Below are positions 1-64,000 of a DNA stretch of 64,000 bases, one piece after another. The number at the start of each line of letters is the position of its first letter. Within the stretch, counting starts at the first letter, position 1. The position numbers and the translations under genes are program-made. Under the pieces are notes generated by a model. The model saw nothing but the letters and a program-made list of their open reading frames with translations, had not been told where the DNA came from and ran no database searches. The DNA comes from Lepidodermella squamata (taxonomy: Eukaryota; Animalia; Gastrotricha), in NCBI GenBank assembly GCA_047495785.1, contig JBLDXI010000017.1, forward strand, positions 2,108,001-2,172,000. The letters are read 5' to 3'.

Positions 1-376
1 GCGCAATCACCAGTAAATATCGCATCATTTTTGCCAGCAATCTCGGAAAATGAGCGGCAGTGCGCCAGAACTGTGGCGCGCTAAGGAGGTTTCCGGTGGT
101 AATAAAACCTTTTTTATTACACGCACGTTGTTTTATTACCTTTTTGATTTGTGGGGCGCACTCGCTCATTTGACAGGTTCAGCAAACGTGCGGGTACCAA
201 GCGCGTATTGATCGAAGAGGATATAAAACAGAATACTTCCACATGATAAAATTTATTTCAGACAATATTTACAAGCGTGTCAAATCGGCTACTTTTGATG
301 TTTCGGGTGCGACGAATGATTTTCATGCATTCACAATTTATTAAGCTAGGTTGATGACGTAAAGGGTGAAAAGCGA

Positions 377-1252
377 TTAAAAGCTGAAAAAGTGGTGGCT
401 GATGACATCCTTTTGGCGAGAGCACAGCTGGCAGGTCTCACGACACCACCAATGCATGCCGTCCTTGAGGTTAGGCGGCAAGTTGTACGTAGCGATCGCG
501 TCAGCGTTGTTGGGCGTAACGATATCTTGGCAATGCTTGTATTCCGTTCCGTCCGAACGCGTCGACGTAGCAGCAACGAACTCAGTTGTCTTCAATTCGT
601 CCTTCCACTTCTCACAAATCGTCGAATTAGAGGCCTCGTCGACGTATTCGTCCTGCGCAGCATCCTCCGCATTTTCGCACACTAAACATAAAATTATGTT
701 TGAAAACAATTCCACTATTATTTAGTTATTACCGAACAAATGCTCCAAAACCGCATTGACTTCCAGCCACCTGTCGATATCAACATCAACAGAGTGTTGA
801 GCGACTTTCCCGATGAGCGAGCTATCGGTGATTCGGTTATTTACTGAAGAAAATAGGGAATATAAAAATATTGCACGTTTTATTGGGAATAAATTACGAA
901 ATTTCTCCGAATCGCTGATGACGCTAGCTGGAACTTTCGGGTTTTTATGAAGATCGCAATTGAAGCAAGTTTTAGGGCAGTTGTGCCACAAGTTCTCCAA
1001 CAACTTGAAAACAATGGTTTTTTTCTCCGAGGATGAGCTCATCGAACGGTAGAAACCATCGCAGCCGCGCCGCTCGCTCGTCGTACTCTCCAAATATCGG
1101 CACCAATCCGCTGCAATAGCATTATCTTCGCACGTATTGCCTGCTGCCGGCTTCTCTTCCTTCGCAGCGCCTTCGATCTCTACTTCTTGAGAGAAAATCG
1201 AAGTCAGACCAGAAATGAGGATGAGACACCACAGACCACACAGTCGCGGCAT
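377..1252 (-). CDS. Secreted protein with two ShK-like cysteine modules (about 3 exons; 3' end uncertain)
   Basis: Signal peptide MPRLCGLWCLILISGLTSIFS. Modules CEDN..WC..GC..WHNCPKTCFNC and CEN..IC..HC..HWWCRETCQLC end in the ShK-type C-x3-C-x2-C. Short GT-AG introns near 897-844 and 731-683. Confidence 0.6.
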
Positions 1253-2601
1253 CGTGTTGTAGTTTTCCTGAATACCAACCCAAGGCGAAAGAAAATGAGG
1301 GAGCGAATAATATACGCTGCTGCGCGGGCCAAATATTCGCGTTAATGGCCTGGCTTTTTCGCCGAAGAGGAATGTTTTATGGCTGCGCGCGGCAGCATCG
1401 CAACTCCGTGCGCTTCCCGATCGCGGCCAACATTTTTATTGCCTCGGGTGCTCGCTACATTTGACAGGCGCGGATATAATTAACCGCAAATGTCAAGTGA
1501 GTAAGCTCATAAAAAATCTACCGATTCTACATCATAAGAACAGTCAATGTGTATGCAATTTCAAAGGTGCCGATGTTGATGCGAAAATAACGATAATAAT
1601 AATAAGAAAAATAATTATTAGTTACCATAGCGTAAATTATTGAAAACAGAATCCAAGAAACTGACGGCTTTGTAGTTTTTCGCAATTTTGGGTGTTTTTG
1701 GAAACATAAGACTCACAGTACATGAAAATTAGAAGGCCGTGTAAAATTATACTAATTTGGTATAATATATTCACGTTTCCCGGTAAATATAATACTCATG
1801 AGGCGCGGTTACCACTGTTAAATTTCACCCTTGATAATATGTTGATTGTTTGTTTTCAGACTATTTGCCGCTGAGCACCCAAACTATCATCCGGGCTTGA
1901 ATAAATAGGTTGTTGATGGAAGGTGCGCACTTTGTGCACTGTTTTTTTTTTGCTAGCTTGGATCATCAGTCCATGAATATGATTACAAAGTACGAATTCA
2001 ACACTATGAATTTAGGAAAGCTAGTCTATTCGTCCCGGTACCTCATATCACGTAGTAATGTAAAATAGTTTCAAATACGTTTTTTAAAGCTCCAACAGCA
2101 TATGGCGTCTTTATAGCAAGCGACTTTACAGCAAGCTTCCACACTTTCGCGGGCGCCTTCACCGTGAACCGCGAACATGGGCGCGTGCGACGAAATTGTA
2201 TCGCCAGCCATTTGGCACCATGCAGGGTGGCCAAAAAATTCCGCAGAAGGCGGTTTCACCTAAAACAGGTCAGCTTAGACTTTGAAACTGCTATCGCCTG
2301 TTTCCGCTAGATATTATTTACCTCACAAATTAGCAACCATAACATTTATTATGAGTTTCATTAATACTCACACTCGTAAGGACTCGTAATTACCATGTTA
2401 CTGACGATAACATTAACATGCTCGAAATTGAAATTTCCTGCGCCTTCATGAGACGTACGAGGACGCGGCGGCTTCGAATCTTCTGTTATGAGCTGCGTAA
2501 ATCACGTTGAATTTCCTCAAAATTTCCTTAAATCACGTTACGTTCTCAGCAACCGCAAATCGCACAGATGCCGTTTTTGATGTACCGATAGTGTTCGTAT
2601 A

Positions 2602-2787
2602 CCGTATTTGTTCCTATAGCAGCCTGGGCTACTAAAATGTCAGCCTCGAAATTGTGAAAAGTTCGTATATTATTTTTGGTGAATCGTTCACTTTTAATGT
2701 TTTCGAACCGACTTGACCCCTTAACCCTGGGCTGCTAATAGGGATGGGCGATTATTAGTGAATGGGCTGCTATTGGAACAAATACGG
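2602..2787. mobile_element. Tc1/mariner-superfamily-type MITE
   Basis: TIRs CCGTATTTGTTCCtATAGCAGCC and GGCTGCTATtGGAACAAATACGG, flanked by TA on both sides. Non-coding, 186 bp. Confidence 0.75.
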
Positions 2788-3484
2788 TAATTAGGTATGC
2801 CAAATTTCGTTATAACATCATTTGTTGTTGTTCAGACCGGCCCGCAGTATGTTAGCTGTTGTCTGTTGCTTTTCTGCGATGTTCTTGGTGTCTGCAATGT
2901 TTTAGGCAGGGAAAGATAAAGACGACGTTGACGCTCCTGGAATTAAAAAAATGCTTCCAAAAAATCGAAGCCGCGCGGGTCGTTGATAAACTCGCAACAT
3001 AGACGGGTGGCGACATCCGCTGCCGTAGCTGCGAAAGAAACGGATCGACCGGATTGCTGTTGAAACCATTAGTTAGGAAAGTTTAAGCCCAAGTTGAGGC
3101 ATCGGCGGATGCAGATGATAATCTTTTCGCATTTGAGTATCGCTTTTCGAACGCATTTGACGTTTGGCGGCATAAACTACGTCGTAGATCAGTTTGACGC
3201 AATATGATTTGAGGAAATTTTCAAGCCACTGGTTGTTGCTGTCGCCGTCAAACGTAGAGCGTCGAACCGATACTAGCCACCCGTTTCTCTAGTTCGACGA
3301 TAGTGTCGCGAATTAGGCCCGGTTCGGGGGGGTTAAGCGGAAATCTCCACAGAATAGAGAAATTCTGAGGGGTTTTTGTGATTTTGGAAAATTGAAAAAT
3401 TGGCGAATTTGGAGAAAATCACCAAGTCACACCGCTCACACAGACCGGGTAAAAAAAGTACGTAGTTTTTCCTCACGTCATCTG

Positions 3485-3651
3485 CAGGGCTGGATCATCA
3501 ATTAGGCAAGTAAGGCAGTTGCCTGATGAAATGTTGGCAGATCAGATAAAAATCCACAGGTTGGACCCTTGCCATCAAGGGCCCGCTTGGGCCAGATCTG
3601 CATTTGGCCTTAGGGCCACTGGTCATTTTCGTGTGTCATGATCCGGCCCTG
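3485..3651. mobile_element. hAT-type MITE
   Basis: TIRs CAGGGCtGGATCAT and ATGATCCgGCCCTG. Flanking 8-mers gtcatctg and gtcatttg match at 7/8, consistent with an 8-bp TSD. Confidence 0.7.
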
Positions 3652-4207
3652 GTCATTTGATTGAGCATCGAAGTTTCGATTAGCGTTCGCGCCCTGGGTA
3701 CCCTGACCCAGCCCTATAGTCGATCGTGGCGAAAGCCGTATTCGCAAAATTTTTTTCAATAAAACATGCGGCAATTCAAATTTTCAAGTTAGCATTTTAA
3801 ATAATGATAAATTATTTAAATGTACAATTGTTTGCAATATTAATTTTTTATTATGTTAAGTTCTTGGGATCGTTTAAATTTACGCGCGCAGAAAATGCGA
3901 AGCACGTGGTGGGCGAAGAGAGAAGATTAACGGGCTATCGCTATCGCACTGAATGACTCAAACCACGCCACCCTGTATGGTCCACACCAAGATAAGGACT
4001 GAAAATGGAATTTGACCTGGTCCCTATCTTTGCCTCATAGCAGCTTCCAATTTTTAGCATGCATACCTAAATATCAGATAACTGCGGTTTCACCCACGCG
4101 AATTCTCTTTCCCTCCCGTTATTGTTTGTTTGTTGATCTAGCTCTGAATTGCTCAATGTATTCACTTCCTAGCTTTATTTGAACACTATCTTTGATTTGT
4201 GTCAAGT

Positions 4208-5318
4208 ATGTTGGATAAAGCGAAGCAGAGAAAATGCGGTATTGTTGGTGTTGCGATTCAATCAGGCCAAACCAAGTTTGGCCCTCAAATGGCTCCTGAG
4301 GCATTCCGTAAAGCTGGTCTTATTGAACGCCTACAAACAATTGGTAATTTATAGTTTTCTATGATATATTCAGTATTGTGCTCAACTTCTTCTTTCTGAA
4401 AGGGCACGAAGTAATTGACTATGGTGACGTGTTTGATGTGGTCACGGAGGAAGACAAGCCTTGGTATCAGGCAAAAAATCCAAAAACCGTTGGAGCAACC
4501 ACAAAAGCTGCATCAAATCTCGTCTTACGGGCTATGGAAGAAAATAATTTGGTCATAAATCTCGGTGGTGATCATGCTATGGCATTGGGAACGTTTCAAG
4601 CTCATCTCAAGAAGAATCCTGATGCCTGTCTATTATGGGTGGATGCTCACGCAGATTTGAACATGCCTTTCACCACACCATCGGGTAATATGCACGGAAT
4701 GCCAGTTGCTTTGCACGTCCGAGAATTGGCCGAAACCGTGTGGATGCCCGAATACTTTGATTGGTTCACTCACCGCACGCATTCCAAAAATGTGGCATAT
4801 CTGGCTCTTCGAGACTTGGATGATGATGAAAGGCGCATAATCAAGCATTTGGGCATTCCTGCCCAGAGTATGCATGATATTGATAAACATGGCATCGCTC
4901 ATTGCCTTAAGAAGTGTCTCGATGTAATTAATCCTGATATGGAAAAGAGCATTCATTTGAGCTTCGATATTGACGCTATCGATCCCACTTTTTGTCCGAG
5001 TACTGGTACACCAGGTAACAATTATTCTAAGCTTTATTACTTGTGATTACATTTATAATTGTTATAGTTCCTGGTGGTCTGTCGATTCGTGAAGGCTTGT
5101 ATATTTGCGAAGAGCTGTATCGAACTGGTATGCTCCGCAGCGTCGATTTGGCGGAGGTTAATCCGACTATTGGTTCTCAAGACGATATCAATCGGACACT
5201 GCATACGGCCATGCTCCTACTAGAAACATGCGCTGGTGATGTGCGTGACTTATCAGTTACTCCTCAGCATTGGCTGAGCAAAGTACAGCCTTCTCCCTTG
5301 AAATCCGCAGGATGGTAA
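4208..5318 (+). CDS. ARG: Arginase, paralog 1 (exons 4208-4343, 4403-5014, 5068-5318)
   Basis: Motifs LGGDH, DAHADLN, SGNMHGMP, SFDIDAIDP and EVNP. Two GT-AG introns restore the frame. Confidence 0.95.
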
Positions 5319-6377
5319 AGCTCATACACTTTGACTGATACCTCTAGTAGCTGATATGTGTAGAATATTAAGCTCTTTTACTCCTCATCCGTGCTAACAT
5401 ATACTGAAGGCGAAGATACTGAAATTAAAAGTCTATTCGCAAACGAATGGTTGTTTTTCACCTGAAAAGCTCATAATTATATCCCAATATTTTGAAGGCA
5501 TTGAAATAATGTGCTCATGTTATTTCTGCGTTGTAATATTTTTTCTTTAATAACTTCAAGAGATGAGCTCTTGTTGCTTATTGCTTGATCATCTATGTAT
5601 TAAGAGCTTGTTTGATCGAGATTTTTCATTGAAAGGTGCGACCGATACCTGTGTGCAAATTGAAAGGAGAGCGGCGGCCTATGTTGAGTTAAATTCGCAT
5701 TCGATCTGTTTCTTTTTGCTAATAAAGAGATCAACATCGTAATGTAAATAAATGTGGTTTCATGTAAGCTCGAAAGATATTTAAAATGATAAAGGCTGCT
5801 TAGCTACTGATCGAGTTTTGGCTCTCTGCCGAATTGAGTCCTGCCCCTGGGAATAATGATTAATGCGGGTAGCTTCGAAAACAGCCTCCACACCCGCTAC
5901 CGATGTTGAAAATACCAGGCAGCCACACCAGCTAAAAAGTCTGCGTTTATTTGTATTAGCGAGAATTTTCCATTTTTTTGTTAACGAATACCTAATACCT
6001 TCATGCTGCGTGTTGGCTTGTTTGCCCACAAGTTTTTTTGCTTATCTCTTCGCCTGATAAATTCCGACCTACGCAGACGGTGTGGCTATAGCTATTAAAC
6101 TTTACGGAGATCAAACAATGCGGCGGCGAAAAAAAACTAGCTGAAAACCCATGACTCAACCACCGTCAGCAGTGTAATCGGAAAATTATACGTGAATAAA
6201 CGGCGTCACGAAACGCCGTTTGTGTCTACAATAAACAGGCCGATGGCTTGCCAACTCGCAGCTGTTATAAAGACCGGCAGAGTAGGTCGAATTTTATATC
6301 TTGAAACAACATATCGAGCTCACGTTTTTTATTCTTGCTGAAATTGCATCTAAACCACTACCTATTTTCCTGTTAAA

Positions 6378-7481
6378 ATGAAAACAGAAAATTTGCGAGG
6401 TCGCAAATGCGGAGTTGTTGGCGTCGCAGTCCGCCGAGGCCAAACTAAGAACGGCCCCCAGCTAGCCCCGGAAGCTTTCCGCAAGGCTGGCTTCATTGAT
6501 AGATTGAGGCATCTCGGTCACGACGTCAGCGATTACGGGGATTTGTTCGATGTTGAAGTTCCGCAAAACGAGACCGAGCAGCGTTGGTTCCATGCTAAAC
6601 ACCCTGTTAGCGTTGGCACCACCCAGAAAATGGTCTCCCAAGCTGTAATGAAGTCAATGCAGTCCAATGACTTGACGATTAGCTTGGGCGGCGACCATTC
6701 GATGGCTCTCGGAACGTTTCAAGCTCACTTGAAATCCAACCCTGACAATTGCTGCCTGATCTGGGTCGACGCTCATGCCGATCTCAACCTACCCTTCACC
6801 ACACCATCTGGAAATATGCACGGTATGCCTGTTGGTCTCCATATTCGCGAGCTGGTAAGAAATGAAATAATTGTTCTCATCCCAATATTAAGCTGGATTT
6901 TTTTAAAGGCTGAAGCGATTGAGATGCCGGAATATTTCCAATGGTTTGACAAAAAGATCTCGGCGAAGAACGTCGCGTATCTCGCTCTTCGAGACGTCGA
7001 CGACGATGAGCGAAGAATAATCAAGCATTTGAAAATCCCAGCCTACAGCATGCACGACATTGACAAATACGGCATTGCCTTTTGCTTGAAGAAGTGTCTG
7101 GAAGCTATCAATCCTAACATGGATAAAACCATCCATTTGAGCTTTGACATTGACGCAATCGACCCGGCCGAGTGCCCGAGCACTGGCACCCCAGTCCCCG
7201 GCGGTTTGTCGATCCGCGAGGGTCTGTACATTTGCGAGGAGCTGCACAACACTGGCCTGTTGAAGACGGTTGACCTTGCTGAAGTCAACCCGACTATTGG
7301 CTCGAAAGACGATGTCGACAAAACCCTGCAGGTAGCAATGCTGCTTCTTGAAACATGCGCTGGGGATGTTCGTGATCTGTCCGTCACACCCCAACACTGG
7401 CTTAGCAAAATTGACCGCCCGAATTTCGCCACGCCGATGACCCTTTACAACTCAGAGAAAATCCTTTCCCATGCCCCTTAG
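6378..7481 (+). CDS. ARG: Arginase, paralog 2 (one in-frame 54-nt intron, 6855-6908)
   Basis: Same Mn-binding motifs as paralog 1. The gtaaga...tttaaag insert is absent from paralog 1. AATAAA at ~7546. Confidence 0.95.
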   Translation: MKTENLRGRKCGVVGVAVRRGQTKNGPQLAPEAFRKAGFIDRLRHLGHDVSDYGDLFDVEVPQNETEQRWFHAKHPVSVGTTQKMVSQAVMKSMQSNDLTISLGGDHSMALGTFQAHLKSNPDNCCLIWVDAHADLNLPFTTPSGNMHGMPVGLHIRELVRNEIIVLIPILSWIFLKAEAIEMPEYFQWFDKKISAKNVAYLALRDVDDDERRIIKHLKIPAYSMHDIDKYGIAFCLKKCLEAINPNMDKTIHLSFDIDAIDPAECPSTGTPVPGGLSIREGLYICEELHNTGLLKTVDLAEVNPTIGSKDDVDKTLQVAMLLLETCAGDVRDLSVTPQHWLSKIDRPNFATPMTLYNSEKILSHAP

Positions 7482-9579
7482 AATAATATCTCACAGAAAA
7501 ATGATATCACCGGGCAGCACATATATGACACATTCACTGAAATTGAATAAAATCGGTAACTCTCTCGAAAATGTGACTTTTAACATGCGGTCGTATAACG
7601 CGACCAGCCTCCTTGATAGCATCAAGCGTTTTGTTTCAACGTCAGACTAGTGAACAAACGATTTGGCAAGCCAGTTTCCAGAGAAAGACCAGATCTGCGG
7701 GCAGTTCAAGGGCTATAATTTCATCCGTTTAACCATATCGACCAGGCGAGTCGGTTCATCGGGCAACAGTCGGCGCAGTTGAGTTCGTTCACCGCAGTGC
7801 GTGCCGATTTTTGCGAGCCTAATTTCGGCGCAAGTGCCTCCGCGACTGCGTACAAAATTGTTCTCTTGCACGCAATTTGCGGATCTGTCGTGTCAAGCAG
7901 CCTCCAGCTATGCAAATAAACAGAAAATAAAACTTATTTTTACATTCATGATATCTAGAAAATTGAGCCAACAGTGCGAAAATACCCGAGTGACAAATGT
8001 AACAGGAAACTGGAAACCGAAAACTGGAAGATACAGCCCTAATTCTTGTCTGTCCAACAACTTATCAACATGTTTCGGAGTCAATCCTTAGAATTAGGAA
8101 TGAGGTACCTAAAAGAGAAGGGTTTGTCGCCAAAAGTCGCTTCCATTTGTATTCTACAATGTGGGTTGAAGCTACTACTACTACCAATTTGAGTATTATG
8201 TGATATACTTAGCCTAACAAATTTCAATTTGATTTTACGACGCTTGAAATCTCAAAAGCCATCCTGGTCTTTCCCGAGATTAGGATAGATTGTTTATAAT
8301 TGGAAGGGTCCCCCACAGAGCTGCAGGCCTCCAAAGCAGGGTACACGCACTAAACAGTCCTCCCAGCAGGCGCTCAGGCTTAGCCTCTGATTTTCAACCA
8401 ATGGACTAACATGATGGTCAGCTATTCTAGCTTTTCACACCAAAAATTGAGGAGCATAAGTTATGAAAACTCCGTAATGTAGCTCAGACCTCAATTTGGT
8501 CGAAAAAGTCGTTTTTCGAACATTTTCCAAAATTCATAAGCCGGGCTCTTAAAGTTATGATGAGCCCATATTCAGAAAATTATGCAGAATTTTATCGTAA
8601 TTAATTCCATTTATTGTTGCGCGGCGTTTGCACCGCTTTTTGAGTTTATCCTGCTTTGAAGCCTGCTGCTCTGTGGGGGACCCAATTGGAATGGTGGTTC
8701 GATTCTTAACACAACTACCCCAATTTCGGCCGAAATAGCCGATATCACGAACGAAGCGAGCTTAGCTGAGGTATTTTCACGAATAAACGTGATGATGGTC
8801 CCAGAATCAATCAAGTTTTGATTAAATATAAGTTTCCGAACCAGGTTATGCCACGGTCTCTGCCAGTGGAGACTGTCCTTATTGGGGGTTAACCATATGT
8901 GCATCGAGGCGTGACCAACCTCCCATCAAATTTTGGCATGCATAGGGTGAATACCCATTATTAGCCACCCTGAAACCCGAAATTACCCGAAGTCGATAAT
9001 GTCAGGAACCATAACCGATGGACGGGTTAACATTTGCAGGTGCGTGGAACCCTTTTAGAGGCATTTGCCCTCAAAAAATTAACTTGCCAGGATTGAAATT
9101 GGCTGAAATTCTAAGTTTTCATTCGAATATAAGTACGAGCAGAGTCACTCTTTTATTAATTCAACCAATTAGCGCAGTCGGGCTCGCGCGCGCAAAGTGA
9201 GCCAGAGCACGGCGGGACAATGCGCGCTTCTATTGTTCTTGGTTTGTTTGAGCCGAAGCCCAATACGAGGAGTTGGAGCTCGGCGTGGAAAACGAGTGTA
9301 GTCACGTCTATAGTTCAGGTCGACCTGGATGCGTTGCGGCTGCCTTCGGACTTCAGTCATAAAACAGATCATGAAATCGCATATTCACCTACCAATTTCC
9401 AGCCTGAATTACCGCCACCACCTATGGATGAATACCCAATTGAATGAAATAATGTGATAACATTTCTTGTTTAAAAGATGGCTCGAAAAATCACATTAGG
9501 TATATTGTGTAAAAAATAACGGCGCATTAACAAGAATAAAATTTATTCCATGTTTCATCGTAACCCGAGGTATTTTTGC

Positions 9580-10310
9580 TCATATCGGATAAGCAGAGCC
9601 AATTTGTGTCGCCATAACAGCATTGTCAACAACAATCGCATGATTGGGTGGGTATAGATCATGGTTTTTCATAACTTCGATGTACGCTGGCGGTGGCTGA
9701 ATGTCACCCATTGTTGGACTTGGCGAGAACATTCCTAATTCTGAAATGTACGACAATTCACCAAGCTGAGGGTCATTGTAATATATCTCTTACCCGTATT
9801 GTGAGCATAGGCTTGATTGTCTATGCTAACCCCAGCAGATGAGCGATGCGGCATTGAGCAGTACAAGTTGGGTCTCCGGTATCGACGATGAGCCGCATAG
9901 ATTGAATTAGGGTGCAGATCTCGACTCGGGGCGAAACAACAGATTTGACAGCACGCCGCCGCAATTAGCGCAATCACGGCCATCGTGACCAGAAGACCGA
10001 TGACACAGCCCGAAATAATAATAGCACTGTACGATACCCATAAATCCATTGTTTTGTTCGCGGGTACAAACCAGCTATATGCGCACACCTTGTAAACAAA
10101 TCATTGGAATAAAAACGCGCTGATTAAATGCAGGCGAGTGAGGCTAATTTCCAAGGACGATGATGAAAGGCGATAAGAACGTTATCAAGATTTAATAAAT
10201 AAAAATGGGAGCAATTTGCACTTGAAACCGTGCCCCTTAATTGCAATAAATCTGCGCTTCGGAAATTGTTATCACCCGTGACGTTTGCCGAATTCCGATA
10301 AGATGCCACC
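9580..10310 (-). CDS. Single-pass membrane protein with juxtamembrane Cys cluster and cytoplasmic PPxY motif (Shisa/WBP1/VOPP1-like); 5' exons uncertain
   Basis: TM AIIISGCVIGLLVTMAVIALIAAA followed by CCQICC. After an intron (~9793-9735), the last exon reads ..IQPPPAYIEV..YPI* and is followed by AATAAA. Confidence 0.55.
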
Positions 10311-10642
10311 TGTTAAGGAGATTCGTTTTCTAGCATGCACTTCAAAAATTATGAAAAGGCCGGAATTCTTCTCAGCATTTCAGCATATGGCCTTGTGACA
10401 TATACAAGTGGCCGTAGTCCACTCATGCGCGTATTGTACCTCGTTAATTATTCATCGATAAACACGGTGATCGAATAAACAGCGGCTTAGACACGTTTTC
10501 ACGAAATTCGAATAACAAAAGCTCGACAACAATTTTATTAGCTCAGAAAAAAAATCGAAACGCTTATAGCTTCACATATTGTTATTGTCGAAAAAATCAG
10601 TGAAAAACAAGCAGCAACAGATCAAATTATATTTTTATATAA

Positions 10643-11602
10643 TCAGTGATTGCTTAACGAGACGCCTGTTAGCGGGTCTTCGATTCGGCGCTCGTGAATG
10701 AACTGACCGCGGAGGGCACTTTCTCTTGGCAGGGTGGCGAGACTTGCGATTATTTCTCCGGCTTCATCAGGTGTCTTGTAACCATTAGGATTCGACTCGG
10801 TTTTAACGGCACCAGGCGAGCAAGAATTGATTAGAATACACGAGTTGGGCTTATCCTTCATATCAGCATCGAGGAAGCGTTGAAAAATTCTAGTGATCAT
10901 ATTGACACCGATCTTCGACAGGCCATAGGGCACTATATCGCCATAAAAGTACCCAGCATCGTCGTATAGCTTTGTCAGCCATCCCGCCTTAACGTAGTGA
11001 GTCGGCGGCAAAGCGAGAAATGAATTTATTATAGACGAAACATCGTCAACGGTTCGGCAGCCGCGAATCGCCTCTTGAACAGCGGGCGTAAATTGGTTGA
11101 AAGCGACGTGAGAAAGCGAGCTAGATACATTAACAACACGAGAATCGCTGCTTAGCAACGGTATCAACATTCGGCAGACTTCCAATGTGCCAAAATAATT
11201 CGTATTGATAATCTGCCGGACTGTTTTGAGATCGTAGGGGAAAATTCGCCCAATCGGCGGTTTCACCTCGGAACAGTCTTCATCTGGGTACAGCGTTTGG
11301 TTCTGCTTCGGAAAAATGCCGGCATTATTCACTAGAATATCGATTCGCTTATGATTTTGACGTAGATGAGTATGGAACGATCGGACTGAGTCGAGGGAAG
11401 AGATGTCGAGCTCGTGAAATGACGGTATAACGTCCAAATCTCGGCTGATGCGCTGAGCAGCCTCAGATCCTCGTTCCGGATTTCGGGCGGTCATGTAAAC
11501 TGTCCATGATGGGTTTCGCCTTAGTAGAGCCTTGACTACGGCTAAACCAATACCGCGATTCGAGCCAGTGACTACAGCAACTTTAGCAGCGGCCGAACTC
11601 AT
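10643..11602 (-). CDS. Carbonyl reductase 1-like short-chain dehydrogenase/reductase (intronless)
   Basis: TGSNRGIG, LVNNAG, NTNYFG, VVNVSS, catalytic YGLSK, INSCSPGAVKT. Confidence 0.9.
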   Translation of the reverse strand: MSSAAAKVAVVTGSNRGIGLAVVKALLRRNPSWTVYMTARNPERGSEAAQRISRDLDVIPSFHELDISSLDSVRSFHTHLRQNHKRIDILVNNAGIFPKQNQTLYPDEDCSEVKPPIGRIFPYDLKTVRQIINTNYFGTLEVCRMLIPLLSSDSRVVNVSSSLSHVAFNQFTPAVQEAIRGCRTVDDVSSIINSFLALPPTHYVKAGWLTKLYDDAGYFYGDIVPYGLSKIGVNMITRIFQRFLDADMKDKPNSCILINSCSPGAVKTESNPNGYKTPDEAGEIIASLATLPRESALRGQFIHERRIEDPLTGVSLSNH

Positions 11603-12275
11603 GAAATTTTAAAACAAGTTGACTTTATTCGTAAAATTACCCGGAATTGAAGCAAACGACAACTGAGTTACTACAGTGGTACGAACAACAGCGGGCTGAT
11701 TATTATTACGCTCGAATTGTTTATTCTTCCCATGCATGTGATGCACATTATGTGCTGTGTGCTGGCTGGCTATTGTAATCGCGTGAAAGTCCACGTGAAA
11801 ATGCCCGCTGCTTTTTTTTCCTATGGACCTTTGATCGCGAGATAGCACTATATTTTTTCATGCACCGGCTTATTTCTTATTTGAACTAGAAAAATGATAT
11901 AAGTAATTTACCTTCTTAGGATCATCTTTACCGACTTCAGCGTACTCAAATTAAGGGTCCAGACACAACCGCTAATGGCAATTAGAGTCTCGTTAGCCGT
12001 AATAAAGCTCATCAGACGGAACGTGTTTACAACAAGATGAAACACGTGATTTAATTAGCTTGGAAAGTCGGGACATTGATGTGATTTTTTTGTTCCTCCT
12101 TAAACTGTGTTAACCACCTTAAAAATTGATGATGTTTATTCGAAGTCTTTTCTAATTTTTTTAAAGTGTAAAAAGTGTAAATGTGAAAGTTTTTGCCGAG
12201 CTTGTATATTGGTGACCAAAAATTGAAGCATAGACGAGAAGAGAGAAGCGGCCTATAATAGGTGAACGCATGAAA

Positions 12276-12825
12276 TCAACTAATTGGACTTTTATTCGTT
12301 TGCAGTTTTCGCCGAAGCCGTCTCGCTTCGATTTGTTGCCAAATGAAAAAAGGTGAATTTTCCTGGCAAATAGGGCGTGATTTGAGCAGTTCCATGCATC
12401 TGGCCAAGTAATTTTCTCTCTCTCGCTGTTGTACGGCATGTAGTAGGCGTCGTAACGCGTGTAGGTCACCCTCTTGTAGTTTATTTCGAACGAAGACATT
12501 CACTGAAATAGAAGGATGGTTAATTGAAAATATACAGATGGGAAATTTGAATCTGAATTTAGAAAATGATTGGCGACCTACATTGAGAATCGTGGGAGTC
12601 TTGTCCTCCTGGTAATTGGTCGTTGGGCGATGGAGCATGGCCTGACCGCAACATCGGGGCAGCTCTATGATCGAGTGACGTCATGATTGATCGCCAATAT
12701 TGGATGTATTTCCGCCTATCGCTTTGCTGGTGTTGTCTCGCGACTACGATTCGAGCGATAACGAACAACAGAAAGGTCGCATAGGCGGACTTTGTTAGTC
12801 CTTTGAATAAGAGTCGAAATTTCAT
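12276..12825 (-). CDS. Small secreted helical protein, tandem family copy A (exons 12825-12582, 12502-12276)
   Basis: Hydrophobic N-terminus and a phase-1 intron. Exon 2: VFVRNKLQEGDLHALRRLLHAVQQRERENYLARCMELLKSRPICQENSPFFIWQQIEARRL. Confidence 0.8.
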
Positions 12826-14489
12826 TTTTGAAATCTACCACTTTAAAATTCTATGAAAAAAATCTGGCATGATACCTTTTGGAGCAAAAATGATAATGTC
12901 ATTGACGCACATAGTCACCTTGATGCATCGAAAGCCGTTATAAATTAGCCTAGGTAAAGTTACAGCGACAAATAACTCTGTTGTTCGCGCAATGTGGATG
13001 ACGTGCATCCGTTGAGATTAGCTCGAGAAAGACTGAATGCTCTTATGCAGTTTATAGATTCTGAAAACTGTCTTGCAAAGTATTGCAGCGCAGTTATTCG
13101 CCAAGATTCCCGAACGTGTATAAGACATTAGAGCCAGCTAATATAAGAAGCAGTATTCGAAGTGCGCAAATTTTTGCCCGACCGGAATTGAGCGATATAG
13201 AAAAAATAAAATTCGCATAAAATGAACGTAGAATTTATCTGACGCTTCTTTACTCTGGGCAGTTGTTGCGATCAATTTTTTGACACGCTCGACTAATTAG
13301 CCGCAAGGTGACCGAGGCTAAAATGTTTACACTGGAAATTACCTATATTCCGAGCTCGGTCAGCTCGAGCCTAAAGATATTTCAGAAAATTAATCGCGGC
13401 TTTTTAATCAGGCCGAGCAGAGCAAAAAAATGCACCTCAGAGTGGCGCCTGTCACTCTGGATGAAAAGACAAATGCTATAGTGTCAATATAGGAACTACA
13501 TCCTGGGCATTCCTGTTAAAATCGGACGGCGTGCGCTATTGTCAATGTCAGGTTGTAGCTATTTATTGAATTTGAGCGTGCGCTAACAGCTTTACTCTGT
13601 CTAAATTTATATTTCTATGATATTCTTCATCAGCAACTTCAAATTGCGGGTTGCCGATGCAAAACATTACCCAACATTTGATTAGTAACAGACATAGCCG
13701 TTAATAGTCGATTAATTCAACGTGGCAAGCATCGCAGCGTTCAAGGTTTAATGAATAGCGCAAATTTCTATTTAACTAATTTTATGCCCCCGCTACGAAG
13801 ATCCTGGCGGTAAATTTTAGCCGTGAACTTGAACACCTTTAATAGGCGTGCGACCGAGCATTCCGAAATTCTTGTCTTATTATTCTAGGAAAAATATGTG
13901 TCTCCATATTAAAAAATATTTAAAGCATTGTTGTTGTTTAATTGGCGGATGGTAATGAGGCATGGTTTAACAATCATGACACCGATTATGAACAGTTTCA
14001 AAGAATGACCTCACTAAAAGGCCTTAAATGACAGGGGCGCTATTAGAAGCGACATATTAACATTTTTTTATTGTGTAAAATGAATTATATAGGTAAATTT
14101 GATAATTATTGGCAAATTTGAAACTTCTGATAAAATATTAGTATAAATTTACAGCTGGACGCCTACTATTACGTTCTCGATTCTCGAGGACCAGGCAATT
14201 TCCCTCATCGAAAGGTCTCGAACACCGTATCGTGGGTACAGTAGATGAAATGTTCACATTTTTACTGGCCGTTAAAAATTTGCAGCCCGGCATCTATCAT
14301 ATATACACCAGGCGTCATAAATCGATCATGCTCAAGATTTACATGAAATGTCTTGGGAATGCGGGCAAAAATCGAAATAACGTAAATGTACTCTGAGTCA
14401 TTACAAGGGACTCGGATTTTCCTTGTAAAAAAAACGTTGCATATTTATTGAAAATAATAATATCTATCAGAATTTAAATCGCCCTAAAT

Positions 14490-14969
14490 TTATCTTGTAT
14501 GCGGTCTGTCCGTAGAAAGTTTAGCTTTTGGCGTGTAGTTGCGGAACATTTTTCTCGCCAAAAAGTTTTGCCAGATGTAAAAGCTCGCAGTTTGAGTCAC
14601 ACAGACCGATCTTGATTTGAAATGCTCCAAGCATCGTTGCATAGCTTCGGCTTTCTCGCGCTTCCTTGCATGGCGCAGCAGCTTGGACAACTGATCGAAT
14701 TCTCGATTTTGCAGCAGTGTTCGAACAAAATCTTCGACTGTAAATAAATAATATAAAAATTCAGCGATTTTTTGTTGACTAAAATTACCTGAAACATTTT
14801 GGTTTTCTCGGCGAAAGTCTTTGTACAACAATTTTACAGTCAAGTAGCCGGCTTCTTTGGACGATTTTGCATCGACTTGAACACTTGAGCATTGATGAAT
14901 TAACGAAATCAGAAATATCGCGATAGGAATCGTGTTCAAGTTAGCCGCGTTTAAAGACAAGGCAAGCAT
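14490..14969 (-). CDS. Small secreted helical protein, copy B (intron 14788-14738)
   Basis: Signal-like IPIAIFLISLIHQCSS. Exon 2: DFVRTLLQNREFDQLSKLLRHARKREKAEAMQRCLEHFKSRSVCVTQTASFYIWQNFLARK. Confidence 0.8.
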   Translation of the reverse strand: MLALSLNAANLNTIPIAIFLISLIHQCSSVQVDAKSSKEAGYLTVKLLYKDFRRENQNVSGNFSQQKIAEFLYYLFTVEDFVRTLLQNREFDQLSKLLRHARKREKAEAMQRCLEHFKSRSVCVTQTASFYIWQNFLARKMFRNYTPKAKLSTDRPHTR

Positions 14970-15835
14970 GTTGTAGTATATCTTCACTAGTTTTCTACGT
15001 ATAATTAATTTTCCGCACTGCCATTGACATTCATTCGATTTTCCTCCTACAACGCCTCTGCACTGCGAGGGAACTGCTTGTATCACGGATGTGTCACGGC
15101 TACAAAACACTGCTTTGGGAGTTCGCCAATGCATTATTTAAACATTTTTCTCCGTCTGGTCCTCTATGATATTACAGCCGCGTCTGCTATATAGATGACA
15201 TTTTAACGCGAAAAACACACGCTTAGGTGCGTTGTCCTAGAAATCAATAAGAACACCATTAAGTGCCTCTCTGTGATCAGGATATGCGTCTATTCAACTG
15301 ATCACCATATAACAACAGTTGGTGTAAAATTTATGCACGCATGAAAAGTATAGATAATCAGTGAAATCATGCCCAAATCTACTCAGCATGTCTTACATGT
15401 GATGGCAAGTAATCGGGACTTCCGAATGTTGATTGGTGACCTAGATAATTTTCTATTTCCTAATTAGTTGTTGGCACGATATCGCGACAAGAAGTCCGGC
15501 TAGATTAATGTCAAATAGATTTTTGTATGCCAACATGTACATTTTGATGATATGATGCTGCTTCCAACAGGAGTCATTTTTCACTTGTGAAAATCACTAA
15601 AAATGAGGTAATCTGAATTCTAACGGACGACTGCGCTTTCTTTAGCAAAAATAAATTAACAAAAAATGGAATAATTTCCATGCAATTTCCCTGTCTTATG
15701 CATTTATGGAGCAGTATTTCGACCTTCTTATTTATTTATTTATTATTAGGAAAACGAATAACGGAGCAGTACAACGTTATGGAGATTCCGAAAATGCTAA
15801 AACATTACGAGCAGCTATTATGAATATGGATAACA

Positions 15836-16376
15836 TTATACATTAGTGTTTCTGGACCACGATTTGCCAGTTGATTTAGATTTTAAAGCCGGTTCATTCC
15901 GGTTCTTTTGATGCGTTTCGCGAAGCCGTTTCGCCTCGATTTGTTGCCAGATGAAAAACGGTGACGTTTGCTTGCATATGGAACGCGATTTGAATTGCTC
16001 GATGCATTTAGCCATGATTTGATCTTTCTCCTTTTGACGGGCGGCTTTCAACATCTCCCGCAGAGAGTCGACATCGCCTTGTTCCAATTTCAGTCGAATA
16101 AATGATGAAACTGCAAAAAAATCAATCAAATTAATTTTAAATTCAAGCTGAATATTTGATCTACTTACTTGAGGTTTTACCAGCCGTGTCGCTTAAAAGG
16201 TGAGGCGATGTAGTGGTTGTCGGCTTTCGATGCTTTGATTTCAGCCCAAGGGAAGCTAACGCATATCGGTTGGAATTTAGAAGGAGGGCAGGGCTCAAGG
16301 AATCGGCCAGCTGAGCGAACGAACAAGGGAAGCTCCACAGAAGAACTGAAACGGATAATAGCTGAGCGAAGAGCAT
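15836..16376 (-). CDS. Small secreted helical protein, copy C (intron 16168-16111)
   Basis: Signal MLFAQLLSVSVLLWSFPCSFA. Exon 2: SFIRLKLEQGDVDSLREMLKAARQKEKDQIMAKCIEQFKSRSICKQTSPFFIWQQIEAKRL. Confidence 0.8.
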
Positions 16377-18233
16377 TTCCAACTGTGTTGTAGTATATAG
16401 CGATTAATTCCTTTCACAGCGACTATAAAATCTAAAGGATATAACAAAACAGGTGAAATCGAAAACTGTTATCGATTCGGTTGTCCAACTCGAGACACGT
16501 GCCAAAAGGCTAAATTTTCTAGATTTTTCCTGGACAGGGGGAGGAGCAGTGAAGCGACGAGTTTGAGTTTATGTTTCCAGAATGCTACTAATGAATCGAT
16601 TTTGAAACTAACATACTGTGCTGTTGGCGAAACATTGTTCAAAAAACAAGATAATATCTAGGTAATCGGACACCGACGTGTTTTCTGCGCGCATTCTCTG
16701 CTTTTGTCTGATTTCCGGGGTTCATGACCTACCTGGAAACCTAAATCGATCATATTAAATCGTATTAAAATGAAAAACGCGAGGTGGAGTAATAAAAAAT
16801 GGTAGATATAAATAGTTGTTTGCTAAATCCCCAAATTAAAATTTCCAATTCCCAAAAGGACCTCGGACCTATTGACGCAGCTATGTACCTAAAATGTGCG
16901 TCAAACGTGGGGAAAAAGTATGACTACGCTACCTCGGCTGTTGATGAAATTCAGGAGAGGTTAAAGGGCTACAGTTTGTTTCGAAAAGACTGGAGGACAG
17001 GGACAGTGACAGGGACATTTTTTAGAAATAAATTGTTATTTTTTCACTTATTTAGCAGTTTTATGACAAACGGTGCACATTCGAAATTTTTGGGACAAAT
17101 TAGTTTTTGCCTGTCCCTTATAAAATACTGTGTTTCCTGCCTAACCAAGCCAGCCTCGGCATGATGTTCGGAAGGAAAACGAAAAAGTGACAAATTCAGC
17201 GAGAAACGGGCGGACGTTGGACGTTAGTTTTTAGCCGCGTCATTTCTCTTAGAGTTGGCAAGCTATTACATTATTTCATAGGATGGTTTCTAGGTCGCCC
17301 GCTTGGTTCCCTATTTTTTGTAAGAAATTTTCGTAAACAACGAGAATTGAATTAAGAATGGGGAATTAATTGCACATGATGGCGCGCGTCTCTTGAAAAG
17401 GCGCGCCTATTTTTATAATTACGTTATTCTAGTTCGGAAAAATTACAACGGCAATATTCGATATAGCGCTCGCGGCCATTACGCGCTTGGTAAGCTCTCA
17501 ATTAGCCTTCCTTATGCGATTTAAAACATCCGACGGGTCACTATTATATGGAAAAAAAACGAATTTCAGCGTAGTATATCGATCTGACCTCCCACGAGAT
17601 CTTTCGGTATATAGGGATTAATCCAATGCAGGCGGATTAAAATAATCGTATATTTTTCATCTAATTGCGAAAACTGATAGTATTTAGTGATAAAAGTGGA
17701 GGTGAAAAAATACTACGCTTTTTCCGAAATTCTGCAAAATGGTCGCTTGCTTGAGAATTTAAACATGTTTGCCTACAACTGTTGTTAGATACGTTCTGTC
17801 TGGGTCTGTCTACCGTGCGTGGTTGTTAGATCTAGGCATAGGTCCTTGAATTGTTTTCCTGTTTACCCCGCGATTGCAAATAACAAAAAATCGCCACTCG
17901 CCACCGGACTATCGCTCGTAAAAAAACATTAAAAGCGATGGCTAGCTTGTTTGGGTCAGCAGTGGGCAAAACAGCCACGCGCTGATGCGGAGGCAGTTTT
18001 TACGTCAAAATTGCGATGGTTTAATGGTCTTCAATCGATAAAACACTCATGGACATTTTCAGCTGATTTTTTGTTGCACCGATCTGAAAATTTTACTGAG
18101 ATGAGCATTGTAGGATAGCTCAATAAAAGTAACAAATAAATTTACTTAAAAATTTCGGAAATTTTTTGAAATTAAAACCACTAATAAGTGCATCATTGGA
18201 TAGTATGAAAAGGTCAGTGAAGTAACGTCATGT

Positions 18234-18655
18234 TCACGCGTTTCCTTCCATGATATTTTTCGCCATGAGTTGCGCCCAGATGTAGAATGAAGTCGAATGC
18301 GTACAGACGGCAACGGAACCGAGTTTTTCAACGCATTTCACTAGCCTTGCACGGTGGTTCTCTTTGCGTATCAGTGCTACAAAATTTTCAAGGGCCTGGT
18401 GATCGCGCCTTTGCACCATATCTGTGATCATCGTTTCTGCAAAAGATAACAGTACGTTAGAGAAACTGGAAAGAAATGCGATGAGAAGAACTTACTGATA
18501 GAGCTTAATTGATGCTGTTTAGCTTCAGCTGAAACTTCCGTTGGCCTATGGCGTTGTAAGCGGATATTCGCACTTTTCTGGCCAAGTTTCAGGCCCTGAG
18601 ATTGTGTCGCCATTGAAACTATGACGAAGCTTAGCAGTAAAATCCAAACATTCAT
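18234..18655 (-). CDS. Small secreted helical protein, copy D (intron 18495-18437)
   Basis: Signal MNVWILLLSFVIVSMATQSQG. Exon 2: MITDMVQRRDHQALENFVALIRKENHRARLVKCVEKLGSVAVCTHSTSFYIWAQLMAK. TATATAA lies ~50 nt upstream. Confidence 0.8.
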
Positions 18656-20689
18656 TGTTTATAATATGGAGTGAGATATTAAATTTCGGGATGTTTTTCC
18701 ACCTTATATATATTCGCTTGCCAATTGCCAAGGACACTCTATATATTCTATGATTGATGGGCATCGACGACGACAGCTTCTCGCGTGGTCACTATTCCAG
18801 ACGACGTCAAGGTTGAACAGACAGACAAGGCTAAGGCCGCAGGGCGACATGTGTTAGCTAACCGTTGAATTCCTACCGCAGGCCTTTATGATCTGTCCAT
18901 TTTTTAGATTCATGCAATTTTCTGCTATTGAGTGTCTGATTTAAATTCATCATGGGTAACGATATGGAACAGTGTTTACTACGAAATTTGACGTATAATT
19001 AAGGCTAGTTTAATCTCGACTAGGAGAAAGCTCAATTTTATTACCTATCGTCAATCAAAAATGATCTCAAAAGTGCAACGGACGAATTAGGCATTGATAG
19101 AAAATTATACACAAACCCGCCATAAATTTTATTAGTGAAAAATATCGTAAAGTTAATTGCGAGCAGTCACTTCATAAAGCTGCGGGGTTCAATCATGCGC
19201 TTCGAAATCAGTTGTGACCACAAAATTAACGACGCTGGCCGGGCACAGATGTCATGAGAACCCATGACTTGCATACATCTCGCCATTTTCGCTTCGTGAT
19301 TGTGACGTCGCAATTCGTCGCCAAATCGCTCGATATCACCGAAGTCGCGCCGCTTTAGCAGCTCTACAATTTTCGCATCTTAACGGAAAATAATTGTATT
19401 CAAAGATTTGTTCGCCTGTTTCTTACTAATTTTGTAGAAAGGAATCGCCTCAATGCTGCCGATATCATTTTTCGATTTTCCAGCGATGATTTGTGCCAAA
19501 TAAAAAATGAGCGATGAACAAACTAATGATTTATTGCAAAATAATGATCTCATTACTAAAATATTGAAAAATTAACTAATTAGGTCCACTGACTGGAGGC
19601 TGAGCATATTATTTTCATTATCATGACAGCGCCATTTCCCAGGCCTATGTCCAGTGGTGAAGATGCGAATGAATTCCCAGATCTCATCTATTTTTCCACT
19701 CATTTGCGTGGACAAGTCCGCTCCTATTTCCTTCTGGTGCCGCCGGGAATGAGGTTTAAATTTATCATCACCAGCCTTGTTCGAATGATTACCGAAGCTT
19801 CGTTAATGATATTGGCCTCATTCAAGACGCTGCGGTCGTTATTATAAATAGGACTTGTCTTAATCAACCAGCCATTTTCGAGACAAAACCGGGCCGTTTT
19901 AGGTGCACTTGTTTCTGTCAAGAACGTTGACAACGTGACAAGATATCGGCATGTCGGAACCGTCTCGCTTCGAAAGGACTTTATGGGATAGGATGAATTG
20001 ATATCAAAGTAAACAAGAAAATTAGGCTGGACAGGGTATAAATCAAAATTTTAGCATTTTTATTTCAAAAAATGAACAACCTTTTTGCACGAAACACGTT
20101 TCATTTTTTTATATTATTACTATCATTATAACAACCTTGATAATACTCGTAAAATTTTCCACACATTTTTTTCATGTCTTCTGGCCAAAACATGATCAAT
20201 CACGTTCGAGTTATGAGCTTAACATTTTTTTTTGTAATCCATAAATGATATTATAAATATAATATTTTTGTTCAACGAATAAAGAGGTATAAATCATATC
20301 GTCAGAGCGCGCGCCGTACAAAAAATTGAAGAACAATTGAAAACGAAAATTGTTATTTACAAAATGACATCCAAAACCATCTATATTATGATATGTATAA
20401 CTCGAAAGCCACAGCCTCAGAGGCGAGACGAAAATCATGACCAAAAAAGGCAGTATCTCAAGCAGAAAACCTGATACAAAAAAATGCCAGCAACAAGAGA
20501 GAGAAATAAATCCGAATCGGCAGTCCGACAGAAATTAAAGCTTCCGATTTCATTGTAATTATTTCTATCGGCGCAGCCGTTGAAAGGATCAGGTAGAAGA
20601 CAGAGATTCGAATAGAAATAATACCATATATATATTTATATATATATTTATATATAGCACTTTGATTTTTCGTTGATATGAACTAATCG

Positions 20690-22912
20690 TTAAAATGCTT
20701 GATAGCCTTCGCTCGGCGGCGGCAATGAGTCATCTTTGCTGAGCTGTTTTACGGTACCAGGCGGTGATGTTGCGATATGGCTAGGTGAAATCGACCCGTC
20801 CTCACTGCTGCCACTCGAACTGCTGCTGCTTTCAGGCAGTGGCGTTACACTCGGCGGGATGGCTCGGTTTTTAGTCACCTTACTCATCGCATGGCCGTTG
20901 CTACTACTGCTCGACGAACTGCCCGGGAATTCGCTGCCGTAGCGATGCGCTGGATTTGTAAAGGCCGAGAATACGCCGTCGTTGCGGCTAATTATCCTCG
21001 CCTGATTTTCAACACCACTCGCGGCGGAAAATGTGAATTTGTGCGCGCTGAACACCCTGCGTCTGTAAATGTAAAGAGGAGCTCCTATCGCGACGCCAAG
21101 TAGCAAGAGGCCGCATAGGACGCATAGAACAACAATGGCTGCTACGTTCAGGGTACCCTGGCCTTGGGTAGATTCGCCTAATTTTGCGTAGATGTCACGT
21201 GACCGCGACCAGTACGTCTCATTTATCCACGCCTGCAGCTGGCTTCGAACGGCTTTCCCGCTGAAATTCGCCGAAAACGCGACCTGGCCAACAATTTCGA
21301 TTATCGCCAGGCCCGAGTCGTCTTTCAATGGCAATAAGTAGGCCGTTGCGGCTGTTGTAGCCTTTAAAGCCGAGGTTTTCCGCGCATTAGCCGCCCCGTC
21401 GCAAGCTAGGGTAGATGAATTACTCAACAGGGCTACGATAGATTCATCGACAATAGCATTCGAGGCGACGAGTTCGGCCGCCTTCAAAGACACGTTATTC
21501 AGGTCGTTCTGAAGAGCGTAAGCGAGGCGTGACGAGATTGGGACAGCGACGCGGAACTGCCGGAATGTGTCGACACAGTGCCAGTGGTTGACTTGTTCCG
21601 GCTCGGGTCGATGTTCGCATAGAAATCCGGCAGAGCAAGGCTAAAAAATCGGGAAATTTATTTTCGATAGAAAAAAGCTGAATGCTGAAAACTGATTTTC
21701 GTTAAAATTCGTGATTTTGGGTTTGGAGTGAAAACACATTTTTATTAAAATTTGTGGACATCCTTAATCATTGAGACCAGTCGGGATTCATCTTCCCTAC
21801 CTTGGGAAAAATTTTCAAAATTTTCAAAATTAAACTTCAATTTTAAGTTCCCTCCAAAGTTTCGTCCTAAGTTACGATAATTTTGAATTGGATAGAATTT
21901 TAGGATTTCTTACCGTGAAACATTTTTCCTCCGGATTTGGAAGACATTCGCCGGTTGGGCAGCCACTTGAATCGCGTTGAATTCCATGACTGCAGTAAAT
22001 GCTGTGCGGGAACATTTGGGGACATCTGTCTTGCAGCGAGCATTCGTGCTTCGGCATGCGGTGAATCACCCCAGGCCGGTCTGTTGTCTCGTCACCCTGG
22101 GCACTCAACTTCTGCCGACTGCCCGGCAACTCGCCCCAGTATTTACCCTCATTGTCGAAGTTGATGAAGCAGAAACACGTGGAGCTATTCGCGTCGCAGT
22201 AGTTGCATTGCCAGCGATCGAAAGCCCGCCCGCCGCTCGATTCGTCACACATCAGTAAATCGCAGCCGCTGAACGACCGACCGGCATCGGTCACGTTCCA
22301 CAGGTGTTGCAGGCAGAGGGGCAGCTGGGTTACTAAGGGCGCCTCTAACCACGGCCGGGTGCAAGAACGGGTTCCGATGGGTGCATGCGGTTGATCTTTG
22401 TTCGAAGTGGCGACAAAACTGGGACAACATTTCCACAGCCCGGGGCAGTCAGCGTCGAATTGGCAACCGTCCGGCTGTAGTTGCGGCCAGTCGTAAGCAC
22501 TTTTTCCTAACACTTCTAGCGTAGGGCATTGGCCGAATTTATACATGTCTAAAAAATCCGAATTAAACTTCACAAATTATGAGATTGGTGTGATAATTAC
22601 CATGAGTTTTATATTGACACCGATTTCCCCAAAATCCGAGCTGGCAATCGCACCGGCCATCGTCCAACCGACATTTCCCGTCATTGAGACAGCCGTTTTT
22701 TGAGCAATCTTAAAAAAATCACAAGTCGATTTAATCGAATTTTTCCAATTGATTAAAATCAACTAACCATTACAAAAATTCGGAACTTTGAGCAGAGAGC
22801 TTTCTACGTTGAGATCGGCCTGGCACGAGTGACTTGAAATAACCGCGATAATTGACGATATGAATAGCCATGTTCTAGCTTTTTGGCAACAATTAGCCAG
22901 CCTCGAAGGCAT
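20690..22912 (-). CDS. Type I membrane protein: signal, EGF-like, WAP, thyroglobulin-1-like, antistasin-like, stalk, TM, Ser/Pro-rich tail (about 4 coding exons)
   Basis: EGF CSKNGCLNDGKCRLDDGRCDCQLGFWGNRC. WAP KFGQCP..CQFDADCPGLWKCCP..C. Thyroglobulin-1-like WQC..TCFC..G..GELPGS. Antistasin-like CSHGIQRDSSGCPTGEC. TM VAAIVVLCVLCGLLLLGVAIGAPLYIY followed by RRR. Confidence 0.7.
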
Positions 22913-25900
22913 TGATGTAGTGACCAAGTACAGCCAATGGCGCCGGTTAGTCGAAATCATCTCACCCAATAAGAGGAGTGATGTGTATGTAAAATGAGGT
23001 TAATAAACACCTAGAAAAACCAAATATATGTCTTAGCAAACAGTGCTATTGTCGAGATTCAGTTTAGATAAAAGCGGTGGGCATGTTTATTATAAGTTGT
23101 GCGCGAGAAAAAGCGCTCAGTGTGTGCGCATTTTTGCGCTCTCTGGGTTAATTAATTAGCCGGTCGCGGTTGCAAAGTGTCTCGAGCAGCTGGTCTTGTT
23201 ACACTGTTATCATTTTATTATATTGTCACTATATAGGTAGGTATCGAGCCAAAAGCGGCCCATTGAAAACAATGATGTGTTGGCCGGTGATAATAATGGG
23301 GAAAATTCTACGTGTGTAATATATCAGCGATGAAAAATTACTGTTTTTCTAGAAAACGTAAATATACATCACGTTTTAAAATAAAAACAATCACTACAGG
23401 TGGGCTTGTCATTTATAATAATAAGGCGGTGTTTCAGTATTTTCCGTAATGTTTCATCAGGCACGTGAGTCGTCGGCATAACGACGTGAAGTCGTTAATT
23501 CTTATTTTTACTTATATAATATAACGTATATATTACATTCTTGCCAGTGCTAAGGCATCAAGGTCTTGAAAAGGCGCAAATTTAACCGTGCTCGAGTTGA
23601 TGATAATATGTTACATCAGGCGAAACGGTAATAATTTTCTCGAAAAAAGCAATGACTTATCGCGGCAGTATAGTAGAAAAATTGTTATTATTATTTATAT
23701 ATTTTTTCCCCGCTGTATATAAAAATGCTAGATTTTTGAAGAGCGTGTGTTGAGCACATGCATAGGTGTTAGATAAATAATAACCGTAAAGCTCGGCTCC
23801 AGCAGCAGCAGCAGCAGGTCGACGACAACAAGCCGATGATGATGATGATGTAATATACAGCGCGTGAAATTGAGAACGTGCCGCCGCGCCGGATCCGCTG
23901 CTCGTTTTTACGTGGTGTTTTGCAGCAGAGGCGCAAAAAAAGCAGGCCGCGCGCAAAATGATGGGCACGCGCGCGCTTTGAAAAATTGTTTTAGTAATAA
24001 TTATGAGAAAACACACGGCGCGCGCGCTATAGCCTAGAATCAACATTATCACGGAGCTGCTTTACAAAAAGAAGCACCTCTACCAGCAGCTAAACAAGTG
24101 ACATCACAACCGGCATTAAAAAAAGACCCCATTTAAAATACGCAAATAAAGATTGATAGGCAACCTGGCCAAGTAGGGATACTTATGTATCCTTGGAGTG
24201 AAAAATCCTATAGAGCGACTATTTACCAGCCGAAAATATCCCCCGTGTCAAAGGTGTGTTTTGTAATTTTTTTTTCTTAAAACAAATTAATTTTAGACTA
24301 AGGAACTTTAAGGCAGATTTTCTATTTTCAGGCAGACCAGCTCACTGAAATTTCATCCACTTAATGAATTTCTGAGAATATACGTAATAAAAAATGCAGG
24401 CTAATTGTCACGGTTTCTAAGATAGCCCAAGGCGTATGAAAAGCCGATTAAGCGGGGAAATTTCAGCGGAAAAAACTGCAGTTGCAATTAAAATAGGCGG
24501 ATTAAAATGAGGTGAATGGCGCGTTGACAATGTACAGCAGCGAGTTTTCGCTGTTCTTCGCCGCGGCTGTTACTTACTTGAGGCCATCATCGCTAAAACA
24601 GGCTGAAAGTGTTTTAGCATGCCAACGGCACTAGAGCGGGCAGTTGATAAAAGACAAACCGCTACACTCGTTCCTGTCCAGTTTAAGTGCCTGGAACGCG
24701 TATATGCGTTACAAGTGCGCTAGTGAAGGGAAACACTACTATAATATAAGTTGAAGTAGTACCATGAAAATCGTCATGCGAAGTTGAAGCGAAAAGAATA
24801 TTTATAATAATAAGTGTGCCTCTTATCGGTAGTGGCTCTGTTATGCCTACAGTTTTGTTTCCAGTTAGTAAAAGCTAATGAGAGCAATATATGTGTAAGT
24901 ATAACGTTGCGCTGTTTCAAGCCGCCGATCGCTATCTGAGCGGATTTAACCCGCGCTGTGAACTTTCCGTCGTGGCTGATGCTGTCGACGCTCGCACGAG
25001 CTGCGCGAGTGCGTCGAAGCGCGCACGCATCAGCTTTGTGCGCTCGTTTTAAAAATAACAACAAACCGCGCGCAAGAGATACCCCTCAATTAAAGCGAAC
25101 TTGATCTCACAGCTGTGGTGGATAAGTAGTAGCAGTGACAAACACGCTGAAAATAACAATAATAACGCACAGCAACGGTAATTCACTACATACGTATAAG
25201 CGTATGATGACGGCTAGCCGGGCAAATAATATCGCATGTCATGGTTTTTGTTTTGCTAAGGAGGCTGCCACTTGAGTATAGAGCAATACAGTGTAAGCTC
25301 ACTTTTACACAACGCTAATCGCGAGTCTGGGAGGCGATGAGCTTGATTGCCGTCGAACGCTACGAGCAAACAATCAAAACAGGCGACCCTCGACGCGTGA
25401 AAACCGGTGCTAGACAGCGAATATGTCCTAAAACAAGCGACGCGTAATGAAGGTAGGGCGACAAGATTTATCGCCGTGTCGAAAGTTCCACTACTCGCGC
25501 GCGTCTTTTACGCCTCGGCTGCTGCTGCAATAAAACTGGTGTCACATCCGCGGCGCCGCTTTTAGCACGAGCGCGACACGCTTTGATTTTGCCGACACGT
25601 TAACAGCCGCCGCCGAGCGGCGGTGGTAGCCGTCGAGAAAGACTTTTATGGCGATGGCGCTGAAAATTTTTCTTCATCGAAAGCTGCTCAAGAAGAAGAA
25701 GACGACGACGTGTGACCAGTCTCTGTGCGAAAATTTGCGGCCCGAGTCGAGCAAATATTGCCTACTCGTACAACGCGAAATCCGCGGCATTGTTTGCCGA
25801 AGCCAGAGCAGGTTGGGCCAAAATTGGCACTCGGCAGCTCATCAGCGTTTCCGCGATCCGTACTCGCGCGAGTCAAATGCCGCGCGCGCTGGCCACTAAT

Positions 25901-27346
25901 ACACCCTGATGATGATGATGATGATTCATACCTCATAATATTACTGTAATAGCGATGAGTTATTGTGTTTGACGAGAGCCAATATAATATAATGAGCGGC
26001 CGATCGCAGCAGGTATGCCGCGCGGCAAACAAAAGCCGTGGCGCCTGGCACTACTACAAATCTCGACTTCACCCTCACAAGGAATTTGTGTCGCGCTGAT
26101 GGTTCCTATGTGTACCTATTTTACTATATAGGTACTTGAGGTGTATCACTTGCGGTGGGAAAAGTTTGCTGAATTTTTACGTACGTACGCTGAGTTGCGC
26201 ACACATAATTTTAATCGCGTCTCTGTAATAGCCGATCGTAAAATAGCGTCACCTTGATTTTGAGGAAATAAAAATTGGAGTTGAATGTGACATGGACGCC
26301 TTTTAGTTTTACAGCGTTCCGGAATTCCGCCACCGAACGTTATTGGTGGCTCAATTTTTAGCGGAAGCGTTTTCAAATTTAATAGTAATTTTAACAGCGT
26401 TTTATTTGAAATCTATATCAATTGCTGAATTTTTTGGCTTTTTGAAGCGTCCAGAAGCTATGACAGACCGGATGCATGATCCATGACCAGAAAACGGGAA
26501 TGAATAATAGCTCGTTTGTTTCATTTTCGTCATAACAGCGAGGAAAAGAACAAAAATGAAGAAATATTTTCCTATTAAATTTATTTTTGGTTAAGGTTGC
26601 CAAGTGTCTCTTTGAAGTTTGAAAAGTGGGTGTAAGGATAACAAAAAATAGGATTTCTCGCTTGCTTGCCCTCGTCCGATGCGATTCTTGCTATAATCGA
26701 GGATCTTCGAAACCGAAGGCTGATTCACTATACCTAACTAATTTCGGTGAATTTTAATTGATTTCCAGGTTATCAGGAAGTTGGAAATTTCTAGATATCA
26801 AGACAAGTTCCATTATACCACGCTAAATTCCAAATTTTGGATCCATTTTGGAGTGCATGAATGACGTGAAAGTAGTCGTGTTCCTGATATCAGACTCCGA
26901 TGAATGTCCGCTAGGCAGACTGTTTTCCAGTGGAAATCATCAACTGGTATATCTACTGTTGATTATCTATAAATAATAAGAAAATGTACTGCCTCACGCC
27001 ACCATTTACGCAGGTCATTTTCGAACAAAGCCGATTATCAACATACGTCACCCAATAAGTGTTATCTATAAACCGAAAAAATGAACCAGTCACTGGGCTA
27101 TATATCTTGATTACCGTGGGAAGTCGCGATGGGAGCGCCCACCCAAGCCAGTGCTGATTGTCGCTGCCAAGTCGGCTAATTGCTGGGGAATTCAACGTCT
27201 GGTCACACATATCAGACTCACGCCATCACCTCTCTCGACACCACGTCTGTCCTTGGCTATAAAATGACTCGGCCTGAACTGGCACAACCATTATCACCCT
27301 CTCACATTTCGGTACTTTTTTCGTTTAACACTTAAAAGTAATAATA

Positions 27347-27908
27347 ATGAGCGTTAAGTTGGTCTTCGTCGCTGTTGCTTGCCTCTTTGCCGTTGCTTCT
27401 GCCAAGGAGATTCAAAACTGGAAATCCTGCGCGAAGGGTAATTAATGACGCCATTCAACATATTGTTGCCTTCAACTCGAGATTTTTCTCCAAAATAGGC
27501 GGCAATGGAACTATTGAAGCAGTTATTTTCGAACCTTGTGACCAAGAACCCTGCCTTTTGTACAAGGGCACTGATGTCACTATGTCGGTGAGATACAAAG
27601 CTGGTAAGAATTTGATTTTTGTTTTTTATTCGATAACTACAACCCATTTTTCAGGTCGCGATGCCGATAAAATTACGGCCAAGGTTTACGGTATTATTGC
27701 CGGCGTCCCAGTCCCGTTCCCTCTGCCCAACGACGACGGATGCAAGTCTATGGGATGCCCTGTCAAGACTGGCAACAGCTACACCTACAGCGAAAGCTTG
27801 CCCATTGAGAAGATCTACCCAGAGCTCTCGCTCACGATGAAGCTGCAGCTTGTTGACGGCAAAAACGAGCACATCTGCCTGCAGATGCCCGTCAAGATCG
27901 TCTCGTAA
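27347..27908 (+). CDS. NPC2: NPC2/ML-domain lipid-binding protein (3 exons)
   Basis: Signal MSVKLVFVAVACLFAVASA; WKSC, PCDQEPCLLYKG, GVPVPFPLPNDDGCK, CPVKTG, IYP, ICLQMPVKIV. TATAAAA at ~27258. Confidence 0.9.
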
Positions 27909-28681
27909 AAATGATCCGCTATGACAAGGAATTTTCTATTATTTAACTACTGAAATCACCGATTTCTAGATGACTAATAAACACTTGTAGGACGAAGATG
28001 TGTTTTATTATCGCAATCTTGATTACCGTAACTTTGGGATGTCCCAGCAGGTTAGGGGGACAAAAATGACATTCTTCATAAGTAGTGGCACATTAGCACA
28101 GTCAAGTTAGGGTTATACATGAACAAGTTTTCGTACGAATTTAGAGACAGCAACAGTGCCGGATTTTCCCAGTTGGAGAATTCTCGGCGCCCTTGGTAAC
28201 ATCCATCTTGGGGGCCCCTAAAATTGAATGGCTTGATTTACCCCCATGAGAGCTGGACCGAGTCGGACCACTGTCGTTAGGATTTTGTAATTGAAAAACT
28301 TGTAATTTGAACCAATCAATTCGAGCGAAGCAAAAGAGAATTCGAATCAACGTTGAAAGTAGACTAGTGCGAGCGAAGCGAGCAAATTTCTAAATGTTTG
28401 TGCAAAAGCTTCAACTAAGGCTGAAAAATTGATCATTACAGGGGATTTCACTAATCAAAAGGGCCCCCTTGTGGAATTTTGCAACGAGAGTAAAAAAATG
28501 TTGGGGCTCTTTTGGCATGAGGTCCCTTTGGAATTTTCTCTGAGGGCCCGAAAATCGCGGGGTCCCAACGCAATTGCATCGTTTGCCTGATGGAAAATCG
28601 GGCACTTGACAGCAAGGATAGAAAAATACTCACGTCTAACTATTCGCTCATTGCAATGACATTAGGGGGTCCCAAAGGTAG

Positions 28682-29524
28682 GTGGTGACATGCGCCCAGA
28701 ATTTTGCGCCCAGCGTGTTTGCGCCCTCAAAAATGCGCCCCGACTTTCGCGCCCTGACTACTGAGCCCATAAATTTACGCCTTGAAATTTGCGCCCCGAC
28801 TTTTGCGCCCTTACAGTATGCGCCCTGACATTTGCGCCCCGACCTTTGCGCCCAGTGATCTTTCCGCTTTGCCAATGGCAACTGTTTCATGGTGCTCATA
28901 TCTTCGAGATGTTAGTTAATTTCATGTTACCATGGAGGAGTACAATTTTGAAAGGTATAAACGTTTTTTCCATTACATGGCATACCTGCGGTTGACTTCC
29001 TAAAATTCTGGAAAAATATCTAAAAAATACTTTGGCTCCTGTAGAATAAGGCTATCGATTTTGTTTTCCCGGATTCGATTCCATTATTGACAGCTGATTT
29101 TTTGGAATCGAACTTTCGATAACCCTAAAATCACCTCTCTGGATCCCTTCACCTGGGTTGTTTTTTATTAAATATCTGAAAAGTCTAATACAAAAGTCAT
29201 AAAATGACTGCGTTTTCCATTAATGAGCACGCTTGAAGGTGCATCGACTTTTCGCCAACACAGAACTATAGAATAAGAAAATAATTTTCAGGTATATCTT
29301 CTTTAATCACAGATCAGGTATTTGGGGAACAGCCAGTTCATATTAGGGTCTATATGATTAGGAGAACAAAGTTATCTTCCAACAAACAAATCTCGGGGCG
29401 CAATTGTCAGGGCGTAAAAATACGGGGAGCAAAAGTCGGGGCGCAAATGTCGGGGCGCTAAAGTCAGAGCGCATTTTGTGGGCGCAAACACGCTGGGCGC
29501 AAAAAACTGGGCGCATGTAACTAC
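28682..29524. mobile_element. Non-autonomous TIR/foldback element with arrays of GCGCCC sub-repeats in both arms
   Basis: Left arm acatgcgcccagaattttgcgcccagcgtgtttgcgccc... is the reverse complement of the right arm ...gggcgcaaacacgctgggcgcaaaaaactgggcgcatgt. AT-rich core. No clear TSD. Confidence 0.7.
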
Positions 29525-30352
29525 AATTCGTCCCAAAACGTCATTGTGTGTAACACAGCTTTTGCAGCTTTTTCAAAAAATTGATTTTTTTGCTCCTATC
29601 ACCTAGATTTTCATGTCAAGAACGATAGTTGGCGGACTGGAAAATTATGCGAAAATTCCCGTTTCTAACGGTGAAGTTGTTCACCTGTAAATCCAAAAAT
29701 ATATGAAGTTGCCCTTGACAACTTTCCCGCGTTATTGTATCCAATACGTTTCATCTTTTCACTTGTAAATTGTTGATTTTTGGCAACTAGTGTGTTTCCG
29801 CATTAGTAATCGTTTATTCATGAAAACACGCCACCAGTTTTCCATATCATCCGTAAAACGAACTTACCGGTGTGGCTAGCATCTGGCTGTTCGCACCGGG
29901 TCGCTCTCTGAAACCGGTCCAAATTATAAATTCACAAAACTAGAGTAAATACCAAACCTCGAGAAGCTTCTCAAAACACTTTTATTTCGCTCGGAATTGA
30001 TGGGGAACAATAATAACAAATGTGCTATTTTTATTGGCAACATGATATCAAAGACAATAATAATAACTGTGAAAATGTTAATAAATGGGCAATTTTCGAT
30101 TTTATTTACGAAAGATTCACTAGAAATTACAAAATTTCACAGCACCGCTCAAATTTGAAATTTAAAGCCGTATAGAGTTTTTTTTCATTTGACATTGACA
30201 TTGGCGAGATTGGCCGTGTGCTAATACAGCTTGACATAGTTTGAACATATTGTGAGACGAACCGGAGTAAAAAGCCGAGGATAGAGATCTTTGATTCATT
30301 CAACACCGCAAAAACTACTACAAATGGTGATTTCATTACAAAATTAGTCCTT

Positions 30353-33300
30353 TCAGTTATCCTCGTCGTCTTCATTTACACCGCCTTTCGCCTTCAAAAA
30401 TTCGTCGCGCAGTTGTAGAATGTGTTCAACAGGCTGCTGTCGGGCGTTGTTCGCCAGCGAATCCGGCCCAGCCAGCTGAACTGGTTGGATCATGCCGTGC
30501 CGTTGAAGGCGATCGATCGTATTCACCAGCTGCATAGCTTCGTATTCTTTTTGCTCATCAGTCATGCCTTCAAACGGGTTTTTCAGCACGGGCGGGTCCA
30601 CCCGACCAGTCACCGGGTTTACTTCGTCGCGAACATTCAGGTATTCCTCGGTGTCCGAGGCCGCTTCGCTGTCGTCCGAGTACTGGTTACCGTTTTCGTT
30701 CGAATGTCTCCCCGCTGTTTTTCCCAACAGCCCGCGATTCGCCAGCAGACCAGCCGCATTTCCGAACCCAGTGTATTTGATCAAGCGGTGAACATTTTCC
30801 TATAATAGGCAAGAAAAATACATTAAAAATTAAGAGGAGAAATGTTTTCAAGGAGGATTTCTTCCATTTCAACATAAACGCATTTCGCATTTGTGAAAAG
30901 CTTTTTCCTTGGCGTTTTACGATAGAACTGGCTAGTTGGAGCGTGACGAAGTATTATGTGAGTAAATTTGCGCAGCTGTAGAAAACTTAGTTAAATATTT
31001 ACTTGGAACCGTGAGCAGAGGGCATATACGAGTCCTAAAGGATAGTTTCTCGCATGTTCTGGGCGAATGGCCAAATTGCGCTATATACTGACCTGTCTCT
31101 AATAAAGAAGTCCTCGTAAATAAGGCCGAGCATAGTAATCTCGTAAATGTGAATTAACACGCAAAAAAGTCATTTAAAAAAGTTGCGCATCTCAACTTAG
31201 AGTCTAAGACTAAGATGTGAATTCCAATTTGGGATTTCGGTTTTTTTAATGGATCAAGCGAAAATTGCTATTCGTAGATATATTTTCAGACCCGTAAAGC
31301 GGCTTGAAATTTGGAAGTACTGTATACTAACTTTCTGTGGTCATTAATTTTCGGTTTGATCTTTGAATTCGGTTTTTTGAAAAAAATACCGAAATTAAAA
31401 CCCTCGAATATTAATTCTGATTAAAATAAATCAATTTTTTGCTCAGCGGCAAACCTAATGTAACGGGGGTTTTATGATGATTCCCCGCTACTGGTAACGA
31501 TCTTCGGGAGGGTTCAAAAGTCCTAGCGGGTTAGGATATCACTACTTCTTTTATTCTAATATTAAATTAAGATGGAAAGTTGAGAAGTCTCTCTCTTACA
31601 ATAGTAGGTCGGTATTTATAGTCTATTGTCTATTGATATCATTATAATTAATGTGACAGTTGCGAAACGTCATAACAAGCATTGAGAGATTGTTGTTGTT
31701 TATACCTCTATTAATCTAGTATAATTAATTACTCTTACAGCTACCCCTCAGAATGAACGTGACCTCACGTTCAGCATTGGGTAACCGAGAAAAAACGGAC
31801 GAAGAACATCAACAGCTGAGCAGATTTTAACAAGCAATAAGAACCTCAGAAAATTGTCATAGAAAACCGAATCATGAGAATAGGGGAACGGAACAATTTA
31901 TCAAACAACATCATATTACTAGCACAAGTATAAGGGCAAAATAACACAAAGCGTGAACGGGAGATCTCTGTCTCTGCCTGAACCGCAAAATCAAAATAAG
32001 GATCATCTGTCCTTTACAACAAAATTAGCCACATTACTGTCTAGCAATGATAAGTAGAAAAACCGAAAACGTAACACATTCAATGAAACATCAAATCCAT
32101 GAAACAATTTCAAAGAGAACTTTCCCTGTCAATACCAAACAAGCCATTAAATTACAAGATCAGACTATTTCAATATTTAGCTGCGAAGAAAAATGGAATC
32201 GTGGTAAGAAAATGAGCGACAAATCACCAACAAGGATGAAGCGGTGAATCTCATTAAGCGATAGCATAAAATGTTCGTAAATTCGTAGTATTCCCACTGG
32301 TCAGCGACCAGGTGCACAGTGTTTTACCTTAAAATTTAAGGCGAAATCTGAAAATTTGAATAATTCGAGATTTGAAGAAATGAAAGGAAAGAATCGTCTA
32401 AGTACGATATCTTCTGAAGCGCATATTATATTATGAAACGTATAAATACGTTATTTTCCGGCTTCTCAAATCACGATGGTGATTATTTGTTTGTTTTAAC
32501 CGCATAACCCTCCTCATGCGATGAACTGGTTCCTTATCAACTGTCCGGACATTCGAATTGGTGTTACTCTGTTCTGTGATTTCTTGATTTATTGCATTTA
32601 ATTCTATCGCTTTCAGTTTTTATATGTGAATCAAAAGGCCAATTGTTTCGGATGTAAACTACTGTAGCGTTAGGTTATGTTCTCATGCAGTATTGATGTT
32701 TCATCGGATAGAATCGATTTGATTAAGGTTGATTTGTGGTAATTCCTATCATCTGCTGATGTTATGTTCATTATTTGATGAATGGCATATGGATAATTGA
32801 CGAAGGAAAACGTCAGGTCACAGGAGTTATGGTCAGGTATTTTAAAGAGAGCCATTTGAATTTTTTCAGCGCTATTCGACGTTATTATTGTAATTCACGC
32901 GTGGTGAAATTTTGTTGAAAATCGTCGATATTTGTATGTCCTTTCATTTCTTCAAATCTCGAATTATTCAAATTTTCAGATTTCGCCTTAAATTTTAAGG
33001 TAAAACACTGTGCACCTGGTCGCTGACCAGTGGGAATACTACGAATTTACGAACATTTTATGCTATCGCTTAATGAGATTCACCGCTTCATCCTTGTTGG
33101 TGATTTGTCGCTCATTTTCTTACCACGATTCCATTTTTCTTCGCAGCTAAATATTGAAATAGTCTGATCTTGTAATTTAATGGCTTGTTTGGTATTGACA
33201 GGGAAAGTTCTCTTTGAAATTGTTTCATGGATTTGATGTTTCATTGAATGTGTTACGTTTTCGGTTTTTCTACTTATCATTGCTAGACAGTAATGATAAG

Positions 33301-35060
33301 TCATAAGTCCATAAGTCCGAGAAGTCATAGATCTTTGAATTCGGTTTTTTGAAAAAAATACCGAAATTAAAACCCTCGAATATTAATTCTGATTAAAATA
33401 AATCAATTTTTTGCTCAGCGGCAAACCTAAGCCGAATTCAAATCCACCGAAATTAAATGTACAGAGCCAAAATCTCCAAAACCGAAAATGTAGATTTACA
33501 GTTTTAGTTATATATCGAATTCAGTTTACAGGTGCAGCAAATGAAAATCAACCTCCAAAGCTTAAACTTCACCTAAATACCTAAACTCTAAAATAATGCT
33601 TAATTTTGGTGATTATCTATTTATTAGGAGCATTACCTATCATCTGATGAAGAAAACTAGACCAATTGGATGAAAACTGAGCATACTGTGGCCTACAGAA
33701 AAAAATTGCAAAATCATCTAAGAATAAGTATTCCTTTTAATTTATAAAATACTATTTTATGATAAGCTTTAATTGTCTCAGATAACGCCATCCCACACGG
33801 TTGCAAAAATCTAGGATTGATTCTTGCATTAATTAGGCGTATCAGATACGAGTTTGCCCGCTTTGTAAGCCACAATATTAAATTATAACCACTCGGTATA
33901 GTAATTACCTTGCAAAGAACGAATAAGAAGTCGGCCGTGTGTTCTTTCAGTTCCATACTCGTACTAGTCAGCAACCGGCACAGCCTGTTGCGAATCGTCG
34001 AGCCTTCCTGCGGCAACCGCCTAACATCAGCCTCGCCAAGCGGCGGCAGGATTTCGTTGCGAACAAACCGCCGGATGAGCCTGTTCGCGCGGCACATGCG
34101 CGCAAACGCAACAAGAATCGGCACCAAATGCTCGTTATCAGCTTGATTGATCAAAACGTAATCCAAATGATCGATAATACGCTTGATAGGCGTCATATCC
34201 TCGTTCTCAACCAAACGCGAGATACTGCTGAACGGTAACAGCGTCATAATCGCAGTTGATTGAAAGAAAATGTCGTGGATTTTCGGCGATTTTACGAGAA
34301 ACAGCCGCCTTAATAAATCGGCAAGAACGTCGAAATTCGGCTTAGCATTCTCGTTCGAAACATCAGCGCTTGACGTGACGTTGAACACGGCTTTCAGCGC
34401 TTCAATGATACATTCGCTGAAAACCAGATCAATTTCCGTATCTTTCACCTCAATTTTCGGCGAAATGAAATTCGAAACAGCTTGAATTGCTTCGAGTTTG
34501 AACGCAACAGCTCGCATTGATTGGTTGAACCCAGTTATTAGAAACAGAATTTTCGAACTGAGCAATGCCAACTGAACGTCGGGATTACTCGATTTCGCCT
34601 CGTCGTTCAGCGTATTGATTAGGGCGGCGACTATGGCGGAGCTCTTGCAGACGGCCTGAACAGCGGGCGAGTTGTAGACGACGTTGCACAGGCACTTCAA
34701 CGCCTCCATGCGGACCGAGCCAATCATTTGAACGTCAGAGTCCAACTTCAGATTCGCCAGCTCTAGGATAAGCCACACGTCGCTGTCATCGCCGAAACTT
34801 TCGTCCAGCGCCAGTTTCTCGCGGCAAAGAGTTCGAATCGATTCAAGGCATAGGAGGACGAGTTTTTCTGAATCAGCCGCCGGCAGAGTCGATTTTTTGT
34901 CTTTGAGTATAGATAATAATTTCGCGAAAATTTCCTTTCTCTGAGGATAGGCGATGCTGGGGAAAGCGAAATTTCTTGCATTTTCGCTGTTCCACTGAGA
35001 TAAAGTCTTCGCTAATTCGTCATCACTGTTGCATTGAAGAATAGACGTCAATTGAACCAT
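30353..35060 (-). CDS. RIC8: Synembryn/RIC-8 G-alpha chaperone-GEF (exons 35060-33909, 30799-30353)
   Basis: EALKCLCN, ILPPL, spliced FLFVLCK|ENVHRLIKYTGFGNAAGLLA, SDTEEY, NPVTG, MTDEQKEYEAMQLVN. Confidence 0.95.
31358..33430. repeat. 101-bp direct repeats (31358-31458, 33330-33430) enclosing a 357-bp inverted repeat (32032-32388 / 32939-33295)
   Basis: Read directly from the sequence. The ORF track independently shows the same peptide on + (32047) and - (33080-33328). Confidence 0.9.
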
Positions 35061-36878
35061 GTTTTATTTCAGAGAAAAAAAATCTAAAACAACAAAAAGA
35101 TGAAATTAACACGCGTCTTTTATCGTCGATTTTCACTAATGCTTTTATACCTCTTTTCCACGCAAAATGAAAAAAAAATTGGAGGAAAAGGCGAACGAAC
35201 GCGACGGACGATTACAATTCATCAATTATTACACAGTGTTCTGTCATCGAATTTGCACACGGTGTTTTATTCGCGACTCGACTCTCAATAATCAAAGGAA
35301 CCATCGATAAAACAGCTCGCGGCACAAAATAATGACGGACTTTATAATAACTGAAATTTCAAGAGGACCAAGCGCGTCTTGAAAACATTGATAAGCTGCA
35401 ACAGAGAAAATGTTCTTGTGGTGTTTCTGTGTTTTAACATCGAGGTGCCATCGAACGGCAAGAATTCAGATGATAAGTAGAGTGAAATAAAGCAACAAGT
35501 GGCAGATATCTTCCGCCCTAATTTCTTCCGAATCGGACGGGAAAAATATACGATTTGTAACGCGAGAAAAACAAACAAAACGAAGATTGGCAGAATTTTG
35601 CGTGTTTAGATTCTAATGCGGATTATGTCGCAGGGAAATGCAATTTCAGACAAAATCATCACTTTTCATCTGAATTTTTGGTAATTACTTAATAACTAGA
35701 ATGCCAAGTGTTCCAGAGACTATTATGTGATTTGGTGGATAGGTAAATATAGCCGCAACACAGGAAGACATAACAAGAGAGAGAGATTCATTACACATAA
35801 TAAAAATCAATAATTTCTTGCAAAAGCACAGAAATTAATTATTAAACAGTAAGTAGTATTATTATTAGTTATGTATATATAACCGGGGATATCAGACGCG
35901 CCTGCTGTATATCGTTTTTCTACTAATAACAATGATCAAACTACGCAATTATTCGCACACTAGAGCTTCTGTTTAAACCTTCCAATACACCAGGCTTTTT
36001 TTCAAGAAAAATCTCCGAATTTTTTCAAATATATCGGAGTTGATTGTTGTAACTTTTCAACGACAAAACAAGTGGTGACTGATTTACAGTTTGCAGCTTA
36101 AAATCTCCTACCATTCGTGAATAGAAAAATTACAGAAAGAAGTATACAAGTCGTGTATAGTTTTTTGTTGTAATCATCAGTTATGTTTTTTTTTACCATA
36201 TTTTCAAAGGTCAGCAATCAATTTCAAATGCAGAAAGATGGCGTAGTAGTATTTCAGTTACTTTTCTACAAGCTACAGTAGTATTGTAGGGTTATCAATC
36301 AGCATTAATAGGCGACATTGGTTTAAATAGCAATAAATGAGCAAGAATAACATAATAATAGTATATAATTATTATTACTTCTCAATGGTGATCCGTCCCG
36401 GACAAAAGTGAATGACTAATTTCTGCTGCGCAAAACCGCTTGACACGAACGACGCGAATAAATAGAAAATTACAATCCTCTCATATCAGTGCGATATTTT
36501 TAATACGTTGGTTGCTGCGCAAGGTCAATGAAAAAATAGATAGGTAGGCCGGAGAAAAGAATGTCGATGAAACGGTGTACTTTACATAGGATGTGACGAG
36601 CCATAAAAGTGCATCTTCTTCCAGTTGACTGAAACAACAAAAGATCGTAGGATTTAGAATTTTTTTTACCCAATTGCTACCTACAATAGTAATGTAATAA
36701 TAATTACGCGTGACAAGAAATTAACGAGGTTCGTTCTTTGCTTTTGTACAAGTGAAAATGACTCGAAAAGCTAATTATTTACTTCGGACTTGGATGGATA
36801 GAAAAAAGAGGCTTGTTGCAAGCGCTTCAAACGAGAGATATAAATAAAGTTTGTGATTAAAGGCTCGGCTATCGACTA

Positions 36879-37780
36879 CTACAGAACAAGAAGAGTGTTC
36901 AGATCTTCCACAACCCTGTTCAACGTGTGGCGGATTCGGCTGACGAACCGCGTGGTCGCTAGGGTCTTAAATAGACCGATGGTGAGCTTGTACATCCAAA
37001 ACAGGTTAAGCGAGTCGAGAATGACGCAGGAGAAAAGCATCACGCAGAAGCCCGCCGTAGGAATGGCGTCGTAATTCATGTAGATGTGGTACCAGAAGTA
37101 GGGCATGGTAACGATGCGGCACAGGAAGAACGATAGCACCAGAAGGAGCCCGTTCAGCATGTAGAATTTGGTATCTTTCGACGCTGTGAGGTGCATGTGC
37201 CACCGATTGTTCACGAATACTGTCGACCATTCTGCTGTGAGACGTACGCACGCGAACCAGATGAGAAAATTATATTCCTGTATCCAATTAAGTATGGGTT
37301 AGTCAATAACGTAGGCGTTAAGTAAACAAAACGAACTGTGGCGACGTAATATGAAGCAATCGCGGCGATGTGGTGGAAGAAAAAAATCATGTCCGCGGAA
37401 TATGAAAACATGATCGCCATATCTATTCAAACAAAACAATTAAGAATACCGGGATATTACGCCTAAATAACAAACATACCGACGATCATATAGCTTAGGG
37501 TGAAAGCGAGGATAGCCCTTCCCATGATTGTGTAGTTCCAAACTGGATCAAGCTGCATGTGCGTATCAGTGACTAGCACTCCAGTTGAAATGACTGAGGC
37601 AACGATGGCGTGAAACGATGATACGACTCTCTCGTTCCATTCCACTTGATCTCGTTTCGATAGCTTGTTATAGCGACGGAACCATTTGCTCGAGAAATGA
37701 GGACTTACGTACCGATACACTGCCGTGAAGATGACAGAGCTGAGAATAACAACAGCTAGGTTGTGTAAAGAGTAGACCAT
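36879..37780 (-). CDS. TLC-domain protein (TLCD4/TMEM56-like), about 3 exons
   Basis: EWNERVVSSFHAIV, FFFHHIAA, STVFVNNRW, LNGLLLVLSFFLCRI, LDSLNLFWMYKL. Confidence 0.85.
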
Positions 37781-38022
37781 GGTCTCGCGATATTTGCGTA
37801 AAAGACTTTGTCCTCAATAACTATTTAAGAGAAATTAAACATCTAAAATAAAACATGAGCACAACGGTTACTTAATAAGCTCCTTTACTACAATTAACAC
37901 GTTACACGTTGGCTGAAAATAATACACGTGAAAGGAGTTTATCAGCTTCAATCAAAGCTTAACGGTCAAAAATCATCACGGGCTATAAAAAAAGTAGCAC
38001 TATTTTCAGGTTAGAAATAGTT

Positions 38023-38493
38023 TCATGCTTTAGCAGCATCCTGCTTTTGCTCTGATGATTTGTCTTCGTTTTTAGAACGCCAATCGTTTAATGCTGCTTT
38101 GATGGCATCCTCTGCAAGCATCGAGCAATGCAGCTTGACTGGTGGTAGGCAAAGTTCTTTTGCAATATCAGTATTCTTGATGGTAGATGCTTCGTGCACA
38201 GATTTGCCTTTGACCCATTCAGTCGCAATAGAGCTAGAGGCAATAGCAGAACCGCAGCCAAATGTTTTGAATTTAGCGTCAACGATCTTGCCATTGTCAT
38301 CGACCATAATTTGCAGCTTCATAACATCGCCACAAGCAGGGGCGCCAACTAGCCCAGTGCCGACGTTTTTGGCTTTCCGATCAAGAGCGCCGACATTCCT
38401 GGGATTTTCATAGTGATCGAGTACTTTTTCATGATAGAAGCGACATCTCACAGCGAGAGATGCACTGCGGTTCAGTAGCTTTCGGGCTAACAT
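38023..38493 (-). CDS. ISCU: Mitochondrial Fe-S cluster scaffold IscU
   Basis: Presequence followed by YHEKVLDHYENPRNVG, GAPACGDVM, FGCGSAIASS, LPPVKLHCSMLAEDAI. Confidence 0.98.
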   Translation of the reverse strand: MLARKLLNRSASLAVRCRFYHEKVLDHYENPRNVGALDRKAKNVGTGLVGAPACGDVMKLQIMVDDNGKIVDAKFKTFGCGSAIASSSIATEWVKGKSVHEASTIKNTDIAKELCLPPVKLHCSMLAEDAIKAALNDWRSKNEDKSSEQKQDAAKA

Positions 38494-39683
38494 TTTTCAA
38501 ATAGTCTAACATAAAACAGCAAAAAAGGATTAATGAACAAAATCAGCAAAAAGTTCATACTATTTCACGGAAAAACTCAAGTTTCGAATGTAACGCTTAC
38601 TACCAGAGCACAACGTTAAACGTCTTTAAAGTCAAGGACCGAGGAACCAGCATGAAAGTGATTAGATTAAATAAATGAACAGTACTTGAAATTCAAATAT
38701 ATCGGTAATATGTAATGAAAATGAAAGCTATGATTTGAAGCAAGCAGGATGATGGATGATGTGAATGAGGGTTTGCATTAAAAATGCATTTAACCAACTG
38801 CTTTTCAACTGCTTTGCACTAATGCAAGCTATTTATTTATTTATTTAAGAGCCATTCATCCGATTTTAGAAAAAGTTGGAAAGCTCAGCTGATGCCAGCT
38901 AAGAAATAGCCTGCAGCATTTCAACTTGTATGGCATCGCCAATAAAATTAGTAGCTGGCATCATTCGAAGAAGCTGCCTATAACGCTCTTCAATGCTGTG
39001 AGACTCAGTATCAAGCAAAATATGTTGATGATCGGAGACAATGAGAAGCCTAAACAATGGAAAAATTGATGTAATGATCGCCAAGAAATGTCAGCCAGGA
39101 GCAACATGTGTATGGCGTGGAAATGGAACCGAAGAAAGCACATTTCGTTGTGGTTCGACGATTACTAAGCATGACGCATGACGTCGCCTTAGCCCCACAC
39201 TGCTGCACTGCTGACTGACAAAACACAAAACGCAAAGACCCGAGAACCTGAAAAAGAAGACTTTTGGGGCCAAAAACTTCCAGAAATCGTTGTTAGGAAA
39301 TATTATTGATTATTTTATAGCTACAATTTTTACTTTTTAAAATAATTATAAAGAAAAATATGTGAAGTCGAAAATACAGATAAATATTAACCGCGCGATT
39401 TCTTTGGCTTTCGGTCAGAGCCTCGGATCCGCAAAGCCTCGGGCGATATGCCGGCGAAGATGAGCATGAACCGTGAACGCATCGTATGCGACAGTGACAG
39501 CAGCTCGCTCAAGCTCTAGTACATGCCAGTTTACGGTTTAAGAGTAGTGAAACTTCGGAAGCCTCGTTTTATCGCCTCGTTTAATTCATGATGCACTATT
39601 TCTGCTGAAAGGCCATGAAAACAAAATGTCATGGATTTTACTGAAATTCTCTTCTTCTCTTTACCGTTTTAGCAGTATTTAAA

Positions 39684-41912
39684 ATGGCCAAGCGCAAAGC
39701 GAAATCTTCTAGCGTGGTAGACTCAGATTCAGATGAATCAGATGTCGATTTCGATTCAGATGAAGATAGCGACGGTGGTTCCTCTTCTCCTCAGGTTTTT
39801 ATCGATTGGTGGATATGAGCGATTAAACTTGAAAAATTCACTATCTTGTAGCGTTCGCAGCCGAAAAGAAGTCGGCCATCGAAAGCAAAAAGCGACTCAG
39901 ATGAAGTTTCGGGCGGCTCTTCCAGTGAGGATGATTCTGACGAAGAAGTTGGTATCTCCGTTTTTTAATGTTTCTCCTGCTTTACTTGGTATCTACTGTT
40001 TTAGTGGACCGCGTCCAAGAAAAAAGGCGGCGAGAAAAAGAAAAGTAGCCCGAAAAAACCGGCTGCAAAGGCCTTTAAGGGTAATTATTACACTTGCTAA
40101 CGCCTCAGCAGCACCATATTACCTTATTTTTGTCTAGCCCCAGCAAGATTGTCTAGCAGCGAAAGCGAATCCAGCGAGAGCGACGCTTCACCAGACGGTG
40201 GAGACTCGGACGAAGAGCCGGATGAAGAATCACTCATTGCGGACGAAGAGGATCGTAAATGGCTGATGAACTTGACCGAAAAAGAGCGTGAGCAGGAACT
40301 TTATAACCGCATTGAAAAGAAGCGGGCAGAAAAGAAACGCAAAGAAATTGAGAAAAAGCTGAAAAAGATTCAGAAAAGCAAAGGTCAAGGTTCCGGTACT
40401 GAATTTGGCAGTCCATCAACGTTATCCGCCTTGGAGATCTCTCGTGCCAAAGAGCGCCGCGATGCTCTCGAGAAGAAAGGCGAAAAGAAGCAGGGTGCGT
40501 TGAAAGCCCTCATGGCAAAACGTGAAGAGAAGAAAATTAAGGAAGAAAAACGTCGCCAATCGGCTCCCGTCCGCGTCGAGGATGTCTTCGGCGATTCATC
40601 AAGTGACGATGACGATGTGAAGAAAGATCCAGCGGAGCGTGCTGTCAAAGCCGCTGGTGTTAAAATGCGACACGATGAGGTTCGCAGCAGCGATTCATCA
40701 AGTGAAGACGGCGAAATTCGTAGCTCGAAAAGAAGCGAACCGATCAAAGCGAAGGAAGACCTTCATCGTATTAAGCTATCCCGTGATCGTATCGCTCGGT
40801 GGTGTTACATGCCATTCTTTAAAGACATCGTTGTCGGTTGTTACGTTAGAATCGGCATCGGCAATAGTCCCGAAACTCAACAGCCAGTCTATCGTGTCAC
40901 TCAAATCGTTGACGTAGTTGAAACTGCAAAAACCTATAACGTCACTTGTGCCAATGCCAAGTTGAACACTCGAACTAATAAAGGTCTCTTATTAAGGTAA
41001 TATTTTAAATTTAGTATTAAGTTTTAAGTTCTCAAGTGATTTTTTAGACATGGGAAAGCCGAGCGTGTTTACAGGTTCGAATTCATCTCAAATCAGCCTT
41101 TCACCGACTCGGAATTTAACAAGTGGAAAGAAGCTATGCAGCAAGCGGGTGTATCCCTACCGACGGTGGATGAAATAGACCGAAAGGTCAAAGCTATCGA
41201 AGAAGCTGGTCGCTATTCTTTGAAGGAGGAAGATATCGAACTAATGGTGCAAGAAAAGCAAAGAGTTCGGAGAATGCCGTTCAACTACGCGACTCGGAAG
41301 CAGGAATTGTTGGCCGACAAAGAATCAGCTGAACATGCCGGTAATTATGCCAAGGTGCAAAAACTCGAGGAAGAAATCGAAGAGCTGGAAATGCGTGCTC
41401 GCGAGCTGCACAACAACCGATCGCAAATTCAGAATTCAATTGCACTGATCAACCAGCGAAACCGCGAGGAGAATCTGAACAAAATGGAAGACATTTTGAA
41501 CATGGAAGAGTCAGCGCGAGACAAGGCAGTTAGCGATCCGTTCACGCGACGTGCCACTCGACCTGGTATCCAAAAAGTAATTCCAAGATCTACCTTAAAA
41601 GTGACATTTTTCACAATTGTTCGTATTTTTCAGACGAAAGAAGGCGAAGGCGCTCCGAATTCTGCTCAAAAATCCGATTCTAAGCCGGGCATGCCGGCTC
41701 CTATAAGCGCTGCTGGCATCTACGAGGCTCTTGATTTGGACCTGAACGTATCCATACCAGCCCTAGCAACAACGACCCCTTCCGCAATTGCCGTGCCCGG
41801 TAAAGCGTCTGGTTCAGGCGCGGGTGACCCAGGCAGTGCTAGCAAACCCGGTACGTCGAATCGCCGGTCTCTCAATCTGGAGGCGTACAAAGCACAGAAA
41901 GGACTAATTTGA
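39684..41912 (+). CDS. RTF1: PAF1 complex subunit RTF1 (multi-exon)
   Basis: [23 protein letters not shown]; Plus3 domain ([28 protein letters not shown]); DPFTRR; [16 protein letters not shown]. Confidence 0.95.
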
Positions 41913-42721
41913 CCGTGCTCATTTATTCGACATCGCCAACTTTCACACCGCCCGCGACTGATCGCAATTTTACTCCGCGATTTACTGTCAAGGGCATTTT
42001 GTTATAAAAAAACTCGAATTTCAAGCCCTACTGTGTTGTTTACGTTGTTAGGCAAGGCTTTTGTAGATATATTTGCCGAGTTCGATTAAGTAAAAATGCC
42101 GGAAAGCAGCGACACAAGGTGTTGTATGGACCTATCAGGTTGATTATTATTGGCTTCGGAAGTACGAAACACGAAAAACTATATATTGCCGATGTATTTC
42201 ACTCAGATCGTTTCTTTTTAACGTTACGCAATGAAAAATGAAAATAAACCGGGTGAATGTTTCTGAGGAAATTTTCATTTGTTCGTTAATTATCGAAACT
42301 GACTTATTTAATCGAGTAAGGCTGTTGTTCTTTCTTTAAAAGGTGAAAACTTGCTGGAGAAGCCCGTTCACAACAACATCCAATGATCGGTGATTTGAAG
42401 GCTTGACAGAAATAGCGAACCTCGCTGGGTTTTTTTTACGACAAATAAATGAACTGGCGGCAAAGCTGAGGTTGGAAGGTATTCATTATAAGATACTACG
42501 ATACTTTTCAAGTAGTGTTTTATTATTGGCCAAATTCCGAATTCAGCCGGTCATTTAAAAAGCTATTTCGGAAGTCTATTATGGTCGCTATAAAAATTGA
42601 AATTTCAGGCCGATTTCCGAATAGGAGCTGCTAAATTCCGTTTCAATATAAGTACCAATTATTGTAATTTATTTGAAAAAAAAATGAGAGCGAAAGTAAA
42701 GACACTGTTGCAACAACTTGT

Positions 42722-42737
42722 GGCCCTGAAAAGGGCC
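42722..42737 (-). promoter_or_regulatory. Histone 3' stem-loop (H3 copy 1)
   Basis: GGCCCTTTTCAGGGCC on the - strand. Confidence 0.95.
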
Positions 42738-42769
42738 GGTCGGTTTTTATGTGCCTGAAGACGTGTTGT

Positions 42770-43225
<456 letters not shown>

Positions 43226-43414
43226 TTAGCGAATTGAACCGACAGTGTAATCGAGATTACGCCGCGGAATTTAAAGCCCTACTATAGGTGTCATGTTGTG
43301 AGCGCGTGCTCATTCATAACAGACCAATCCGGCTCGTGTCGCAATCAGGGCGTGACAATATGGCGCTTGAATGGCGGGAAAGGACGCCATAAATACCCCG
43401 GCGATGTGTAGTGA

Positions 43415-43783
<369 letters not shown>

Positions 43784-43843
43784 GCACCCGTGGTGGATTT
43801 GATGCCATAGCTCGTTAACGCCTATTTGATCAGCCTACTAACC

Positions 43844-43859
43844 GGCTCTTTTCAGAGCC
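43844..43859 (+). promoter_or_regulatory. Histone 3' stem-loop (H4 copy 1)
   Basis: GGCTCTTTTCAGAGCC. Confidence 0.95.
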
Positions 43860-44573
43860 ACAAGTTGTTGCAACAGTGTTCACAAGAATGCAAAGTTGGT
43901 TGAACAGATTCATATTCATATTTTCCACTGAGAGGAAATGCTGAAAAAAATAAAAGTGGCGCGTGCTGTTGATTGTTGATTTCCGTTAACCTCGCAAATT
44001 TTAGATAACGCCTCGGGGATCCGCCCATCCGGGATCCGCCCATAAAAATCTAACTGCCGAGTCGCGCGTGCGGCTGATCTAAAATTTCAATGAGAAAAAT
44101 CACCGCAATCACTTATGTGCGACATCGCCATACCAAAACTATAAAAGACTCTTGCAAAAAATAATAAACTATCATCTGTATAGTAAAACTAGTTAAATTT
44201 AAATCTGCCATGTCTATAGGCAAACTGTTACCTATTATCTGACGCACCACCGTTTTATCAATAAACTAATAAAGTGGATAAAAAAGTATATTCAATCAGA
44301 AGCGAAATTAGCCTGCATTCAAACAAAATTTGCCGCGTTATCGCATGAATAAGAAATAAGGCTCCATTGTCTTGGATTATAAATCTGCTTGTATCCACCT
44401 TATTTGAGTCATTTTTGCTCTTTATTATTTCCCGCTGATAGTTGATAGGCTTAACTATTACCATGTTCGTGTGTATATATCACAGATTTTACGATTTAAC
44501 CTGACGAACGTGGCAGTTGACGCTTTTTCAGTTTATATGTAAAACATAACTAAGTCGACAAAAAAGGCATTTC

Positions 44574-47500
44574 ATGACAAGTCTTGCCAATGTTATAGCA
44601 TTATTCATTTCACTAGCCAAATTCGCCTCAGTCTCGGCTCAGCTGGGCTGCTTGGTCCCAACACTGCTCAATGGGCGGCTTCGGTTACTGAATGGAACTT
44701 CGCTGACAGAGGGGAGGCGAATTTCTGGCGGTGTCTCGGTGGAGATAGTCTGTCGAACCGGTTTCCTGTTGGATGAACCATCCGTTCTTCCCAGGGTGTG
44801 CATTCTCGACAGCGACGACGACTGGGCCGAGGGGCACTTTGAGCCAAGTCTCAGTCCTTGTCAACCTCAGCAAAGTAATGGAAATACTTGTAATTTTGAC
44901 TTTTCTATCCCAGCAATTTCAGTCGTTTTTCAGCATCAGTGTGGTCAAGTTTCAAGGCCTGCCCCATCCACGCCAAAAATCAGCGGTGGATCTCATGCCT
45001 ACGACGGCGAGTACCCTTGGATGGCTAAATTGGAGATTCAATACGAGGAAGAGAAAACGCGTGAAAACTGTGGTGGCAGTATAATCGATGCCAATTGGGT
45101 ACTTACAGCAGCACATTGTCTTGCGCCTGATATTAGCCGCAAAATCATCGCGTGAATAATTACATAATTCGAATCGACGAAATTTAATTTTGAAAATTGC
45201 AGGATAAATGTGTTTACTGGCCGAACTAATTTCTCAGCGCCTGAGGAGTCAAACCACGAGCAGAGAAGTACCACAAATACATACTATGTTCATCCTCAGT
45301 ACGATAACAAAGCTTTAACGTATCAATACGACTTCGCCTTGGTCAAGCTAACTCGTCCGCTCATTTTTTCCGACTACGTCCGACCCATCTGTCTGCCAGC
45401 AACTTGGGAAAAAACTTGCGCAACTTACAGAGACCGCCAGGCTCTTAAAAATGATCCGAAACTTGAAGGCTGTCAGGAATTCACGGTTGCAGGCTGGGGC
45501 AAGACTGAAAATCAGCAGCTGTCTAATGCGCTGAAATCCGTTGATTTAACTGGATATTCGCGCGATATGTGCGAACAATTAGGCAATTACCGAAACGTAA
45601 GTGCAGCGCAGTTTTGTGCTGGTTCGACCACGCCGAGGGTAGACGCGTGCCAAGGCGACAGTGGTGGACCTTTGATGTGTTACTCAGGTGGCAGATATTT
45701 TGCGGTTGGAGTAGTTTCTTATGGTGCCAGAGCTTGCGGAATCCCAAACCCACCACCGGGAGTTTACGCTCGTGTCTGCGTGGCGTTATCGTGGATAAAT
45801 CAAACAATATCCCAGGGAGGCGCAAGAAACGCTACAGCCGTTACAAGCCGAGCTACCACACGTAGGCAAAGCGGAATTTTCACGACGCGGCGACCTGTTT
45901 CAACTACAACTGACCCGGAAGAAGGAACGATGAATTGTGGCCCCTTGAATGAGGTGGGAAACGGCCATTTCGAACCGGGTAGCTTCCTTATAGGAACCCG
46001 GCGCGCTTTAATATGTGATCCTGGTTTCAAGCCATATCGAGGAAATTTTACTGAATGCTACGATGCTATGGTGATTCCTCGACTACAGAAACCTCTCTGG
46101 ACGAATGCCGATCTTCGTTGTTCGCAATTCGATCTGTACCATCAACTGATAGATGCTTGTAAAACTGCTAACGTTAGCATGGCAAGAAATATAATTTATC
46201 GAATCAAAGGATCAAATGAAATTTTCGACCCATTCTGGCAAGATGATAGACAGCACAGTAGCAACGGCATTTGCCCTGGCGTTAACGTAACAATTACAGG
46301 CGGATCATGTATGGACATTCTAGCCCTTTACAGCTGTGATAACTCATCAAGCCGAGTCGATATCGCGAAATTGCTTCTACAAAATGGCGGTACTAAAATT
46401 TACCCTAAGTCAGGCGATCCAATCACAAGACCAGCGACCCCTCCGGAACTGGCGGTTGTCAACCGGCATTTAGGCTTGATCAATTTGCTATTCTGCGGGA
46501 CTGAGGCCGACAATTCTTGTATCATTTGGCTCTCAATTAAAACAAAATGCCACGAGTGTTTGAGAGCCCTACAATGCGCTGATCAATCATCTCGTACATC
46601 GTTGGCTAACTCCAACATTTGCATGGGTCATCAGACGTTTTATCCCGCTGCTGTTGACGTCAATGATACGTATGTAATTGGGAATATGCTTGACCTTGGA
46701 GTTGACTTCTTGAACGTAGCATCTCCATCGAACACATCAACCCTACTCAATTACTTGGCAAGAACTAGCCGGAATATAACCGTTGCCAGGTTCATTTTGT
46801 CGCGAAATAATACTCGAATTTTACTGTCGGCGAAGGACAATCAAGGCTATACGCCCCTTCATTACGCGGCTGAAAGTGATGCAGTCGATTTGATGCAGCT
46901 GCTAATTGACGCCGGGTCTCCGGTGAACAGTCGTGATTACAGTGGAGCAACGCCTTTGTGGTACGCGGCTGCTAATGGAGCTGAATCCGCTGTTAAATCT
47001 CTACTTATCGCTCGAGCGTTGTATGACATGCCCACTTTCGGCATGGTAACGCCGTTGATGGCAGCAGTTGGTTACAAAGATGTTGTCAGGCGATTGATAG
47101 ATATCGGCGCTAACACGAACGCAAGAGGTTTAAATGGTTCCACGGCTTTGATACAGGCGGCTAAACTGAATGGAAATCAGGGCTCGGTGCGAGCTCTGAT
47201 TCAAGCTGGAGCTGATGTTAACGCGAAAGATTCTAACGGTATGACTGCTTTGATGTTCACATCTCGACTCGCCGATGCAGGATCCGTAGCTCAATTAGTT
47301 GCGACTCCAGGTATCCAGGTCGATCTGGAAAACAAAAACAACGCTACGGCACTTCATGACGCAGCTGCCCTCGGGAATAAAGAAGCTGTGACGATGATAT
47401 TAGATGCCGGGGCAAAGGCAACATCTGCAGCTTTAATCGCTGCAATTTTGAACAAGCGCAGCGATATTGCCGAATATCTGTTGTTGCGGGGTGCGGATCC

Positions 47501-49967
47501 CAATGCAGCAGATACGCGGGTTTATCGAGGTGTTCGACCCATCGAGGCAGCGGCAAGTGCGTATGGAGATGAGGTGCAGATTGCGAGACGTCTGATAGAC
47601 CTCGGTGCAGACTTCGACTTGCCTGGGGCAGATGGTGCCACGCCGTTAATGTTGGCGGCAGCATTTGGGCGAGCGAATTTGGCTAGGTTATTGTTAGATC
47701 GTGGAGCCAACGTTAGACAGCGCGATGCAGCTGGGCGAGGCATTCTTGCAGCAGTCATAGCTCGCGACAGATCCAATCCTGACATACTAAAAGTAAGGGG
47801 AAAGATGAACTAAGTTAGATAATCTCAGAGAGTTATGGTAAAAATTGGTGAACGCTTGGTTATAAAGACTAAAGAATATGAACCCTTTAATTGAGACTTT
47901 CATTAAGATTGATGTAATTTGCCGAACTAGTATCCTTAAAGAACGCCTAACATGCCAATCTTTTGTTAAGGCTCTCATCGAGCATGGCGCTTCTGTAAAT
48001 GATCGAATTCCGGCGACAGGTGCAACGCCTCTTCATTTGGCTGCAAAACTGAGACAAGTTGGTACAGTTGACATCTTGTTAAATGCCAGTGCCAACGTGG
48101 ATGCCGAAGACCGCGAGGGACAAACACCGTTAATATGGCTGTTCAAAGATCCAGATGACAATAAAAGTGATCGTGAATTCCCGACTGTAGCTCAGCTGCT
48201 GATAAAGAGCCGCGCTACTGTAAACGCTCGGGACGTGACTGACCGAACCCCTCTGCACTTTGCGGCAAAGACCTACAGCCTCGACGCTGTTCGGCTTTTG
48301 CTGGAAGCAGGCGCTGATGTGGCGGCTGCTGATAAACAGGGCGACACTCCACTGATGCTAGCGGCAACATCCACGTCCCCTTCGATCTTGCAAGCGCTTC
48401 TGAGCAACGGTGCTGATGTAAATGCTCGCAACAACAACGGCGAAACAGCCCTTATGCATTGCGTGAATGACGGGAGGAACGCTTTAATTGCGGATAGGTT
48501 GGAGGTCTTATTAAGCGCAGGTGCCGATGTTAATGCCAGCAGAAGTAGTGACAACGCAACTGTTCTAATGATAGCAGGAGGCACCCTATGGGCAAGAACT
48601 GATCAAGAGCTTGCGATGAAAAATCAAATTTTTTCAACCTTAACCGATGCTGGCGCTGATGTGAATGCGACAGATGCAGTCGGGGCCACGACTTTGATGT
48701 GGGCAGCACGTGGTGCGATGTTCGATAAGTCACTCACAAGCCCGGTCGATCAATTAATCAAGCTATCGGTGCCGATTAATGCTAGAGATTCGAAGGGCCA
48801 GACTGCCTTGTTGTACGCGATCCTAGCCGAGCCGGATGAGCCGTACTCTGTTCGGAAAATTGCCAGTGTTCCGCAGGTTGATGTGAATGCGGCTGGTAAC
48901 GATGGGGTGACGCCTTTAATGGCCGCAGCTTATCATTTGGGTGATTCTTCTATAATCCCGTTCCTTGTCGATAGAGGAGCTTCGTTGAATTTACGCGACA
49001 AAGAGAACGCCACAGCGTTAATATTGGCGGTATATGCGTTGAACTCCGAGAATGTCAAGGCAATACTCGCCCTTGATGGCATAACGTCTGCATTTTTGGA
49101 ACTAAGAGATGCCGATATGCAAACCGCTTTCTACTCCGCGGTCAGTGCGGTCAGTGCGGACAGTGCAGAAATAGCGAAAATGTTGCTTGAAAAAGGTGCT
49201 GATGTTGACGCGAGAGCCAAGGGTGGTCGAACCCCTTTGATGGAAGCTGTCAAAGACGAGAATTTAAGTGACAATATCGCCATTGCTCGGGTAAGAATCT
49301 AAAAATTATGAAATTAGATCTCAAATATAGAACTAATCATTTCCAGTTGATACTCGATCATCGCCGTTCGAGTGCAAACTTGCAAGATAATAACGGGACG
49401 ACCGCGCTAATTATGGCAGCGAAGGGTGGAAAAGTAGAGATGATCCGACTGCTGTTCGAGGTGGGCCTTGCTTCAGCTAATTTGCGAGATAACACCGGCA
49501 TGTCGGCTGTGATGTATGCGGCTTCGCGTCGCCACACCGAAGCGGTCAAGGAGATCATGAAATACGACACGATAACGACGTTCCACGATTCGCGAGACAT
49601 GAATGTATTGATGATGGCAGTGGAGAACGACGACGGGCCAACTTGTACTGCCTTGCTGACCGACATAATTACCAGTACTAAACTGCAGAATGACCGCGGT
49701 CCTTTCGGGCGAACAGCGCTGATAATCGCTATTCGCAGTTTCAATCGCACGGATGGTTACGACGCTGCATCAGCACTGCTTGACAATATTCAAACGTTGA
49801 GGCAAATCGATCAGAATACAATACTCAATGTCCAAGAGATGACGGCTGGAATACCTAAGGCGATTACAATCGCTGCCTCTAGAGGGCTTCGTAGCCTGGC
49901 TTTACGGCTATTCCGCATGGGTTCAACCGATAGCACTTGTAAATATCCAGCCTGTTACGGCAACTGA
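44574..49967 (+). CDS. Signal peptide-CCP(sushi)-trypsin-like serine protease-Thr/Arg linker-CCP-Cys-rich-long ankyrin-repeat protein (~1,700 aa; introns ~45152-45202, 47793-47970, 49291-49346, possibly ~44875-44922)
   Basis: Activation site K|ISGG; triad LTAAHC, YDFALVKL, DACQGDSGGP. Sushi C..P...NG....C..GF...C...W.....C occurs twice. About 20 or more G.TPL/TAL..AA..LL..GADVNA repeats. Protease, second sushi and first ankyrins share one uninterrupted ORF (45210-47813). Confidence 0.9.
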
Positions 49968-50146
49968 TTTCGCTATTTCATTTTGATAAAAAAATTTAAA
50001 TTGTGTATTATTTGTAAATTCGACAGTTGATCCCGCCTAATACAACAGCGGAAAATTTCGTACAGCGGAGAATTGTCCAAGTGGCAATTAAAAATGAGAC
50101 ATAAATGAGAATAAACAATTGATGAAACACTGTTGCAACAACTTGT

Positions 50147-50162
50147 GGCCCTGAAAAGGGCC
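50147..50162 (-). promoter_or_regulatory. Histone 3' stem-loop (H3 copy 2)
   Basis: GGCCCTTTTCAGGGCC on the - strand. Confidence 0.95.
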
Positions 50163-50194
50163 GGTCGGTTTTTATGTGCCTGAAGACGTGTTGT

Positions 50195-50704
<510 letters not shown>

Positions 50705-50837
50705 CTACTATAGGTGTCATGTTGTGAGCGCGTGCTCATTCATAACAGATCTATCCGGCTCGTGTCGCAATCAGGGCGTGACAATATGGCGCTTGAATGG
50801 CGGGAAAGTGCGCCATAAATACCCCGGCGTTGTCTAG

Positions 50838-51212
<375 letters not shown>

Positions 51213-51272
51213 GCACACGTGGTGGATTTGATGCCATAGCTCGTCATCGCCTGTTTGATCAGCCTACTAACC

Positions 51273-51288
51273 GGCTCTTTTCAGAGCC
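51273..51288 (+). promoter_or_regulatory. Histone 3' stem-loop (H4 copy 2)
   Basis: GGCTCTTTTCAGAGCC. Confidence 0.95.
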
Positions 51289-51601
51289 ACAAGTTGTTGC
51301 AACAGTGTTCAAAAGCGGTTGAATGTTTCAAGTTTTAATAAAAGCGTTGAATTTTTACTTTTCGAAACATTTCGAAACGATATTGCGATGTGTTACCTCA
51401 TGCATGCTGTAGGATGTAAATACATGCTTAGCTCGCTTATTTCCAGGTAGGTTTTATCATCTCATCAATGGTCAGTATTATTTGGACCCTTATTAGTATT
51501 TTTTGCACTAAAATGATAACATGTGGCGCTGATAGCACGTGTTTTCTACTCGTCGTATCACGCGATAAAAAGTCTTCATTAAAATTTGCTTTTGAACTCA
51601 A

Positions 51602-52865
51602 ATGATATGTAAATTAGCAATAGGCCTCATTGGGCCTGGTTTGGTCGGCAGCGAGCTTGCAAATCAATTGGCATTAGCTTCAGCGAAAGGCTTAAATTCC
51701 GCAGGTGAACTCGTTATAAAATTATCTACTTCTGGATTTATAATTGGGGTTTTTCAGGCCAACTGCAGTTGCAAATCGCGGCAATATGCAACTCGAAACG
51801 CATGTTTCTGATCGACGATGACGAAGCGCATCGAAAATTCGGCGAAAAAGTCGGAATTACTGCGGCTCACGGCAAATCTGAGCTATTTCGTAATTTTCTA
51901 TTAGAGCATGGTTCTGAACTTGACCTCAATTCATTCACCCGCCATCTTACCTCTTGCGGAGCTGTCGCATCTTGCATCGTCGATTGCAGCTCAGATGACG
52001 CATTGGCGTCTCTGTACCCGGCCTGGCTTCGGGCTGGTATTAACATTGCCACGCCGAATAAGCGAGCCTTCTCTAACTCAATGAGCCTGTATCGCGAAAT
52101 CGCAACAGCTCAGCTCGAACGAAAAGTTTACTGCTATCACGAGGCGACTGTCGGCGCGGCTTTACCAGTTGTAGACACCCTGCGAAATCTCCTAATCGCA
52201 ACTGGGGATGAAATAATCAAAATCGAGGGTGTTTTATCGGGAACTATGTCATTCCTATTTAACACATTCTCGCTGAAACCTGGCGACGTTTCGCCACTTG
52301 GAGAAGCGAAGAAATTTTCGGAAATTGTCAAAATTGCGAAATGTAATGGCTACACTGAGCCGGATCCTCGCGAAGACCTTAACGGTATTGACATTGCCCG
52401 AAAAGCTGTTATATTAGGCCGAATCAGCGGACTCGATTTAGATTTGGCTTCATTGCCGGTTGAAAATGTTGTCCCTGAACCTCTACGGCTTATTCAAAAT
52501 GTCGACGAATTCATGGCCAAACTTGCAGATTTCGACGAGCACTTCGATAAATTGAACGCTGAAGCTAGAGCTAAAAACAAAGTTCTTCGCTATGTTTGCC
52601 AAGTCGATCCTAATGGCTCATCATCGGTGTCACTCAAAGAGTAAGTTCAATATGAATTATTCTAAAAATATTCGAAATTTGTTTGTGGAGGTTTGATGTC
52701 GGTCACCCATTCGCTTCGTTGAAAGGGGCTGATAACATGGTTGTTTTCACCACCCGACGCTACGAAAGCAGTCCTCTGGTCATTCAAGGTGCTGGTGCTG
52801 GGGCTTCGCTAACTGCCTCAGCTGTATTAGCCGATATTTTGAAAATTGCTCGCCATTTCGCTTGA
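51602..52865 (+). CDS. Monofunctional homoserine dehydrogenase, fungal Hom6-like (exons 51602-51704, 51758-52640, 52691-52865)
   Basis: GPGLVG Rossmann motif, IATPNK, HEATVGAALP, EGVLSGT, GYTEPDPREDLNGIDIARK, HPFASLKGADN, QGAGAGA..TASAVLAD. AATAAA directly after the stop codon. Confidence 0.92.
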
Positions 52866-53373
52866 ATAAAAAATGTAAAATGCGGAAGTTACTATATAAC
52901 CGGATTCAAGCTAAACTTGACCCATTTTCCACTACGCGTCACGCAAATTATTCACAACCGGTTACTTAGTCACGCTTTGGGATTGCAGTGCGGCGGCTAT
53001 GTGTGAGTAATCTTTTTTCGGCTCTGCCTACTCTGTTAAACAAAAACCGCTGCAGATAACAGCAGCCTCATCAAGGTGATACACATATACGTGGCAGACA
53101 TCATTTTTACCAATAAAAACTAGGCATCTTGCTGTATATCGCAGCGGCGAGAAGAACATTACTGCTTATCTTTGTTTCCGTGCCATTGTGTCGGCCCCCG
53201 CGCAAAACCCGTTTAGGACCGATAAAAAAGCCAGGAATACGATATGAGACCTAAAATGTATGCCTGAAAAATAATATAATAACAATAGGTCGAATGACCT
53301 TCTTCCTATAATGGAAAATCTTCATTTCTAAGGAAATTAATTAATCCTCCTTAAATAGTCGATTAATTTAAAA

Positions 53374-54913
53374 ATGCTTCCATATCGAGCCAGCGGGTTA
53401 GTGCACTACTATGACCCTATGGAGGCGTCGCAGGAAGATTTTTTCAAGTGCATCATTTGCTTCCGGCATTTGGAGGCCGAGCATAACAGGGCGTGTCAGC
53501 ATTGCAGCAAATGGTATCATGCTAAATGTATCGAAATCTGGGTTCGGCGAAACCGAAATTGCCCCCACTGCCGCATCGAATCAGGAATGGAGAGATTCCC
53601 TATAATTAAGTAAGCGTTTTCCCAATTTGGAAGAGCAATCAGATGGATAAATGATTGAAATTTCAGCCTGGAACAAGGCCTCGGGCCCGCGCCAATGTCC
53701 ATGGCAACGACGCGCAATATATCTCGCGAAAGTAGCCGATCTGACCTGAGTAAGGAGGAGCTTTACGCAACCGTTGTCTCTCACTCACCATCAACATCAC
53801 CATCTTCAAATAACAACTCGCTAAATAGCACCTCTGAACCATGGTCATTACAACGGCGGGGTCATTTCGTTCAAGTCTCACATCGCTGGATTGTCGCTTT
53901 ATTGGCGCGGCCTAATTACACCCTAGCAGTGTCGCGGGATGGAAATTGCACGGTAATAAAAAATTTTTTATTAAAAATAACACTAAAAACTAAATTCAAT
54001 AAAATTTGAGGAAATAAAAAAAATTGTTGGAAATTTTTAATAGGCTGTTTCGAAGAAATCGACTTTCCTGTGGTCGACTGATATCGAAATCGTTGGTGGC
54101 GCTTTCACCTACGTTTGGCACGCGGCCGTCGATGAAAAAAGAGGCCGGGTTCTTTTCAACTTCCACAATGTTCTCGACGTATTCTGCCGGTCTGCCGTTA
54201 ACGTGTACTACGTCGAAATTTCGGCTCTCGAAGAGACCAACGTTAGCCGGTCGATAAAGGCTAAGACTAAACCGTTGTTAACCCACCGCCAGTGGTGCTG
54301 CTTCGGCCTCAGAATCGACCCATTACATGATCTGCTATTCTGCACAGATTGGTACAGTGCGAAGATCGGCATTTGGAGCTTGGCTGAGGTGAATAATAAC
54401 TCGAACGCTGAGCCGAAACACATCATTACCCGGCCGCATGAATTGAACAGCTTCAGCCCGACGCGATGTGCGCTTTTCAGGCCGAGCCCATCCTTACCTC
54501 ACGTCGTTTCTCTCGCGATTTCTGATTGGCGATATGATGCGATTTATTTATTTAAAGTCATTGTTCAAGGCGAAATTTCTAGTCATTACGAGGCTACTCT
54601 GGCGACGAAAGGCTCGCGACCCGGCCGAGTTCGCGGCCCGGTCGATTTGCATTTCGACCCAAGTGGCACGCTGATAGTTGGCGATCAGCAGAACAAACGC
54701 GTTCAGGTATTCATTGCCAACCCTGAACTGCCGCTTTTCGATGTTAAAGTCAGTGAACAAGTCAAGACGCTGTTTTCAGCCATCGCCATTACCGAAGAAT
54801 TGATGTTCGACTCGTCGGCGTCGTTAACGGGGAATTCGATGGCGATCCAGGCGAAGCACATCATGGTCGGATTAAACAATGGCGAGGTTCACTATTTCAA
54901 AGTTGGGCAATAA
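53374..54913 (+). CDS. RING finger plus NHL-like beta-propeller protein (3 exons)
   Basis: RING CIIC..CQHCSKWYHAKC..W..CPHCR. NHL repeat KGSRPGRVRGPVDLHFDPSGTLIVGDQQNKRVQVF. Introns ~53610-53666 and ~53953-54042 join the frames. Confidence 0.7.
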
Positions 54914-55147
54914 CATCGATTTTTTTTAACAATTCATTTACCTGATACATTGCCTATTTTGATAAAATATTAAAATTTTAATTTGAAATTGTGGTCGCAA
55001 TAAATGTTCGCATTTTAGCTACATTTTTCATGAGAACCATTTTATTGCAAACTTATCAATTAAATTATGCTAACTCAGCAGAAATTATACGTATAGAATT
55101 TTTCAAAAAATCGAAATTAAAAAATGCGTTTAGGATTCGACTAGTCC

Positions 55148-56541
55148 TTAGTAGAGATGCCCTCCTCGTAAGGCTTTGTCATCTTCGTCCTGTTTCTTTT
55201 GCTGAGATCCAGCAATTGTAGCCGGTTGCCATTGCTCTTTCTCCTTCAACCGCTCTTCCGCAGCCGCTTTTCGATTTTTGCAAATCACAACAATGGGTAC
55301 AACAAATAAAAACACCTGAAAAAAGAAAAATTAAGAAATCAGAAGCCGGAAATTGATTCGTCATTTTACCAGAATTAGGATAATGGCAATTCCTGGTCCG
55401 ACCATATACCATAAATACTGATTGAACTTGGCCCAAAATTGAGACATGCATCCCTGGAATAAATCGGGATTTTCAGTTTAAAATTTGTGAATTTCAATTT
55501 TTAATACCGTTTTGTAATTTGTCGTTGAATCAATAGTGTAAAACACGCATTGTGCCATGAGTTGCGAGCTTTTCATCGAGGCGCTGTTCGAAGCCGAGGG
55601 GTAGGCTGCTTTGTAAATTTTCGAAGCATTTCCAAGGTAAGCCGAAGTACAGCAACTCGGGGGAATCTTCATCTTTAGGGTCGTTAAATAATTAGTCGGA
55701 TCCTGCATCGTTATCCAACTTTTATTAAACGCTGTGATTAGGAAAAAATTAGGATAATAATCAGGATAATTTAGGTAAAAGCTTACAATTCGCCTGATCG
55801 TAGTCGCCTCCGCCAGTTACGCCGCAGCACTGGAGACCGATCTGGCCAATGTTCCACAGAATATTAGTGGCTTCCAGTGAATCAACAGCCACGTAATTCG
55901 TGATAAGAGTTTGATAAAAATAACTCGATAAAGTTGTGCCAATCTGAAAAATTCAGGAATCTTAAGGCAGATCAAAATTTAATTCCTCTCCTTACCATGT
56001 TCTGCGCGTTTGCGATAACAACAACCAGCACTATGCAAACGATTAGCATAATCCCGATCACGAAATCATACTAATCGGAAGTATAATATGGGACAATTTT
56101 AAGAATGGAAAATCATGAAAAAACCGCATTTCTTACCACTATGACGAACATCACAGAAGTCGCTTTTCCTCGACCGCAAAATGCCATGCAGGTTAGGACG
56201 GAAAGGACGCAAAATACGGATCCAATAATGGAGCAAGCGATCGAAGGTCCTGTTAAATAACTCCCAATATTGGTCGAAGTGTCCTGAAATTTATCGAATC
56301 CATGAAGACGCTATACCATAAGAAAGTCTAACATACCGATGGAATCGGTAGAACTTCAAGTTGGGGCTGAATCGCTGGTCTAAGGACTGCATCGAATAGC
56401 CCTAATAACGTCCCGATCGCGAATAAGGCAAGACCGAGTATCTGTAATTCACGTATTAAATTGATTTCCTAATTGAAATTGCTGGGAGCTTACGCCTAGC
56501 GGTATGTTAAAACCGATGAAACAGCATATAGCGAATGACAT
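55148..56541 (-). CDS. Tetraspanin (about 8 short exons; largely missed by the ORF track)
   Basis: Spliced product MSFAICCFIGFNIPLG|ILGLALFAIG.. with four TMs. Large extracellular loop WNIGQIGLQCCGV..DY, IPPSCC, GC. Confidence 0.85.
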
Positions 56542-57513
56542 TTTGAAATCTCAATTCGTTCGAAGTAAGGTGACAGATTCAGGCTTGGCAATTGTAATGT
56601 ATTGTCACCATCATCATTTGTTGCGCACCGAGTAATGAAGTATTCGCACTTTTTTGTACGAAAACAATGTATTGCGATCGATTTATTAAGGTGAGCCGAC
56701 GGTTTGTTATATTGTTGCTACAACTGCGCAGTAATTTCATCGATCGAGCCTGGTAACCTCACTTTTACAATCGATTTACCATTTCATTGGGATTCGCACT
56801 TATTTCATCTCCAAACTGTGGTGATGAGCCATGTCTTTCATGGGATCATTTTATTGAATTGAAGTTGAAGATAAAGAATTAAAAAAAAACGGTTTTCAGG
56901 TTTTATATGACCGCATTTTTATCAGATTATAACCGCCTTTACTGTGATAAAGCGGCGTCGGAATAGCATTGGGGCTCTTACTAGTGGTTATTTCTGCACA
57001 ATCCCCCTCAATTTATACTTTGTTATCTTCACACTCACTATGAAAATAGGGCATGCTCGAATGTAGTCGAACCTCCTTGATCAAGTAAGATTCCTCTCGC
57101 CAATAATTATTATGATAATCATAAACAGTTTTGAGAGTATTACTATACGAGTGATCGCTTGGTTATTTGATCGATTTTAGGAATTGCGAGACTCTTCAAA
57201 ACTCTGCGGCGTATAATATTACTAGGGGTTTATTAGCTCATTGATTCCACCAATATAAAAAAATGAGATTCGCCGTCCATCGATCAAACTGCGGATGCGA
57301 ATGATATGGGCATATAATGGTAAAATAGGTCATGCACGAATCGGCGAAGGTGATGTTGCATGACGCTAAAAGAAGCATCCATTGCTAATATTTGTTAGTA
57401 TCTATGGTTATATCAAGGCTTTGAAAACAGGATGGGATTTCTGTTTATTTGCTTCAGAAATTTTAAGTTGACCCATTTATTTAGGTGGAAAATATTATTT
57501 TTATTCGGATAAA

Positions 57514-59405
57514 ATGGGTCAGCATAGTTCGTCGTTTCATGTTAACCGAACGCCGCCTAATTTCGAGAAATACGCATCCGATAAAGGCAGCGTTGACTGG
57601 CAAACGCGATCGCTCCACTGGGGAGCATGGTCTGTTCAGGGCTTTCCGAAGTACATGGAGGACCGACTGAGTATAATCGGCGATAAAAGGTTTGAATACT
57701 TTTCAAACTGGGCATTTTTCGGCGTATTCGACGGCCATGCTGGCAAACTGATAGCCGAGGCGTGTTCCAAAAAGTTATTCCATCATGTTGTCGAGACGTT
57801 TTACAAGAAGAAGAGACTGCTAACGAATGGTCTGCGATTAGAGGGGAAGGACGACCAATCAGGCGAATTGGAGACTTTTCCCGTCAACGCAGAGGGCAAC
57901 GAAGAATACAATTTTTCGCCTAGAAGTATGATTTCCCTAACCTTCGAAATTTATTTCACTATTTTTTTCTGCTTAAGACTCTGCGGAGGCTGAATCTGCA
58001 AATGCTGTAGTAAGAGTTTTCTAAGGAATTTTCTGTAACTTCGAAAATTTTCCAATTTCAGAGAAAAATTAGGTTGACGTGTGAGACTTTCAGCGACCTC
58101 ATTAAAGAGTCATTTTTGTCGTTCGACGAGGTCCTTAAGCCTTTGATTATTAAACCAGCCAGTGAAAACTTGGACGAGCCATTCGAACGCAGTGGTTCAA
58201 CTGCCGTTTGCGCCTTCGTCAATCGTGACCATATTTTTGTGGCTCATTGCGGCGATTCTCGCGCCATTATTGTATCAAAAGGCGAAATATTTTACGTAAG
58301 CTGTGATGGAAATGGCTGTCTTATATTAATAAATTTTCCTGATTTTCAGCATTCCCTTGACCACAAGCCTACGGATGAAGCTGAGAAGAAGCGCATCATT
58401 GCTGCTGAGGGCGTAGTCCTAAACGGACGTGTCAACGGAATTCTTGCAGTTTCGAGGTCTTTCGGTGACTTCGATTACAAGTTGAACGACGCGATAGGGC
58501 AAAGTTGTCAAGCCGTATCAGCTGAACCCTACGTTAAAATTCATCGGCGAAAGTCGAAGGACGAATTTATGGTGCTAGCTTGCGATGGAGTTTGGGACGT
58601 GATGAACTCTGAAGATGTAGCAGCATACACGCGGTACTTGTTGCAATGTACGGATGACTTGGAAGAAGTTAGCCACAAGCTGGTCGAAGCCAGCATTGCC
58701 AAAGTTCGATTGACTTCTCGAAATAATCCATCAAAATTGCATTCCTTTACACAGGGAAGTATGGATAATGTTACGGCGATTGTAGTGTCATTCGACTGGA
58801 ACGCTCCGAAATTTGACCCGGCGATGCAACAGAAAGACAAAGAGCTCGAAGAGATGCTGAGGAGTCGAGTTAAAAATTTAATGCTCTCTGGTGAAGGTGA
58901 TAACGTGTTGGCGATTATGCAATCACTTTCGAAGTCGATTCCTAAGGAAGACTTACCTCCAGGGGGAGGCTTAGCTTCAAAGTAATTGCGCAAAATTCCT
59001 TCTGTTATTTAATTTCCGGGTTTATTATCTAGGCGCAAAGTCATTCAGATAGCTTATGAGGAATTTAAAAGTGATCCTGAGGTTCGTTTTGCTTACTCAA
59101 AAATTATTTCAAAATTTTCTGAATTTTTGTTATAGTATATTTCGAAATCCATCAAGCACAAGCCGAATAGACTTTCCGCAGTTATTTCACCGGTGCAAAA
59201 GGTGGGTATAAATTTTCTTTATTTTCTGTAAAACAACTCTTTTATCAGTTAATTTTCTCGCGCAAGTCGGAACGCGCTTCAAGTGTGTCGACTCTGCAGC
59301 CGCCGGACAGTCCTGTTTGTCTCTTTTTCCCGTCTATTTTTGCGCTTTTTCAAATTTTCAATTCATTTACAGGCAAGGAGACGATCGACTTCCGACAGAA
59401 TCTAG
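57514..59405 (+). CDS. PP2C/PPM1A-B-like phosphatase, paralog 1
   Basis: MGQHSS N-terminus; QGFPKYMED, GVFDGHAG, SGSTA, CGDSR, DHKP, LAVSRSFGD, LACDGVWDV, GSMDN, LPPGGGL. Confidence 0.9.
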
Positions 59406-60311
59406 TCATTGTTCTATACCAATAAAATTTTACGATGTGTGATTTAAAAACGCTTGTTTTCTCATCTCAAGCTTTTCACGTATCAACGAATCCGGCTAAT
59501 GAAATAAATTTAGCCAGCCGATGCGATGAAAATTGCTACACATGTTTGTAAATAACAACAGCAGCTGTTGGCGAAAAATAGGCCGGCATGATATATCGTG
59601 GATATAAGTCATCGTAGTATCACCGCGTGTATGATAATTCTACAGCAATTTCATCTTTTACGTCAAACTCACATTGTGGTTATGGACACTATAGGAAACA
59701 AAAGCACCGCGTGGATCAAAAAAGCGTGCCAAGTTAAATGCTCAAGCACTAATAATAATTATACAACAGGACAGCGGCTTCAGGATTATTACCTGGCATA
59801 TATGACGAAACACAAGAGAAATATCTGGGTAGAGGACAATTTCTGTCTTGCCATATTTCCAATCAAATATTTTATATTGAAATTTCACGTTGTACGCAGT
59901 GATAAAAATATTCCTTGTCGCACGGCGACTTTTATCTCCCCTTTCTGTTGAATAGTACTTCGCCTATACTACACTATATTGCACCATTATTTTATCGTCT
60001 TTATTGTTGTTGGCATCAAATATGCAAGCGACGTAGGTTTTACAGCGTGCATATAGCGAGGGGCTTCAAATGCTCTGGTATAGAGTCCACATACTACGCG
60101 AGTTCGTTTTTTTGTATTATGTGCTCTTTTCGCCGGCTTTTTTCGCTACGATGAGTGCTACTCATGAATGCAGGTTCCACGCCCGAAAATCCCAGCCAAT
60201 TTTTTTTTTGTATCCATGTGTCAGACTCTCGGCCTGATTCAAGGACACGAGAAGGCTCTGGATTAATCAATAAGGTTAATCGAATTTTTCAGGTTTTTTA
60301 ACAATACTTTT

Positions 60312-62191
60312 ATGGGATCTTCCCAATCTTCTGTGCCCATCCTCGAAAAATCCGATGCCGAGGGTACCGGGCAATCAGCCGGGTTCCAATGGGCGGTCAG
60401 TTCCATGCAGGGCTGGCCCAAGCATATGGAAGACCGCTTCGCCGTCCGAACCGACATTACGACTGTAGATAGCCCCGATTTCGCCGGTTATTCATTTCTC
60501 GGCGTTTTCGACGGCCACGGCGGTGCGAAAACCGCAGAAGCTTGCTCGGAACAGCTATTGGACGAAATTTTGAAGTACAGCCGAGTGGCTGATGTCAGCA
60601 CATTCGAAGTAGAAGACGAAGAGCCGGTCGGAACATTCTCGTCTAAAAAATCAGTTTTCGGCTCAATCGGCAGCTTCCTCGGCTTACAACCTAAGAATGG
60701 GGAAAATGGGAAGCCGGAGAAGCCGAGACCGTCTCATTTGAAGGAATTCATAGCCCAGGGCCACGTTAATTTCGACATTCACCTTCACGAAAATCAGTTC
60801 GAGCTGCTGAAAATTGAGCCGGCCGACGGCGATGAGGTGGAGGAGGATACGGTCGAGGTGGAAAAAAGCGGGGCAACAGCCATATCGGCATTTGTCTCCA
60901 GCAAATACGTATTTCTCGCGAACTGTGGGGATTCTAGAGCTGTTTTGGTCGCAGGAAATAAAATTAAATCGGTAAGAGAACATCTCAATATAATTATTCT
61001 GAATTTAAGTGATATTTTTAGACCAGAGATCATAAGCCGACCCTTACGGAGGAGAAGGAACGGATTATAGCTGCCGGTGGTATAGTTTTTAACAAAAGAG
61101 TGAACGGCGCCCTGGCGGTCTCCAGGGCTCTGGGTGATTTTGATTTTAAAGGCGAGGAGAATTTGCCACTTGAAAAGCAACCGATCTCACCACTACCTGA
61201 TGTTACGATCCATCGGCGAACTGGCGAAGAAGAGCTGCTAATCATTGCCTGCGACGGTGTATGGGACGTCATGTCTAATGAAGACGTAAGAAAATCTCTG
61301 ATTCTCGATAATTTTTAATGTGTTTTTTAGGTCGTTAGCTATGTCCGCTACTTGTTGCGCACCTCAAAATCGTCGCTGAAAGAAATATGCGGTCGGTTGA
61401 TCGACACTTGCCTTTACAAGGTTCATTACACTATAATATTTCGTTCCTAAATTTTCAATCTCTCCAACAGGGTAGTCGAGACAATTTGACCGTCATTATT
61501 GCTACCTTCAACGATAAGGCGTCCTGTTACGACGAAGCGGCGGCGAAACTCGATGCTGAGTTGGACGTTTTATTGGAGGAAAAAGTCGTTGAAGTTCTGG
61601 AGAATGAGGAAGCCGTTGAAGACGTCGATACATTAATAAGCATCCTAAGCGAAATTCCGATCGAGAACTTGCCACCGGGCGGAGGTCTTAGGTCAAAGTA
61701 AGAATTGCGTGACCTTTAATGCCGTTTTATTACTGCGATTAATTAAGGCGGAATGTCATCGAGAAAATATTCCGCTCGAGGACGTACACGATTCGAAGCG
61801 ATGAAACCGATGAAACTGATTACTATAAGACACCCATTACTTCTCCTGCATCAAAGGTAGGCTGAGAGGGCGGCTTTCCGATTTATTTGTAGACATCTCT
61901 GTGAAGAAACGTTTTACCTTCTCTCTAGCCGATTACAACCCACCAGAGCGGAAGCCCGAAAAGGTCGATGTGAGAACGATGGTCCGCAACTGGCCGCCTA
62001 TTAGTCCTGTTATAAGTCCCCCTAGGCTCAAGCCACGTCCGCAGTCGGCGCCTCCTTTAACCAACATCGAAATGGAGGCAGCTAAAGATTGCCGTTCAAT
62101 GGTATGAATTTGAAAATAATGTTAGCTTCATGATTTCTGGTTCTTTCAGGCTATGGCAAGGCTTAAACAAAGATACCCTGGTTTCAGCTAG
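60312..62191 (+). CDS. PP2C/PPM1A-B-like phosphatase, paralog 2
   Basis: MGSSQS (myristoylation-type); MQGWPKHMED, FDGHGG, NCGDSR, DHKP, LAVSRALGD, IACDGVWDV, GSRDN, LPPGGGL; Pro-rich tail. Confidence 0.9.
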
Positions 62192-62693
62192 TTTTAGGTA
62201 ATTTTTCTTCCCGCAAATTTATTCTTGTTTATACTTAAGCTGCATTTCAGCTCAACGAATTATTATAAAATATCAAAAAACTTCGATCGAAGCTTTTCCA
62301 ATCCGGTGCAATTTGTGATCAAATTACTGTATTTAATCAAATAATGTTGAGCACATCGATTAAAAATTGTTGTAATTGTTGTAATATTGAGGTTTTATCT
62401 GAAAATAAAGAAGAAATTGATTTGGCTATTCGTGCCGTTTTATTATCACACTTTCGCTGTCATTCCATGGAATGAGGCAATTTTTTTTTATCAAATGAAA
62501 GCACTTTACCGCTGATGATTCATATTAAGTTTTTATTTCAATGGTTCTATGCTACAAGCAGAATTTCAGATAGATTAAAGCAACCATAATGGAAAGCTCA
62601 TAATATCAATTGCACCGTTGTCACTAACAAAAATAAGGGTAATACGTTTCGTGTTCAATTTATTTTTGGCAGAAAATAGTCAAATTTGTCGTT

Positions 62694-63583
62694 TCACTGC
62701 GCAGGTGGAGTATCCGGTTGATGATCAGGGTGCGTAGTGCGAAATTCGTCCATTTGCAGCAGATTCTCGTTAATTCGTTTAATAATCGGAAAATCGTCAA
62801 GCGGAACCTTGAAACGATTAGCGTTGTAAACCTGAGGCACCAGGGCCAAATCAGCAATAGTAACTTCATCGCCCAGACAGTATTTTCCAGCCAATTGCTG
62901 CAAATCTGTTTCCAAGGCCTTGAAGCCAACAGTAATCCAATGAGTCGCCTTAAAATTTGTGGTTTATTTTTAATTAGTTTTTTAAGGTGGATTTATTGTT
63001 TTACCCATTCCGTGCGTTTATCTTCGTCCAGCTTTTTCAGAACAGCAAGGTTCTGAACAGGCTGGATGCCAGCGATGACTTGAAGCGCCAAGGAGCGTGC
63101 CTGGTCGTAAAATGACATTACAGGCGGATGAATAATTAAAAACCGCAGATAGAAAAAATCGATTTGTATCATAATATTTTCGTGAATACCTGAGCGCGTT
63201 TTATAGGGTCGCGTGGCAATAAATTGGTGTGCCCAGGCCGCGTCTCGTCCAGATACTCAATGATAGCCATGCTTTCAGTCAGCGTATGCCCATCGATGAC
63301 GAGCGCAGGAACTTTACCGGCTGGGTTTACAGCCAGGTAATCATCACTGCGCTGGTCGCCTTTCAACAAATTGATCGTCTTGTACTCGTAATCAACTTTT
63401 TTCAGCGCAAGTGCTAATGGATTAAATTATTTGAAAAAAATCGAATATAAATTCAATGATTTTACCGATTCGAACGCGCCATGAACAAGAGCTTCGAAAG
63501 TACGAATACAAAATAGGCTGATGAAATAATTCACTCGCGTCAATATGACCTAATTCAATCGATAATTAACTCACCTTAGCCAT
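62694..63583 (-). CDS. GSTZ1: Glutathione S-transferase zeta / maleylacetoacetate isomerase
   Basis: MAK|PILYSYFRSSCSWRVRI, NPAGKVPAL, ESMAIIEYL, GIQPVQN, GDEVTIADL..PQVYNANRF, HPDHQPDTP. Confidence 0.95.
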
Positions 63584-64000
63584 GTCACCCACCGATCGAT
63601 AAATACACGGAGTAAGAAGCCTAGATAGGGTTTATAGATGACATGTTTTTTATTAAAACCGCAATTATTATTTCCTTGTATTTGTATCTTTTATTTGCTG
63701 CGCGATTGTAATTTTCAACACATTATCAACGCATACTTGTAAACTGTTCATTTTTTTCATTATTTAAACCGAGTAGTGAATGGACCACAGAAAAATGACA
63801 CGCAATATTCTGTTTCGCTTACTTGATACGTCACGTATGTATAATAGGATACTACGCTTCGAAACAAGGGGTACAGACACGACGATTTCAGTAGCGTAAT
63901 CATCTCACAAATCTACCTACTCTGCTTTGTACAAATATTTCAATAAACATAGATTTTCAATAATCATTAATCAGCGAGCAGAGACGGGAAAAAAATCATC

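Follow-up and report, generated by a model that had tools for sequence, protein, structure and literature searches.

A tandem array of five two-exon genes for a probably new family of putatively secreted proteins with two invariant cysteines in Lepidodermella squamata

The minus strand of the window, a 64-kb stretch of the Lepidodermella squamata genome, carries five tandem paralogues of two exons each (copies A to E), which are probably real genes of a new secreted protein family unrelated to egg-laying hormone (ELH). Each gene would encode a cleavable signal peptide, then a fast-evolving and mostly basic or disordered spacer, and then a conserved domain, predicted to form a cationic helical bundle that would act extracellularly by binding a partner.

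Gene models, transcripts and secretion

A sequence-only reading of positions 12276-18655 had described four same-strand, two-exon genes. Those four were confirmed by our gene models, and for copies B and C by junctions seen in cDNA-like contigs, but a fifth paralogue, copy E, lies just beyond that span and had been missed. The array is composed as follows:

12276..12825, minus strand: copy A, 156 aa; exon 1 at 12825-12582 (signal peptide and spacer), exon 2 at 12502-12276 including the stop codon; 79-nt phase-1 intron with a GTAGGT donor
14490..14969, minus strand: copy B, 142 aa; exon 1 at 14969-14789, exon 2 at 14737-14490; 51-nt phase-1 intron
15836..16376, minus strand: copy C, 160 aa; exon 1 at 16376-16169, exon 2 at 16110-15836; 58-nt phase-1 intron
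18234..18655, minus strand: copy D, 120 aa; exon 1 at 18655-18496, exon 2 at 18436-18234; 59-nt phase-1 intron
19167..19553, minus strand: copy E, 112 aa; exon 1 at 19553-19427, exon 2 at 19378-19167; 48-nt phase-1 intron

All five introns are of the GT..AG type, in phase 1 and 48-79 nt long, and in copies A-D they interrupt the alignment at the same position within one residue, as had been claimed. A search of the 64-kb window with an HMM built from exon 2, a check that had been proposed with the original description, recovered exactly five matches, A to E, with E-values of 1e-31 to 1e-35 (7e-33 for copy A, 2e-31 for copy D and 1e-31 for copy E); the next match had an E-value of 0.16. Copies A, B and C belong to a 'WQQ' subfamily, and copy D, of the 'WAQ' type, groups with copy E, the most divergent of the five, in which L-I-L-W replaces F-Y-I-W. 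The four C-x9-C strings quoted in the sequence-only reading are exact; its downstream motif, [ST]-[PS]-F-[FY]-I-W, holds in A, C and D but not in copy B, which has A-S-F-Y-I-W. The spacers of the copies are mutually non-alignable, that of copy C containing a T-rich stretch. An Rfam search of the window gave no match, and promoter motifs common to the regions upstream of the five genes were found no more than in random controls. Standard ORF tracks fragment these genes, and gene callers overlook or mislabel them.

Transcription was assessed in X1, a public cDNA-like run in which one contig carries a SMART oligo. At copies B and C the X1 contigs consist of exons only, and both predicted splice junctions were seen. 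Coverage of copy B extends over 14452-14919, with intergenic DNA uncovered, and a loose end at 14789 runs on into the exon 2 sequence ending at 14737, as predicted. Coverage of copy C extends over 15758-16407, and one contig links 16110 to 16169, omitting 58 nt with the ends CT..AC (GT..AG on the minus strand). Thus, B and C are transcribed and spliced. For copy A, X1 contained 27% of the words sampled from 12260-12840, splicing not being directly seen; copies D and E had no coverage in this run.

In each of the five proteins, an 11-residue window within the first 30 residues reaches a mean Kyte-Doolittle hydropathy of 2.1-3.1, against at most 1.4 in the rest of the protein, so that the signal-peptide-like N-termini noted earlier recur in every copy. 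A hydrophobic N-terminal segment is likewise found in 50 of the 52 family members of at least 90 aa. Judged by hydropathy together with small residues at -3/-1, A-E probably enter the secretory pathway; by hydropathy, all five share an arrangement in which a signal peptide and a variable spacer precede the domain.

The conserved domain and its relatives

The conserved domain, about 65 residues long, is encoded by exon 2; two Cys and one Trp in it are invariant, and its consensus is R-x3-C-x3-F-x-S-x2-I-C-x7-9-F-Y-x-W-[AQ]-Q-x2-A-[KR]. All five copies match the profile of the 68-sequence family (E-values 3e-17 to 8e-25) and contain the invariant C, C and W. The two Cys are separated by nine residues in 59 of the 68 members and by eight residues in eight, and a median net charge of +6 (pI 9.8) makes the domain basic. 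With the 68 sequences as input, AF2 returned a small four-helix bundle (pLDDT 85.8, pTM 0.63), with helices at residues 2-9, 13-39, 42-47 and 54-65 and the Cys at 35 and 45; the domain is thus confidently predicted to fold as a compact four-helix bundle. In this model the invariant Cys flank the turn between helices 2 and 3, where one intramolecular disulfide would staple the cationic bundle; the two residues may instead serve in an intermolecular disulfide, forming a dimer. Because its hydrophobic core is conserved, a folded domain is favoured over a classic linear antimicrobial peptide.

An exhaustive profile search yielded 64 representative relatives at E<=1e-3, six of them at <=1e-10, all from metagenome or SRA assemblies and none a named protein. 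The relatives have the same architecture, with the domain C-terminal in every one, and are often arranged in tandem (arrays in L001, L006, L007, L008 and L015). Among the sequences searched, the family is confined to a narrow, poorly sampled animal lineage. The cluster combines two old subfamilies, A-C and D-E, both found in other organisms too; the earlier proposal of a lineage-specific expansion therefore stands as regards the restriction to a lineage, but not as one recent expansion. The domain is under purifying selection: in the paralogue pair of L001, omega is about 0.23 in the domain (0.23, against 0.72 in the N-terminal part), and dN/dS among the paralogues of the window is unusable because their synonymous sites are saturated. 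Between copy B and its X2 allele, the coding sequence differs by seven synonymous and five non-synonymous changes and the intron, far more divergent, by seven substitutions and three deleted nucleotides. On the syntenic metagenome contig L012, the position orthologous to the cluster is without a family member. Microsynteny through an SDR gene beside the L006 family pair was considered and rejected, the two SDRs being just 26% identical. For Ric-8, the closest homologues among named proteins came from fish and insects, with an identity of only 28-29%.

The sequence-only reading had allowed for a wholly new family, and this is borne out, with no Pfam, PDB or named relative found. Pfam searches with the five copies and the 68 members produced scattered single sub-threshold matches only, and a PDB profile search matched designed helical bundles only (E>0.03). 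The AlphaFold/Foldseek comparison that had been suggested gave the confident bundle described above and no known-fold match above noise: Foldseek (PDB), VIA-align wide and Atlas fold searches with two models reached at best Z 5.2 and TM ~0.5, on generic helices. Feature searches of the ESM Atlas, queried with copy B and P0004, returned unrelated matches (scores <=0.87), a word-indexed homology search with copy C returned nothing, and neither of two scans of JGI metagenome contigs seeded with subfamily alignments yielded a relative that could be confirmed. Among the named proteins of a 15-billion-sequence collection there was no family match, and no literature on secreted CX9C families was found. 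As far as these searches reach, A-E are members of a new, unnamed family.

Comparison with ELH-type hormones and CX9C proteins

An origin from ELH, DH44 or CRH precursors, in which the exon 2 helix would be the active peptide and a class-B GPCR its receptor, had been suggested by an ungapped match of copy A to a quoted Aplysia ELH string. The arithmetic of that match, 11 identities in 22, is right; none of 1000 shuffles reaches it, and its Smith-Waterman score of 47 compares with 28 +/- 4 for shuffled sequences. However, the likeness is limited to copy A, copies B-E lying at shuffle level (5-8/22), and this single-pair match loses its significance because the many known peptides that could have been compared must be counted. 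Scored with the family profile, ELH obtains 3.5 bits, a value that 122 of 2000 shuffled ELH sequences equal or better, or 3.2 bits (152 of 2000) when copy A is removed from the profile. Thus 6-8% of the shuffles do as well as ELH or better, the outcome that the proposal of ELH/DH44 descent had itself named as refuting it. Neither the CRF nor the ELH model of Pfam matches any of the five copies at E<=10; among the 68 members, CRF (PF00473) touches one, at E 0.08, and ELH none. With these precursors the family shares a general plan, a signal peptide and then a basic amphipathic helix, but conserved dibasic sites flanking the helix and a G-K/R after it, the excision and amidation sites of such hormones, are absent from the family sequences, the lack of an amidation site having been rightly noted before. 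The helix instead continues directly into the Cys-containing part of a folded 65-residue domain with its two invariant Cys and its Trp, and there are dozens of paralogues here, against one or a few genes for ELH, DH44 or CRH. ELH proper is, moreover, reported to be restricted to gastropods, in a family defined by amidated peptide motifs (PMC6425005). An ELH/DH44/CRH origin of A-E is therefore very improbable. Still more improbable is a placement of A-E in the mitochondrial intermembrane space as CHCH-like (CX9C) proteins, the N-terminal hydrophobic stretch then not being a secretion signal. Twin-CX9C proteins such as Cmc1 and COX17 have no secretory signal and are imported into mitochondria by the Mia40 pathway. 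They resemble A-E in placing C-x9-C within a helical hairpin (helix-turn-helix), and an Atlas cluster of Cmc1 aligns to the model (TM 0.52/0.48), but a TM of about 0.5 on a short helical hairpin is uninformative. Moreover, that fold requires two CX9C motifs whereas A-E have one, the spacing is C-x8-C in eight of the 68 members, and the helix is broken between the two Cys in the AF2 model. The N-terminal hydrophobic signal of 50 of the 52 full-length members is absent from twin-CX9C proteins, and no member of the 68 matches the CHCH, Cmc1 or COX17 models of Pfam; the location of A-E would presumably be extracellular.

Candidate functions and significance

Three kinds of extracellular role were weighed, the choice being made on family size, charge and evolutionary pattern only. 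We tentatively favour, over hormones, a diversified effector or recognition repertoire, of a defence type or binding polyanions or membranes; it comes out as the likeliest given the size and age of the family, its tandem amplification, its basic character, its variable pro-region and the absence of processing signals. Next, and a possibility to be held with somewhat greater reserve, A-E may be a new family of signalling ligands that act outside the cell in the manner of cytokines, chemokines or pheromones, with each paralogue binding one member of an expanded receptor family. Small, secreted, basic proteins with a conserved folded domain and a predicted disulfide would suit such a role, as would tandem arrays that hold old, diverged subfamilies. 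In addition, among six independent family loci of a related metagenome organism, three have Cys-loop receptor genes within 10 kb and one has an ANF_receptor/7tm_3 gene nearby. However, these receptor neighbours share only 25-30% identity with one another and none occurs in this window, and diverged paralogues by the dozen would more typically be expected of an effector repertoire. The proteins might also be gland or structural products (adhesive, egg-envelope, or associated with cuticle or matrix) in which the basic domain binds an anionic matrix, a reading that we consider unlikely. It would accommodate the strong positive charge, the variable low-complexity spacer, such as the T-rich stretch of copy C, and the many tandem copies, common for highly expressed secreted products, but repeats and cross-linking motifs are absent and the domain is small and globular. 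Slightly less likely again is a specific form of the ligand reading, an unknown class of disulfide-stapled helical ligands, dozens of genes strong, that co-diversified with an expanded receptor family in a neglected invertebrate lineage, the Cys-loop or ANF-receptor/7tm_3 genes beside several family loci of the relative being the candidate receptors.

Chemokines and other small cationic secreted proteins form tandem, rapidly diversifying clusters in which constraint is held in one folded domain. The basic mature domains of A-E, of about 70-130 aa, would resemble them in their disulfide stabilisation and tandem clustering, as a functional analogy only, the fold being wholly different (all-helical here) and homology absent. 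Aplysia attractin and the Euplotes Er pheromones are small secreted helical proteins with three disulfides; A-E would be like them in being small, secreted, helical and disulfide-stabilised, but the sequences are unrelated, and neither the PDB sequence search nor the fold searches turned up anything resembling attractin or Er proteins.

At present, A-E represent a well-documented orphan family with no link to bilaterian neuropeptides, expressed, under selection and confidently folded, yet missing from Pfam and PDB. A family profile and correct two-exon models would improve the annotation of this lineage; if the family turns out to consist of ligands or of effectors in defence, an unstudied extracellular system would be opened.

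Five two-exon genes and evidence of transcription

The genes of interest are five paralogues, copies A to E, which lie as follows:

Copy A, minus strand: exon 1, 12825-12582; exon 2, 12502-12276
Copy B, minus strand: exon 1, 14969-14789; exon 2, 14737-14490
Copy C, minus strand: exon 1, 16376-16169; exon 2, 16110-15836
Copy D, minus strand: exon 1, 18655-18496; exon 2, 18436-18234
Copy E, minus strand: exon 1, 19553-19427; exon 2, 19378-19167; absent from the sequence-only reading

A profile of exon 2 matches exactly these five copies in the window (E 1e-31 to 1e-35; the runner-up scores 0.16). The same-strand, two-exon structure described by the sequence-only reading stands, and its count of four genes becomes five with the addition of copy E. 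The phase-1 intron that it placed at a common position is found in all five copies; the introns are 48-79 nt long with GT..AG ends, and their positions agree within one alignment residue, directly before the conserved domain. The C-x9-C strings had been quoted exactly, and the motif [ST]-[PS]-F-[FY]-I-W needs adjustment only for copy B, which departs slightly in the [ST]-[PS] prefix (A-S-F-Y-I-W). No promoter motif common to all five copies rose above the control level. Copies B and C have in common a 12-nt string, ATATACTACAAC (14970-14985 and 16387-16402), which immediately precedes the start codon in copy B and lies about 10 nt before it in copy C.

Contigs of two public runs, X1 (cDNA-like) and X2 (DNA from a close relative or strain), were compared with the window over 13650-19620. 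X1 behaves as cDNA: its contigs are restricted to exons (copy B, 14452-14919; copy C, 15758-16407), its depth is zero in every intergenic bin, and a SMART oligonucleotide is present on one contig. For copy C, one X1 contig runs from 16110 straight into 16169, and the 58 nt left out, with CT..AC ends, are exactly the predicted intron; for copy B, the contig ending at 14789 runs on into 17 nt ending at 14737, which is the predicted junction. These are real genes, and splicing is shown for at least two of them. Copy A is probably transcribed too, because X1 holds 27% of the words sampled from 12260-12840; copies D and E have zero coverage in X1.

X2 spans the whole stretch, and a complete list of differences was drawn up for copy B. 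The coding sequence (429 nt) carries 12 substitutions, seven synonymous and five non-synonymous, three of the latter in the signal peptide, and the 51-nt intron carries seven substitutions and three deleted nucleotides. In one X2 contig 16138 is followed directly by 16470, a skip of 331 nt that would take out the promoter and exon 1 of copy C; with an anchor side of only 21 nt, the contig may reflect either an assembly artefact or an allele with a deletion.

An orphan family with a predicted helical domain

A word-indexed homology search returned no relatives. The exon 2 HMM search proposed by the sequence-only reading was run exhaustively with HMMER, using the five-copy profile against 1.84 billion representatives, and 64 proteins passed E<=1e-3, of which six reached <=1e-10; two scans of JGI metagenomes added none. 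All 64 relatives are unnamed and lack Pfam domains, and those whose source was looked up all derive from metagenome assemblies in ENA or from SRA assemblies in Logan, with at least four independent datasets represented (biosample SAMN13674978, SAMEA6872797, SRR23086389 and SRR31012058). The relatives' contigs are animal DNA, as indicated by neighbouring genes for nuclear-receptor zinc fingers, Cys-loop channels, INTS1, RPS2 and G6PD. Tandem members recur on these contigs (two to three copies on L001, two on L006, two on L007, three on L008 and 2+1 on L015), and the family as a whole is a large one, arranged in tandem and confined to one lineage. The relatives are mostly intronless; a member on L008 (11297-11845) has a phase-1 GTAAGT..AG intron that separates a signal/spacer exon from a helical-domain exon. 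L008 belongs to a distant relative, whose paralogues are mostly intronless; this suggests that an ancestral intron was lost repeatedly.

The family proteins are 44-201 aa long, with the domain at the C-terminus in all. The N-terminus is of secretory type: a strongly hydrophobic segment is present in 50 of the 52 members of at least 90 aa, followed in most by small residues. In the 68-sequence alignment two Cys residues are invariant and a Trp is nearly so, the consensus being R-x3-C-[MLI]-x2-F-x-S-x2-I-C-x-N-x3-5-F-Y-[ILV]-W-[AQ]-Q-x2-A-[KR]-x-[IM]. The two Cys are spaced by nine residues in 59 sequences and by eight in eight; in the 8-spaced members inspected (P0022, P0052 and P0057) a longer loop after the second Cys compensates. 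The domain is cationic, with a median net charge of +6 and a median pI of 9.8, and copies A to C reach +8 to +10.

Conservation and selection mark the domain, and it is confidently predicted to fold. AlphaFold2 modelled exon 2 of copy B from the 68-sequence alignment with pLDDT 85.8 and pTM 0.63, as helices at residues 2-9, 13-39, 42-47 and 54-65, and a five-sequence model agrees. Cys 35 and 45 flank the turn between helices 2 and 3; from this geometry and their invariance we infer a disulfide between them. The fold comparison that had also been proposed gave no match above noise: Foldseek against PDB returned E>1 throughout, with nothing above the level of short helical proteins, a wide VIA-align search reached a best Z of 5.2, within noise for such proteins, and an Atlas fold search gave TM of about 0.5, likewise within noise, with a Cmc1 cluster among the matches.

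Subfamilies and genomic setting

In a maximum-likelihood tree of 64 domains, of low resolution owing to few columns, copies A, B and C group with metagenome proteins in a 13-member 'W-Q-Q' clade (SH-aLRT 94), and copies D and E fall in a larger 'W-A-Q' group (support 80). The array therefore combines two old subfamilies, older than the split from the other organisms, rather than one recent burst, which amends the lineage-specific expansion first proposed. Synonymous sites are saturated among the window paralogues, and omega was taken from the sole suitably close pair, L001a/b (dS 0.29-0.52): it is 0.23 in the domain versus 0.72 in the signal peptide and spacer.

The window from 20.7 to 42 kb (20690-41912) is collinear with metagenome contigs L012-L014 (ERZ23486787, ERZ27333047 and ERZ23486764). 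Genes present on both sides encode Rtf1/Plus3, ISCU, a TLC protein, Ric-8, an ML protein, a WAP-like protein and a TM mucin-like protein, and their products are 44-82% identical. The collinear stretch stops at the start of the array, and the relative has no family member at the syntenic position; thus, the position of the array is not conserved. At that position L012 (18759-21488) carries a pair of paralogous genes; the orphan proteins that they encode, each about 440 aa long and with a signal-like N-terminus, match nothing in Pfam, and the window lacks a counterpart. Within the same metagenomes, Ric-8 of the window has a single relative at 50% identity; its best named homologues, from fish and insects, are only 28-29% identical, which indicates that annotated genomes cover this lineage poorly.

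Receptor genes were seen beside family loci in the relative (L001 2954-4015; L004 6388-8388 and 11550-11784; L015 1090-2475). Cys-loop ligand-gated channel genes lie within 10 kb of three of six independent loci, all three with 'WQQ'-type members, and an ANF_receptor/7tm_3 gene lies near one of the six. These channels are only 25-30% identical to one another, none occurs inside the window, and, as the genome has many such receptors, the proximity may be coincidental. Elsewhere in the window, near-identical divergent histone H3/H4 pairs (42770-43783 and 50195-51212) flank a trypsin-ankyrin block (44.5-50 kb), an arrangement that may stem from a segmental duplication or from a dispersed histone repeat, and two tandem arginase-like paralogues (4378-5046 and 6378-7481) lie upstream of an SDR gene.

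Hormone resemblance and possible use

The sequence-only reading had linked the family to Aplysia egg-laying hormone (ELH) and to CRH. ELH proper is reported to be a gastropod-restricted DH44 branch defined by amidated peptide motifs (PMC6425005). Copy A does match the quoted ELH string, and its 11/22 identities exceed all 1000 composition-preserving shuffles, with a Smith-Waterman score of 47 versus 28 +/- 4. Copies B to E reach 5-8/22, the shuffle level, and the remaining members at most 7. The family profile gives ELH 3.5 bits, or 3.2 bits without copy A, and shuffled ELH equals or beats the real sequence in 122 of 2000 trials (full profile) and 152 of 2000 (copy A removed), a result that, by the test the sequence-only reading had itself set, speaks against the proposed kinship. 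The Pfam CRF model touches one of 68 members (E 0.08), no ELH model scores a hit, and conserved dibasic sites and amidation signals are absent from the family. ELH/CRH homology was rejected on these grounds, the match being private to copy A with profile, Pfam and processing signals all against it; on these sequence comparisons, we conclude that a single basic amphipathic helix resembles ELH by chance. A neuropeptide connection is not supported.

The mature protein would be secreted and consist of spacer and domain (about 90-130 aa); one intramolecular disulfide would staple the helix 2/helix 3 turn, and the cationic bundle may act by binding an extracellular partner. Paralogue number and age, charge, the freely evolving pro-region and the lack of prohormone processing signals determine how the possible uses rank. 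On these grounds we tentatively place foremost a diversified effector or recognition repertoire, of a defence type or binding polyanions or membranes; a new ligand or pheromone family is rather doubtful, and a gland or structural product is unlikely. Whichever use applies, these small secreted-type proteins form a genuine orphan family with good support, new in sequence and apparent fold relative to curated resources and ordinary as a kind of thing.

What the first reader, a model, noticed from the sequence alone, without database searches (positions are those of the whole stretch)
51602..52865. Homoserine dehydrogenase in an animal genome: candidate domesticated horizontal transfer
Seen in sequence: a complete, motif-intact, monofunctional HSD with two host-style ~50-nt introns and AATAAA. 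It sits ~400 bp from a metazoan stem-loop H4 gene on a contig with RIC8 and RTF1, so simple contamination is unlikely. Established knowledge: animals generally lack the aspartate pathway to Thr/Met/Ile. The C-terminal half closely follows yeast Hom6 as recalled (FS..VK.AK..GYTEPDPR.DLNG.D.ARK..I.GRISG; HPFASLKG.DN; VIQGAGAGA..TA..VL.D..KIA). Inference: transfer from a fungus or protist, or rare retention, possibly restoring part of essential amino-acid synthesis.
Basis: partly seen in the sequence, partly recalled or inferred. Interest (0 to 1): 0.8.

Follow-up and report, generated by a model that had tools for sequence, protein, structure and literature searches.

The report
Fungal-type homoserine dehydrogenase gene in a gastrotrich
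A small invertebrate, probably the gastrotrich Lepidodermella squamata, carries an intact, expressed and selectively maintained gene for homoserine dehydrogenase, an amino-acid-synthesis enzyme that published comparisons say animals lost; a distant relative has it at the same chromosomal spot, so it is a long-standing part of this animal lineage and not contamination.

Summary
Window 51602-52865 (+) holds a three-exon gene for a 386-aa monofunctional, yeast-Hom6-type homoserine dehydrogenase (HSD). It has Pfam PF03447+PF00742 and matches PDB 1EBF at E=6e-59. It keeps 86 of 95 family-conserved columns and the recalled catalytic residues.

A cDNA-derived contig from a 2015 run matches exons 2-3 exactly, with intron 2 removed. 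An independent DNA run covers the gene at the neighbours' depth and bridges it to the next gene. Eleven of 12 listed allelic differences are synonymous.

The host is an animal: Ric8 hits bilaterians only, and the histone genes carry stem-loops. Assembly statistics fit Lepidodermella squamata.

A relative known only from metagenomes has the orthologue (47% identity). It shares the intron 2 position and the same downstream RING-finger gene (51% identity).

No named animal appeared among the best hits of two large searches. The nearest sequences are ichthyosporeans and early-diverging fungi, at about 50% identity.

Trees place the animal pair deep in the opisthokont HSD family, and AU tests cannot tell a holozoan side from a fungal side. 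Intron 2 sits at exactly the position and phase found in chytrid, Mucor and Glomeromycota genes.

My best reading is an old horizontal transfer from an opisthokont microbe. Vertical retention is not excluded. The rest of the pathway could not be searched. The scan holds no other note on this enzyme.

The parts
51602..51704 (+). HSD exon 1 (34 codons + 1 nt), encoding the N-terminal GxGxxG nucleotide-binding start
   Evidence: Sequence and translation. It aligns to the N-terminus of the relative's intron-less 5' part. No listed RNA contig covers it.
51705..51757 (+). Intron 1: 53 nt, GT..AG, phase 1 in codon 35, 30% GC
   Evidence: Frame-preserving splice. The three allelic indels in X1 near here (51721, 51737, 51740) all lie inside it. 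The RNA contig starts exactly at its acceptor. The relative L010 has no intron here.
51758..52640 (+). HSD exon 2: end of the NAD-binding domain and most of the catalytic domain, including the PNK, GYTEPDPR and DIARK motifs
   Evidence: Pfam PF03447 and PF00742. PDB 1EBF at E=6e-59. X2 cDNA contig with 0 mismatches. Eleven of 12 allelic differences are synonymous.
52641..52690 (+). Intron 2: 50 nt, GT..AG, phase 2 in codon 329, five codons before the H of the HPFAS motif
   Evidence: Spliced out in the X2 contig (joint 52640>52691). The same position, phase and length occur in the relative L010. The same position and phase occur in Borealophlyctis, Mucor and Funneliformis and in metagenome loci L015, L056 and L058.
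52691..52865 (+). HSD exon 3: C-terminal part of the catalytic domain; stop TGA at 52863-52865
   Evidence: Pfam PF00742 positions 129-173. The X2 contig covers it to 52855.
52865..52870 (+). AATAAA hexamer overlapping the last base of the stop codon; candidate poly(A) signal
   Evidence: Read from the sequence. Its use is not shown, because the RNA contig ends at 52855.
50901..51312 (+). Histone H4 gene (CDS 50901-51212) with a 3' stem-loop (51268-51312), 390 bp upstream of the HSD start
   Evidence: Translation and Pfam. Rfam RF00032, 31 bits, E=1.3e-6. The X1 depth bin covering 51215-51411, just 3' of the H4 CDS and including the stem-loop, is about 8000 against about 100 elsewhere, so the unit is multicopy.
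50122..50605 (-). Histone H3 gene (CDS 50195-50605) with a 3' stem-loop (50122-50167), divergent from H4
   Evidence: Pfam Histone at E=5e-48. Rfam RF00032, 31.3 bits. A second near-identical H3-H4 pair lies at 42702-43860.
53374..54913 (+). Downstream neighbour: a RING-finger protein gene of three exons (about 53374-53609, 53667-53951, 54043-54913; 463 aa). It is the syntenic anchor shared with the relative.
   Evidence: Pfam zf-RING_2. Both introns are seen as joints in the X2 contig. It is 51% identical over its full length to the gene directly downstream of HSD in L010 (E=1e-167). X1 DNA contig 52561-53623 bridges HSD to it.

Best explanation
This is a functional nuclear gene of an animal, most probably the gastrotrich Lepidodermella squamata. 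It encodes a cytosolic, monofunctional homoserine dehydrogenase of the yeast Hom6 type. The enzyme uses NAD(P)H to reduce L-aspartate-4-semialdehyde to L-homoserine, or runs the reverse reaction.

Shown here: the gene is intact, is physically part of the animal chromosome, is transcribed and spliced at intron 2, is under purifying selection, and has been kept at the same locus since before the split from a relative about 50% diverged at the protein level.

Inferred: enzymatic activity, from conserved residues. Also inferred is the origin. An ancestor of these animals acquired the gene as genomic DNA from an opisthokont microbe, either an early-diverging fungus or a holozoan protist. One donor intron came with it. 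The gene then took on host codon usage, and the window's lineage later gained intron 1, or the relative lost it.

Inferred and untested: it works with other aspartate-pathway enzymes, whether host-encoded, also acquired or microbial, to make or salvage homoserine for threonine or methionine.
For: Family and intactness:
- Pfam PF03447+PF00742.
- Yeast Hom6 structures 1EBF and 1Q7G at E=6e-59.
- 86 of 95 columns that are at least 90% conserved in 51 non-animal opisthokont HSDs are kept. These include the GxGxxG start, the PNK lysine, and the E, D and K of GYTEPDPR..D.ARK.

Genomic reality:
- X1 DNA depth on the gene is 64-132 against 58-100 on the neighbours.
- An X1 contig spans 52561-53623 into the RING gene, and two haplotypes are visible.
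- GC3 is 0.43 and RSCU correlation with the neighbours is 0.70, the same as for the neighbours themselves.

Expression:
- An X2 contig with SMART cDNA adapter letters has intron 2 removed and 0 mismatches.

Selection:
- 11 of 12 listed allelic differences are synonymous, binomial p=1e-6.
- In the relative, 5 differences are synonymous and 4 are not.

Age:
- The orthologue in L010/L064 is 47% identical, has a 50-nt intron at the same site, and has the orthologous RING gene directly downstream.
- It is sister to the window protein at 99/98 support.

Animal host:
- Ric8 hits only bilaterians, at about 30% identity.
- PP2C_C, RTF1 and histone stem-loops are present.
- Assembly statistics match PMC11660948.

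Foreign-looking distribution:
- No named animal is among the best 120 of either word search or among the 20 representatives I named.
- The nearest sequences are Sphaeroforma, Chromosphaera, Syssomonas, Ichthyophonus and early fungi.
- From one search's E-values I calculate an alien-index lower bound of about 57.
- Richter et al. 2018 (PMC6040629) state that gene families in the threonine and methionine pathways were lost entirely from animals.

Eukaryotic DNA-level origin:
- The intron 2 position and phase are shared with three fungal phyla.
Against: - The donor is not identified. The animal pair sits in an unresolved basal polytomy.
- AU tests reject none of pair+holozoans (p=0.40), pair+all fungi (p=0.55), pair+Dikarya (p=0.50) or pair+non-Dikarya fungi (p=0.13). 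A position beside the holozoans is what vertical descent predicts.
- Host-like composition and a deep, donor-less branch are equally expected for a native gene.
- Absence from other animals rests on ranked lists capped at 120-150 hits and on the literature, not on an exhaustive survey.
- Activity is not measured. One column that is invariant in the 51 reference sequences is changed in the window (PNKK to PNKR).
- The exon 1-exon 2 junction was not seen in RNA.
- No partner enzyme of the pathway was found, because none could be searched for. Among the scan's 5479 notes on this genome, the words homoserine, aspartokinase and semialdehyde matched no note open to the look-up (reports overlapping mine are withheld).
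Confidence: 0.58

Rival explanations
1. Vertical retention. The gene descends directly from the opisthokont ancestor and survives only in this animal lineage, having been lost independently in every other sampled animal group.
For: - The pair is not nested in any fungal or holozoan crown clade.
- Without the long-branched relative, a 96/91 branch that I read as separating the fungi from the window, the holozoans and the outgroup is recovered. The drawing was off, so its membership was inferred from its size.
- Two quick LG+G4 trees place the window next to the holozoans.
- The AU test does not reject animals+holozoans (p=0.40).
- The intron shared with three fungal phyla could be an ancestral opisthokont intron.
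- Codon use is fully host-like.
Against: - By my count on the accepted animal tree, it needs roughly ten or more independent losses, against one gain.
- Richter et al. report these families as lost entirely from animals.
- No choanoflagellate or filasterean HSD is among the closest hits, although EukProt entries from ichthyosporeans and Syssomonas are.
- The one holozoan gene structure available, Sphaeroforma with 8 introns, shares neither animal intron.
- First-stage notes list many other transfer candidates in this genome (unchecked).
Confidence: 0.22
2. The gene is real, but the protein no longer works as a homoserine dehydrogenase in amino-acid synthesis. It may have been recruited to another substrate or role, or it may salvage dietary or bacterial homoserine with no de novo pathway present.
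For: - No partner enzyme is known in this genome (weak).
- Animals in general lack the pathway.
- There is a lineage-specific 9-residue loop in the window, the PNKK>PNKR change, and several changes at otherwise conserved columns in the relative.
Against: - About 90% of family-conserved columns and all recalled catalytic residues are kept in both species after long divergence.
- Selection is purifying.
- A changed function usually shows changes at substrate-binding positions, and none was seen.
Confidence: 0.15
3. Contamination or assembly chimera. The gene belongs to a fungus or protist associated with the animal and was joined to animal DNA by the assembler or by amplification chimeras.
For: - The likely source assembly was made from multiple-displacement-amplified DNA, which produces chimeric reads.
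- The gene's left neighbour is a multicopy histone unit where contigs branch.
Against: - An independent DNA run bridges the gene to the animal RING gene on the right at equal depth and shows two haplotypes.
- The same HSD-RING arrangement occurs in two metagenome contigs of a relative, together with GATA, GalNAc-transferase, Memo and RPSA genes.
- Introns are of host size, and codon use is host-like.
Confidence: 0.02

Closest known systems
Saccharomyces cerevisiae Hom6 homoserine dehydrogenase (PDB 1EBF, 1EBU, 1TVE, 1Q7G)
   Same: Both are monofunctional with a two-domain layout. The match is E=6e-59 over residues 54-289 of exon 2. The PNK lysine and the E, D and K of GYTEPDPR..D.ARK are conserved; these correspond to K117, E208, D219 and K223 as I recall from DeLaBarre et al. 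2000, and I checked the numbering against the alignment offset.
   Different: The window gene is encoded in an animal. Its protein has a 9-residue longer loop after the FNTFS motif, has PNKR instead of PNKK, and is 27 residues longer overall. In the trees the Dikarya form their own clade without the animal pair.
HSDs of unicellular holozoans: Sphaeroforma arctica SARC_10188, Ichthyophonus, Chromosphaera (Nk52), Syssomonas (Colp12)
   Same: These are the highest identities found, 47-53%. They lie beside the animal pair in all trees.
   Different: No supported sister relation was found. Sphaeroforma's 8 introns include neither animal intron: its nearest ones are 4 nt and 11 codons away.
HSD genes of early-diverging fungi (Borealophlyctis, Mucor, Funneliformis)
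   Same: They share the family, have about the same identity (47-54%), and have an intron at exactly the same codon and phase as window intron 2.
   Different: The animal pair lies outside the clade of 35 non-Dikarya fungal and allied sequences (support 93/92). Forcing the pair in costs 7.9 lnL (p=0.13). The other fungal introns are not shared.
Horizontally acquired metabolic genes of microscopic invertebrates such as bdelloid rotifers, tardigrades and nematodes (recalled from the literature, not re-read here)
   Same: A foreign-type enzyme sits among animal genes, has spliceosomal introns and host codon use, and is transcribed.
   Different: The donor side here is eukaryotic and an intron came along with the gene. 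The acquisition is old enough to be shared by species about 50% diverged in protein sequence. I found no paper that reports this enzyme in an animal.

Membership tests
Homoserine dehydrogenase, monofunctional Hom6 type | NAD-binding domain (PF03447) followed by catalytic domain (PF00742), with no aspartokinase or ACT domain | tested here: met
   Both Pfam families are above their cut-offs and nothing else is found. Only 390 bp of ORF-free DNA separates the gene from H4 upstream.
Homoserine dehydrogenase, monofunctional Hom6 type | N-terminal GxGxxG dinucleotide-binding motif | tested here: met
   G11, G13 and G16 in exon 1 are conserved, as in 51 reference sequences and in the relative. Exon 1 itself was not seen in RNA.
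Homoserine dehydrogenase, monofunctional Hom6 type | Catalytic and substrate residues (yeast K117, E208, D219, K223; the residue roles are recalled from the literature) | tested here: met
   K136, E235, D246 and K250 are kept in the window and in L010.
Homoserine dehydrogenase, monofunctional Hom6 type | Significant sequence similarity to solved Hom6 structures and placement inside the opisthokont HSD clade | tested here: met
   1EBF at E=6e-59. The pair lies inside the opisthokont group; eight of the nine bacterial and plant AK-HSD rows form a 100/99 clade of their own, and the split at the root is weak at 44/41.
Homoserine dehydrogenase, monofunctional Hom6 type | Enzymatic activity on aspartate semialdehyde or homoserine | not testable with these tools
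   This needs an enzyme assay or yeast hom6 complementation.
Horizontally transferred gene domesticated in an animal | Physical linkage to undoubted host genes, in data independent of the assembly | tested here: met
   X1 contig 52561-53623 bridges HSD to the RING gene, and depth equals that of the neighbours. The same arrangement occurs in L010 and L064.
Horizontally transferred gene domesticated in an animal | Transcription and correct splicing | tested here: met
   The X2 cDNA contig has intron 2 removed. Intron 1 is unverified.
Horizontally transferred gene domesticated in an animal | Absence from other animals | tested here: inconclusive
   No named animal appears in the best 120 of two searches or among the 20 named representatives. 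Published work says the pathway families were lost entirely from animals.
Horizontally transferred gene domesticated in an animal | Supported nesting inside a donor clade | tested here: not met
   The pair sits in a basal polytomy, and all four AU constraints give p>0.05.
Aspartate-family amino-acid biosynthesis pathway in this animal | Presence of aspartate kinase, aspartate-semialdehyde dehydrogenase, homoserine kinase and threonine synthase (or Met2/Met17) | not testable with these tools
   Only this window can be read. Among the scan's notes on the genome open to the look-up, none mentions these enzymes, which proves nothing.

The most novel reading that the evidence does not exclude
This gastrotrich lineage has a working route from aspartate, or from bacterial homoserine, to threonine and/or methionine, built from retained or acquired opisthokont-type genes. 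At least one 'essential' amino acid would then not be essential for an animal. A second novel reading is that the gene is the only known vertical survivor in animals of the ancestral opisthokont pathway.
Probability: 0.15. Interest if true: 0.85.

Novelty: new member of a known kind. Interest (0 to 1): 0.6.

Why it matters
Loss of the pathways for nine amino acids is treated as a defining event at the origin of animals (PMC6040629, PMC12923814). A conserved, expressed homoserine dehydrogenase in a free-living, bacteria-feeding animal is an exception that can be tested directly.

If partner enzymes exist, an animal lineage has regained or kept threonine or methionine synthesis. If they do not, a lone enzyme kept by selection points to salvage of microbial homoserine or to metabolic sharing with microbes.

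The intron shared with fungi is also a clean marker that the gene entered, or was inherited, as eukaryotic genomic DNA. Few reported transfers into animals have such a marker. Finally, the gene gives a concrete character for dating gene gain within Gastrotricha, a phylum with almost no genomic study.

Tried and rejected
1. Contamination or chimera: rejected.
2. The assembly statistics fit Lepidodermella squamata instead.
3. Blastocladiomycota as donor: an LG+G4 quick tree pulled the long-branched relative towards Blastocladiella, Sorochytrium and unnamed long branches. Under the mixture model the animal pair stays together (97) and stays outside that group, so I treat the first result as long-branch attraction.
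4. Introns shared with Sphaeroforma: not found. Intron 1 is 4 nt off, and Sphaeroforma's last intron is 11 codons off.
5. More orthologues: the JGI metagenome scan gave 46 loci, all at 51% identity or less and none with the animal features. The contigs of the relative that hold Ric8 do not reach an HSD.
6. Rfam at gathering scores and a tRNA scan of the window found nothing. The histone stem-loops appear only at the E-value threshold.
7. Literature: I found no paper that links this enzyme with an animal genome. A search for the catalytic-residue numbering found nothing, and metagenome sample codes were not found in any paper.
8. The protein atlas added nothing beyond the family name.
9. I kept the histone coding regions out of read laying, as a precaution because they might resemble human DNA.

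Full report
**What is in the sequence**

I rebuilt the gene from the window.
- Exon 1: 51602-51704.
- Intron 1: 51705-51757, 53 nt, GT..AG.
- Exon 2: 51758-52640.
- Intron 2: 52641-52690, 50 nt, GT..AG.
- Exon 3: 52691-52865.

This gives 386 codons and a TGA stop. AATAAA overlaps the last base of the stop codon. Pfam places NAD_binding_3 and Homoserine_dh on exon 2 and the end of Homoserine_dh on exon 3. It finds no kinase or ACT domain. The best solved structures are yeast Hom6 (1EBF, 1Q7G) at E=6e-59.

In an alignment with 51 non-animal opisthokont enzymes, 95 columns are at least 90% conserved. The window protein keeps 86 of them. These include the GxGxxG start, the PNK lysine, and the E, D and K of GYTEPDPR..D.ARK. 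As I recall from the Hom6 structure paper, those last residues are the substrate and catalytic residues. One column that is invariant in those 51 sequences differs (PNKK to PNKR). The observation therefore stands in all its parts.

**Is it really part of this genome, and is it used?**

Two public runs hold the stretch, and I laid them on 51215-57100.

X1 is a DNA run from 2024.
- It covers the gene at depth 64-132, against 58-100 for the genes to its right.
- It shows two haplotypes a few percent apart.
- It has one contig running from 52561 to 53623, that is from HSD exon 2 into the next gene.

X2 is a run from 2015 whose loose ends carry the SMART cDNA primer, so it is cDNA.
- It has a 1072-nt contig that matches 51758-52640 joined to 52691-52855 without a single mismatch. 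Intron 2 is therefore removed exactly as predicted.
- It also shows introns of 52-91 nt in the neighbouring genes on both strands.

Of the 12 allelic differences listed inside exon 2, 11 are synonymous, where about 24% would be expected by chance (p=1e-6). GC3 (0.43) and codon preference (RSCU correlation 0.70 with the pooled neighbours) cannot be told apart from those of the neighbours.

One gap remains. No listed RNA contig covers exon 1, and the X2 contig begins exactly at the exon 2 acceptor with adapter letters in front of it. That supports 51758 as a used acceptor but does not show what is joined to it. Earlier notes of this scan report spliced-leader trans-splicing in this animal, so a trans-spliced form is possible. 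Three points speak for exon 1. The relative's gene encodes the same N-terminus in one uninterrupted ORF. The three allelic indels near here all fall inside intron 1. The nucleotide-binding motif is intact.

**Who is the host?**

- The 447-aa Ric8 ORF of the window finds only animals. Apart from one unnamed metagenome protein at 51%, its named hits are bilaterians (crinoid, hemichordates, molluscs, arthropods) at about 30% identity, with no rotifer or nematode near the top.
- RTF1, a PP2C with the animal-type C-terminal domain, and H3/H4 genes with Rfam histone stem-loops lie on the same window.
- The window has 42.8% GC. The scan holds notes on 148 pieces of a genome of about 121 Mb.
- The published Lepidodermella squamata assembly is 122 Mb in 157 contigs with 43% GC (PMC11660948).
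- An earlier agent reached the same name from spliced-leader genes.

I take the host to be this gastrotrich or a very close relative. This rests on matching statistics, not on a marker gene.

**A second animal with the same gene at the same place**

The exhaustive profile-free search of 1.84 billion representatives found nothing closer than about 50% identity. One hit, P0200, ends exactly where exon 2 ends. Its contigs are L010 and, from another sample, L064. From left to right they carry the following:
- a GATA factor;
- the HSD body;
- a 50-nt GT..AG intron in the same codon and phase as window intron 2;
- the last HSD exon;
- directly downstream, a RING-finger gene;
- further along, a GalNAc-transferase with a ricin lectin domain, Memo and RPSA.

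The RING protein is 51% identical over its full length to the window's downstream gene (E=1e-167). The HSD is 47% identical and is sister to the window protein at 99/98 support.

One of the samples holding this contig also holds a contig with Ric8 (51% identical to the window's) next to RTF1, as in the window. The gene was therefore already at this locus in the common ancestor of two species that differ by about half of their residues in each of three proteins.

**Where does the gene come from?**

In two word-based searches of 5.8 billion proteins, the nearest named sequences were unicellular holozoans (Sphaeroforma, Ichthyophonus, Chromosphaera, Syssomonas) and early-diverging fungi, at 47-54% identity. 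No named animal was among the best 120. Twenty representatives that I named were fungi, a plant, or unnamed. From the E-values, the alien index is at least about 57.

A 62-sequence maximum-likelihood tree under a site-heterogeneous model gives the following:
- Bacterial and plant aspartokinase-HSD fusions fall outside.
- The animal pair emerges from an unresolved base together with the holozoan groups, the Dikarya and a 35-row clade of other fungi (93/92) that excludes the pair.

AU tests reject none of four constraints:

| Constraint | lnL change | p-AU |
|---|---|---|
| Pair with holozoans | 0.98 lower | 0.40 |
| Pair with all fungi | 1.03 higher | 0.55 |
| Pair with Dikarya | 0.13 lower | 0.50 |
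| Pair with non-Dikarya fungi | 7.9 lower | 0.13 |

Without the long-branched relative, a 96/91 branch appears to separate the fungi from the window, the holozoans and the outgroup. I inferred its membership from its size, because the drawing was switched off. A grouping of the relative with Blastocladiomycota appeared under the simpler model and disappeared under the mixture model.

**The intron character**

I mapped four annotated genes onto their DNA.
- The chytrid Borealophlyctis, Mucor and the glomeromycete Funneliformis each have a phase-2 intron in the codon five residues before the histidine of the HPFAS motif. This is exactly where the window and its relative have theirs.
- Three metagenome loci show the same intron.
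- Sphaeroforma has eight introns and none at that site.
- Window intron 1 has no exact counterpart anywhere I looked.

So intron 2 was not gained in the host. It was inherited with the gene. This rules out a bacterial source or a cDNA-mediated route. It fits a fungal-type donor, or an intron that is ancestral to opisthokonts.

**Weighing transfer against retention**

Both readings fit the tree and the intron. Retention needs the gene to have been lost in every other sampled animal lineage, roughly ten or more times by my count on the accepted animal tree. It also runs against the published finding that these pathway families were lost entirely from animals (PMC6040629). First-stage notes list many other transfer candidates in this genome (unchecked).

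On that basis I put an old transfer from an opisthokont microbe at about 0.6-0.7 of the origin question and retention at about 0.2. The overall confidence of 0.58 also includes the inferred activity.

**Function**

The sequence says that this is an active NAD(P)-dependent homoserine dehydrogenase. Among the scan's notes on this genome that the look-up could reach, none mentions aspartokinase, semialdehyde dehydrogenase or homoserine. That is no evidence of absence. A complete or partial pathway, salvage of bacterial homoserine, and a changed role all remain open.

**Verdict**

This is a real and, as far as I could find, unreported case: a conserved, expressed, Hom6-type enzyme of an 'animal-lost' pathway in a gastrotrich lineage. 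It is a new member of known kinds, both as an enzyme family and as foreign-type metabolic genes in small invertebrates. Its physiological meaning is unknown.

Noticed in passing
window 42702-43860 and 50127-51312: There are two near-identical copies of a divergent H3-H4 pair, with 0 and 1 nt differences in the coding parts. They lie 7.43 kb apart and flank the ankyrin-repeat protease gene. X1 depth in the bin just 3' of the H4 coding region, which includes the stem-loop, is about 8000 against about 100 elsewhere, so the unit is present in many copies genome-wide, and X1 contigs branch there.
   Followed up: partly
window 51758: The only RNA-derived contig over the HSD gene starts exactly at the exon 2 acceptor. 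It is preceded by the reverse complement of the SMART cDNA primer, not by exon 1 or a leader. A similar adapter junction follows the H4 mRNA end at 51308. The library structure that produces this is not explained.
   Followed up: partly
L061, L062, L063, L015, L056, L058 versus window 52641-52690: A phase-2 intron five codons before the HPFAS motif is shared by HSD genes of Chytridiomycota, Mucoromycota and Glomeromycota, by several metagenome loci, and by the two animal genes. It is absent from Sphaeroforma. It may be a useful marker for the history of this gene family.
   Followed up: yes
L001-L003 and window 33714-41000: The Ric8 and RTF1 (Plus-3) genes are neighbours both in the window and in metagenome contigs of the relative. 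Microsynteny is therefore kept at about 50% protein identity.
   Followed up: partly
window 6378-7481 (+) and 10643-11602 (-): There are two long single-exon ORFs, in a genome where the spliced genes seen in the RNA contigs carry 50-90 nt introns. One is an arginase-family protein of 367 aa and the other a short-chain dehydrogenase of 319 aa. Their origin was not examined.
   Followed up: no
L004 (Logan SRR29021630 contig, 4.7 kb): The closest single representative to the window protein is P0014. It is an intron-less HSD next to an intron-less CDC73 gene in an unnamed compact eukaryote, and it groups with the Sphaeroforma clade. It may be an unsampled holozoan.
   Followed up: partly
protein P0241: Among the deep fungal HSDs is that of Sorochytrium milnesiophthora, a blastocladiomycete whose species name points to the tardigrade Milnesium as host. 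Fungal parasites of microscopic animals are a plausible kind of donor. The animal pair does not group with it under the better model.
   Followed up: partly
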